Below are positions 1-64,000 of a stretch of DNA of 64,000 bases, piece after piece. How positions within the stretch are numbered: the first letter of the stretch is position 1; each line of letters opens with the position of its first letter. Origin of the DNA: Vermamoeba vermiformis. Taxonomy: Eukaryota. A model generated the notes under the pieces. The model made no database searches, was not told the origin of the DNA, and worked only from the letters and a program-made list of their open reading frames with translations. The position numbers and the translations under genes are program-made. The DNA lies in contig JBEWZL010000215.1 of assembly GCA_045837725.1 (NCBI GenBank), positions 62,001 through 126,000 on the forward strand, read 5' to 3'.

Positions 1-3000
1 GAGGCACGGAAAGCAGCTGTTGGCGCGAGGTGAATTTGTTCTGCGCTCTGTAGCTCACAATCTCGCGCGCCAGTGCCGCATTGAGACCTGACACGTGTCG
101 CAGTTGATGGAGCGAGGCTGTGTTGATGTCAATGAGCGATGAATTGACTGCATCAATCACGCCTGACTCAAGCATTGTGTGCACATTAACGATGTCTTGT
201 TGCAGGGGATGGACGCCTGTATATGTTATGAGTTGATATGTGGATGATAATTTACTCTATCAATGACCTACCAATCGCATCCACTTCAACTTTGACGAGT
301 TCTTCGAGTGGATCTTGCAGTCGTCGAGCAACAGAGACTGCTGCGCGCATTTGAGTGTCAAGACTCTGTTTAATACAATTAGAATACTGTGACTGTTTAA
401 CGTTGATAGCTATCAATAACGTACTGGAAACTCTTCTCGTCCAAGATCTGAACTAGCGTAACTCCTGAATGAATGTTAGTACCGCTATGTATACTCCAAT
501 ACTCATGCACGCACACTGCAGCCAGCTCATTGACTATCATGAACTTGACATTGGTTTTGAACTCCGCGTTGATGTTGGCCAAGAATCGTTCTGTCTCACG
601 CGCTCCGAACCCTGATGGATTAGGAGCAATCAGTGAGCTGTTGGATATGACAAGCAGATTATATTACCTTGCGAAATTGCTACAGCGATAACGTTGTGCT
701 GGCGATACAGTCCTAACAGTGCCTCTTTAGCCGGGGCCGGTTGACTGATGGGCGGGTGCGGATAGATCAGCGTGGAAGTTTGCAACACTCCGCGCTCATT
801 GATCACTGCTACACGACAGCCTAATTAGGAAGTCAGTTTAATGACTTGAGTGGGTACATTGATTCATTTCTACCTGACTTGTAGCCCGGATCGATGCCCA
901 TGATTGCACCGCGCACAGGTGGCTGCAACACAGACTGATAGACGCTGTTGTATATCACACTCGTCATTGGCTCACTGGCTCGTGCTACAACCAGGTGTTA
1001 GTTACTAACATCACTGACACGTCTAATCGATGGGCTGAGCTACATACCAGCAGCACGAGCACGCACTTCAGCTGCAAATATTGGCAGCAAGTAATGTTTG
1101 CAGGCCTGGTCGATCGCATTGGTGATGTACAGCGCGTAGTCTGAACTCGCGTCCTTCAAGTAGCGCGTCTTCAAATAGCCTTGAATGTCGTGCGGGAACT
1201 CAATGTCGACGTGCAAATATCCTTCTCGCTCACCTGTCACACGTGTTAATATCAATAGCAGAGGTTGAAATGACGTAATCAATAACAATTGGATTAGTAC
1301 TGATCTGATGTTATGTCCCCAGTACTTGTTGTATATCCATACCCTTATTCATGGTGAGCAGGCGAATATTGGACATATTGGCGAGGGGCTCAAACACTTG
1401 AAAATAATCGCGGAACTTGTGCGCGCGTTTGATGTAATCTGTCATTGCCTAATTAGTACATGCCAAGTCGGTACTCGATGCTCTTACCTTGATCTTTGTT
1501 CTGCCTCTCGACACTGACCAACTTGTTCGACTTGGTGCACTTGACAATAGCATCGGCAGTGAAGTGTTGTCTGATGTAGTCGCGCACTGATTGGTCCGCG
1601 CAGATCTGTTCAGCTGCGAGTTGAACGGCCGCTTTCATCACCGAGGGGTAGTCTGGATAACCTTGTTCTAGTCATGCAAGTTAGTACTGAGTAGTTTGAG
1701 TATATTAGGATTGTAATTAGTAATAGAAATTCTTTTTAATCTTCCTAATTGCAGCAAGTAGCGCGTTAGACATAATTAATAATATTTCTTTAAGTATGGT
1801 ACTATGAAGAAATTACCAGGTTTGATGAAAGACATGGCAAAAGCATGTAGATTCATATTCGGAGTGTCAAAAGGAGTTTGATCGAGTAATTTCGCTGTCA
1901 ATTTATCCAAGCCGACGACTTTAATCGGCGCAGTGCGAGGATTACTCTCCAATTTAATGGGAATATAATAATCTGCAACTTCTATAATAAAATATAAATA
2001 TCTATTGTCGTCTCATTGTATTATGTATGTTTAACCTGTAAAACTGGTCGCAGCTAAGATCTTGGTTTTAAGATCCGCTGTCAGTTTGCCCTTGGTAAAT
2101 ATGGCGTGCAGAATGTATTGTTTATATTTGGCTAAATTATTGCCCTCACGCCATTGTTTTTCAATCTCGCGCAGATCTGCAAGGCTTTTACGTTCCTAGA
2201 TTTGTGGTAATATTTGTTATAAATACGAAGGTCATTGATTAATATATAGGTATTTAGGTTAAAATAAAGCTGTTGCAAGCTTGTTAGTTGGTTGTAGTGC
2301 TAATAGAATTCCGCTAGGAGTTAACTAATAGAAAGAAATATCCTCTCGACTTACGGTGATATTGCGCTTGTAGGCGTGAATGAATGGCACGCTGCAACCA
2401 CTCTCCAACAGTGTGACTAGTGCTTGTGCCATCGTCAGTTCAGTCTTGGTACGTGTAACAATCCGCTGTATAATCTGTTCGCGCACAGCACTCTGATCGA
2501 TGCGCTCAGTGTCGTCCAGTTGGTCCAACACCGCGGTCAAGTAGTGGCTGTCTGGCTTGACGAGCGAGCTGACAAAGATCTTGTTGATGTTCTCAGCAAA
2601 GCTGTCATGTTTCTCTTTCTTCGGCGCGTGTTCATGACTCGCAGCTTGATGTTGTCTTGGACCAGTGGCTGGGCGTTGTGGCGGGCCCGATGGCACACCA
2701 CGTGATTGAGGGGTGAATTTCTTGCTCGGAATAACTTTGCGGTGTCCGGGCTGAGCTCGGCCTCGACCATAGTTCTGCGGCTGTCTGTTCATTTGATTCG
2801 CAGGCAGTGCAGCGACAATGTTCTGCGTGGGTGTGAGCAACAGATTGACGAGTTGTTGCGTGTCCATGTTGTTCAGCACTGCGGGGGCCAGTGGACCAAG
2901 GGACGCGAGTGCGCTGAGTGGTGAGCTGAGCAAGTTGAGTTGAGGTACAGTTTGTGGCTGCTGATACGGTGCTGGTTGTTTGGGACCACGTGCACCATAG

Positions 3001-3610
3001 CCCCCGTGACCTCCGCGGCCTCGTCCTTGATGTGGAGGACGGGCATTGGAGCCACGGTATTGGCCTGGTGGTCCATAGCCTGGCTGCTTAGGTGCGTGTG
3101 CTCGAGGCTGCGGTGGTCTGTTGGGACTCGGTTGATAGGGCACAGCTTGTGGTGCTTGACTGTAGTTGTAACCTTGTGGGTATTGATTGCCTGCTGGATA
3201 GCTGCCAGGACCTTGCTGCTTGTAATTAGCTGGTGGATATCCACGCGCTGCTTGTTTTGGTGGTCGAGGATTGTTATTGCGCTTGGGAAAGGCTTTGGGT
3301 CTGTTTTGCCACTTGGGTTGATGATGCACAGGTGGTGGAGCTGATCCTTTATTTAAAATTAAAATAATTGCACGACTATTGATGTCATACTTAGATAAAT
3401 TATTTACGGCTTGTAAAGTGTAATTTAAAATTTACTATTAAATGTTTAATAAAATTCCGCAGTTGATCAGAGATCGCCCCTACCAGGATTTTGATAGCCG
3501 TAAGCATTGTAAGTATTTTGCTGATCGGGATAACCAGGATACTGTCCTTGACCGTATTGATTGTAATTGGGGTAATTAGGCTGTCCGTAGCCTCCGTTAT
3601 TTCCGTACAT
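1..3610 (-). CDS. Tex/SRBD1-like protein (Tex-N, YqgF-like RNase H fold, HHH) with a long Y/G/Q/P-rich low-complexity N-terminus; multi-exon, 3' end runs off the window
   Basis: ATG at 3610 ([16 protein letters not shown]), spliced to ORF 2325-3329. Downstream exons give [23 protein letters not shown] (~880-905) and [43 protein letters not shown], all typical of the Tex family. Confidence 0.85.
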
Positions 3611-3759
3611 GCTGCAGTATCTTCCTAAGTAATCTTACACATCACAGCTGTTGTCGTCACAAAAATAATTCTGCTTGCAAGTGGTTTTTACTATTTACAA
3701 CTTTTCTTGTCAAAGAAAAAATAGACTATGTACATGCTTAAAATAGACCCATTACTCGA

Positions 3760-6675
3760 TTAACACAGATCTGAGTCCTCATTATTATCACTCGCAGACT
3801 GCTCCTGGTTCTCTTGCTCAACGACAGCAGGTATTTCTTTAGCTTCAGTCTCAGCACGTGCTTCACTCCCACTGCCGCTCTCTTTTGTTTCAGGCTCCAG
3901 CTCGTCTTTGAGCTCATTGGCCAGTTCACGCATCAACTGATCGTGCGAAGACTGTGCGTGTTCTATGCTCGGCCGTAGTGTCTCACTCGAATGTCGACGG
4001 CGCAAAGGAGCTAGTTCTGGCACGCGATGGGAGTCGAGTGTGCTCTCGAGTGAGTACTGGGCCTCCAAATTGTTCTGTTGCCGCACGTGATCAATGTCAT
4101 CAAAGCTGCTGACGCGGCGAATGGTGTGACGGTGATTGGCAATGCGACTGCGCGGTGACGGGGCGACAGCTTGACTCGTGGCCACATCGGCACTCAGATC
4201 TGAGGAGTTGCGCAACCAACTCGGTGGCAAGAGGTCACTTGTCAGCTCTACAATGGTGGGTCGTGTGTCGAGATTATCACTTCCATGCTGCACTGTATCG
4301 CTCTCGGGCCTGACACTGATTTGAGTGTTGTTGTTATTCTCGTTGTTGTCAGCGGTACTCTCTTCGGGCTCTGCTCCGAATATCGTGTTGAAGTACGTGC
4401 TCTTGAATTTGCTGCGTAACAACGAGCCCTTCAAGTCACCAGCCTTGGCTTCAGGGGGCGGTGGAATCACGTACTCGGTCTGCTTCTGCCACAACTTGCT
4501 GATGATGTATTCTTTCCATTTCTGACGCCACTATTAGCGCACAATACTCATTACAATAATATCTACGGCGTACCATATGATTCAACACGGAGAAGTCTTC
4601 CTCGTCCTTGGCAATGATGAGCAAGTACTTGGTCAAGAAGAAGAGTTCTTTGTCCTCGTGTCTGTTCTTCAAGGCCTCTTTGAACGGTGTCACTTGAAGA
4701 CCGTTCTCGGGGTTCAATTGGAAGTTGGTGGACACGTCATCGATCTGAGCATAATTAGTTTTGAAATAATATTAATGTAGCGGTCGCATACGTGAATTGT
4801 GTTCTTCTTGCTGTAAAATTCGCCGAATTTGCTCCAAATCACTTGCAAAGGCTTGATAGTTTCGTCCCAGACTTTGCCGCTTTTCTTTTTGCGTGCCAAA
4901 AACATGTTTTCCTTGGACAAGACGAGTGAAATCTTGTAGTCGGGATTGGTGTACACGCCCAAGTACTTCATCTTCGCGTCAATAGCTGCCATCGATGTTG
5001 CAGACCAGATGACAATGTCGTAGAACTCGTAACACACTTTCTGCACGAGACAACGCGTCAGTGATGAGTGCGCGGAGTAACGTTAATACGCACCAAGAAC
5101 TCGTGCAAATACGGCCTCTTGAACTCGGGAATGATCGAGGTGTCGGACTTGAACTCCTCTTTGACGACCTCGTACCAGTGGTGATCGAACAGCGTGTAGT
5201 CAATGTCCAGCACCAGACACCTTCGGCCCTTGGACTCGTCAGTGGGCTGGTTCATGACTTTAATCTCGGTCTGCGGATTGATTAGCGGGTCTATTTATAG
5301 CTCAACTTCATCCTGTTACGTACACTGCACACGAGTTGCATTTTGAGATCTAAATGTGGGTCATTGTCTTCGAGGTCAATCTCCACCATGCCCGATTCTA
5401 GTGGCATATTAATATGCTGCATATAAGCCCGATATAGTGCACTTACTCGTGTTATTAGCGTTGTTATGTTGTTTAGGGGGCTTGTCTTTCTTTTTCTCTT
5501 TTTTCTTCTCGCTGTTCGTATTGTTGTGATTGTTGCCGCTGCTCCTCTTCGATTTATCTTTCTTTTTTGCCTTTTTAAGTAATTTTTCTTCACGCTTTTT
5601 GCGCTTTTCTTCTTTTGCAATCTCGCGTCGCATAATCGAATCTTTGAGCACGTCAATTTCAGCTTTCAACATGAGAGCGCGGTCCTCGTCGCTCTTTTCA
5701 TATGCTTTGTGTAATTCTTCGAATAATTCGTCCAATCGCCGTTGTTCTTGTTTCGCAAGCTCGCGTTTTTCTAAAGTGTCAAGAATGTCGTTTAGTTAAA
5801 GTTTAAAATATTCGAACTAATATGTTATATAAGGGTATATTGTAGTAATATCAACTATTACAAGTGATTTAATTACCTCTTCGCCTTGCTTCTTTCGCTA
5901 AGCGAGCTTGTTCGGCGTCATAACAAGCTATGCAGACACGCACTTCATCGTTCATATTAAACAGCGGCAAGGCACAGAACTTGCAGCAACTAGCGCAGAA
6001 AATATTACCGCACGCTCGGCAATGATGCTGTTTAAGGACAAACGTTAATTAATTTCCCGTGTTAATGAACTAGATCAGCAAAATTACTAGTAATACGCTA
6101 AATAGCATAAAATATTAATGCCAAATTTATAGATATAAACAAAGGCTACATTTGGAGCTACGATCTGATTTAATATGATTGACAGGCAGAAAATTGAACA
6201 AAATTTTGTTGATTTTTTCAAATAATATCATTAATTCGGTTAATAATTTCTCTATTATAGTGCGGTAATGAGTGTAACTTTGAGACCCTTTTGAAGAAGG
6301 ACATGGCACTGGAAATTTAAAATAAATTTTGTAATTGCTTACCCTGAAGCGTAGGAAAGAGAATGGCTGATTACACCGTGAACAGGCACTAACGTAATCA
6401 TCAGGGACCCATTTAGGCAACTCTATTTTCTTTCTTTCTGTTTTATGATCGGATTTAGATGGTGGTTTGTTTTTTGAAGGTCGTGCCGTGCTTTCACTCT
6501 TCTTTTGAGGTGTAGATTGTGTCCTTCGCCGTGTCGTGGGCTCTTTATTATTATTGTTATTATTATTGGCGTTATCAGTGCCATCTGTCTTCCCATCTTG
6601 CACGTCCTTTTCAGTGCGAAACGCGGCGTCCTCCAATGACAAGGCATTCATAATTAAATGTGGTAATGCCTCCAT
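3760..6675 (-). CDS. FYVE-domain + coiled-coil + UBLCP1-like HAD (FCP/SCP-type) phosphatase; multi-exon
   Basis: FYVE: WVPDDYVSACSRCNQPFSFLRFR|HHCRACGNIFCASCC...RVCIAC. Phosphatase: CLVLDIDYTLFDH, KRPYLHEFL, YDIVIWSATS, NTIH|IDDVSTNFQLNPENGL. All splice phases join in frame. Confidence 0.85.
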
Positions 6676-6892
6676 TGATTGTGCCGCGCGTTAAATAGAT
6701 AAATAATGCCCGCATAAGTTGCTCTAAATTTTTACACGCTCGGAAATTTCACTCTTCGCATGATTTTTATTAATTACATTTACAATGGCAACTAATCTAT
6801 ACGGCGACAACGTCACCCAACCTAACCAACATATTACGCAATTGCACCTAATGGAAGGGTTACTAATGCAGAGTTGGAACAATTTCGGATCC

Positions 6893-8878
6893 TTAACCTA
6901 CCGCTCTGAATGCGACGCAACGACCCAAACTGATTTGGAACTTGATCTGATCGACCGAGTCCACTATATACACGTCTTTGTTGCACTTCTTGCAGCTACG
7001 CACTTCGTCGGAGTGTTGCGACACCTCCAAGTTCTCTAGCAACAGCGGACACTCGTAGCCGAATGAACAGTTTTCTAATGTACCAGCATGATTAATCATC
7101 AAGTTAATAACAACTCATAATCATATATACCAATTGGCTGTGGATCCGATGACTTTTCCATTGCCTGCAATCGTTTCTTGCAGTATTTGTGCCAGTCTCT
7201 GATCTTCACATTTGGATTCTGATTCGGGAATTCATCCAAGGCCAATCGACGCCATATATTGTTGTCGGTGCTGAGAGTGTTGAACAGCTTGTTGACACGT
7301 GCCAAACACAGAGTTGTAAACGGCATTGAATGCGCAGCGTACTGTGATCGTGAATTAGTCAAATCAACGAGATAAATACCGCTCAAGCTACTCACTGAAA
7401 TGATGTGCGCGATTGTCTCTTTCGGCAAGGTCAAGATGAAATTTTGTCGCTCGGACTTGGGCCACGCACTCAAGTCCCACACGAAAGGCGAGGTACCAAA
7501 GTTGTAACTGAGTCTGATGTCTTTGCCCGCGAAACTAATTGTCGGGAAACAATCCATGGCCGGGGACACTTTGGCCTCCAAAAATTGCAAAAATTCTCCG
7601 TTCAACGTAATAAATATGCGACGCATGTTGAATGAATCAAATGCAACGCCACAGCCAATCACATCGCCTTGCTTGAACGGTGAGGTCTTGCCAATGCTGT
7701 CAAAATTAGCACCGAGATTGCCAGTGTTGTGCCACGCGAATGAGTTCTGCATCTGACCCAAACACTGCTCCGCTCTGAATCGTTGATCGCTGAAGCCAAT
7801 GGTGAGTTGTTCCACGGCTGTGAAACATTAGTAATGCTACGAGATTTGTCATTATATTGACGTCTAATTACCTTTAAGGGCTAGTATCTTGAGCTCAAAG
7901 TACGGCTGCACATTGACGAGGCGAGGGAATGCAGCATTGGCCTGCAGTGACACCGCGACCTGATTGGTCAGAGTCAGCACGCCATCGTCTTGCGTGCACT
8001 CGGCGTGATCGAGTTGAAAGGCCGAAGGATAGCGATAAGGTCGCTGTCGCTGCAATTAGCTCCGTCGTTCACTGAATGTAATTCAAATCACTCACCGGCT
8101 CAATGTCGTGCACGAAGGGCATCTCACCCAAATTGACTGCAACTTTCTCGTAGAGGCTGTGCATGCCCACCAGCGGATATACCTTTTTAGGGAACTTGGA
8201 TGTGATGGGCAGTGTTTTCTTCTTGCCGTTTGGCAGCACGAAAAAGATGTTCTCTGTAACGAGGATCAGCACGATATTTGACCGTTACGGAACTTACTTT
8301 GAGCGAAGTCAATGCCGCAACCGACCACTGCATCTTCTACGGCCCATGTAGGCCCAAAATTCGGGATTACATTACCGTTTTCGAAACCGCCACCGTCATC
8401 CGCGTGGTATCCAAAAGAACCTAGATCCGAGTGCTTAGTTTTTCCAAGCCATTGCGCTACTTAATATAATACCTTTGAACCAGCCAGGTTGTTGGTTGCC
8501 AGAGCACTTTTCAAGGTCGGTTAGACCAATGCCGATCGTGCCTTTCATACCAGGGGATAGAATGCGAACCTCTGATATTAAATTAATTATTTCAGTATTT
8601 TCTAGCCGAATCGTTAAAATATATATGGTCTTTTTCTTTTCTAATTTTCCACCAGCTTGAGCTGGAATAAAAAATCAGCAATTTCGCGGGCACATACCAT
8701 AATAGAAAAGGGTTTTACTTCCACCTTTTTCCCACGGTTTGGTAGCATGAAAATTCAACACATCACCGTTACCAAAGTACGTCAAGATCTTCTCCTTGCC
8801 ATTCTCAACTCCACCCAAGCCAGGAATACCGCCCACAAATTCATTGGATGTATTGCCGAATATTGCTTTAAGCACCAT
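6893..8878 (-). CDS. Tandem SPRY domains + F-box + C-terminal Cys-rich module; multi-exon
   Basis: SPRY motifs YYEVRIL, QPGWFKGSFGYHADDG, VVGCGID and GDVIGCGV. F-box LTLPKETIAHIIS|YAA...LARVNKLFNTLSTDNNIWRRLAL. Confidence 0.8.
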
Positions 8879-9016
8879 GGTGTGTTCTCCCTTGGTTTGT
8901 TATGCTGAAAGTAAATTATCCGCCGGTCATTTTTAGTTGATCTAAAAATACCACCCAACTCTCTCTGCGAGTTCGCAAACTCAGATTTAATACTACACAA
9001 ATACACAAATGGATGA

Positions 9017-10628
9017 TTAGAATGATAATACAACGGCAATTAAGGCCAACAGCAGTGCAAGAGTGCCCGCTTCTTTGGTGACCGAGCCACGATTCTGACT
9101 CGGGTTCTGCGCGCTCGGAGTTGAAGACTGCGAGGGTGTGTTAGGACCAGTCTGCGCAGAGGGGGTGTCAACGGGAGTGCGCGAACAGACTGAGCCCTCT
9201 TGCAAGATGTCTACTGAGCACGTGAAGCCGTTCTCTACGGTGCAGTCACTAGCGCAGCCATCGTTCGGGTCACGATTGCCGTCATCACATTGTTCTGAGC
9301 CCGCAACGAATCTATCACCGCACACTGAGCGCGCAGAGGTCAGTTCAAGTGCATAATTAATATTATCGGTGAGGTCTACTTACCAACTGTATTGCGCGTG
9401 CCAGCGATCAATACCCACGACTCGTGTGTCTGACTGTAGCCAAATCCGACCTCGTTCATCTAAAACAACTGTCAGTCCCGTCGATGACAAGCACTGTGTA
9501 CACTAAGGACTCACTTGACCCACGAGGTTTTGCTTGTTGCTCATCAACAGGCTCTGTAACAAAGAGCCTGCGTCAAAGAATGCCGTGCCTTGCGAGGCAA
9601 TACTAACTGCGAGTCAAATGTAAGTAACTGCTCTCCGATGCAACGGGAATAAAACTCACCTGCATTGCCATCGTACGACTTGCCAGCCAACGCAAAGGCG
9701 GTTGAAAGTTCGGTCGTGTTGCCTGTCGCGATTAAACCGGCTACAGTTTCCAAAAGGCTGTTGTAAAAAACAGGCGACAAGCTGTTGTTAGCGCGGAAAT
9801 GGTTCAGCACTACAATCGCTTGTAACTCGGGTGCAAGGCCAAAAGTGCGCAGATCTGCAAGGGGGGTGGTTTAATAACGGGTATAAATTGAATTCACAAA
9901 AGATTTTCAATCGATTCAAAGCGCTGAAATATGCGAATCGGCGAGAATAATTTGCTAATGAACTTCACGCCGGCTACGATTGAATACTTGACTTACTTTG
10001 ACAAGGATCCGCGGTGAAAGCATCGCTAGCAACAACCAAACTGTCGTTACCAATTAATCGGACAGTGTATGTAGCACTTGCTGATGGAAGTAAGTACCAA
10101 TCTGCATATCCTAAAAGAACGGCTTTTAAGAACGTTGATTAACAATAATAGATTTGATCTAATAAACCGTTGAGCCGGGAACAATTTGGCCCTTTGGACC
10201 ATGCAAGAATTACTTTGAAATTTATGTTCAGTATAAGTACCTTCTGCTGTTGTTGGAGTAAAGGTAAAAAACACCGTGCCGACGATCAAACTGGACGTGG
10301 CTTGAATATACTGGCCTGAAGTCCAACCATTCCAATGAACTCTGTACTGGTACGTGCTACATAGATTTGCTTTATCGACGGTAATACCTATTGTAGAACG
10401 TGAGCCGTCATCTATTTTCGAAAATAAAGGAAACGAAAAAATTGAAACCAAAGCAGCAACCAAACTGACAAAGGTCTGACAATACTTGGGCTGTTTGGCT
10501 TGAGATTAAAGGTAGAGAAATAATATCCGAAAATGATCCATTGTAACCGATAACTTACTCTGTCCCCTTGTAGATCCCATCACGATACAAGCGATCATGA
10601 AGCACGCCAATACATTCATCAAGCCCAT
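9017..10628 (-). CDS. Secreted/GPI-anchored surface protein with a Myxococcus-type cysteine-rich repeat; multi-exon
   Basis: Signal-peptide-like start MGLMNVLACFMIACIVMGSTRG. Repeat CGDRFVAGSEQCDDGNRDPNDGCASDCTVENGFTC. S/T/P stalk and hydrophobic C-terminus AGTLALLLALIAVVLSF. Confidence 0.7.
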
Positions 10629-10895
10629 GGTGGTACACGACTTTTGCTATTAATGATAAAATAACAATCTGCAACGTGCACAATAGTTGATGACAAGTGA
10701 CATTTTGAAAGCGCGCAGATCTCCGACTATTTAATTAATTTGTACTCTGGCACGTGCGCACTAAAATTTGAAATTGTTACAAACCCTCTTTTAATATTTA
10801 CACTTTTTATTCTTCAAATCATGAACTGCAGCCTCAATCAACAGATCGCTGATCAAAAACACGAATCCACTTAGAAGTTAACCGTTTCATTGGAT

Positions 10896-12611
10896 CTATT
10901 TGTGATTGAGGACCTTGTACTCCCAACCAAAAATAGCTTTCATTCGCTGCCAGAAGTTCTGTTCCCAGCCCTGCACTGTTCGCTCGAAGTCGCTGTCAGG
11001 AATGCCCGCCTGAACCAAGTGCAGCACTGTGGTACCGTCCTCGTTGTCGAAGTTCATTGTGAGCTCGGAGAAATGGTTCTCAGGCCATGATTGGAAGCGC
11101 CACTTCTGCACAATCTTTTTATTGAGGTCCTGTCAAGGGAATGTCATATGGCATACTTCGTAAGAATCGCTAGTGTCAAGTACTTACCACTTCAACATTC
11201 GAACCAGTCACAGAACCACGGAACATGTTGAACGTAGCACCGACGTCGCGCGAGATCTGCGAGGCTATTAGTACGATAGTCGAAAGGTATAAGCGACCAG
11301 GAAATAAGTCAAGGTCAAATTGAAGTCAGCTTCTAACGTGTCATCAAATATCAGAGGATTGACAGATTATAGAAGAAAAGATCATCATATCAAGTGTCAT
11401 AATGGAGTAATTATTACATTGTCATACACTTACTTGAGCGGGACTAGCTGTGAAGGCAGAGATACGGCCAGAATCGAAGAAGGTCTCGTACAAAATGTGC
11501 GTGGGGACATTGAAACGAATGCTACACGAGTCGGTTAGTCACTGGCCGCGAGATGAGAGTCATTTTCAGTACTCACCGTGCTTCGTAAGTCTTGCCCTTC
11601 GAGCTCGAGGAAGAGGAAGAGCCGCTGGTAGAGCTGTTAGCGACAGGCTTAGGAGCAGGCACGGGGACAGGACTGTTGGAGTTTGATTGCGATGGAGTGA
11701 CTTGGAACTTGCCCTCGTCACGCTTAGCTGTTTGCATGCAGTTAGCTGGCGAGTACTTTGAGCGAGGTAAGAGGACTTACTTTCTTTCATTTCTTTCAAA
11801 AAGGCAGGAATCAATTTCTTCACGACAGGCACGACACTCTTGCGCATCAACTCTTTCACTTTGTCATCGCCATCACCCGCAACTTTGATCTGTAGCCACC
11901 GATTAGCCGACTATTCCAAGGAGTTACTAGCTGCCTCACTTACCTCAAACTCATCGTCAGCGTTTGTGGACTCGATGTCCTTCAGTGTGACAGTGCCGCT
12001 GCATTCGGCCTCACCAAGAGTGCCTACGGATCCGTTAGGAAATGAATTAAATAGTAAATCTCAATAATTTACCTTTCCATTTCAACTTGACCTCAAGGTC
12101 GTAAATAAAAATTGTTTTGTTTTTTCTAACGTTGCTAGCGCAGTCACCGGTAACACTGTCGCACTTGGTAATTTTGAGATTCGCTCCTGACTCGCTGCAC
12201 GGTACTTCAACCTCTGTAAACATCTCCTCAAGACGCTGTTTAGTCCAGTTAAGCAGGTTGACTTCGGCCCTGTCATGAGGCGTGTTAATTAGCACCTTCT
12301 AAAGTGGATCGGCCACTGGGCAATACGGTTTTATGGTTTAAATCATAAGGCGGATCTTTTCATGAACTTACCAATGCCAATTATTCAAGTTTTTGCCGTC
12401 GCTTCTATTCTCGACGAGCCATCTGAGAAAAAGAGATTTAGTAACAATTTTAAAAAATAATATAAACAAAAGCGAAGTGAACGGTAATTGGTTCACTTTT
12501 TAATTGCTATACGCGAACCGCCATATTTTAAATTATTTAAACCCGCAAGTCATTTAGTAACACAGATCGAACGAGTGCCTACCTTGGATCTCCTTCGCCA
12601 ACCTTTGCCAT
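10896..12611 (-). CDS. AHA1: Activator of Hsp90 ATPase (Aha1); multi-exon
   Basis: MAKVGEGDPR|WLVENRSDGKNLNNWHW, RKNK motif, and C-terminal START-like domain QKWRFQSWPENHFS...GWEQNFWQRMKAIFG. Confidence 0.95.
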
Positions 12612-12943
12612 ACTGCTAAACTATGAGAATACAACCGTAGCAACAAAAAAATACGATTGGTAGTCACAAAACAGTGGAGTTCTATCAACTGATGACGTAA
12701 CAAGCGCGTCACGGTTTGCTGGCCAAAAAAATTTGACTGGCAAAGTTCAGTTAGATCTCACCGACTTTCCGCGGATATTCAGAATTAAGAAACGGGCACG
12801 ACGTCTAAACTTAGTTTTAAGTTCGTTTTTACTTAGGTGTAGTGAGTACAAGATTACAAATTGCGTCTAAGAGTTGCTGCTCTCAAACGAAATAAAAAAA
12901 ATTAGCGTTATCTTACAAACGCTCGTCGCGGTCTTAAATAAAG

Positions 12944-15210
12944 TTAGTTGTCTTTGCCAGCAAAGTCGTAGTCTTCAGGAACTTCGCTGCCATCACCAGA
13001 TCCGATGTAGCCTTCGATAGACGGATCGGTCTCTTGGAAGATGGATTGGAAACGAGAACCGTTGCAAGCTTGATCCAACTTCTTTTGTACGACCATGTCA
13101 TGGAGAGTAGGGAACTCGTCGTTCTCAGGAGCTAAGATGTAAGGACCACCAGGGCTGTGCTTGATGCGCTGGTGCCTAACAGAGCCACTGGTGCTGACGT
13201 ATGAGATCGTGAACCAGCCGGGCACGGAGCTAAATCGAATCAAAAATGTGCCTGGGTTTTGTTTTGTCAACTTTCTAATGGCGTCGTCTGTGTCAGTGTC
13301 GCCGAAGAACCACCTGCAGCCAAACATTAGGTCTACTTAGGGACAACAAGGGCGTTAGATTGGACTTACGGTTCTTGCAAAATCTCACGGATGTTGTCCA
13401 AGATGTTCTTCGACTTGCTGGTCTGAGTGATGGGACCGAACCAGTTCAACATGGCACCAAAGTTCTCGAGGTGCACAACTTCAGCGTGCTCAGCAAGGGC
13501 TTTGGGCCTTTCTGCCAAGAGCGCACGCAAACACTTCAAGTTGAGACAGTTCAAATCGCGGCTGGGTCTGTCAAGCACTTGTGTGTCGTAAGTGGGCACC
13601 TTCAACATCTTGCAAAAGGCTTTGCAGAAGTCTTCCCAAGGCACTTCTTCGCGTGCCAAAAAGTTTTGTTTCCAGAATTGTCTGCCGATAGGATCCTATT
13701 GCGCGTGGTTAGATTTGTGAAATAATTTAAGACTAATTAGCTCTCTTACGTGCACAGTAACATCGACGATAATGTTGTCCAATTGATCAATGATTTCTTT
13801 GAATGAAGGGCGCAATTTAGGATCACCAACCCAACAGCTCTCGATAAGTCGCTTCAAGCTGGGCTCGGTATCACTGGGGATTTCAGGTCGCTCGCCCTTG
13901 ACACAAACTGCGTTTCTGAACACTTCGAAGTTGTTGTGGTGCGGGAAGGGCTCTTTGCGCGTGAGGATTTCCCACAAAACAATGCCGAACGAGTAAACAT
14001 CGGCCTTTTCGTTGAACTCTTTGAATTGCATGACTTCAGGGGCCATCCTGTCAAGTAGGTTAGGCTTGTCTTATTCGTCGCAGCTAGTAACTAGCACTGC
14101 AAAGATATTGCCACCAGAGTATCTACATTTACATACCACAAAGGAGTGCCCTTAGCGCTGTCACGATCTCTCAAGTTCTCGCCCATAGGCTTGATTTGAG
14201 ACAAACCAAAATCGCAAACTGAGTGTTAAAGTCAACGTTAGAACTCGCTTATGAATGTTTCGTAATATCACATTAGTATTCTTTCGACAAATCATTGCCG
14301 GCAAACGCACCTTTAACGCGACCGTGCTCGTCAATCAACAAGTTCGAGCTCTTCAAATCGCGGTGAATGAAAATAGGATTGGAGCAGTGCAGCCAGTTCA
14401 TGCCGAGTGCTGCGTCCTTGGCCATTTTCATGCGCGTGTACAGACCGAGTTTGATATTCTGATCTCGCAACATTTTCTCAACATCACCATGCGGCAAGAA
14501 CTCGGAGACAATAAAGAAGTTGCCAGGAATAGTGCACGCACCCATGAACAAGCAGATGTTCGGGTGGAAAATTGTGCTGAGGAAAAAAACGTCAGTAAAG
14601 CCGTGGATCTAGGTCCCAAAAATTCGGTGACTAAGCCGGGTTAAATTTAAAGGGTATTGAAGTATATTGCATTCTTGACATTATTAAGATGTTTCGGAAT
14701 TTTCTTATAAAATAATGGTACGGAAATGCGCAATTTTCAGGTCTTTGGCGATCCATTCTTTTTTGCACGTTGCATACGCAATTTATAATTATTAAATAAT
14801 TGTTACATAATTATATCTGCTGTTATTTATTGCAGTGTGATCCGCTAATGCGATTATTTTAATATTTAAAAATTATTAAATTTGTTGATAATTACCTCAT
14901 AATGCCAACTTCTTTCTTAAATGCAGCAAGAGCTTTTTCATCAGTAATTGGCTTGTGTAATACTTTAATGGCCACTTCTTTGCCTCTGCATTTGCCTCTG
15001 TAGACTTTACCAAACGAACCAGTACCGATTACTTCGAGAGTATCGATTTCATATGGGTGGATTTCTGGAGGTCCAAATCGCTCTGAAGGTTCCGCTGCCT
15101 TCGCTGGTGTCTAATATTACGCGCAGATTAGTAACCGTAGATTAAATCCTCGGTTTGCAACAGCATTCTTGCTCGTTACGAATACGCACCTTGGAGCCGT
15201 GCACTGACAT
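12944..15210 (-). CDS. shk: SH2-domain-containing tyrosine-kinase-like kinase (Dictyostelium SHK family); multi-exon
   Basis: [48 protein letters not shown], then C-terminal SH2 WFFGD...GTFLIRFSS. Confidence 0.9.
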
Positions 15211-15493
15211 TGTGGCTTTCAACACAAAAAAAATGAATTATAAGAACAAGAACGGTGCAGACAACAAAAACGGTTATTGTGAGATCTCGTGCACCAAAAA
15301 CCACAAACGCTAACAACACCCGGCTTTGACGTCCAGAAGAAAGAGAATATCTTATGGACTGAATAAATGAGTTCAATAGTTATGTTACAACTCAAGTGAA
15401 GTTCAAGCCGAAAATCAACCCACAAAGCTGAGCTCAAGCACCAAGACTATGAACACTGTAATGATATAAGAATAGAAGTATTTATCCGCGGAT

Positions 15494-18179
15494 CTACAAC
15501 TTTGCAAACAAATTCTGGGTGCAGATCTTTTCGTAGACCTCTTTCGTTAGTGGCACAAAGCGCTTGTTAGCATCATCTCGTACGAACAATGGATCCTAAA
15601 CATGCACGTTAGTCTTATCGCCGAGTAGTACTATTTACAACATACAGAGACGAGAGCAGGATTGAATCCGTCGCGCATCATGTTCGTCTTCTTGTGTTTG
15701 AACGTGGATGTAGTTTCAACTTCTTGACCAAAGCGTACGAATATAGGAGCAGCATAGCTTGGCAACTCCTTAGCGACACTACAAAACAAGCATTAATAAA
15801 GCAGATCTAGCCGTTGATCAAACCACACTCTTACCGCTGCTGATAAGTGTCCCAATTGAAGGTGGTCGGCTCAGTGACTAAGTACGCCATGCCTGCACGA
15901 CCCTCGCAGTGCGGTACTTGCACACCGTACACAGTGGCCTCGCGCACACCAGGGATGGTGTTCAACACTTGCTCCACTTCACTCGTCGAGACATTCTCGC
16001 CCTTCCATCTGAACGTGTCGCCAATGCGGTCGTGGAAGTAGTAGAAGCCACGCTACAGATGAGGGGTGAGTTAGAGTCGCATATATCTCTGCATCAAGTC
16101 ACTGCACGTACCTTGCTCAAGCGCACGAGGTCACCAGTTCTGAAGTACGTGTCGCCCTTCTTCAACACATTGCTGATCACTTTCTTCTGCGAGGCTGCGG
16201 GATCTGTGTAGCCTCCAAAGTCACGTGTGATTTCACCGGGATTGATCAGCGCCAACAACTCTCCGGGCTATCACTAGGTGTCAGTACACGCACAATGATC
16301 ACAACACATCTGCACGTACCTCGTCGTAGTTGCATTTAATAGCAAAGCCCTTGGAGTCACGCACAATCTCGTCCTTGTCCACGTCGTACTTGACAATGGT
16401 GTAGGGTGACAGCATGCGCACCATAGGCGGCACGTACCCAACTGCACCTGTTTCGCCGAGGGTGTTCCACAGCGCGACATTGCCTTCAGTCGAGGCGTAG
16501 AACTCACCTAAGAATGATTAGTGCACTGCATCAATTACATGCGTGTGCTGCGTACCAATGCGAGGCACGTTGAATCGAGCAGAGAATGGCTCCCACACTT
16601 CAGGTCGCATGCCATTGCCCACCATCAGCTTCAATCTACATGCATGGCGTTAGTATCGCATCATGTGGGACAATCAACTACGCACTTGTGGGTCTTGTCA
16701 CTGGGCCTCTCAGGTTGTGCCAGCAAATATCTGCACAGCTCACCGATGTACACACCAATGCTCGCGTCGTGTTTCTGACAGTCCTCGAAGTACTTTGAGG
16801 CAGAGAACTTCTTGCGGAAGATCACGCAGCCAGTGTTACGCCTGTACGGATGTTAACACGCGAAAATAGAGGGCATGGCACATACCAAGCACTGCCGAGA
16901 CCGATCAACAGACCTGACGAGTGGTACAATGGCAAAGGCATGTAGAATCGTTCATTGTCCTCGTACTACGATCAGATTAGCCGCATGTCAAGATCACATT
17001 GCAGTCCTACCGAGAACACTTGCGAGAAGGCTTCACCAGCGATGAACAGACGAATGTGTTTCACCACTGAAGCTTTAGGCAGACCAGTAGTGCCACTCGT
17101 GTAGATGTAGCACAGCGTGTCTTTCACACTGCGCCCGGCGTGATAAGCTTGATAGGGCAAGTGTCGCGATTGGTGGATGAGGATGGGCTCGAGGGAAATG
17201 TAGCCCTTAGCTGAGCCACCGTACGTGTACCAGTCACCCTGGCAATATGGTGAGTATTGGTGCACGAGTGACAGTGAGCAGCTACTGTACCTTCAAGTTG
17301 TCAGCGCCAGGGAATTGTTTCATTTCATTGACGGCGTCAATAAAGTCAGCACCTGTCGGGTCATTAGCAGTTGTCCATTGTTCATATATATACTACCGTA
17401 CCAATGATGAATCGCGAGGGGTTGCACACGGAGAATGAATGCAGCAGTGGATGCCCTTTGAGGTGCGAGTTGATCATCGACAATGTGACACCAATCTTCA
17501 TGCAGGCCACGAATGTGAAGATAACTTCCGGCTTGTTGTCCATCATCAGTGCCACCACGTCACCGCGCTTCAGTCCGCTGTTGATGGCCCAGTTGGCAAC
17601 TACCTCGATGGGTCAGATCTGGTCGTTACAATTGCGATTTACGTACTTTGATTTGAGAACTCATCGACCTGTGCATATGTATAGCTTTGCGTAGTATCGT
17701 CATCGTTGATAAAGCGAATTGCTTCGCGGTTGGGAGCACTACAGATGTGACCGTTAGTAAAAGTAGCTACTTGGAGAAATTACATATTTCTAATATCTGA
17801 GTATCTATATTGTATCAAATACATGATCTATATTCGCCCTGCAGACTCGTTGGGAGAAGTAACTGACTGAAACTCAGGGATCAGATCACAAAAATACGTA
17901 CTGCTTGAGAGCTTCTCTGAAAAAGTCTGCGCCCGACAATTCTTTATTTTGTAAGCCTTCTAGCCATCGTCTCGTCTTGCCTGCTCGATATATGAAACGA
18001 AGATCGCGAACCACATCTGAAAAAGCTGATCAACAAACAATAATAGCTTAAATAATATTTATATTGGTACCCTCGGAGTTAGCTTTCACCCATATCGATA
18101 GACCTCCAACAAATGCACCAACAGTACCCAAAGCAACGTTGCGAGCTGTTAATTTACTTTTCGGCACGGGATTCGCCAT
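15494..18179 (-). CDS. Fatty acid transport protein / very-long-chain acyl-CoA synthetase (FATP/SLC27 family) ending in PTS1-like AKL; multi-exon
   Basis: [15 protein letters not shown]-binding motif, [12 protein letters not shown] signature [29 protein letters not shown]. Last exon ends NLFAKL-stop. Confidence 0.92.
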
Positions 18180-19282
18180 CACACCTACACCCTGAATTAA
18201 TACTAATTTATAGACGCTATTGTTAAGCCCTATAACTCGAAGTATTGAATATGATCACATTTCAATTATTTAGGCGAGCATCAAGAAGTAGCTACAACTG
18301 TCTCCATACCAATTCGTTACCAGCCGGTGGCTATATATTTTGTTGGTGATTGTATTAAATCTTTAAAATGATTCGGTCGTTTGAAAAAATGTTGACTTAA
18401 TGTTCAGCGGCCCGCGCTTCCAGTTTCGCTCACTAAACGCGTTAAGAATAGCACAATTACGGTTATATCTTTTTGCAATCGTGCACTAGTTTCTAGCAAA
18501 CTTAAAAGACTCATTAATGAAGCGCACTTAATACGAAATAAAGGCTGCTTGGAGTATTTAAATAGCTGCATACTTACTTTTAGAATATTTATCATTTTAA
18601 AATAGGTTAAAGATTAAATAATTAATTTGCAATCGCCTCTGCAATCTCAATTACAACCTATACTCTATATAGCAGAAGTATTTTTTGGCACGGTGTTCCA
18701 AATGATGAAACTCATCCTCGCTTCTCGCACAAGCGATTCAAACAATCAATCGGCCTCGTTACAATATTAAATTGGTACTAAATATGCATATGTGTTAGCA
18801 CCTCTATTCGTTCTTCAGCTGTACAAAGCAAAGATAGGAAGACAGCAACCACGAATTTACAACAACTTGGTTATAATGGAACATGGTGGAGATTTAAATG
18901 TACATTTACAACCCTGTACCGTATACTAGAGTATACCAGATAATAGAACGGAATATTTCACACAGGATCTAGCTACTGGTCGGATCCAACCTTATATCCG
19001 CTACACCAAATCATCTCCAATGGTAATTCCTTTGATGTCTTATGATCTTTCAATTTGATCGCGCGGATTTCAAATTGTCGTCCTTCGTTCAGCGGAATTT
19101 CACTGAAAATGAAGCCAACTTTCTGCAAATATCAAAAAATTGGGCACTTTAGACAGAATTTCTTTTCTTTTTGAATGTGAAGCAAAATCAGCGGACTGGG
19201 TCTGTCGGTTTTATTATTTTTTCATTCGTCAGCGCATTATTAGTTATTTTTAAACCAAGACAACACATCTCAAGAGCGACAG

Positions 19283-21114
19283 ATGTCCTCCTCGTTATTA
19301 TTAAGTTCTCCTGCTGAAATACAGTTCGCTATCATGGAGCGATGTAAAGGAGAGGATTTATTCAATGCTATATCAGCTTGCTCGCATTTAAAGGTAATTA
19401 TTATTCTTTATTCTGGATCCAAGCAACCGATCGCAATTCTTAAAGACTTCTAACAGGTGATAATAGCTACTAATAATATTTTATAGAAAGTATGTAATCA
19501 AGATCGACTGTGGAAGTTGATTTGCAAACGCGAATTTGGGCTGACTTCAGATCAAGTTCGAAAACCACACCACGACAATATATGCTGGAAATGCTATTAT
19601 CAAGAACGCAAGGTGTTAGAAAATAAGGGTAAGACGTCTATCTCATGGATAGTCGCGTCGGACAAGCAATTAAAACGAAGAGATGATATTTCTCGATTTA
19701 TTTTTAAATTCTATTTTATTCAAACTCACGTATTCTTGACTAGATGCAATCAAGTGGCACTCATTGTCTGAGACCGACAGCAGAAGAGAACCCAAGCCCC
19801 GTTACGCACACTCGGCGACAGCAGCGAATGGACAGGTAACTCTCGTTATACGCCGATTAGCTTGCGGAAATTTGGCTCACATCTCTTAACTTTGCAGATA
19901 TTTGTCATCGGAGGAGAAATTCGCAGTGAAACGCGCTACAATGATATTCACGTCTTCGATCCAGGTTCGTAATTTGCAATCCAACTAATTTTGCTAAATA
20001 TGGAAATATCCTGTCGATTGATTTTAACACTCTAACTATAGCTACGATGACATTCTCCAAAGCTCTCAATCACGTTATTCCTCAACCTCTCAGTCGTCAT
20101 CAAAGTTGTGCTGTCGGCAACAAAATTTACGTGTTCGGTGGATTTGACGGTGTGAGCCGATTCAACGAAATGTCTGTGTTCAATGTTGGTGAGTATACTC
20201 GTCAGGCCATAAAGCAATCATCTAATCTTGCTTACTAGCCATGAACTGGTGGTACAGAGTTGAAACACGCGGCGATGTACCAGCACCCAGATCTAACCAC
20301 GCTTGTGCTGTCGTTGGCTCGAACATGTACGTGCTTCGATCACTGTACTATCCATTGTACTGACATGTCGTTAGCTATCTATTTGGTGGCAACAACACCT
20401 CACCAGAAGGCCGTTATCGTGTGCTCGATGACTTTTACTGCTTTGACACCACGACACTCACCTGGAAGTGTTTGACAGCCAACAAATGCGGTGACTTTCC
20501 CTCGAGCCGATCAGGACACGCACTAGTTCCATTCGGCAACAAACTGCTGCTGTTTGGCGGCGGTGTCTGGGACGATGGCTCAGCACAGTGGGTGCACAAG
20601 TACAATCACGTCTATCTCTACGACACGGTGCACGGTGACTGGCAACGCGCGGACACACGCGGCGATGTGACTGTCTGCACCTTCCCGAGCACTGCGCGTC
20701 TGGGTCACTATCACTTACTCGTGTTTGGCGGTCAGTCCACGAAGAACAACTGGACCACCAATGAACTGTTCGTGCTCGATACTGGTACGTTGTGGTGCTA
20801 CTCGAGACCTATATTCAGCAGTACTAATATAACATGGTGCAGTGAGCATGACTTGGAAGGACTTCAATCGCGATGATCGACCATTGTGCCGTGACATGGC
20901 CACGCTGTCATTCTTCAGATCACGTGTCAATCCAATGGCAGACAAGCACAGCCCTGACAGATTCTTTGACGAGCCTCGTCCGTATTACATTTTGTTTGGT
21001 GGCAATCACGGAGGACCAGTCAATGACAGCCTGTTGCTCGTGGTGGACAAACGCATTTCAGATCCGACTGATGTGCAGCCTACTGTGCATAATTGTGCAA
21101 CATCAGTCATGTAA
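19283..21114 (+). CDS. F-box + Kelch-repeat protein; multi-exon
   Basis: N-terminal LLSSPAEIQFAIMER...LWKLICKREF. Kelch repeats PRYAHSA..IFVIGG, LSRHQSCAVGNKIYVFGG, RSGHALVPFGNKLLLFGG. Confidence 0.85.
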
Positions 21115-21224
21115 ATAGCAACACTATTGTAAATAGCTGTAATTAATTGTAAATAGTAGCAGTAAAATAAGCTGCGCGGATTAACCACAATTTACTCGAC
21201 CACTACATTACGAGTGTCTGACAG

Positions 21225-22352
21225 CTAATTCTTCTTGTGCACGAATTCGAGCAATGATTGAGGTCGCGAGTGCGCTGCAGAGCTGTCGCAGTGGAAGTGA
21301 GCTGCAAACAATTAATTCACTGAACGGACTCCCTGTTGCAATCACTTACTAGCATCGCAAGCACCAGTGCACGACGAAGGCAAGTCAAAGACATGCGAGT
21401 CAGGCTTCTGCACCAGGACGTCGATCCACTGCATGTCGGTGCCCCAACCTCGCTCAGCCACGGGCACTGAAAGAGCAGCGTTAACACAGTGCCGAGCGAT
21501 ATCTGAGTGTCTTACACTTGTGCTTGTAGCCTTGGTAGTACACGTGCGCACCTTCAGCTTCAAAGTTCCACAGCGTGCTCAGGACATTGGTGAGCGGGTA
21601 CACATCGCGCTGTGACACGTGTCAATGGGAGTGTTGTGTCGCGGCATCAGATGGAGTACTTACACCGGCATATGTAGCATTGAGCTTGACGAGCCAATTG
21701 GGCTGTGTGATCGGAATGCCAGTCCAGCACAAGCAACACTGACCCGCGCTGGGGATGTTGAAGTAGATCTGTTCACGCGGTTAGTCGTGCAGTATTGCAG
21801 CTATTAGCATGGCACGTACGTTGTTGTTCCTAAAAATAGCGCTGCAATTGACACCTTTGGGCAACTTCTCGCACTGAATGTCATTGTCTTGTCTGTGAAT
21901 GTTACTTAGAAACTTCCGTAACTGCCAGGCCAGATCTGACTCACCTCAACATTTGGGCCGAGGCATCATAGTACCACGCTCCTGTATTGAGTAGTGCACC
22001 GGAATTGCTATCGACATAATTCCAAGTAGCGCTCCAGTGGTGAGGCCAGTGAGGCGGATGCACCTTAATAACAGGTCAATATGATAGTCATGCATTTGAT
22101 ATATTAAAACACATGCGTATATATGCTATTTTAGAGATAAGTGAAACCTTTTGTTATTAAATAAACGACAAAATTATTATCATTAAAAATAAAAGATACT
22201 TTTATAATCATAAAGCAGTATTCACATTAATAGCCATGATCGTATCAATATTGTCTCGGTTAGTTATATGCCGATACTTCTAATATAAACATCCAATTAC
22301 TTACAGCGATTGCAGAAGCAACGAAAATAGCGAAGATTACAAGAGCCTTCAT
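21225..22352 (-). CDS. Small secreted ependymin-related (EPDR/LolA-fold-like) protein; multi-exon
   Basis: Signal peptide MKALVIFAIFVASAIA|VHPPHWPHHWSATW...GAWYYDASAQMLRQD...IYFNIPSAGQCC...VFDLPSSC. The motif pattern resembles EPDR-like proteins; assigned by eye only. Confidence 0.6.
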
Positions 22353-22531
22353 ATGCATTACGGCAATTATTGTTATTATAATACAATGATAGTATTACAA
22401 TGAGGTATTGAATGTGAACTGATAGGAACAAAGTTGTTCACGAAACAAAACTGGTTTGTTGCAACAAAGAGAAATTAATTCGAACACAATTAGCCCGCTC
22501 GATTGTAATTAGTATGTGCTGTGTATACTAA

Positions 22532-24632
22532 ATGGCGGAGCATCAACAGGAGGCGCAGTTCTCGTGGAATCCAACATTGGATGGCATGCCAGAAGAACTT
22601 ATCATTTCTGTGTTCTATTATTGCCCTACAATAGAACTCATACGATTATCAATGACCAGTAAAAAATTCTTTCGACTCGTTAAATCGCCAAGGCTCGATC
22701 TGGTACGTTTTCTGAGGATCTGACGGAAAAATTGAAAAAAAATTATTTAATTATTACCTGTTTAGGCAAATGACCTATATGACCTAGCTGTGGATGAGAC
22801 AAATCGGCTAGACTCGGTTGCATCAATGGTAAAATTACCTAATTGAAGATCTGCAATTAATTTGTCATCGTTCAATTTGCTGATTGTAAATTCATAGAAA
22901 ATACTCAATACACTGCTGTATATATTTCCAAATTATTACAAAGGCTGGAGAAAGCGAAATGACTGTTGGCTACAATTAAATGAACCACTGCTAGCACTCG
23001 AGGATCTGATCAAAGCAAATAAGGTATGGTCGAATATTTGTTGATTAATCCTTTTATGTGCTCGATTTAGAGCATATTTAACTGATGCTGATACAGGTGT
23101 GCGACGATCCGGTGTACTCAAAGATGATCCAGTCGGAGTTTCATTCCTTGCAAAAAGAATACGACAAAGTGCTGCAGGTGATTGAAGAGGCTTATGCACT
23201 GGCCCCCGAGGACCCTGTAGTGTTGCATCATAGAGGTACGTCTAGTCTCATATATAAGCCTCGCAGTGCTCATCAAAGTGCAGCGTACGCGTACGGTCTC
23301 GTGGTCCCTGACGGCGAAGAACAAGCCAAAGCACACGAGAAAGAGATTGAACTCTACAAAGAGATCTTGGACATGCCGTACAAGGTACGAACAGAGCTCT
23401 AATTGCTGTGAGTATGCGGGACTAATGAGGACCACTAGCGCCAATTGATGATTCATAACAACTTGGCCTATTGTTATTTCCAAATCGAGTAAGTACTGCT
23501 AAGCTAATGACAAATGCTGCAGCTAAATTACCAAATATAGACAAGACGATCTCGCATTCGAACACTATGACAAGGCTATTGCACTCTGTCCGCACTTTGT
23601 CAAAGCGTACATTAACAAAGCCACCTTGCACTTTGAGCGCAGTGAATTCGAAGAGGTACACGTGTATACTTTGCGTGAATTTTATCGACTGACACGTGAG
23701 CCAGGTGTTGAAGGACTGCGACACAATACTGAGCATCAATCCGAACTTTTCTGAGGCGTACGGCTGGAAGGCGAGGTAACGTTCTAATATAACGACTATT
23801 ACCTAATTAGGCAATACCACCCCTAACTGCATCGATCAGTGCTCATTTGGGCTTAGATAATATCCCTGAAGCCCTCAAATTCATGACAGTTGCTCATGCG
23901 CGCACGATGCACGACCCATTCTTCGCGTTCTTGTACTACACACTCATGATCAAGCTCGGACACATTGAAAAAGTGCTCGCAGACATCGAACAGGAGAGGA
24001 AACTTTACATTGACGAGATGAACAAACTGATCGCACAGCTAGCAGAGCTCAAACAGCGACCAGATGACGACGGGTACAATCATTTGCGCATCATGGCGGT
24101 GCAGCGCAAAAAGAACACGTATCGCAAATTAGTGCGGATCTGTCACCAGAAGCGCGGTGAAGTGTTTCTGTTCGACGGACAGTTCGAAGAAGCACGTGCT
24201 GAATTGCAAGAACTCAAAGAGATCTACCGCGTCGGTGACTTGGACAATGGCAGTGGTGCTGAACCTTCAACGACCAAGCGACTGTTATTGATGGATCTGC
24301 TGCTGAACAAAGTGATTGGCGAGGACAGCAGTGTCATTCGTCCTGCAGCCATCGAGCTCAGTCGCAAGCTGCTACACATGTCCATGCCCCTCGATGCTGA
24401 CGCACAAGAGTTCTTGAACAATGTGCTCGCCAAATTGCCCCACGTGGACTTCAGCAAAGTGGAGCTCAAGTACCTCGTGCTCGCATTCGACTACAAGAGT
24501 CGCTACATTGATCCGTTCTTCCCGACAGAGTTCACCTATGCCACTGAAGACATACACTACTTCAACACGTTTTGGGAGCCCTGGCCCGCGTCAAATACAC
24601 TGCAAGAGCTCATGTACAGCTATCGCTACTAG
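22532..24632 (+). CDS. F-box + TPR-repeat protein; multi-exon
   Basis: LDGMPEELIISVFYYCPTIELIRLSMTSKKF (F-box). TPR-like segments EEAYALAPEDPVVLHHR, YDKAIALCPHFVKAYINKA, DCDTILSINPNFSEAYGWKA. Confidence 0.8.
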
Positions 24633-24676
24633 TCGTCATTAAATCACTGGTTTGGACCATTCTGATCACAGAGGTA

Positions 24677-25623
24677 TTAATGCAGCAGTTTATTAAGGAC
24701 TGTTATGCGCCGCTCTAGTCGATCGAGCAATGCTTTGCAGTCGTCTATTGCAGCACTCTTCAGCTTGACTTTGTCGTTGTTCACCTTCTGCGTGATTCGT
24801 GGTCAGTAATTGTTTGTGCGATGAATGGTACTTACTGCCGTCAGCTGGCTCTTGTATAACTGATCTGCGGTCTCATTGCACTCACGCAGCAGATCTGCAA
24901 GGCGTCAGCGAAGTAAATTCCAATCTATTACTCACCTGCACTAATCGCACTGTCCGATGTTGTAGTGCTGATCATCTGTTGCACTGCTGTTGGATGCCAG
25001 CCATAGTTCGAGGCATTGGGCTGATGACTGGCCGTGTTAGTTCCGTAAGTGTGACGAGTACATCTTACGCATTCTCTCGCGCCTGCTGCATCCGTTCTTT
25101 AATTTGCTCCATTTTTCGTTGAAGTTTTCGCACTGAAGCATCGCTGCTCTTTGCTTTGTTAGCGAAAAATTTATACTGGATTTCTCGAATCTGTTTTCTT
25201 CTTGTGTGGTGGGATACACTCGCCTTTAGGCGCTCTCTCAATCTAACAAATAGTGTTAACTAGGTTAATGAGCGAGTGCGTACCTTAACAGATAAATGCG
25301 GCGCCAAGAAAGAGTGGTCAAAGTTAGATCGTATTCCACGCCTTCAATGTCAAGCCACTTATTATTGTCATTAATAATGCTAATATTAAGCTCGCGTAAC
25401 ATCAAGCTCCGCCACACGATATTAGACGTTATAATGAGCCCTTGCCATAGTTTGCAAACAGATGCGCAATGACATAGCACGACTGCTCCATCAACGCGAG
25501 AAAATATTTCTATAATAATCTGCAATATAATTAGCACTGGAATTTCCTACTACTTGTTGTTTGCACTGATCGCAGTAAAGGAAATGTTCGAGTCGTACTT
25601 GCCTCCTCCGGCAATGAATTCAT
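24677..25623 (-). CDS. F-box protein with coiled-coil C-terminus; first intron probably GC-AG
   Basis: MNSLPEE|IIIEIFSRVDGAVVLCHCASVCKLWQGLIITSNIVWR. Downstream exons splice in frame to TAA at 24677. Confidence 0.75.
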
Positions 25624-25813
25624 CTTACTGACGAGGTACGCAGCTGTATGACATATCACAGGAGACTAAACAAGTGAACCAGTCAAATCTTTGCGGTGAC
25701 AATCAGTGATTTTTTTGTGGCCGTTTTTTTGGTTGTGTCGCATGAATTAAAAAACCGAATTGCAATTTGATTAATACTCTTTATATCTCTTATATACCAC
25801 ATCAGACAGACCA

Positions 25814-28800
25814 ATGACGAATCTCCTGCGGCACAAAGTCTCTAAGAAAAAGAGAAGATTTATGCAAGATGGCTTTGACTTGGATCTTAGCTGTATCCTT
25901 TATGATTAGATTGCATGATTTCAATTGTGACTTTATTTAAATACTTTAACAATAAGATTCTTCCTTAATTCTACTTTCAAAAAGATATTACCGAACGCAT
26001 CATCGCGATGGGTTTTCCTGCTGACAAAGTAGAAGGCTTGTATAGAAATCCTATTAAACAGGTCAAGAAGTAAGCAATAAATAGCAGAATATACTTGCTA
26101 TTAAGTGAATATTTAACGGCAGAACGTATTCAATTTACTAACTAATTCCAGATTTTACGAGCAAAAGCACGCTGAGCACTACAAGTTGTATAATTTGTAA
26201 GCAAATACTTATGAGCGATTTATAAAGCGATCCATAATGCTTAATTTCATTATTAGATGTGCTGAAAGAACCTACGATCCGAAAAAATTCCATGGGCGAG
26301 GTAATTATTAATATCCAACTTAATATACTATCGAATTAATGCTATTACGCAATACACATAACAATCTAATAAACATTCAATCAGTATCACACTACCCTTT
26401 TGAAGATCACAACGCACCGCCAGTGGATTTGATTGTTCGATGCTGCAAAGACATTGTAAGTGCATCGTAATTACGCGACAAAATAGGGCATTTAAAGGAA
26501 GATTTTGTCCTGATCAGGACCTCTTTACATGATTGACATGCACAACGCTAAATTAATTGATAATCTTGTTCTCATGCATTGCATTAACTCCGCAACAATA
26601 TGTTCGATTTAGCTCAGTTAACACGCGCAGCGGAGATTAGATTTAAATTAATAATAGCAATGTTTTTTTACAACTGCCTCTCATACTCGCAACTGACGCA
26701 CATTCATCGCTTGTAGGAGGACTGGCTCGCAGCAGACACCGAGAACATTGTCGGCATCAACTGCAAGGCTGGCAAGGGCCGCACAGGACTGATCATCTGC
26801 TGCTACTTGTTGCATTCCAAAGAGTGCAAGACCACCGACGAGGCTCTCACTTACTACGGTCACAAGCGCACACACGACGGCAAGGTACGACCGTTATTGC
26901 CTTATTTGGCAAGTCCTCGCTAACGTCACTGCACTAGGGTGTCACCATTGCCTCGCAACAGCGTTACATTCGATACTACGAGAAGATTTTGCAGCTCGGA
27001 GGAATTCCACCCATTCGCGCTCTTTATTTGAACAAATTGCGCGTGCACACTTTGCCCAACTTCCCTAACGGTACAACTGATTGAGTGCCAGTCATGGCTG
27101 ACGGTTACTGACGCAATTTATTTAGACCCCTATTTGACTGTGGAGATGAAGGGCCACATTGTCTTCAAGACCGCGCCAGTGGTGAGTTCTTTATCACCAG
27201 AGGGGTCGTAGAATTAAAGTCTAATCATCCACTAATGCAGAAAGTACCCGGGTCCAAGTCAGGCGAGGCTTACTTTGACATTGACTGCAACAACACCCCC
27301 GTGTTTGGTGACGTTAAGATTCAACTCAGCTGCGCCGCTGGCAACAAAACTGTAAGTCATTTGACACGTGTCACTCGACGACCTTGCTAACACTTCCACT
27401 AGCAAAACTTGTGCCACTACTGGTTCAACACTGGCTTTGTCGATGAAACAAACAAAGTCACGCTGCACAAGGGTGAGATTGACGTTGCCAACAAGGACAA
27501 GAAGTGCGTGCGCTTCAAGAGCGAGTTCGCGCTGGAGATGTTCTTCGACGAAATTGAAGGTGAACACAAGGGCAAAGTGCCTCAAGTGGTGATCACTGAA
27601 GAGGACAATCCCAAGTCTCCGAGCAAGAAGCGCAGACGAATTGTGTCTGTTGTGCTCAGCGACAACACTGTAGACCCACCAAAGGAAGTGTTAGTTATTG
27701 ACAAGACCAAGAAGAACACCGCCAAGAACAATACCAACAACAATAACAACAGCGAGTCTGAACAGCCGACTGAGACCGAGACCAAGCCCAGCGAGAACGG
27801 CCACGACGAGAAAGGTACTGAGACCAACGGTGAAAAGCCCAAGGAAAAGAAGGATAAGGACGGTACGTGACCTTGTAATATAGTCCATGACTATGCCAAT
27901 TCTTATTATGATTTTAGGACGCAATCGAGGTCGTTCGTTCTATCACTACAAAGAGTACAGTGACGAGGGCAAGCACGCCAAGGACGAAGACGTCTCATCC
28001 ACCACTTCTGAAGAGTTCCAAGAGTACTTCGAGTCCTTTGAAGAGAGCAACAGCACTGAACTTGTCGTGCAAAGCAACACCAACGCCAATGCACGCAAAG
28101 ACAGCGCCACAAACTTGAAGGAGTCAGGCAAGGGCGCCAAGAACAGCCCCAAGCCTTCAAAGCGAGCCAGCAAAGACGATGACAGCACTGAGGGCAAGAC
28201 TAAGAGTCCGCGCACCAAGAGCAAGACTGACATTCGTGTGAGCGACAGTCCGCGCAAGAAAGACGATGAGACTGAAAAGAAGCCCGCTGAAGGAGCTGAG
28301 CATAAGGACAAGAAAGATAAGAAAGACAAAAAGGACAAGAAGACTGACAAGCCCGCCGAACCTGTTGCCGAGAAGAAGGACGAGCCCAAGACCTTGCATG
28401 TCAACGAGGGTGACAAGTCTGCCAAGCGCAAGGGCAGCAAGAAAGAGCTGAAGAAAGACGAAAAGAAAGACGAAAAGAAAGACGATAAGGACGTCAAAGC
28501 TGAAGCTCACGATGAAGGCAAGAAGGACGAGCCAGCTGAACACCCCGCCGAGAACAAGGACGTGAAGAAAGTCAAGGGCGAGTCCACTCCCAAGGGCAGT
28601 CCTAAGCCCGAGAAGAAGACCAAGGAGGACAAGAAAGCCGAAAAAGAGAAGAAGAAACAAGACGAGAAGGACGAGAAAGAAAAGAAGAAGCACGAAGAAG
28701 AGGAACGCAAAGCTGCTGAACTGAAGAAAAAACAAGACGAGAAGGACGAGAAAGAGAAGAAAAAATTAGAAGAGAAGGAAGAGAAGGAGAAGAAGAAGCA

Positions 28801-29161
28801 CGACGACAAGAAGAGCAAGAAGAAAGACGACAAAGAAGACAAGCCCGCTGAAGACAAGGACGACGAGAAAGAGAAGAAGAAGCACGACGAGAAAGAAGAA
28901 GTCAGCAGTCCCAAGTCCGAAAAGAAGGTCAAAGAGAACGGTCCTGAGAGCAAGAAGACTGCCAAAGACAAGGAAAATGGCACCAAAGACAAGCCTGCCA
29001 AAGAGAAAGAGAATGGTACGGCAGAGAAGGAGAAAGAGAAGAAGAAGCACGACGAGAAAGAAGAGGTCAGCAGTCCCAAGGCTGATAAGAAAAAAGACAA
29101 AAAAGACAAAGCTAACGGCACTGCTGCTGAGACCAAAGAGGCTGCCGTGACCACTGATTAA
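25814..29161 (+). CDS. PTEN: PTEN-family phosphatase + C2 domain with a very long Lys/Glu/Asp-rich C-terminal tail; multi-exon
   Basis: VSKKKRRFMQDGFDLDLS|YITERIIAMGFP, YPFEDHNAPP, P-loop INCKAGKGRTG, GVTIASQQRY, C2-type HYWFNTGF...LHKGEIDVANKDK. Confidence 0.93.
25893..25984 (+). other. U12-type (minor spliceosome) GT-AG intron, PTEN intron 1
   Basis: 5' site GTATCCTTT. Branch site TTCCTTAAT at 25961-25969, about 15 nt before the AG. Removal restores DLDLSYITERIIAMGFP. Confidence 0.88.
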
Positions 29162-29424
29162 GTCCAGTCTTCTACCGCCCCTCATGTGTTATTACTACCC
29201 CCATAGTGTTTTGATTTATTTATTATTCTGTTTTTATTAACTTTAGCGTTAAAATGACTAATTTTGCGCGAGTTCTGGATCTCATCACACTCGAGACTTG
29301 TATTAATATTGATTAATAAAGTCATTTTAAGCACCTACGTCATACTTGTGTCTGTCATGACTTGTTTAGCCATTCAATTTCGCGCGTCATTCATTTACAT
29401 TCGAAATCGAACAATGAAAGAGAC

Positions 29425-32400
29425 ATGGAAAAATTGCTAGCTTGCCCAATTTGCCAAGAGCCATTTAGACGAGCTGTAGAAGTCAATTGTTGTAACAAAT
29501 GTTATTGCTTTGAGGTAAATGAATGTGGATCTTGCTTAATAATAAAATCAAACCGAAAAATTCAATTAATTTGATTATTTCCTTGTTATTTTTCAAATCA
29601 TTATTGTGATATTATACGTGCTCGATAAATTTAATAATTATTTGTTAAATTGATAACAGTGCATCGCTCAATGGCTGGACGATCCATCGAGTCCGCACAA
29701 CAATTGTCCCAGCTGTCGTGCGCCCCTGCGACGAGGTGATTGGAAAGAAAACAAACCACTGCAAACTCTCGTTGATGATTTGCCGACTACTTGCTGCTAC
29801 GCTGGTATGTTACCCGCAATTATCGCACTTGCTTAATTTGGTGTCAGAATTCGGCTGCGAAGCACTGCTGACACGTGGCATTGCACGTGAGCACGAAGAC
29901 AAGTGCGGCTATCAACGAGTCACGTGTCCATATGGCCCTGATCTCTGCGACAAGGTGCTAAAAATAGAACTTGATGCACACGTGCTCGACTGTCCTCATC
30001 GTCACGTGCCTTGTTCGCGAGGCTGTGGTGTCACATTGCCACGCAGTGCCATGGAGGTAAGTACCGCATTGAAGGATTTGCATCAATTGTAACTTGATTT
30101 AATTGCCTAATTTGGTAGCAACATCTGCAATCTGAATGCGACTTGTTGGAAGTCACGTGCCCGACTTGTCAGTGCGCACTGCTGAAAAAAGAATTGCGCG
30201 CACATTGCTGCCCCCACGTGCCAATCGCTTGTCCGTTCAGTGAATGGGGCTGCTCGAATGAGGCACGTGACTAGTTGAGTGAATGCTGCAGCTAACATCT
30301 ATTCGTAGCTCTTGCCAGTTGAAATGACAGAACACGTGTCGACAGCTGTCACCGATCATTTGACACTCGCACGTGACACTATTGCCAAGATTAACCGCAC
30401 TCTGGAGCTGTGTTTGACACGTATTGACACGCTCGAAAAGGAAAATGTCATTTTAAAGCAACGTCTGGCTGAACTCGAAATGACACGTGTCAATGCACCA
30501 CAAGTGCCAGAGCCATCCATTACCAAATCAGGAAATGCAGCTCCCAAAGTTGTTGATGAAATTGCAATTGAAAAAGAGAAAATTCGCCAATCAAAGAGCC
30601 CAGAAGTGGACCTTGCGAAGAACAACAACAATCAAAATGTCAAAATGACATCTGTCAACAAGACACCTGCCCTCGAGGAGGATGAGTCGATTGAGACCGG
30701 AATCAAAGTACGTTCCTACTATCTGTTTGGCGCGCTGGCAACTGACTGACAATGACCAGATCTTGATGCATCTCCCGTCCGAGATGCAGACCAAATATAG
30801 CAAGTTGATTGGCAGACCACTGGCCATCGTCGAGAATCTGCTGATAGACGAGAAGATTGACTACGCGGGCAAGCTGATTGAAGTGCTCGGACATCCAAAG
30901 GTCAGTGTTGGACACCTGTCATATTTACTCTATTGACACCTAGTCAGAGCGAGGAATTACTGCATTTGTACATCAAAAAAGCACTCACAGTCGACTCCGA
31001 AAGTACGCACTGACTTATTCGTTCATGAACTAATCAATTCACGACCAGCCCAAACCGAAGCACGTGTCACTTTGACAGGCGACTATCAAACTGATTTGTT
31101 GCTGCGGACCAACTTCCGATACCCTCGCGCACCTGGTACGTAATTGTCGTTGATTGCCTTCCCTTTTGACACGTGTCACATTCAGATGTCAAACTCGCCA
31201 AAGCAATGCTCGACCTGCTGACTGACCGCCACAAAGCAGCGTATTATTGTCTGGAGCTGTATCAGCTCTATCAATCGGACTACACGTACTCGCCCAATGT
31301 CAATCACGTGACTGCCATCAAGTACGCCTATGACATGTGCCATAGTACGCTAACAACATGTTTGACAGGCTGATGGATGCGTTGCGTGAGCTGTTGATGT
31401 ACGCCAAGCTGCAGTTCGTGAAGAGTGCCGATTCAGTGAACAGTGGCACCGCTGAACTTTGCGACAGTTTTGTCAGTCACGTGGATCTGTTCGTGTCAAT
31501 CGTGCGCGCTCAGGCTCACGTGACAGTGCAGCTCGCTGATTTCTCTGAGAGCCACAAAGCCAGGTCAGTAATTAGTGGCAAGGTTATTTATGGCTAAAAA
31601 TAGAATTGCTATTCTTAGAAAACTGCGCGACAAATTGATTGTCGAAGAGAAGTTCGAAGTGGCACGTGATGTCGCTGTGATCTGCGGTGTGGAGGTCGAT
31701 GTCGTCTGGGTAGCTTGGTGAGTGACACGTGTCATACTCTGACTCGTATTAACATGTCATACAGGGGCTTGCATCGCTTGCGTGCCGGCAAATATTCCGC
31801 TGCACGTGATGCATTCGCACTGTGTTTGGTGCCAGCTGATTCCTCGACCAAAAAAGGCAATTCATTCGCACTGTCCAAGAAATCTCCCGCAGCCAACAAG
31901 TCCTCCATTGACACTGCGCGTGTTGTGGATGGCATTGTGGCTATTTTAGACACCAGTCAACACGTGTCACTGCCTGCCTCGCATGATGACGTGTCATTGG
32001 ACACTTCGCTCGGTGACCTGCGCAGGTAGGGCACAAGTCATTCATGAATTTAATTTTAACCGATGACACAGTTCTGCGCCAGACAGTGCTAAAAATAGAT
32101 CCATGAACTCCAGCAAAGACTCGCAGCTGCGGCAACAAGAGTGTATTTTCTATTTAGAGCGCTACGGCAACACGCACAGTCTGCTGAGCTATTATTTGAA
32201 GCACAAATTACTCGAAAAAGCCTGTCGTCACGTGATTGATCGCGCACTGTCGCACGGCACATTTGTCGAGTACATTGTCGATCATTGTCTGCGCATGTCA
32301 CTGCTGCCAGAACTCAAACAGATCTTGAAGAAGATTGGTACGGAATTAATTTCCTAATTTGGTTATTTAGTCACTGACTCGTTTGCAGACCCACATATGG

Positions 32401-33364
32401 AAGTCACCAAGCCCTATTTACTCGCCGCGTGCAAATATTTCAATCACAAAAAGGCCTTCAAAACACTGGTCACATTTCAAGTGTTCATGAAAGACTATCT
32501 GCGCGCAGGACTGACGTGCATCAAGATCTTCATGGAGACACTGGATCCGCAGTACAAACTCAAGTGCCTCGAAGTTGCGAAGGGCTATTTTGAAGAGGGC
32601 CTCAAACTGCGCCAACAACTGGCACTGAAAGGTGTCAACGTGTCAACTGAAGTGTCAAACGAGGTGTTGCAAGAGAGTGACGTCAACAAGTACCTCAATC
32701 GCATTGATTTGCAGCTCGAATTGTTGCAATTCTTGATTCCGCGCTACAAAGATATTTCCATCGAGGGCTTCGATCAGTTTACCTTATTTGGCAATCAACA
32801 GCAACGACAAGCCCTGGCAGAATACGTCATATTGCACGATGTAGATCTCGGCCTCGATGTGATTGATGACGCCAAACTCGATCGGATGAGCGTGCTGACG
32901 ACAGCTATTGCCAATTTAGGCAAGTCACTGATCACTGCCATCACTAGCAAAGCAGAGCCCGCGGCAGACATGAAGCGCATTGATGACTTTTTGACTGCCC
33001 TCAAGGTACGTACTGCGGTTTTGATGAAGATCACTGTTTGACACGTGTCATTCAGGAGCCGCTGTCCCCCGTCCAATCAGACACACTGGTGCTCGAACTG
33101 ATTCAACTGCTCGCCCAACACGTGCCCGAAGAACGCTACTGCGACAAATTGATTGCGCGCATCACTGAGCCACGACTGCAAGTGCGCGCACATCTCTGCT
33201 GCGGCAAGTTGAAAGCAGCGTACTTGTTGGCGGTCAAACTCGCTGATCTCGAACTCATTCGCGCACTGCTCGCTGAGGCTGAGCGCGTGCAGTCGAAGAA
33301 CGTGGTGGCACTGTGCCTCAAGTACTTGGAGACGCGGAACAACAACAGCTCTGAGGGCAAGTGA
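29425..33364 (+). CDS. RING + TRAF-type Zn fingers + coiled coil fused to the C-terminal part of spastizin (ZFYVE26/SPG15), without FYVE; multi-exon
   Basis: RING CPICQEPF...C..C..CIAQWL..CPSCR. TRAF Zn fingers HEDKCGYQRVTCPY, HVLDCPHRHVPC. Spastizin-like ILMHLPSEMQTKYSKLIGRPLAIVENLL, QECIFYLERYG, YLLAACKYFNHKK...FQVFMKDYLRAGLTCIKIF, RAHLCCGKLKAAYLLAVK. Confidence 0.8.
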
Positions 33365-33450
33365 GCGGATCTAGCTTAATGTAAATAGCAATGCACTTGT
33401 ACTATATAAAAAATGGCTTTATATTAGAGGGGTATCATATCAACACTAAT

Positions 33451-34486
<1,036 letters not shown>

Positions 34487-34734
34487 TCTGTTTTAATTAA
34501 GCGCGAATTAGTGTTTTTGCGTGATATGAAGGATAAATAACAATGCGTACTTGTTGTTGATGTGGGTGCAAGCACTACAACTGAATTCACTGTTCGCCGA
34601 TCCAAAAATCGTTTTTTTTATCAATTTTAGCTTTATCGAACAACCCCTAGAAAATTCCAGTCAGTACTGCTGATTCACTTTGAGCAACAAAGGCATCAAG
34701 TACATAGCAGTATTATAATCACAGCAGCTCAACG

Positions 34735-35918
34735 ATGTCACACGTAATGATAATCGGTTAGATCCCAAAACAATAGTATTAACGGGCCGTGTAATTAATA
34801 GGACGAGAAAGACCACGAAAGAAACCGCGAGTTGTTATACAAAATTCTCGTAGTCGGTGATATTGGTGTTGGCAAGACTAGGTAAGCTCTCATCAGTCAC
34901 TTCTGCTTCAACAATTATTAAAGTCGCAATATTGTCCCTTTGCAATTCATTGGTGCTTAATTTGGTTATTAACGCACTGTTAAATTAAATGAATGCATAC
35001 AAATTATGTTTGCATTTTTACGCGACGCCAACAAGCAGATCGGATCTTTGTCTAACGTTCTGGCAGTATTATCAAGCGTTATGTCCACGGAATATTTTCA
35101 ATGCATTACAAATCGACAGTAAGTTATAATATGGCTGATTGTCCATTCAATTTGATTCATTCTTCCCAACCAGATCGGCGTTGATTTTGCATTGAAAGTA
35201 CTGCAGTGGGACTCGCATACTACAGTGCGCTTGCAACTCTGGGATATTGCTGGTAAGTCATATATACTGCTGGACTGTAGAGTGGAGTTTAAGACAAAGA
35301 TACGCGAACGAATAATTTCTTGCCGCGGATCTTATTTGAATCAATCAATTTCGATAATAATATGATTAGTGCTATAATGAGCACTACAACAGCATTCATT
35401 ACGCTGATACTAATGCTGCGTGCTCCAGGTCAAGAACGCTTTGGCAACATGACGCGTGTCTACTACAAAGAAGCGGTCGGCGCGTTTGTCGTGTTTGACG
35501 TCACGCGGTAAGTCTAATAATAGCGCTGTCTAAATAAGGCAATGCTAACTGCGCGCCACTCGACAGCTTGTCCACATTTGAAGCAGTACAAAAGTGGAAG
35601 AACGACATCGACAGCAAGGTGCAGCTGCCCAAGAGCGACAAGCCCATTCCCGTCGTGCTGCTGGCCAACAAAGTCGACCTCGCCAAGGACGAGTTCGCGC
35701 AGATCAGAGAACAGATGGACAAGTTCTGCAAGGACCACGGCTTTGTGGGCTGGTTCGAGACCTCGGCCAAGGACAACACGGGCATCGACAACGCGGCGCA
35801 GTTGTTGGTGAAGAGCATTCTCGAGCACGATGTGAGCAGCGATGACGTCAAGAGCGAGGGCATCAGACTCGCGGAGGACGAGCCACAGCCCACCAACGAC
35901 AAGGAGTGCCGCTGCTAG
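34735..35918 (+). CDS. RAB32: Rab32/38-family small GTPase; multi-exon
   Basis: LYKILVVGDIGVGKTS, YKSTIGVDFALK, LWDIAGQERFGNMTRVYYKEA (the WDIAG variant is diagnostic), ANKVD, WFETSAK, C-terminal CRC. Confidence 0.93.
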
Positions 35919-36244
35919 GCACAGGGGCAGTGCGAGGGGCGTATATATATCGGACATATAGCGCGAGGGTTGTTGTATAGTGCGTGGTCAGTGTTGGGGA
36001 TCTGACTGCGCAGATGTGAGTGGATAATTAAAATAAACTCGTATTCTTATGTACACTCGCTAGATGAACGAGCATATAGATACTGAAATAGCACCTCTGT
36101 TTGAATCACGTGTTGGATCTGGCGGAGATTGCGTGGTTGCAAAAATTCAATTTCAAAAACAGAATTTGATCCAAACTACACAAACAACGACTGTTGATTT
36201 GAAGGACTTTATTCATACTATAGTTGTTGTAGATATTGACAATA

Positions 36245-38351
36245 ATGAGTAATCCTGACATGTAAGCCGAATCTAGCCAACGAATTTTTCCGTTTTAATA
36301 TTTCAATTAATAATTTCATTATTATAACTTTAAATTGATATCAACTATTAGCACTCAAATTAAATTTGCAAAATTATGATGGGTGATTTTTAAAAATCAA
36401 AATTAAAACACAAATACATTCCAGAATCTTAATATTAACTGTTGCTAGTGATGAGCTTGATTCAATATTGCAGTCGATTGGTGTATCGCGTAAGTGCGGA
36501 ATTTCGGTGCGATATTGCGCTGAAAGTTAACTAATTGAAATTTACTAACTCGGATCCTCGTTACAACAGCGGCAGATCTGACGCCCAATCCACAGCCCAC
36601 CCCTACACCTGCAGTAGAGCCTATTAAAGTCACAATCAGTGCTGGTCCTGGCCCCGCACTCTCCTCAGGTCCTGGTGCCATGCGCTCTTCAGGACCGGGT
36701 GCGATGTCTTCCGGGCCTGGATTCAGTTCAGGACCTGGCAATGCAGTCATGTCTGCAGGCCCTGGCATGAGCTACTCGTCAGGCCCTGGTATGATGTCTT
36801 CAGGTCCTGGTGTCACGTACTCATCAGGCCCTGGCATGATGTCGTCAGGCCCCGGCAATGCAGTCATGTCGTCAGGTCCAGGCGTCATTTCTTCAGGCCC
36901 CGGTGCTATGCGCTCATCGGGCCCTGGTGCGATGTCTTCAGGCCCTGGTGCCATGCGCTCCTCAGGCCCTGGTAAGTCACGTGCGCTACTGTAGAGGCGC
37001 GGGGACTGATGTAGAGTGCAGGGGCTGCAGTGCTCTCCGCAGGACCAGGAGCAGCGTGGGCCCGACAGAAGGCCGAAGAAGAGCTGCAGCCAGCCCCGCC
37101 CATGCCCACCACCACGCCTGATGGACGCGCGATTGTGCATCAAGGTCCACCGTGTGCGCAGTGCGGTGAAATGATCATCGGCCAAGTGGTCACTGGTACG
37201 TGTTCATATGACATACTAGTGCCCTCGCTGCTGTGCTGTTACTAATCGCAGTGCAGCGCTCGGCAAGACCTATCACCCCGATCACTTTGTGTGCTATCAC
37301 TGCTCGCAGCCATTCATCGAGTGAGTACATTACACGTCCTATATATATATCTCCTATTCGATGGTGTCTGACACGACGACAGCGGCAAGTATCTGATCAA
37401 CGACAATCAGCCCTATTGCGCCAAAGACTTTCACGACTTGTTCAGTCCGCGCTGCAAGACGTGCGGCGACATCATCGTGGACAAGTGCATCAATGCGGGG
37501 GGCCAGTACTTCCATCCCAATCACTTCTGTTGCTGCACGTGCGGCACCAATCTCAAGGGCCTCAAGTACAAAATTGACGAAGAGAGCAAAGACATCTACT
37601 GCTTGACCTGCATGTCCTCGCGCGTCAAGAAGATCGATCCTGTCGCGCGTGTCTGCAGCATTTGCAAGCGACCAATCGTGGGCGAGTACATCAATCTGCG
37701 CGGACAGTTCATGCACCCCGAACACATGCGCTGCGAAGAGTGCGGCTGCGAGCTGACAGGCGGCAACTGTCACGAGTTTGAAGGTGCGCTGTACTGTCTC
37801 GAGCACTATCAACAGCTCTTGCGCAAGACGTGCGCGCACTGCAGCAAGCCTATTTTGGGCCGTTCAGTCACTGCGCTGGGTCGTGTGTGGCACCCAGAAC
37901 ACTTCATGTGCGAGGTGTGCAAAGAACCATTTATGGGCAGCAGTTACTATGAGCGCGATGGCAAGGCCTATTGTGACGTGCACTTCAACTCGCTGTTCGG
38001 CCACATGTGCGACAAGTGCGGCGAGCCTATTTTCAAGGTCAGTAGCATGAAACCCTACATTAACTGTGTGTGATGCTCATCTTGCTGCAGAACGGCATTG
38101 ATTTCTTGGACAAGCACTATCACCCCGAACACTTTATGTGCATGGTCTGCGACAAGTTGTTGACGCGCAGCAATCTGACAGAGTGGGAGAGCAAGCCCAT
38201 GTGTTCGGACTGCTATTTGAAGCTGCCAGGTGAAGTCCGAAAGAAGTTTGAAACGCGCAAGAAACGCGAGCGTGACGCGCAGAAAAAGCGTGAAAAAGAC
38301 GCGGAGAAAGCGAAGAAAGAGAGCTTGAAACAGAGCAAAGCCGCGAAATAA
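36245..38351 (+). CDS. Five-LIM-domain PINCH/LIM2-like protein with an N-terminal LD motif and S(S/A)GPG repeats; multi-exon
   Basis: MSNPD|IDELDSILQSI, 16 S(S/A)GPG units, five LIM domains, PINCH-like end KPMCSDCYLKLPGEVRKK. Confidence 0.85.
36638..37050 (+). repeat. Coding tandem repeat of 16 x S(S/A)GPG units with variable 1-4 aa spacers, interrupted by one intron
   Basis: Recurrent tcaggccctgg / tcaggtcctgg units, visible in ORF 36680-36994 and its flanks. Confidence 0.9.
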
Positions 38352-38541
38352 CAGCAGTGAAGTGTAGCAGTAGCCAATAAAACTTGTAATTACTAGGTGC
38401 TTGTCTCGAGCCTCACAGAATTCAGTTGGTTGCACCTCACATCAGTTTCACGAACGAACGACATCGTTTTCAAGCAGGATCTGGACTTGACCGCCTGCGT
38501 GCATTTATATTTACAAGATTTCGCGACTAAGGAAGTATATA

Positions 38542-41500
38542 TTACATGAAATCATCGAGCAAATTGACCACGCGCGGTGGCACTAATTCGCTGTTGTTGT
38601 TAGGCGCATTGTCCGCACTGACCGCGAGACTTGTGGATGTCGCAGTGTGTGTCACGGCCATGGGTGCACTGCTCTCACGCACGGCACTCGTTGTGTGGCT
38701 GTCAGTGTGCTCAACCGATGCAGAAGCGTGGTCGTGATTAAGAGTGTTAGTGTTGTTGCTGGTGTCAGAGTTGAGTTGCCGAATGAACTCGACAATGTAG
38801 CTCGGGGCCTTCAAGCTCTCGATGGCACTGAACAGCTCGCTCACCACCACGTGCTCGCCAATCTCGCGCAGTGTGTGCATCACCTCTTCGAACTCACCCT
38901 GCTTCAACACCTTCTTGTTCAGCTGCAGCAGGGCCAGGGCCGCGCGGAACAAGAACACCTCGCCCTCGATCAGATAGCAGTCCCACAGTCGCGAGGCAGC
39001 ATCGAAGGGCAGACTGCGCGAGAAGAGTGTCATGAACCAGTCCAGCAGATAGCTCTCCGCACTCACATTCAGCGCTGCAAAGTGACTGTGCACCTCGCGC
39101 AGTGTGCGCTCGAACAGCAGATCGTAAATCTTCAAGTGCTTCAAGATCTGCGCGGCGATGAGTGACATTGCCTAATTTGGACATGTGTCGCACGTACCTC
39201 ATTGACATTCATGGAGAACAGGGCCGTGAAGTAGTGGCTGTTCAGAAGATTTGCAAAGCTTACAAAGGCCTCGTAGGGCTCCATGTAGATGAGCAACATG
39301 CCTGCCAAGTACGACATGCCCTGAACCTGCAAATGACACGTGTCAATGGGTGGACTGCATCAATCATCTAGCACGTGACTTACATAGCCTAATTCGGGGT
39401 TGTATAGCGCATACAATTGCAACAATTCGTTCAGCTGCGCGTAGAACGGACCTTCTTCCTTAAATAGACTCGTCGCTGGGAATGTCCTGCTTACCATATT
39501 AGGCAATTCATTGGTGGTTCATGAATGCTACGTACCGTGGTACATCGATCTCGATCAACTTGGACGGAGATTGTCCGAGCCCTGGTGAATTGTTGAGGTG
39601 TTTGCGGTTATTTATGTCGATCAATCGGAGATATTCCGCGCGAGATAGTTGCAAAGTATTGCCGATTGCTGTCGCCCAGACCTGTCCGCGCACCGTCGGG
39701 GGTATACCGGCACGCCACATCAGCTTGGTGCTGCGCTGTCGTTTCCTTTTATGGCAATGGTTAGTAAAGCCCACACCGACATGCCACGCACATACTTCTT
39801 TTCCCAATTAGGCAATATCTGTTCGAGCCAGACACGTGACGTGTGGTCCAGCTGCGATTCAATGCGTGCCACACGGTCCACTTCGCGCGAGTGCTGCCGT
39901 TCCAGCCGTTGCGTGCGGTTGTTGTCCACGGTGCGCTGCCGCTTTTTTTGGTCGAAGAAGATGTTGGCTAAAAATAGCCCACTGCCAGACATTAGTGCAC
40001 TTGCCAAATATAGACACGGAGTAACATACACGGACTGCAGGGCCGAGGGTTGCTTTTTGAGTGGTGTGCCGTGCACTGAGCTGTTGACCTTTTTTTGACC
40101 GCACTGGCGTCGTGGGTAGCGAACTGTGACGCGTTTGTCCTAATAAGGAAGGTGTGTCGGAGGTCTCCGATTGCCAGTCATTGGATTCGTGTCCCACGCT
40201 GGCACTGTCCTCTTCGCCGCTGCTGTCAAATGCTGTCTCATCGAGATCGATCTTCTCTTTCAGCGACTCCAATTGCTGTGACTAAATTTAGTATGTGCCA
40301 GCACGTGACAGCACAGCACGTACCCGATCAAATGCCGTGAGATGTACGGGCTTGTAACTGCTGATCGAGGTGATGTAGCCCTGCATCGCGTCGTCCCACG
40401 CGTCTGAAGATTCCGCTGAAATTTCATCGTCATCGGAGACATCCTCCGTGCCTGTCAACACATCGTCACTCATGAATTTGTTGAAATCTTCCAAATATGG
40501 TGCGACTCCTTCATTCTCCAAGTCTGTTTTTGGCAGTGACTCATTGACACCTGTCACCTCTCTGACACGTGTCGTGACACATGTCTGCCACCAGCCACAC
40601 GCGACAGTCTCCACGTGCAGGTCAGCGAGAGCAGTGACAGGTGCTGGCAAAAGAATTCGCTGCTTGTCACTGACACTTGACACGTCACCGAGTCCGAGCT
40701 GGCCGTAGTCTGACAGCCCCCACGTGTACAGCTCCCCTCGTGCTGTCACGCACGCGCTGTGAAATCCACCGCACGCCATGTGTGTCACGTGCTGACCAAC
40801 CAGGGCTGCAACGAGGCGCGGCTGCAGTTCACTGATTGGCTCGCCGTGGCCCAACTGTCCGTGCTCGCCCCAGCCCCACGTGTACCTGTCACGTGATCAG
40901 CACTGACACGTGTCACTCGAGGGAGATACTTACACATTGCCAAATTCGTCAATGGCACTGGAGTGGTAGTAGCCTGCGGAAATACTTTGCACGGGAATTC
41001 TTTCTTGCGCAAAGTACGGTATCTAAATTAGGAAATGTGAGTGCGGTGCTCGCAAGACCAATCGAGCATACCAAATGCGGAGTGCTGCGATCGAGTTCAT
41101 CGCCGAGTCCGAGCTTGCCATCGCTGCCATTGCCCCACGCGTACACCTCGCCCGCACTGGTGAGACACATGGAGTGATTCCAGCCACACGTCACGTGCGT
41201 CACTGTCACGTGCTGCAGTGCACTGATCAGCACTGGACGGAACTGATTGCCCGATTTGGACTTGTTCGGAGATTTGTTCGGAGATTTGCGCGGTGAGAGT
41301 GGCTGCACAGCGGAGTTGACAGGTGTCAAAGTGTCATCCGTGTCATCGAGGCCCAAGCGACCATTGGCATCGCGACCCCAACTGAACACTTTGCCATCTT
41401 TGGTCAGTGCCAGCACGTGCCCGCCACCGCTAACAACCTGAATCACGTGATGTCCGTGGAGTGCAGTGACTAATTTGGGTGAGAACTGAAATTTCAGTTT

Positions 41501-42151
41501 GCTGTCGCCGAGTCCGAGCTGGCCGTCGTGATTGCCCCCGAAAGAATACACGGCACCGTCCTCTGCGCGGAGTCAGTCAGCGACTCGAGTGCAGTGCTGG
41601 TACGTACCGCGCAGCAGCAGACTGTGGTCACTACCTGCAGCAGCGAGCACGAATCGACGCGCGTGCAGTGCTTTGATGAGCACGCACTGTTTGAGCAGAT
41701 GTGGCTCGTCGCGGTCACTCGCTTCACCTGTGCCCAGCTAAGGGGGCGTGAGACATGTGTGCTCGTGGTATAATTACGTACCTGTCCTGACCAATTCCAT
41801 CCCCAGCTGTACACATCACCAGAACCTGAAGCAAGTATTGGCGATCAGATCGGGCATTGAATTAATTAGATGCACAAAAGTTAAAATTAAAACTAACACG
41901 ATTATCGATAATTTAAACAGTATTATTATAACAATCAATACTCCAATCGATGCCGTACTTGTGACAGCCAAAGAGTGACGGCCCCCACACGCTATTTGCG
42001 CGAGTAGTTTGTTGTTGAAGGCAGCAATCACCGTGGGCAAATTGTGATCGAATGCGTCTTTGAGACCGAGCTGGCCATCACTGCCGCGACCCCAGATGAA
42101 CGTCTGGTACTTGGGTGTTTTGCGCTTCACTCTGGCGGTGTTGTCAGCCAT
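38542..42151 (-). CDS. RCC1-repeat + TBC Rab-GAP protein; multi-exon, needs a 1-nt frameshift at ~39943-40096
   Basis: RCC1 repeats (WGRGSDGQLGL, ACGGRHSLA, WGNGSDGKLGLG). TBC fingers IEIDVPR|TF and GY|VQGMSYLAGMLL, and LDWFMTLFSRSLPFDAASRLWD. Confidence 0.88.
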
Positions 42152-42417
42152 GAGAGATACTTAATGAAGCAAGTGTGTAATACATAAACAGCAACAGTGG
42201 TGGTGCATTATAAATACAAAGGAATAATGAAGATTTTGGGCGAAAGAGTGTAAAAATAGCTCCTTTCAAAAATAATCATCAAATTGCGCCACGTGCAATC
42301 AAATGTACCTCGCAAAAACGACCTTTATTTGACATCGACTAGTACTTGAGTCATGCTGTACTACAAGCTTTTTTAATTTGTGTTTTTTTTATTATTATAT
42401 TATAAGCCAAGCGGATC

Positions 42418-43504
42418 TTATTTAGCAGCGGTTTGTTGGCTCTTGACGCGGAGTTCACGTTCCTCAAGAATAGAAAGACGAACACCCTTGCGCTTGGGAA
42501 CAGTGACGAGGGCCTTGGTGCCTTCACCCAACAAGAAAATGTTTGACATCAAAGTGGAAAATTGGTGACCAGCAGCGTCCTTCAAGTGAATGTAATCTTG
42601 AGCACCGTCGTGCACGTCACGCGAAGTGATGACACCAATGCGACCCAAGTTGTGACCACCAGTGACCATAGCCAAGTGACCAATTTCGAAGGGGACGTGG
42701 GCAACAATCTTGCCAGTGGCGAGATCAACCTTGACGGTATCGTTGGCCTTGATGTTGGGGTGAGGGTATCTGATGGTGCGACCGTCGTGAGTGGTGAGGT
42801 GAGGGACGGCCTTGGGACCAACGTAAACAGACTTGACGCGGCAGAGCTTGAACTGCAGAGGATCACGATCGGTTAATTCAATAATTCCTATTTTCATCAA
42901 TAAGCATTATTAATACTTACGCCAGCTTCATTGGCGTCGATTCTGTGGAGAATGAAACGACCCTTAGTATCGTACAAGAGTCTGAAGTTTTCCTTGGTCT
43001 TCTCGATGCTAACAACATCTGCACAATTTGTGGGTTAACTTCTGTGATAATTTTATAATGCGCCATATTTATCTTACCCATGAAACCAGCAGGATAGTTG
43101 GGATCGCTTCGAACTCTGCCATCGACCTTGACCAATTTTTGCATCAAAATATAAGTGACCTCGCGCTTAGTAAGAGCATACTTCAATCTGTTTCTCAATA
43201 AAATGATGAGAGGAATGCACTCTCTAAGCTTGTGGGGACCAGCGCTGGGTCTGGGAGCCTAAATAATAATTATAATAATTAATTATTATTCCCTACAAAA
43301 TATTCATTCGAAGCGTTATTGTGCAATCGTACGTTAATGTTAAACAAATAAATTATTATACTTACAAAAACTCCGGAGAGTTTGTCAAGCATCCAGTGCT
43401 TGGGAGCATTCAATCTCTTCAAGTGCTTCTTTGGGCCGCGAGGCTAAAATAACGATATTAAATACTGGTTACTCGAATTATTGATGTATAATTGGTAATA
43501 CCAT
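42418..43504 (-). CDS. RPS4: 40S ribosomal protein S4 (eS4); first coding exon is the ATG only
   Basis: [55 protein letters not shown]. Confidence 0.97.
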
Positions 43505-43916
43505 TTTGATCCGCTTATGTCGATATAAAAGAAGGTCGAACAGAAATGAAAGGAAGCAGGACGAAGAGGAAAACAAAAAACAAAATCAATCTGACCAATC
43601 AGAAAACAGCAAAATAAAGTTGATAAAAAATGAAATCTCGTTGTCGATATTTTTCCATCACGCCCGAGTCGTTACATCAAGATTGTGTCGACATACACAA
43701 GTGGTTTATCATATAATTATGCATAATTGTGATGTATCATTTGTTTAAGTTTGATCTGTGATCGAGATCTGACTAAGTTTAAATTGTTCGCGAATTGAGC
43801 CGAAGCGTTGTTTGCAAACTAGTGCAATTTTATGAAGACAATTATATTACAGGGGTAAATTACGTTACACTTGAAATTACAACACGCCGATCGATCGATC
43901 GACATAAATACAACTC

Positions 43917-46810
43917 TTAATATCCGAGGGCTTGTTTCGCAGCTTCTTTCGCTTTACGTGCTTGAATGATTGTGGGGACAATCTCTCTTGGCGCGCAGCT
44001 TCGTTTCAGGAACGGATGCTACAACAATGATTAATAACTAAATTAGGTCATAATCGCGTGGCTAGAACCTACTTGTAAGAGATCATCAGCAGTCGGTCGT
44101 GAAGCAACATCTTTCTGCAAGCACATAGTCAAAAAGTCCTTAAACTCCTCGCTCCAAGCCTCGGGGTGCTTCAAGCCAGGGATGCCCTTGGTGGTGATCA
44201 AGAACAGTGCGCGCAGAGGGGGGAATTCCATGTATGGAGGTTCACCTTCGGCCATCTCCATGACCATGATGCCCAACGACCACATGTCTACCTTCTGATC
44301 GTAGTGTTGACCGCGGATCAGTTCCGGTGCCATCCAGTACGGTGTACCGACAATCGTGGTGCGCTTAGACTTCTCTTGCGTGAGTTGTGCGGCATAACCA
44401 AAGTCAGCAATCTTGACGCTGCCATCAGCTCCGAGCAGTATGTTGTCGCTCTTAATGTCGCGGTGAATGCGGTGCATCGAGTGGATGTAGCGCAGACCAC
44501 GCAGCGTTTCGAGACACACATTCGCGATCTGACCTTCGTTCATGCGCACACCATTCTCGAACTGTTCGAGCACTTCAGTCAGACATCCACCACCCATGTA
44601 CTCCATCACCACCCACAAGCGACCCTCCACAATGTAGCTGTCAATGTACTCCACGATGTTCGGGTGCTTGCTCGTCTTCATGATGCGGATCTCAGTGCAC
44701 AGCAGCTTGATGTTCTGCGCATTGAGCGGCATCTTCTTGATGGCTACATCGCGACCTGTGGTTGCTTCTTGTGCCAAGAACACTTCACCCGCAGCACCCT
44801 CACCGATCTTGATCTGATTCAAGTACATCTGGTTCGGATCCACACTGCGATTGACCAGATCATCGAGATTGGCGGGCTGTTCTTCAGGCAGCGGCGCTTC
44901 TTCCTCAGCCATCACCGCCTCCACACCAGCTGCACCACCACCAGCGAACCACTCGTCCATCGCTTGCGCCTCTTGTTCCTCGTTGTGCATCGGACTCGGG
45001 GCCAGCGCACTCGGGGACTCGGGTGTCTTGGGCTTCACGCTCGGGGGCTGTTGCACGGTCGGTACGGGCATGGGCTTGGGCGGGCGCGGGGGCTGGGGCT
45101 GCATGGCAATGGGCTCCTTGGGCTTGACGGGCAAGGGCGGTGGTCGCGGTGCCCCGGTCTGTGCCTGGCCTGGCTGCTTGGGCTGGCTGGGCTGTGTGTT
45201 GTTGTGGCCAGACATGCTCAGGGGCGGCACGGCGGTGTTCTGTGGCTTGACGGGCAAGGGAGCGGACGCAGGGCCCGCAGAGCTCTGCATGCGCTTGCTC
45301 TGGAACTCGAGCACATCGAGCACGGCGTCTTTGTTCTTGACAATGTCGTTCTTGTCAATGCCTGCTGACTTGAGCATGGCCTCCCACTCGGGGGGCAAGT
45401 TGGCGAGACCAGTGGCTGACGTGAAGTCAATGTGCACTTGATGCTTGACGGCGTAGGGCAGTCCAATCTCCATGACACGCTCTTCTTTCTTCTTCTTGTC
45501 CTTCTTCTTCTTGTCTTTCTTGAAGAACGAGAAGAAGCCCTTCTGACTCTTGGGCGAGGACACATCGTCGCTGCTGCTCGTCAGGGCCGCGTTGTTGTTG
45601 CTCGTGGGCGTCACGGGCACTGTTTTCTTGCCACTGCGCGGGGACTCCACCGTGTTCGCATCGCCGTTGCTGACAGTGCTGGCAGTGCTGGGGGGACTGG
45701 GCACGGGCAGGGTGGGCACGCTGTGCTGCGGCGTGGAGGGCGCGCTGATGGAGCCCGAGCCCTGTGGCGGACGCGTGAGTATGTTCTCGAGCTGCAGCTT
45801 GTTGATCGGCACGGTGCTCGGTGAGGCTGGACCTGCATTGTAGGCAGTGGCAGTGGGGTGCGGAGGGGTGGTGGTGGCACGTGGATCGGACCAGGACCGT
45901 TCTGCTTGGGGGCACCATTCCACTTGGGACCAAAACTGTTGCGCTTAGCGATGGGTGGTGGCGACGGCGCTTCATTCGCGTGTCCGTTCTGATGATGCAC
46001 TTGCCCGGGGGCTGCGGGGACTGGAGGGGGTGCGCGGAGCCCTGTATTGCCGCCTGGGGGCACTGAAATGGATAGTTAGTACGTACTAGGTATTGATTTG
46101 ATGTGTAGTAGTGATTGGTCCTCGAAACAAATTCAATTGGGCGGATTGGGCATTCAAATTAAAAAATGGCTAGATTCCACTGTGTCACCGAGTAATATTG
46201 AAATTTTGCTTCGAAATCGATCATTACGTGGTATGAGTGGTTTATAATATCAATTAATGCCTTAAATAAATTTTGTTGCGAGATTGCGTCGGTCAATTCA
46301 AATCCGCGGTTAATCATTGACTTGCGACAGAATTGTGTGAGTATTAATACCCCATCATTACATACCAGGTATTTTAGGTCTATTTTGACTGCCTAGTGAA
46401 GGATTGCGCGGAGGTAGATGTGGAGACGAGTTCGCGGTGTGGAACTTTGGAGGGCCACCAGGGTGTGGCTGAGGATGACCAGGTTGTGTTTGCGGTCCAT
46501 TGGGCAGAGGTCTCTTGCCCATACCTGTTTTGACATTGGACGGCTGTTGAGGAGGTCTTGGCGCTGAATTCGGACCTTGGATGTAATTTTCACGATGTTG
46601 ATAATTAACATCTAATGGAATTGCATTAATAAGGACGTATATTTATATGTACGGGCAATTGATCGCGTTATTATTGCTGAATAAGCAGTATTGATTTGAT
46701 AATTTGAAATCAGTTAGTTGATTCAAACAATCATTCATAATCAATCGCCAGGATTGTAATTATTGTGCTGTGTCATGACAATTAATTAAAATACCTGTGT
46801 TATACGACAT
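43917..46810 (-). CDS. pak: p21-activated (STE20/PAK) kinase with Pro-rich N-terminus and CRIB domain; needs a 1-nt frameshift at ~45865
   Basis: CRIB EIGLPYAVKHQVHI...LPPEW. Kinase IGEGAAGEV, HRDIKSDNILL, ADFGYAAQL, GTPYWMAPE. Confidence 0.9.
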
Positions 46811-47332
46811 GGTGAGAGCTGGTCAATTTATTTTGTAAATTTACTTTGTTTGAATTGAATCTGCTAGAATACTGAGTATAGAATATGATAGAGAGGATTG
46901 AGTGAGATTAGAACATCCCAGATTCAGATGGTGTTAACAGTGCACTAAATAAGCAACCAAACCAAGTGAGGGAAGTGTTCTTTCTTCGTTAATAAAAATA
47001 ATAAACTGACGTTTGACTTGCAACAAATTGCTGCAATTCACAACCAATTCGATGGGACGACTAGGGAGAGAATGGGAGAATGTACCAAAGTAAAACGAAT
47101 GGTTATTTATTAGGGTATTCAAAAAGTGTTTTCGAACTCCGCTGCTTGTACCTCAATGTCTCGTCCCCTCGCTGTGGACTGGATCGTACCGGAGAAACTT
47201 TTCAGTACTGTACAGCCTGCAATGAGGTAATGAGACTCGGGGCACGAATCACCAGAGCTCTAGTTATGATACAATTAGTTATTATTTGACACATCCAGCC
47301 CACGGCAGTCGTGTCTCTAGCAGTTGATTGCC

Positions 47333-50300
47333 TTAATTGGACTGTTCGGTGGTGCTGGTGTTCTCCGTGCCACTCTCCGTGTGTTCCGACAGCTCAGTCT
47401 TCTCGCCGCTCTTGCTGCCAGGCTGTGCAGAGCTGCGCTTCTTCTTCTTCTCTTTGCTCTTCTCTTTCGCACCACCGGGCTGTTGTTCGGACTCGCGCTG
47501 CTTCAGTCGCTTGCTCAACATCTGCGCGAGGAAGTGGTAGAATCGACCACCCATGCTGGGGTACTTCTCAAACAGCACGTTCAAGAAGTAGCCTTCGATC
47601 ACAAACACCTGCGTGTCATTCTCGTCGGCAATCACTGACGCGGAGGCTGCACCGCCCTCCAAGAATGAAATTTCACCGAACACTGCACCGTCATCGGGCA
47701 CCATGCGACCCAGCACCATGCGCTGACCACTGTCATCCATCTTCTCAATGCGACAGCTGCCGCGCGACAGTTGGAAGATGCGCTGGAACTGATCGCCCTG
47801 GTTGATCACCGCGTCGTCCTTCTGATAGGTCACGCACTTGGCACCCTTGAGAATCAGCGCGCGATCTTCTTCGGTCAACATGAATCTATTTTTAGCTTGC
47901 TTGGCCTCGTCGTTCACCGCAGAGACTGACAAGTTGCGACGTGACTCTTTGCTGGGGGCAATCTGCGGGGCCTCTTCCTTGGTGCGCTGCTTGAGCTGTT
48001 CGTAAATGTTGATGAGGAAGTCGTACACCTCATCGAGCGAGTTCTCGAAGGAGCGGAAGATGTACTGCTTCTCGTAGCTGATTTCAATCTGCTTCTCTTC
48101 TTTCTTGATCGATTTGATCTTCGAGAACGGGAACACTTCCTAATTAGGCATAACGCGTGGTGAGCAGTGAGCGAGGACGAGTACTCTGTATAAGACCTAC
48201 CTTAGTCTTGAGACCAATCACCGAGGAGTAGAAGCAGATGTAGTTGGGTGACACGTAGAGCGTGCCGACCTTCGAGGGCTTCATCTCGCATCTAAAGTCC
48301 TTGAGCACAATCTCCGTGGCGGGCAGTTTGAACAGCTTGATGAACTTCTCGTCTTCTTTCTTCACCTCTTGCTCCAGCGTGGCGACTGACACTGAGGCCT
48401 TGAGCGTGGCAGACGAGGGACTGGAGGTCAACAATCGCTTCACCTGCGTCTCTTGTGGATTGGGCTTGGCGTCGTTGCTCTTTGGCTTGGAGCCCAAGTT
48501 CTTCAATCGGCGCGCCAACTTGACTGCCAAGATGCGGTGCAGCTTCTCAGAGAGGGCTGGCTCAGACTCGCACAGCTTGAGCACGAACTCGACTTCCAAC
48601 TCCCACAGCTCTACTTCTGTGTCTGCAACGATGGCGGCAGTGGTGGTGCCTTGTTGTTGACGCAGCAGCATGGAGACCTCGCCGAACATAGCGTCCTGGC
48701 CCATCTTGTCCACGGAGATGCGCTCGCCGTTGATCTCTTTGTCGACGCGCACAGTGCCGGACTTGATGCGATAGAGATGGCGATTGGTCATGCCAATGTC
48801 GAGAATGATCGAGCCAGGGGTGTACTTCTTCAACACGGCACCCGTGAGCAAGATCTGCCACTCGCGATCTGACAACTCGTTCATCTGCGCACTGACAGCA
48901 CCGAGGTACATCGACTTCAAGTTGATGTTGCCACCTGCACCGCCCTTCTTCTCTTTGCCGACCTTGCCGCTCTGTTGCATGGCATTCTGTTGCAGCGCTT
49001 GGTCCTTGTTCTCGCGCAGTTGACTGATGCGGAACATCTCCTTGTCGTCGTCCCAGTACTCGGCCTGCGTGATGAACTCTTGAATCGACTCCACGGCCTT
49101 CAGCGGGTACTTGGCCGTGAATCGCTTCATGTCGCGGATCTTGTTGGCGAATGTCTTCCACTTGTCCCAGTTGACGAATTCAGGCAAGTCCTCGAGCATG
49201 TCGGGCAAGCAGTCGTCGAGGTAGATGCAGTCAGAGAGGAACATGGCCAAGAAGGGAATGGTCGGCGTGTTCGAATCAATGCTCGCCAACATCTCGCGGT
49301 AGGTCTTGAAGTTCTTCTGCGAGCTCATCATGGTGGTCAGCTCTTCAAAGATGTCCTTCAACTTGCTCGGCACCAGATCCCACGTCTGTTGCAAGCGACT
49401 CACTGAACTCGAGTGCAAGCTCGACAATATTTCCATCACTCCGTTGAAGTTCTGCAATTGCGACAATTGTTTCGCGCACTTGATGAAGTTCTGAATGAGC
49501 TCAGCGCGCGACTCGGCGTCAGGTAATTTGAGGATCTCGGTGGTGATCCAGTTGATGATGCGATTGCTGTGTTGAGAGAAGCGCGACAGATTGGGGGCAC
49601 GCGTCTCGTGATCTTTCTTCGCCCACGCTTGTTTCAAGAACTCTTTGGGTCTGATCTGCGAGTAGAGGCGCTCGTCCATCAAAGTCAATTGGCGCGCAAG
49701 TTCGATCGGATCTAGTTCGAGCAGCGTGAACTCCTTCTTCTTGGGCAATATAGGTGCAGGTATTTCAACGTCCTTGCGCTTCTCGGGCTTCTTCTTCTCG
49801 CCCTTCTCTTTGAGTGTCTTCTTCAAGTGCTTCTTGAGCTCCTTGCTGTGTTCCTTGCTGAAGGTGTCGACCACCTCGTCGAACTTCTTGGCGAGGGCCT
49901 CGTCGAGCTCAAAGTCAATGCCTTGCTCGGCGTCAATCCACGCCTTCAACACATTCACTGTGGTCTGGGCCTCTTGCGGTCCCTCGTCATCATCATCGTC
50001 CTCGCCATCGCTGTCAGGCTCAGCCTTGGCCACAAATGTGTAGCGTGCCTTGAGTACTTCCAAGAACTGCGCGGGGGTGCTGAAGCCGTAGAATGTCATC
50101 AAGAAGTCTGCCAAGTAGTCGTCTCCTTCTGACCAGATCACGCGCAGCGTAGCGTCTTCAGGCAGTGTGGTAAATGCGATCATCTTCTCTGCGGGTCCTC
50201 CTTTAAGGAGCACTTCATTGTTCTTGTCCTGACGTCTTTGAAACATTTTGCTGTCTTCGCGGATGTACTTTTTGACGGAATCGTCTCCTTCTTTGTAAAC

Positions 50301-50723
50301 AGGTTTGAGCCATTTCATTCTGTTAGATTCGAGCCAAAACATCAATTGTTGCATTGACCATTGTTGAACGTTGGCCTTGGCTAATTGTGTTCCAAAAATA
50401 AGCAAGATTAATACGGAGATAAAAAAATAATTGTATAATTCACACTTCAATTTTAACTTACCTCGCTTAGCAGCGGCTATGTTGCCATCTACAGGTTCAT
50501 TGCCTGCATTTTTAAGGTCTGCTTTGCTGGCTTTGCGAACAAGCTGCGAAGAAGGATTAGATTCCACCGAGCACTTTTTAAGTGATATAAGAAATGAAAT
50601 TATGCTCCAATAAACATCGAAAACATAATTTCGATCTTGAAATGAATTTGTGACCAGCGAAAATTGGCAAGTAACTGTTAAAATTTAAATCTGGATTTTA
50701 TAACGTACATCTCTTCTTGACAT
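47333..50723 (-). CDS. gbpD: RasGEF (REM + CDC25) - cNMP-binding - GRAM - cNMP-binding protein, Dictyostelium GbpD/GefU-like; multi-exon
   Basis: ELDPIELARQLTL, NFNGVMEILSSL, TIPFLAMFLSD. Two cNMP-type domains (FGEVSML, FGEISFL) flank GRAM (FKLPATEIVLKDFRC...GTLYVSPNYICFYS). Confidence 0.85.
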
Positions 50724-51135
50724 TGGAGTTGTCTATTGCAGTGATGTATTCCCTTATAATGGAACGATTAATTCGTTGAATGAGGTATGAAGGTGTTATT
50801 GTAGTTGTTTTTTACTTTTCTACTGTTCGTACGTCTGATGCAAGGACAAGCTGCAGCGAACAAACCAAATAAACAAATACAATAGAACTACCTTGTAATA
50901 ATAGACAATACAATTTGTAAAAGAAATTTAGAGTCTGCGGTGGTGAAAAAAACGGCACGGAGTCTCGCCTGCGTGCACGTGATATCACTTGGCAGCCCAG
51001 GTGAGAGTTGCGCTACACGAGGAGACGCTTTTTGGAACGGTGTTAGCACGCATTTTATTTGAATCTCAGCACTGAATAGGTGATAGTGGCGATATTTTAC
51101 CTTTTCAAGCAAGGACTTGCCGTTTTTAGACAAAG

Positions 51136-52601
51136 ATGAGTGCTTCACCGTTATCGAACGAAACACGCATTGGGGAAGACAAAGAAATTCTGAAATACTA
51201 CAAGCACTACGATCAAGATGTAGCTATTGTAATTACAGGTATCGTAATGATTCAAATATCGGCAAATTAAAATTCAATTTTAAATTTCAATCTTTATTTC
51301 TCAACCGCTCAGTCTTCGGTTCGTATATTAATCTTATTGCATTGCTTGGTAGATATGTGCGGATTCACCTCTATGACGCGCAAGAAGGGCATCATTCACT
51401 ACGCTTCCCTCATCATCCAATGTCGCAAGTTACTTCGCCCCGTGTTCGAGAAGTACCACGCACTCGACATATTCACCGAAGCAGATGATTTCTGGTACGT
51501 GTGCGCGTGTGCGATCGATCAGCACTGACTGCTCGCAGGGTGGTGATGCCGAGTGCCAAGCACGCACTGCTCGCGGCCTTTGAGTGTCAGCACGTGCTCG
51601 CCGAGTACAACGCCAAGCTGGATCAGGAGCACCAAGACTTCATTGTGCCGCTCTCTGGCTTTGGCATCGATGCTGGACCAGATGTGTGGGTCAGTCGCGA
51701 GGACGGCAAGCCCTTTGGTGACGTGGTCAAGCGCGCCTTTCATCTCGGTGAGGACCTCGCGGAGGACAGTCAGCCATTCGTCACTGATCACGTGCGCGAG
51801 ATCTGTTTGCAGGCACAGCACGCAGGGGAGAGCTGGGCCAAGTCCCTCGCCTTCAAGCGACACGAGATTGATGAGCCCAATGCGGTGTGGATCGTGTCAC
51901 GTGACGAGGCACACGACCCCGCCCTCGCCGCGCAACAGTTTGCAGAGCTCGTGCTGCACACTGCCAGCACACGCGTGCACGACAGCGAACTGATCCCCGA
52001 GGAGGTGCGCGCAGAGGTGCGACAGTTGTTGACACGCGCGCAGTTGAGCGGTGAGGCCCTGAGCACCCTCGACACACAGCTGCGCACCAGCTGTCTGCGC
52101 ACCATGACCACGTGCATGATTGGCTGGACGTGGCAGGGCAGTGCAGTGCACGGCATGTTGTTGCGACACCGCCTGGCCGAGCTGATCAATGCGCACCTGG
52201 CCCTGATCGATCACGTGCACTACAATCCCGAGCTCGGACTCGTCTTCTTCAACGATCCCTTGCCCGCCGTCGTGCTCGCCGTCTCACTCCGCGCAGCACT
52301 GCGTCGCATGGGTGTGGCGGCACTGGACCCGCAAGTGAGTGGTGTGCAGCTGAAGGGCATTGCGTGTCACACGGGCGAGGTGTTGTGGATCGACGAGACC
52401 AACATCCACTGGGGCAGTCCGGTCAACTTTGCGTCCAAGCTGGCTGAAGATCTGGCTGCAGAGGGCGAGATCTGGATCACCGACGAGACGTATCAGCTGG
52501 TGCGCGACAGTCCTGCCTTCGCTGCCCTCAAGCTGCACGTGACACCGCGCGAGTTGAGCACGGACAAGGACCACTTCAACTGCGTGCAACTCGATGATTG
52601 A
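51136..52601 (+). CDS. Soluble class III adenylate/guanylate cyclase-like protein with two tandem catalytic domains; 3 exons
   Basis: MSASPLSNET...VAIVIT|DMCGFTSMTRKKGIIHY...EADDF|WVV...GFGIDAG...FGDVVKRAFHLGED. Second domain KGIACHTGEV...WGSPVNFASKLAEDLAAEGEIWIT. No transmembrane segment seen. Confidence 0.8.
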
Positions 52602-52774
52602 GGGGCGTGGTGCATGCATATGAGGGGTGTTGTTAATGCCTGCATGTGTTGCATATATACGTGTGTGGCATTACACTGCGTTGTATTGCTAGTGTTTGTG
52701 GGAATGTAAGTTTATTATTTAATAAATGGCCAGGGAGTACTATATACAATTATAATGAGCGGTGACGAGTGGTC

Positions 52775-53696
52775 CTAATCAAACAACAAGTCATCTGCGT
52801 CGTTGAGTGGCTGATCGCCCTCGCTGGCCAGGGAACTCAGATCCGACAGCTCGTCCATGTCTGCATCGTCCTCCTCCTTCGCGGAGTCTGCCTCGCCCTC
52901 CATGTCATCGTCGTCGTCCTTCGGGGTGGCGTGGCGACGGATGTGATCGCGCACTCGATCTTTGAATCGTTCGGGGTCCTTCAAATACAGCGCTGCTGCC
53001 TCGCCGTTGAGCGGATCTGCCGCATTGGGGTACATGAGCAATTGAGGCAAGAACACTTCAAACACATTGAGCAGATCTGTATGCGCATGTAAGTAATAGG
53101 GCTGGTATTAGTGGAAGGGTTGGGGGTCACTCACCGAACATGGGACTCCAAGTCTGGTTGATCACATCTAAACACACTGATCCAGAACTAGAAGCGCAGG
53201 AAGTATTAGACATGGAAAAGTGGAATATATTATTATGAGTTTAATAGGTCCCATCAGTACTTACGCTTCATCGACGTTCGGATGGAAGATTCTGTTCACA
53301 AAACCAATTGAAGGAGATTTGTAAGGGTAATTCGGAGGCAACTCAACGCGTATTTTCCAATGACCCCCTTCATATAGGCCTGTATTGTATTAGTATTAAC
53401 GGTGCTGCTCGCAGTGAATTCAGACAGATGTGAGCTTACTGTCTTTGGGTCCTTGCATTTTCACAAAGAATGCAGAGAGCGAATCTTCTTCCATAATTAC
53501 CTGATAATTGCTCATCATGCTGCATATTATATTAGTTTAGGATCTAAATGCCAACGGGGTCGTAATTAATTTTAATAATTAATTTTCAATATTTAATCCG
53601 TATCAAAATTCTCGGCCCGAAACAAATACGAGTGGCCCATCGACCTACTTACAGCTTCATTAAATCCATTTCGCGGCGTTTATTCGGTGTAGACAT
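52775..53696 (-). CDS. UBE2H: Ubiquitin-conjugating enzyme E2 H (Ubc8); multi-exon
   Basis: [69 protein letters not shown], acidic tail. Confidence 0.95.
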
Positions 53697-54494
53697 TGTG
53701 TACTATTTACAGATGCAGAGACCTAAACTATTTACAAGGGATCACCCAGATGAGAACTACTGTACAAATAAATAAACAAGAAGAGGTGCGCGGTACTTGA
53801 AACGATTGATCCTCTCCTCTGTTATGTTGTTACTTCGAGTTTGTTTTTGATTAGTTTTGAGATTTCCTCAACTTTTTCAGTTTGACGTCGGATCCAAAAA
53901 CCGAAGAAAATTTGGCTTGCAATTTACCGAAGGGACACACCGTGTGGAATTTGGGTGCTACTTCGAGATTTGCGCGTAGTAGGCTGGGTTGTAGAGTTAA
54001 CTAGTTGAAGGACAGTTAAACAAATGACATCCCACAGACGAAGAATATTTTACTTGTTCCAAATTCTAGTTCATTTGACAGACAAGCATTATGTGCATCC
54101 TACTATCGCTAGGGACGACTTTATGTCGCCTGGTCAATATTTTAGGGGCTTGGACTCCCTCAGTCTCATTTCAAAAAGATTTTTATCTGGAGCTTTACTC
54201 ACAAGGGCTGTATTGCATGGAGTGCACAAACGAGAACTACCCATGCCTTTGTACGCAATGTCTGGAGGACGTCCCCTCTGTCAAAAAATTGGTATGTCTG
54301 CTGACCAACACAACTATGCAGTGAAGGCCTCATGGTAGCAGTTGGTGTTCTACAGTGACCACCAAAGTTGAACTCCTGCGTGGTGGGGAGATAGCATTGA
54401 TGCAAGATCCTGACAATGTTAATGAGCTTATCCCCACCAAGGCTACTTTGAACAGGGGAAAATATCAAGTGCTGCTAGGCTAGATACAGAATGC

Positions 54495-55225
54495 AACAAC
54501 ATCCCATCCACATTTTTTTTTGTCTGTGTGGGACAATGTGGCGTAGCATGTCCACTGAGTTAGTAATTGACCAACTAATACCAAACTTTGCCATTGGCAC
54601 TGGTGAACCAAAGAAGTACTACTGTTCGCATAGGAGGCTTTGGGCTAAGCGCTGGAGGCTGAAAATGCACTATTCTGCAAAGAACTAAAGCCCAAACTTT
54701 GTTTTAGACAATACTTAGCTTTGACAGACTAGCCCTGCAGTTAAAACATGGGGATATGATGCAAAAGAACAAGATTTGATTTTTAGCCTCCAGCACTCCA
54801 AGCCCCCAATCAGCGTGTATTTCTTTCCTGGCTATTGAAGGGGATGCAACGGAAAGTCTGAAGGTTCAAAATGAAAACCATCGACAAGGAGCCTACAGTC
54901 AATCCAACATCAAAACAATAGACAATTTGGATGAAGTCTCTCGTGCAAAAAAAAAGTTCTGTGGAGAACTTGATTTCTACCTCTTCTGCATTTTACAGCC
55001 AGGAGAGATCTAAGGAGATGTATTCTGTTAAGCGAAGATGGCCGCCAGCTCAGCTATCCGTGACGTTTTGGCTATCCAGAGAGGGGTAGATACTGGGTAG
55101 GCAACCAGGCAGAAGTTCTCAAATCCCACCCGCATACTGTTTATTATTGTATGGCTTGGTACCTGCTCAGGTGTCAACCACACATGGGTCCAATTTTTGT
55201 TCAACTTGCATGGAGGATGTCAGAT
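54495..55225. mobile_element. Older, decayed copy of the TIR element at 55541-56188 (ends approximate)
   Basis: 54559-54703 is a diverged direct repeat of 55619-55767. The upstream acatcccatcca matches the TIR acgtcccgtccg, and catgggtccaatttttg (~55183) matches the right TIR. Confidence 0.55.
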
Positions 55226-55320
55226 GGTTGGGGGGTTTTTTCATAATCTTTGTTTCTTTTTGCTAGTACGTTCATAATGCAGGAATAGGGTTACTAGTAT
55301 ATTATGACACCCAAAGGAAA

Positions 55321-55449
55321 GTTTTTTTTTTTTTTTTTTTTTTTGTTTTTTTAAATTTTTTTTTTTTTTTCTTGGTCTGCACAGAACTCGCCTTGTATGA
55401 ATTCCTAGCTCTCTTGCCAATTCTAAAGAGATCCCCAATCAGTGTTAAG
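55321..55449 (-). mobile_element. Possible 5'-truncated retroposed fragment with a ~49-nt poly(A) tail
   Basis: Interrupted T-run at 55322-55370. AAAGGAAA occurs on both sides (55313-55320 and 55450-55457) as a possible target-site duplication. Confidence 0.4.
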
Positions 55450-55540
55450 AAAGGAAAATATTCCCTGCAGCGGACCACAACTGTGGGATTCTTAGCGAAG
55501 TTGTGCTAGCAGGTGTGTTTTATTTTCCTGGTTTTCCTTC

Positions 55541-56188
55541 GGCGGACGTCCCGTCCGCCAAAAATTTTTCATCCATCCATGGACATTGCGTCCGTCCGGA
55601 GTCACTGCCTCCGCTGATGTTAGTAATTGACCGACGTACACCAAACTTCGCCATTAGCACCAGCGGACCCAAGAAAGACTACTATTGGCATCAGGAAGCT
55701 TTGGGCTAGCCGCTAGAGGCTGAAAATGTCTTTGTTCTGCAAAGAACTTAAGTACTAGAACTTTGTTCTATATGCTGCAAAACCATTTAAACTTTGGAAA
55801 TACATAGAACTGTCACTATATAACAAGAAGATATGAGTAACTGTCAATGATATTGTAGTGACAGCAATTTGTAAATTTTCAGCATTAAGTATGACCCCAT
55901 CCATCAGCACATACTGTGTACAACACAACTATACGTATTTTATGCACCACTGAACTTTAGCTACAATTCATTGTCACCTAACTGTCCAAAAATTTTTGCA
56001 TAATTTATACTTTTTTAAATTGTAACTTTGTCCAGCATGGTGGCAAACCTTTTTATATGGAAGGGATATGCTTAACCACATACATGGCATATAGAAATCC
56101 TATTTAAAACTTTGTACTATATAATGTATAGTCGGCGGACGTGCGGTCCATGGCGGACATCCAATTTTTGGCGGACAGGACGTCCGCC
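55541..56188. mobile_element. Non-autonomous DNA transposon (MITE-like), ~650 bp, with ~60-bp imperfect terminal inverted repeats
   Basis: Left end ggcggacgtcccgtccgccaaaaatt; right end aatttttggcggacaggacgtccgcc (25/26 complementary at the termini). TTC flanks both sides. AT-rich non-coding interior. Confidence 0.75.
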
Positions 56189-56694
56189 TTCAGAAGTGCC
56201 AACAGCTAGCTGAAAGGCCTGGAAACTGGGACTGAACATGACTGGAGATCCTGCTGTTGCAGCATGTAAGGGTAATCTTTGCAGGGTCCTGTATTGAACA
56301 TGCCATATCTGGGAATAATTGCTGAAAATCAGCAAATTCACATGTTAACTTCCAGGTTGACACTTTTACACTGTACCCTACTAATATCGGTGGACGTGGT
56401 TCTTTCTGAAACCTCCAACATTACAAACAGCAAGAGGTTAATAAATTTCTCGTTGTTGTAATGTGTTTTCAATACCCACTTCCAACAATTTTCAGCTCCT
56501 CTTAGCTAAAACAATTCCTACCGTAAGAATACTACGTAATAACGAAGCAAACTTATTTCCAACCCATCCGACAGAAGCTTCCAGCGCACGTGTCACGCTC
56601 AAGAATTCTCCGTTTTGAAGTTTCATTTCGTAATTTTTAAACGAACAACAACAACACAACCAGCAGTTAATTTGAGTAGAGATTGACTGCAACT

Positions 56695-57850
56695 ATGGAT
56701 AGTCTCATACATAACATTCACAAGACATACATTAATACTGTATCAAAGATCACTCCAACCTTGACCGAATCTGAATTTGAAAAGAAAGGTGTGCTAACAC
56801 CTGAAGAGGTAAATATATATTTAATAGTAATTTAACTCGTTACTATCAGCAGTATTTATTATTATTTATTTGCGAATTTTCCAATTATTTAATTTTGCGA
56901 ATAGTTCGTTGCTGCAGGAGATCTGCTCGTGTACAAGTGCCCCACATGGTCGTGGTAAGTCATTCGACTATAAAATATTATCGCGGCTCTATTAACTGAT
57001 GGACAAAGGGCCACTGGTGATCCCAACAAGACGGTGCCTTACTTGCCCAAAGACAAGCAGTATTTGATTACTAATCGCGGTATGTCTCTATATAGCACAT
57101 CAGTATTCATACAAGGGCTGTTGTACTAATTGCGCGCTGCATCCAGTGCCCTGTTCGACACCTGGTGAGAACAACAAATCAGATCAAGCGCAGAGTGATA
57201 TCGTCGAGGACGAGTGGCTTGCAGTCACCAAGGACGTGATGAGTACGTATTAATACGACACTATTCGAGCCCTGTCTCACCGCAGGAGTGCAGATCGCGA
57301 AGAAGACGACGACATCCCCGACATGGAGCAAGACAAAGTGGTGCACGAGAGCAAGGACGACGACGACGATGACGAGGGCGAGGTGCCAGACATGGACACG
57401 TGGAACGAGGACAACAACTTGCTGGAGGGCGATGCAGCCACAGTGACGAGTGCCAGCAGCCACACCGCGCACACCGTGAAGCGTCGCACGTACGACATCT
57501 CGATCACGTACGACAAGTACTATCAGACACCGCGCGTGTGGCTCTACGGCTACGACGAGAATGGCCAGCCCCTGTCCGATCTGAAGCTCATGTACCGCGA
57601 CATGAGCGAGAGTCACGCCAAGAAGACGATCACCATCGACACGCATCCGCACCTCAACTTGCCCTTCGCGTCCATTCATCCGTGCCGACACGCGCAGGTG
57701 ATGAAGAAGATTGTGGACTTGATGGTGTTGAAGAACAAGCAGCCGCGCGTGGATCAGTACTTGTTCCTGTTCTTGAAGTTCTTGTCGGCGGTCATTCCCA
57801 CCATTGAATACGACTTCACCTTCGATATGGACATCACGCTGCTCGAGTAA
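56695..57850 (+). CDS. ATG3: Autophagy E2-like enzyme Atg3; multi-exon
   Basis: GVLTPEE|FVAAGDLLVYKCPTWSW, YLPKDKQYLI, RTYDISITYDKYYQTPRVWL, SIHPCRHA, FLKFLSAVIPTIEYD. Confidence 0.97.
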
Positions 57851-58032
57851 CACTGCTCGCTATAGATAGATATATATATGTGTGTACTGCACGAGTAGCT
57901 GCTGTGTGTACCGGTCTCAAATGTAAATCAGTGTAAAGTTCACAGCGTAGTGTTTACTGCCCATTCAAAACACGACACTAGCGAGGGGGGTTATATAATA
58001 CACATTGGGGGGGTGCTCACTAGGTGCGCTTA

Positions 58033-59765
58033 TTATTTGCTATTGTTGTTGGTGTTGTTGTTAGTGTTGTTGTTGTGCTGTTCGCTCCACTGGTGCGGGG
58101 CAGGCGGCACAGGCGCGTTGTTGTTTGCGTGCTGATACGATCTGAAGTCGCACGCCTTGTTCTTCTTGCTCTCGTGCTCCATCACCGCGCGCGCACTCTC
58201 CGCGGCACCCTCCGCCAAGCGACGCTCCTTCTCCTCGCGCTGATTCCAGTACTCGCCCTTGAACGACCACTCGCCCTCGCTGTCACTCGGCGCTGCAAAC
58301 CACACTGGTCCCGTGGCGACGTAGGGCTCTTTCGCGGTGCCCTGCGCACTCTCCTCTTTGTACTGGGCCAGCACGCGACGATCGTGTCGCTGTCGCTCTT
58401 CGAGAGTCTTCTTCCACGCGGTGGCGTGCTCGGTCTGTTGGTACTGCAGCCAGCGACGGTCAGGGCGCAGACGACTGTCAGTGACGCACAGCACTTGTTC
58501 GCGCACCTCGTCTGCTGCGGCACTGCTCTGGCCCTGCGCGGTCAACAGCTCCGTGGGGCGCATCAAGCGGTGTGCGAAGGGTGTGAGTCTAAATTTAGAC
58601 TTGTCGTAGTACTCGGCCGTGTTGACTTCGAACAACACCTCCTCGCTGTCCTTGGCGTGCTCGCTCGTGCTCACCAGCCACTTGGCGACAATCTTCTCGT
58701 TCCACTTGCCACTCAGCTGCACACTGGATGTGGATGTTTGTCAGTCATCGGAAGCAATTGCTCATCTGCGTCAGTCTCACTTACCAATCAACTCCTTGCG
58801 CGTTCTTGACAGTACCCTCAAACTCGTAGTTGGTGCGCGAGAAGAAGCCGCTCTTTTTGAATTGGATCACGCATGTGTCATTCGTCAGCTTGTTCGCAAC
58901 ATTCAATTCGCCGTAGTGTTCCAACCAGAACGAACCAATCAGCAAGTTGTGCACTCGTGTACTGTGCGATATAAATTAGCATGCGATACGCTTTCGAAAT
59001 GGTTCGTAAAGGCTGATCGCGCAGATCAGCAAAATTAACTAAACTTACAAGGGGCAAGTGTAATAAAAATGATCGCTAGTCTTGGGCAGCTGCACATGTG
59101 TCTTAGCATTGGTATTGATCTCGATGGAATTGCCTAAGAATTTGGTTTTCACTCGTGTATCCTGCCAGAAGATAAAATTCTCGTTGTGTGCGTGACTGGC
59201 TGTGATAGGGGGATGATGACTGACTTGTTCGGCAATAAATTTCATGCCATTTTGCGAATCAATAAATTCAAAGGTCTCGCCAAGCAGCGGGTTGAAGTTG
59301 GTATCTGCATCAACCGAAATAATAATTAATACACATTCCAATAACTGCACCGCAATCTATCCAATGAATAGATTGACCATCATATAGTTGATACATACAA
59401 AACCGCTCGCTTCCGCAATAACCGCTAATTCCGAACGCAGCAACCCAAACGAGTCGATCGATCGGATCTTGGCACTGCGCAGCTTTGTCGAGCAATCTAG
59501 AATGTGCGAGAGTTTCGCAGCTACGTTGCAATATGGTGAGGGGTTCGTAGAGCCAAGCAGGCAAGCTAACGGCACTCATGACATCTGAGCCGAGCTTGCC
59601 CGACAAGAGACTCTTGAGCACGGAGCCAATGCCCTGCGAGCTCTGCTGCGGCGTGTTGTGATCGACTGCTGGCTCGCTGCTGGGCTCTGTCTTTGGATCC
59701 GGCGTGGATTGTTGTTGTTGCTGTTCGGTCTGACCGAGACCAAAGGTACGTTTGAAGAAGTCCAT
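58033..59765 (-). CDS. Short oxysterol-binding protein (ORD only); multi-exon
   Basis: SLPAWLYEPLTILQR, FNPLLGETFE, EQVSHHPP signature, TDSRLRPD, KKTLEERQR. Confidence 0.92.
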
Positions 59766-60012
59766 AATAATAACTGGAGTATTATTAGTGTAATTAATAC
59801 GCAGTTGTGTTCGCTGTGTGTAGGACAAGTATTTAACACGCAAAAATTTTCACGTTGAATCAATAACGCGAAATTCCGCATCAAATCACGTGGTAACTGC
59901 TGCAGTACTGGTGCCTGAGAAGAATAAGAGCGACAAGAGTCAGTGGTGTGATTTGAAACATATTACACACTATTTACTAAGCATTCAGAAGTACACGGAG
60001 GTGCGTCACGCG

Positions 60013-61704
60013 TTACGCGGAGAAGAGTTTCTTGTGACAGGCCTTGCAGTACGGCTTGCCATTCTGCTCCGTGTACGCGCTGCCCGAGAGCAGATTGGTG
60101 CAGAAGGCGCACGAGAAGTGTTCGGGGTGCCACTTCTTGCCGAGTGCGGAGACTGAGGGGCCCGTGATGGCTTGACCACATCCACCGCACGTGGAGCCAG
60201 TCTGCATGTAGTAGTGCACATCGCAGTAGGGCATGCCTTGGAACTCGTAGAAGGTGCCACCACCGAATGACTTGTGACAGGTCTGACAGTTGAAGTGCTC
60301 CGGGTGCCACTGTGAGCCCAGCGCATTCACGCAGTCGCCGCGCACCGCTTGATTGCAGGCCCGACAGCGCGGTGCAAACACGTCGAAGAAGCACTTCTCG
60401 CAGTAGGGTCGCTTGTCGCGCTCGTAAAAGTTGCCGCCCGCGAAGGAGGAGAGACACTGCGTGCACACAAAGCAGTTCACGTGCCAGGTCTTGCCGAGTG
60501 CGTTCAAGCAGCGGTCCACCACGGGGGCATTGCAGTGCGCGCACTTGGGACAGAATCGCGCGCTGAAACATCGCTCGCAGTGCGGCTGTCCCTCTTGCTC
60601 GAAGAAGTTGCCCGTGCCGATCGGATTGCCGCACGCACCGCAGACAAAGTGCTCTTGGTGGTAGGTGCGGCCGAGGGCTGTCATCATCTCGCCGAAGATG
60701 GGCTTGCGACAGGTAGCGCATATGCCGCGCGAGAGGTTGTTGGCTTGCGGTGTGACGCCTGGCTGCAACTCGTGCATTTCCGTGTTCAGATTCGTGAGCA
60801 GATCATCCAAATCATCGCGACGACGTGCTGCGTTGTTGGCGGGGTTGTAGGCAGGTGTGGGATTAGTGTAGCCCGCAGTAGTATTAGTGCCGTAGCCAGT
60901 GTTGGGCGTGGCGGCAGATCTGTACGGTGTAGCGCCTGGAGCACGTGTGTTGTTGGAGAGGCCAGCCATGAGTGAGTCGAGCTCATCGTCGTGTCTGGAG
61001 ACACTAGTGACACTAGTGGGACCATTGCCACCGCTGCCAGTGCTCAATCCTGCCATCAGCGCATCCAATTCATCAGCGGCATCTGGTTTCTTTTTAGGAG
61101 CAGCAGCTACTTTCGCAGCGCCAGATCCATTAGTGAGATCATTCATGAGGGCATCGAGATCATTGACTGGATCTGACTTGGCAGGTTGTTTGGGCTGCAC
61201 GGTGATGGAGGAAGTGACGACGCGACCAGGGGCTTGTTTGGGCTGTGCAGGGCGTGCTTGACCCCCGCTGAGATCACTCATCAGTGCTTCGAGTTCATCG
61301 ACGTGATTGGCGCTGCTCTTGGGAGCTGCTGCAGGCTGATTTGGCTTGGTTAAGTCGCTCATCAGTGCTTCGAGCTCATCTACACTGTTGGGTTGAGCGG
61401 GCTTTGGTGGTTGTTTAGGCTGAACGACTATAGATGAAGTGACTACTTTCTTCGGGGCAGCAGCGACTGGTTGTTTAGGCTTGGGGGAGAGATCATTCAT
61501 GAGCGCATCAAGATCATCAACAGTAACTTGGCTTTTGGTGGCTGGGGTAGCAGGACCATTGCTCTTCTTAAGTTCGGGCTTAGCGGTGAGATCGTCCATC
61601 AATGATTCGAGTTCTTGCAAGTCTACATTCGTTGGCTTTGGTTTTGTTTCAGCCCGAGGATTGGCCTTGGTCAAATCATCCAATAATAAATTTAATTCGT
61701 CCAT
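60013..61704 (-). CDS. paxB: Paxillin (multiple LD motifs + four LIM domains); single coding exon
   Basis: 563-aa ORF with nine LDxLMxxL-type motifs and four C-terminal LIM domains ending KPYCKACHKKLF. Confidence 0.92.
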   Translation of the reverse strand: MDELNLLLDDLTKANPRAETKPKPTNVDLQELESLMDDLTAKPELKKSNGPATPATKSQVTVDDLDALMNDLSPKPKQPVAAAPKKVVTSSIVVQPKQPPKPAQPNSVDELEALMSDLTKPNQPAAAPKSSANHVDELEALMSDLSGGQARPAQPKQAPGRVVTSSITVQPKQPAKSDPVNDLDALMNDLTNGSGAAKVAAAPKKKPDAADELDALMAGLSTGSGGNGPTSVTSVSRHDDELDSLMAGLSNNTRAPGATPYRSAATPNTGYGTNTTAGYTNPTPAYNPANNAARRRDDLDDLLTNLNTEMHELQPGVTPQANNLSRGICATCRKPIFGEMMTALGRTYHQEHFVCGACGNPIGTGNFFEQEGQPHCERCFSARFCPKCAHCNAPVVDRCLNALGKTWHVNCFVCTQCLSSFAGGNFYERDKRPYCEKCFFDVFAPRCRACNQAVRGDCVNALGSQWHPEHFNCQTCHKSFGGGTFYEFQGMPYCDVHYYMQTGSTCGGCGQAITGPSVSALGKKWHPEHFSCAFCTNLLSGSAYTEQNGKPYCKACHKKLFSA

Positions 61705-61972
61705 ATTCTAATTTTAATGTTAATACTGGTAGTTTATAATCAGTATTATTTTTTGAATTTTTAAAAATCGTTTTATAACGGCCAGATTCCACAACAAAAT
61801 CTTGAGAGAATCTTGCGCAAAACTGCAATATACCTGTATGAGTGAGTAGTGGTGAGCAGTGGATGACACTGGGAGTGTGAGAGATTGAATTGCTGCGATT
61901 CATTTTGAATTTTTTTCAGTTCAGTGTGACACAAAATCAGGGCCGTATCTCGTCTCAATTTTAGTCACAGCC

Positions 61973-63017
61973 ATGGAACACCAGCACGATGCTCCGCTAG
62001 AGGATGATGATGAGGAGGTGCGACGCAGCGAGATCAATGCACTTCTCGCGACTACACCGAGACTCAAGCAGATCGCTGAACTGTTTCGCAGTGGCAAATC
62101 TGTTCCGCGTCAAAGTACGTCAAATAGACAGAAAATAATTTGATTAATAGGGAAATATTATATTTAGGCAAGGAGCACTTGTTGCAACGTCCAACATTTT
62201 GCTTAGTGCCAGATCTGAAAGTGTGACAGCTAATTCATGTAAATTAACTGACTGGCCAGCGATATTAATACGACGCTATAATTAGGCACAACCGTGGTGG
62301 GAGCCATCCGAATTTCCACTCGTTCAAGCCTTAGAGCGCGAATACAGTGCTATTCGCAGTGAAATACTGCACGTGCTGGGCGTGTCAGATGTGACCTTGC
62401 AGCCCCTTGAGAGCGCACCCTCCGACATTACCAACACCACCAATACACACCCCCTCACCGCGCTGCCAGTCAGAACACCGCTGCACGAGATTCGTGCCTC
62501 AGTCGCGCGTGGTGAGTGGCGTGCCCTGTATCTGTGGCGCGAGGGTCAAGCAGTGCCCGCCCATCAAGCGCTGTGTCCGCACACCTGCGCGCTGATTGGT
62601 CAGTTCATCGAGCACGAGTCAGCCTTGCCCGCGCAGTCCGTGGTGATGCAGGGCACTGGTCTCGGCTATGTATACGTGTCGCTGCTGCAGCCCGGCACGG
62701 TGATTCAGCCGCACTGTGGGCCCACCAATCTGCGTCTCAGAGTGCACTTGGGACTCAGCTGCGATCAGGGGTAAGTGCCTTGGTGTGCGTGCGTGGTGCA
62801 CTGACTGAGCGCGTGCAGGGCCCAGCTGACGGTGAATGGCACGACACGACACTGGCGCGCAGGTGAGTGCTTGGTGTTCGACGACAGCTTTGAACACGCC
62901 GTGCACATTGGTGCTGCACCGCGCCTGGTGCTGATTGTGGATGTGTTTCACCCGCACCTCACGCACCAGGAGCGACAGTTGATTCGTGCCCTGCTGCCTG
63001 ATGTGGGAGGTGATTGA
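61973..63017 (+). CDS. Aspartyl/asparaginyl beta-hydroxylase-domain 2OG-Fe(II) oxygenase; multi-exon
   Basis: DLK|AQPWW, SLLQPGTVIQPHCGPTNLRLRVHLGL, FDDSFEHAV, RLVLIVDVFHP. Confidence 0.9.
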
Positions 63018-63149
63018 GTGCAGTAATAGATGCCTTAGTGTAGCGTCGCGATAACAAGTCGAATAAAGTTAACTATTAACTAATCAGTTGTGTGATCTGA
63101 TCGTGACATGTACGCATCAACACCGTGTATAATTACAATTGCATAGACA

Positions 63150-64000
63150 ATGACGAGTAGAGGACAGAAGTGGTACTTTACTAAAGAGGAGTTGTCAACT
63201 CCTGTGAAACCAGGAGGAACAGATGTGCAACAAGCAAACAAAATCCGTCGCAGCACCTGTGTATTTATTCAAAAATCAGGAATGGCACTTAGACTGTACG
63301 TGTATTAATGCAGCAACGCGATAATATTATTTGACAGCTTCAATTTCCAGAATAATTACTCTAATTTAATTCTTCAAATTTTACTTTCACTCTCTTATTG
63401 TAATTGAACTGCTACAACATGCGTTGTGCGTATTTAAAATAATAATATTTCATATCGCTCATATGTACCCTGACAGGCCACAATTAACCATAGCTACTGC
63501 GATCGTGTATTTTCATCGCTTCTTTGCGCGCAAAGATTTCCAAGACTTTGACCGCTATGTAAGTACTCGTTACTCGCGTATTATATGCCTATATTCTCGT
63601 CTTCCGCGACTGATGATGGGCGCGTCAGATCATCGCCACGGCGTGTCTGTTCTTGGGTGGCAAGGTGGAAGAGACGCACAAGAAGCTGCGCGATGTGATC
63701 GTGGAGACCTACAAGCTGCGCCACAAGAAGGAGATAGTGATGGACAGCAAGGAGTACTTGGACCTGCGCGAGGAGATACTGGTGGCAGAGCGCCAAGTGC
63801 TGCAAGCGATCGCGTTCGATCTGACGGTGGAGCACCCGTACAAGTACCTGCTCAACTACGTCAAGGTGATTGAAGGCAATCGCAATCTCGCGCAGGTGGC
63901 GTGGAACTTTGTGAATGATTCGCTGCGCACGACGCTGTGTCTGCAGTTCAGACCGCAGCTCATTGCCTCAGCAGCTATCTACCTCGCGAGCAAGTTCCTC
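63150..64000 (+). CDS. Cyclin K/T family; multi-exon, 3' end runs off the window
   Basis: KWYFTKEEL, L|PQLTIATAIVYFHRFF, IIATACLFLGGKVEETHKKLRDV, FDLTVEHPYKYLL, AWNFVNDSLRTTLCLQF. Confidence 0.93.

Follow-up and report, generated by a model that had tools for sequence, protein, structure and literature searches.

What a single 12-bp palindrome is doing in the short introns of otherwise unrelated genes is the question raised by this stretch of DNA, which was analysed over its full 64 kb and is referred to here as the window. Short protist introns are usually seen as holding nothing but splice signals.

Occurrence and placement of the palindrome

The sequence TGACACGTGTCA is a perfect 12-bp palindrome with CACGTG at its centre. 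An earlier note on this DNA had listed eight perfect copies, and all eight were found (starts at 21613, 27362, 30481, 31167, 31723, 33039, 39334, and 40904). As that note had claimed, seven lie in introns of about 50 nt and one is coding: the seven predicted host introns are all GT..AG, are 47 to 57 nt long, and have open frames on either side, while the 30481 copy lies in an open frame. Gene models are rough predictions from codon-scored exon chaining with hand corrections. The four one-mismatch copies already reported (89, 40545, 40563, and 41317) are present, and further ones were found at 7293 and 29869. The perfect copies, two altered copies, and the two gene bodies in which copies cluster are as follows.

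21613..21624, intron 21610-21663, minus strand: 12-mer with 3 nt between its end and the 3' AG; near the 3' end, the TTGAC arm is the sole branch-like site
27362..27373, intron 27352-27402, plus strand: 12-mer in the PTEN-like gene, 10 nt past the 5' splice site, with a separate CTAAC branch site downstream; the following exon contains PTEN_C2 (Pfam)
30481..30492: coding 12-mer (..LAELEMTRVNAPQ.., E-M-T-R-V-N); a relative keeps 10 of the 12 bases and the 3' flank
31167..31178, intron 31136-31185, plus strand: 12-mer of the ZFYVE26-like gene, with 7 nt between it and the 3' AG; L001/L002, contigs of a relative, have the same 12 bases in the orthologous intron
31723..31734, intron 31718-31764, plus strand: 12-mer of the ZFYVE26-like gene, unchanged in the orthologous intron of the relative; it starts on the sixth and final base of the 5' splice site GTGAGT
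33039..33050, intron 33006-33055, plus strand: 12-mer of the ZFYVE26-like gene in its final intron, with 5 nt left to the 3' AG; L001 has it unchanged, and the following exon contains TPR_ZFYVE26 (Pfam)
39334..39345, intron 39327-39383, minus strand: 12-mer of the RCC1/RabGAP-TBC gene, with 7 nt between it and the 3' AG; the intron begins GTAAGT followed by CACGTG
40904..40915, intron 40886-40933, minus strand: 12-mer in mid-intron between two RCC1-repeat exons, with a second CACGTG in the same intron; removal of the intron restores an RCC1 repeat
31334..31345, intron 31322-31368: decayed copy with 2 mismatches, at a place where the copy in the relative is perfect
30910..30921, intron 30901-30947: variant with a CACCTG centre; the relative has a one-mismatch copy of the 12-mer
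29649..33363, plus strand: TRAF-zinc-finger/ZFYVE26-like gene body, the densest cluster, with 4 perfect 12-mers
38545..41960, minus strand: RCC1/RabGAP-TBC gene body, the second cluster, with 2 perfect 12-mers and 3 one-mismatch copies

Pfam confirmed PTEN_C2, TPR_ZFYVE26, RCC1, and RabGAP-TBC in the host genes, so the PTEN, spastizin-like (ZFYVE26), RCC1, and TBC names stand; the EPDR-like name found no such support, as its two short exons matched no Pfam family. RasGEF-cNMP-GRAM, PAK, LIM, and TRAF make up the domain set of the window, which would fit an amoebozoan source; of two Protein Atlas look-ups, one had no usable hit and the other gave a hint of Tubulinea.

The palindrome is far above chance, as the earlier note had held. 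Expectations from Markov models computed from the window's own k-mers were 0.0037 (order 0), 0.022 (order 3), 0.27 (order 5), 0.75 (order 6), and 3.9 (order 7), whereas 8 copies were observed. Only when 8-mers of TGACACGTGTCA itself enter the model is this number accounted for, indicating that a composition rich in CACGTG and TGAC (orders 0 to 6) is insufficient. Allowing up to one mismatch, there were 14 matches in the window compared to 0.34 expected, a number reached by none of 100 dinucleotide shuffles. Chance or composition as the source of the copies is ruled out by the shuffles, the Markov expectations, and the hexamer ranking given below. By compartment, seven copies are in introns, one is in an exon, and none is elsewhere, including approximately 23 kb of non-genic or unannotated DNA in the window. 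The motif is thus carried by 7 of the 77 predicted short introns (about one in eleven), and all eight copies fall within 19 of the 64 kb, leaving 45 kb without any. Intronic matches were all or none, with seven perfect and no one-mismatch copies. The looser pattern TGACANNTGTCA, two inverted TGACA arms with a 2-bp spacer, had 11 matches in the window against 0.14 expected. Their centre was CG in eight, TC, CC, and GG once each, and GC in none; the 3 of 11 TGACA-NN-TGTCA matches with other centres are TGACAGGTGTCA, TGACACCTGTCA, and TGACATCTGTCA.

The position of the motif within the intron varies, being at either end or in the middle. Four intronic copies end 3, 5, 7, and 7 nt ahead of the 3' AG. 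In these four introns the TTGAC arm occupies the expected branch-site place (3 to 7 nt plus the motif length from the AG), as had been noticed earlier, and there is no other CTRAY word. In the remaining three the motif is central or at the 5' end, and a CTAAC, CTGAC, or CTGAT word stands apart from it. The host introns are otherwise unrelated, having only the 12-mer and splice signals in common, which agrees with the earlier view that this is not one inserted element. A comparison of the 77 short introns found words of 8 or more bases in common only from the 12-mer and from branch sites. An ATTGACA flank is present at three copies, and five extra flanking bases are common to the 21613 and 39334 copies and to the 27362 and 40904 copies. 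No direct repeats or target-site duplications were found in the flanks of the eight copies, and no Rfam family reached the gathering score in the window.

Core and arms in gene bodies, and conservation in relatives

No hexamer in the window is more over-represented than CACGTG (76 copies; z, 16). In coding sequence it occurs 47 times, compared to 19.4 after synonymous-codon shuffling of the predicted coding sequence, and ranks first of 4,096 hexamers by excess. The arms are also in excess in coding sequence by the same shuffle (GTGTCA, 31 versus 9.0; TGACAC, 21 versus 11.3), as is TGACAG (27 versus 9.3), and the other E-boxes CAGCTG, CATATG, CAGGTG, CACCTG, and CATGTG showed no coding enrichment. 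The exonic excess is therefore at the nucleotide level, after protein and codon usage are accounted for. By frame, coding CACGTG was observed 25, 15, and 7 times against 14.3, 2.7, and 2.5 expected. On the sense strand of coding sequence, CGTGTCA occurs 15 times and TGACACG 6 times, where equal numbers were expected (3.0 and 2.9).

The enrichment of CACGTG in the window is limited to gene bodies and to some genes. Observed-to-expected ratios were 10.8 in introns, 5.9 in exons, and 1.7, near background, in non-genic or unannotated DNA. The 4-kb bin at 28 to 32 kb holds 20 copies, the stretch 30321-32023 holds 12 (7.05 per kb), and the predicted model 38545-43168, which extends into an adjoining S4e gene, contains 17. 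Compared to synonymous-codon shuffles, exonic CACGTG numbered 10 versus 2.6 in the ZFYVE26-like gene and 11 versus 4.4 in the RCC1-TBC gene. Exons of the PAK-like and RasGEF genes have none, and several long genes in the window lack CACGTG altogether. The distribution is thus gene-specific, but the four genes that carry the 12-mer are too small a set to outline a regulon. Exonic cores were not clustered near splice junctions (P, 0.13), and a role for them as splice enhancers at junctions was dropped for this reason.

The methylation- or repair-driven sink proposed earlier received little support. The observed-to-expected ratio of CpG is approximately 1 in all genes, so gene classes set by methylation and CpG decay were rejected. 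Among one-step neighbours of CACGTG, the deamination neighbour CATGTG/CACATG is only mildly low (0.78), CGCGTG/CACGCG is at 2.09, and AACGTG/CACGTT is at 0.49, making for a weak sink pattern. As to a cognate DNA methyltransferase or base modification, the CpG ratio points in neither direction.

Positional conservation in orthologous introns, which had been suggested as a check, was positive. Two metagenome contigs (L001 and L002) of a relative with 85% protein identity have the orthologous ZFYVE26-like gene, and the comparison spans the 64-kb window and 6.7 kb of the relative. The three intronic 12-mers of this gene are the same in the relative at 36 of 36 bases, compared to 290 of 542 (53.5%) for intron interiors; each of the three introns aligns as conserved exons flanking a diverged interior. 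This difference excludes chance, argues against an inserted element, and indicates that TGACACGTGTCA is a selected signal inside genes, under purifying selection. Exonic CACGTG was kept at 10 of 19 positions, compared to 30.3% for all exonic hexamers; the other 9 window cores differ, and the relative has two exonic cores and one intronic core absent from the window. A more distant relative (L003; 43% identity) has no CACGTG in 6.8 kb, where 1.7 would be expected. It has no intron at four of the window positions, two of them motif introns. Motif-linked intron gain was dropped as an idea, because L003 lacks motif-less introns equally.

A dimer-bound DNA site and competing explanations

The reading that we prefer, at a probability of roughly 40%, is that TGACACGTGTCA is a dyad-symmetric gene-body site for a dimeric DNA-binding protein of the E-box/G-box or TALE-homeodomain type. 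The core and both arms are separately enriched in coding sequence and other E-boxes are not, a pattern of one strong consensus and many weak sites. The reading also draws on the purifying selection on intronic copies, the conserved exonic cores, the gene-specific distribution, and a CpG ratio that is near 1 everywhere. Since the motif is found at both ends of introns as well as mid-intron, and exonic cores show no pull towards junctions, it is not simply a splice signal. In addition, the TGACA-NN-TGTCA geometry recurs with other centres, and it is that of the solved TGIF1 complex, in which two homeodomain monomers are bound on ATTGACAGCTGTCAAT (PMC6158717). Three observations weigh against a DNA site. 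The 12-mer is absent from non-genic DNA, whereas classical transcription factor sites should be commonest in promoters; seven perfect and no one-mismatch intronic copies is stricter than usual for protein sites; and the sense-strand bias of the arms (15 versus 6) is a weak hint of RNA dependence.

On this DNA-site reading, TGACACGTGTCA, kept by purifying selection, would be a cis-element peculiar to the lineage and carried within the bodies of only some genes. Copies of full strength would be placed in 50-nt spliceosomal introns as the only unconstrained DNA within the host genes, and weaker copies (the CACGTG core, or the core with one arm) would be placed in exons where the protein permits. 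We infer that a homodimeric factor reads the double-stranded site, the first candidate being a bHLH-ZIP or bZIP protein on the CACGTG core and the second being two TALE-type homeodomains on the inverted TGACA arms. Once bound, the factor might act from within the host gene on its transcription or chromatin. Because the introns are so short, the site would share bases with splice signals, with the (T)TGAC left arm presumably serving as the branch site in four introns and the first motif base doubling as the final 5' splice-site base in one.

A close rival, which we regard as possible though on balance doubtful, is that the element is self-complementary in pre-mRNA, is read as RNA, and controls splicing. 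Any two copies in the same or in two transcripts could form a 12-bp duplex; because copies overlap the branch site or 5' splice site of 50-nt introns, such pairing would hide these signals or tie introns together. In the host genes this would determine whether introns are retained, in what order they are spliced, or whether exons are skipped or back-spliced. An RNA element would account for the enrichment of the 12-mer and of CACGTG only in transcribed gene bodies, for the all-or-none intronic copies, for the four copies that hold the sole branch-like site near the 3' end and the one that overlaps a 5' splice site, and for the weak sense-strand bias in exons. The self-duplex energy of the 12-mer is -19.3 kcal/mol, and the minimum-energy fold computed for 31100-33100 places the 31167 and 31723 copies in a duplex with each other. 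As the former lies 7 nt before an acceptor and the latter 5 nt after a later donor, the predicted fold has a layout favouring the looping out of the intervening exons. RNA reads, from a strain 95 to 99% identical to the window, gave a depth below 1 across the motif genes, compared to 3 to 40 in motif-poor neighbours, and highly expressed neighbouring genes have no motif. At this depth the reads gave no direct view of a splice joint in any of the seven introns, nor evidence of retention, skipping, or back-splicing. Loose read ends at 39338 and 41335 had no match elsewhere in the window. However, the PTEN-like gene and the gene at 21.4 to 21.9 kb have one copy each, and the PTEN-like gene, which has no other CACGTG, offers no cis partner. 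Single introns fold ordinarily: none of the seven motif introns folded better than shuffles (z, +0.51 to -1.52), and a hairpin within one intron was rejected. Six-base exonic cores are too short for stable pairing and are not near junctions, and the same word in many genes would lead to promiscuous pairing in trans. A broader version, which we hold to be somewhat less probable again, would make the 12-mer an RNA "zipper" common to thousands of tiny introns of the lineage or, alternatively, a "self" mark of host gene bodies. In the zipper case, a 12-bp duplex between introns of one pre-mRNA would cover the branch site or 5' splice site, and an unwinding or duplex-binding factor might gate the splicing of a whole gene class, here putatively membrane-traffic and signalling genes with low RNA levels.

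Less likely than both the DNA-site and the RNA readings, and in our estimate improbable, is a signature like that of the cyanobacterial palindrome HIP1, created and maintained by a biased process at the DNA level (for instance, sequence-specific methylation together with short-patch repair, or else biased gene conversion) and having no function for the host genes. The perfect palindromy of TGACACGTGTCA fits such a process, as do an enrichment of core and arms beyond codon usage in all three coding frames, the turnover of exonic cores while their density remains high, and, as weak evidence of lineage specificity, the lack of CACGTG in L003. A bias at the DNA level should nevertheless hit all DNA, whereas here non-genic DNA is near background, several long genes are empty, and the eight copies are confined to 19 of 64 kb; moreover, one-step neighbours are not strongly depleted, with only AACGTG/CACGTT low, and CpG is at its expected frequency. 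Still harder to credit, and very improbable, is a relic of a small mobile element (an introner or MITE) that created the introns, with the palindrome as a remnant of its inverted ends. The lineage is intron-rich, L003 has no intron at the four positions mentioned, two copy pairs share extra flanking bases, and other protists have introners that carry inverted repeats (PMC7789003). Yet the unrelated host introns, the lack of flanking target-site duplications, the placement anywhere from the start through the middle to the end of introns, and the presence of TGACACGTGTCA in an exon too all speak against a relic; the introns that L003 lacks include motif-less ones, so that intron gain is not tied to the motif; and a relic should decay like the rest of the intron, whereas 36 of 36 bases were kept. 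The three mechanisms put forward earlier (a dimeric protein site, a mutational sink, and a splicing element) remain the right shortlist, and the data rank them but do not settle among them.

Related systems and meaning

The preferred DNA-site reading has counterparts in well-studied systems. Like E-boxes and G-boxes, which are bound by bHLH-ZIP and bZIP dimers, the motif has a CACGTG core, a perfect dyad, specificity set by flanks, and few strong sites among many weak cores. In contrast to those sites, which are mostly in promoters, none of the eight copies is non-genic, seven of eight are intronic, and all 12 positions are invariant. An extended palindrome, GACACGTGTC, is used in plants as a G-box/ABRE-type promoter element, and it occurs in plant papers on drought, ABA, and carbon starvation. 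The exact 12-mer occurred, in the text excerpts searched, only within primers or constructs of virology papers. The TALE-homeodomain site TGACAGCTGTCA of TGIF1 (PMC6158717) likewise has two inverted TGACA arms and two central bases in 12 bp; the TGIF1-DNA crystal structure was solved there with the Meis1 homeodomain on DNA as the search model. Unlike that site, the centre is CG in 8 of the 11 matches in the window and the canonical GC in none. The enrichment of CACGTG here also extends to sites that have no TGACA arms, and a protein reading only the arms does not account for it.

HIP1 (GCGATCGC) of cyanobacteria is a short perfect palindrome far above low-order expectation; it is found in coding DNA in all frames and is conserved at orthologous positions, and to our knowledge its function is still open. 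The analogy drawn earlier holds in that TGACACGTGTCA is a perfect palindrome present 8 times against 0.004 to 0.75 expected (orders 0 to 6), that the core and the GTGTCA arm are enriched in all three coding frames, and that orthologous positions are conserved (three of three intronic copies identical and 10 of 12 bases of the coding copy). It is weaker in that the distribution within the window is neither uniform nor general: compared to the 8-bp HIP1, TGACACGTGTCA is 12 bp long, eukaryotic, and restricted to gene bodies and to certain genes in the 64-kb window, with its full copies mostly intronic.

Circular RNAs and mutually exclusive splicing involve intronic complementary sequences that loop out exons, the intron pairs being long, gene-specific complements, and plant intron-mediated-enhancement motifs are non-palindromic and act near the 5' end of genes. 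The palindrome would resemble both as a non-coding signal active only inside the transcribed region, with pairing between an upstream and a downstream intron predicted here. It differs from looping-out systems in being one universal 12-mer and from enhancement motifs in reaching the last intron. Introners with inverted repeats are described for Amoebophrya, Micromonas, and Aureococcus, and likewise place a repeated palindromic or inverted-repeat sequence in introns of unrelated genes (PMC7789003). Introners are whole-intron repeats with inverted repeats at both intron ends and direct repeats at the borders, whereas here one internal 12-mer stands at variable offsets in unrelated, canonical GT..AG introns that lack border repeats.

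Neither a eukaryotic counterpart of HIP1 nor such an intron-borne element was found in the literature searched. In this DNA, one exact 12-base word is present in 7 of 77 predicted short introns and is kept between species while its surroundings decay, and parts of the same word are the most over-represented coding words after protein and codon usage are accounted for. It gives a definite and testable example, from a compact eukaryotic genome, of selection acting on words in DNA or RNA along entire gene bodies. A zipper or self mark, if true, would be a eukaryotic, intron-borne, and functional counterpart of highly iterated palindromes. Should the pattern hold across the genome, this would be the first eukaryotic analogue to be described of the problem that HIP1 poses in cyanobacteria.

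Copy number and distribution of the palindrome

All eight exact copies of the 12-base palindrome TGACACGTGTCA claimed by the earlier note were found, at 21613, 27362, 30481, 31167, 31723, 33039, 39334, and 40904. With up to one mismatch, the window held 14 matches versus 0.34 expected, a count reached in 0 of 100 dinucleotide-preserving shuffles; the one-mismatch copies lie at 89, 7293, 29869, 40545, 40563, and 41317. Low-order composition, which the note had named as a possible explanation of the count, did not account for it: Markov models built from the k-mers of the window predicted 0.0037 (order 0), 0.022 (order 3), 0.27 (order 5), and 0.75 (order 6) perfect copies. At order 7, the expectation was 3.9, and the excess vanished only once the model itself included 8-mers of the motif. 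Chance and low-order composition are excluded as the source of the 12-mer.

Copies in the window numbered 76 for CACGTG, 14 for ACACGTGT, 10 for GACACGTGTC, and 8 for the full 12-mer; lengthening the word by T and A to a 14-mer left none, which marks the 12-mer as the unit. No hexamer in the window was more over-represented than CACGTG (152 counting both strands versus 43.7 expected from an order-2 model; z = 16.4), and its commonest flank by far was TCA (25 of 152 half-sites). The arm layout TGACA-NN-TGTCA was matched 11 times in the window versus 0.14 expected and recurs with centers other than CG.

The sequence classes were taken from rough gene models (codon-scored exon chaining, with the TRAF exons corrected by hand).

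Motif counts by sequence class, with CACGTG observed/expected ratios (O/E) relative to the base composition of each class itself
Intron, 6.8 kb: 12-mer, 7; CACGTG, 13; CACGTG O/E, 10.8
Exon, 33.9 kb: 12-mer, 1; CACGTG, 55; CACGTG O/E, 5.9
Other, 23.2 kb: 12-mer, 0; CACGTG, 5; CACGTG O/E, 1.7

Random placement on intron plus other sequence would make all seven noncoding copies intronic with a probability of ~(6.8/30)^7, or ~3e-5, and still ~1e-3 if half of the other class were unannotated gene. As the null for exons, synonymous codons were shuffled inside each predicted coding sequence, with protein and codon usage kept. CACGTG occurred 47 times in predicted coding sequence versus 19.4 in the shuffles (z = 8.9; rank 1 of 4096 hexamers) and was raised in all three frames (25, 15, and 7 versus 14.3, 2.7, and 2.5). 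The arms were likewise raised (GTGTCA, 31 versus 9.0; TGACAC, 21 versus 11.3; TGACAG, 27 versus 9.3), and other E-boxes showed no enrichment in predicted coding sequence under the same shuffle. There was no pull of exonic cores toward splice junctions in the predicted exons of the window.

The eight 12-mers are confined to 19.3 of 64 kb. CACGTG peaked at 28 to 32 kb (20 copies) and 40 to 44 kb (13 copies), with densities per kb of 7.05 in segment 30321-32023 of the ZFYVE26-like gene, 4.9 in the gene at 51.4 to 52.6 kb, and 3.7 in the RCC1/TBC model; no copy fell in the PAK-like or RasGEF genes. Between the two clusters lie motif-poor genes (adenylate kinase, Rab, and LIM) with RNA depths of 3 to 40; the depth over the motif genes was <1. 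CpG observed/expected ratios were ~1 across the genes of the window, and the sole 2-kb bin with a low ratio was 54001-56000 (0.45; ~1 elsewhere).

Host genes, host introns, and other recurrent words

The window is eukaryotic DNA rich in tiny GT..AG introns. Pfam matches were obtained to PTEN_C2, TPR_ZFYVE26, RCC1, RabGAP-TBC, LIM, and TRAF zinc finger, as well as to RasGEF with cNMP-binding and GRAM domains, a PAK-like kinase, and ribosomal protein S4e; a probable adenylate kinase and a probable Rab GTPase were read from translated open frames. These domains, along with a hint of Tubulinea from a protein atlas, point to a probable amoebozoan source. As the earlier note had it, one copy (30481) is coding and the other seven are intronic, in introns of 47 to 57 nt.

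Introns carrying the 12-mer, with the basis for each call
21610-21663, minus strand: canonical splice sites, open frames on both sides
27352-27402, plus strand: canonical splice sites, open frames on both sides
31136-31185, plus strand: splice sites, flanking open frames, cross-species alignment
31718-31764, plus strand: splice sites, flanking open frames, cross-species alignment
33006-33055, plus strand: splice sites, flanking open frames, cross-species alignment
39327-39383, minus strand: canonical splice sites, open frames on both sides
40886-40933, minus strand: splice sites, open frames; RCC1 repeat restored on removal

These are 7 of 77 predicted short introns, among which the commonest 8- or 9-mer belongs to the 12-mer. 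Four copies do sit just before the 3' AG, ending 3, 5, 7, and 7 nt upstream of it, and in these introns no branch-like word other than the TTGAC arm occurs near the 3' end. The remaining three introns have the motif starting 5, 10, or 18 nt past their first base and contain a CTAAC, CTGAC, or CTGAT word apart from it. The RNA reads filed under the species name derive from a strain 95 to 99% identical to the window; they confirmed other introns (e.g., 33826-33882 and 37321-37382) and, at their low depth over the motif genes, included no splice joint of the seven motif introns. The donor of intron 30267-30318 is unusual (GTGACT; in L002, a contig of a relative, GTGACC), and a conserved CACGTG spans the exon-intron boundary there (GGCAC|GTGAC).

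Other words also recur in the window. CTAAAAATAG occurs six times (21830, 29958, 31594, 32089, 39968, and 47886; ~0.1 expected, an estimate rather than a computed value) and conforms to a MEF2-type MADS-box site. Two copies each supply the branch site and the 3' TAG of an intron, and the one in coding sequence, at 29958, is conserved in L002. ATTGCCTAAT, mostly followed by T/A-TGG, is a second recurrent word of introns (1444, 23806, 30102, 39167, 39498, and 39807; four of six in predicted introns), and in intron 30057-30118 it is largely kept in L002 as AATTACCTTATTTGG despite a 12-nt intron deletion. A promoter-like composite of two words lies at 2162-2301, 9806-9866, and 24889-24969 and also at 26175, 34571, and 35380: AGCACTACAA (six copies) stands 45 to 120 nt from GCGCAGATCTGCAAGG-type words, which are built on the palindrome GCAGATCTGC. 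These words may be core-promoter elements of the organism. AGATCT was found 40 times in the window versus 16 expected. The PTEN-like gene contains a Lys/Asp-rich coding repeat of GATAAG/AAGAAG units (28301-28335 and 28770-28824), where related-strain RNA reads break off into loose ends that resemble the repeat, which suggests that repeat length differs between strains. In run X23, 21 and 23 reads matched up to 39338 and 41335, inside or beside motif copies; their continuations had no match in the window and may come from another locus with motif-like words (GTGTCA repeats).

Conservation in relatives

A metagenome scan with one exon of the ZFYVE26-like gene as the query yielded three contigs; the analysis as a whole covered the 64-kb window and one orthologous locus. 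L001 and L002, identical over their overlap, showed 85% protein identity to the window. L001 carried 4 perfect 12-mers and 10 CACGTG copies in 3.5 kb, and L002 carried 3 and 13, respectively, in 3.2 kb. L003 (43% identity) had no CACGTG in 6.8 kb. Positional conservation in orthologous introns, the test proposed in the earlier note, was observed: the 12-mers at 31167, 31723, and 33039 stand at the same places with 36 of 36 bases identical, while the interiors of 13 introns were 53.5% identical to the relative (290 of 542) and exons 79%. At 0.535 per base, such identity has a probability of ~1e-10. In intron 31322-31368, the relative has a perfect 12-mer and the window a two-mismatch remnant; in the orthologue of intron 31564-31618, the relative has a one-mismatch copy directly 3' of a GC-type donor. 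This apparent GC..AG intron (L001, ~560-620) reads GCAAGT at its donor, against GTCAGT in the window, and the copy begins at the sixth base of the donor, the geometry of window intron 31718-31764.

The coding 12-mer (30481) kept 10 of 12 bases in the relative. Of 19 exonic CACGTG copies, 10 were conserved, against a rate of 30.3% across exonic hexamers overall; most of the changes were transitions. L003 lacks an intron at four window intron positions, motif bearing or not. Its segment 4955-6814, aligned to window 31369-33363, is a single open frame across introns 31564-31618, 31718-31764, 32338-32388, and 33006-33055, indicating that the two lineages differ sharply in intron density.

Candidate readings of the palindrome

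Literature searches found no account of the 12-mer, nor of iterated palindromes carried by eukaryotic introns; among their results the exact 12-mer appeared in two virology papers only, and the 10-mer appeared in plant papers and constructs. The 12-mer resembles the E-box/G-box, the TALE palindromic site, HIP1, and intronic complementary sequences but departs from each in a defining respect.

The host introns have only the 12-mer and splice words in common, which bears out the earlier view that this is not one inserted element. There are no flanking direct repeats, and the motif is perfect while the intron decays, as a relic would not be. On these grounds a single insertion is excluded, and a mobile-element relic of any kind is very improbable. 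A plain branch site is excluded as a full account because three copies lie at the wrong intron end and all 12 bases are kept. Hairpins within single introns were unsupported (folding z of +0.51 to -1.52 in seven of seven introns). The methylation- or repair-driven sink suggested in the note found little support, and a biased DNA process is unlikely: nongenic DNA is at background, the neighbors of CACGTG in the window are not strongly depleted, and CpG is not depleted.

A perfect dyad under selection is compatible with two readings, protein on DNA and self-complementary RNA. That the 12-mer acts by RNA pairing is possible, if somewhat less probable than the protein reading. Its self-duplex has an energy of -19.3 kcal/mol, and the copies at 31167 and 31723, one just upstream of an acceptor and the other just past a later donor, are predicted to pair in the minimum-energy fold of 31100-33100. 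Overlap with the branch site or donor, the all-or-none character of intronic copies, and restriction to transcribed DNA also fit an RNA element, as does the weak asymmetry on the coding sense strand (CGTGTCA, 15, versus TGACACG, 6, with equal expectations). The RNA reading does not fit host genes with a single 12-mer or exonic cores of 6 bases.

Our tentative preference, with a probability of roughly 0.4, is that the 12-mer is a putative site on double-stranded DNA for a homodimer; part of the probability falls to none of the readings considered. Its core is the classical bHLH-ZIP/bZIP hexamer, making such a protein a candidate reader, and the arms match the layout of the TGIF1 homeodomain site. 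According to the structural report, the TGIF1 homeodomain complex on ATTGACAGCTGTCAAT has two monomers in the TGACA-NN-TGTCA layout (PMC6158717). Although the lack of the 12-mer in nongenic DNA does not fit a protein acting on DNA, a strong consensus accompanied within the same genes by numerous weak cores, the single copies in some genes, and the independence of position do fit it.
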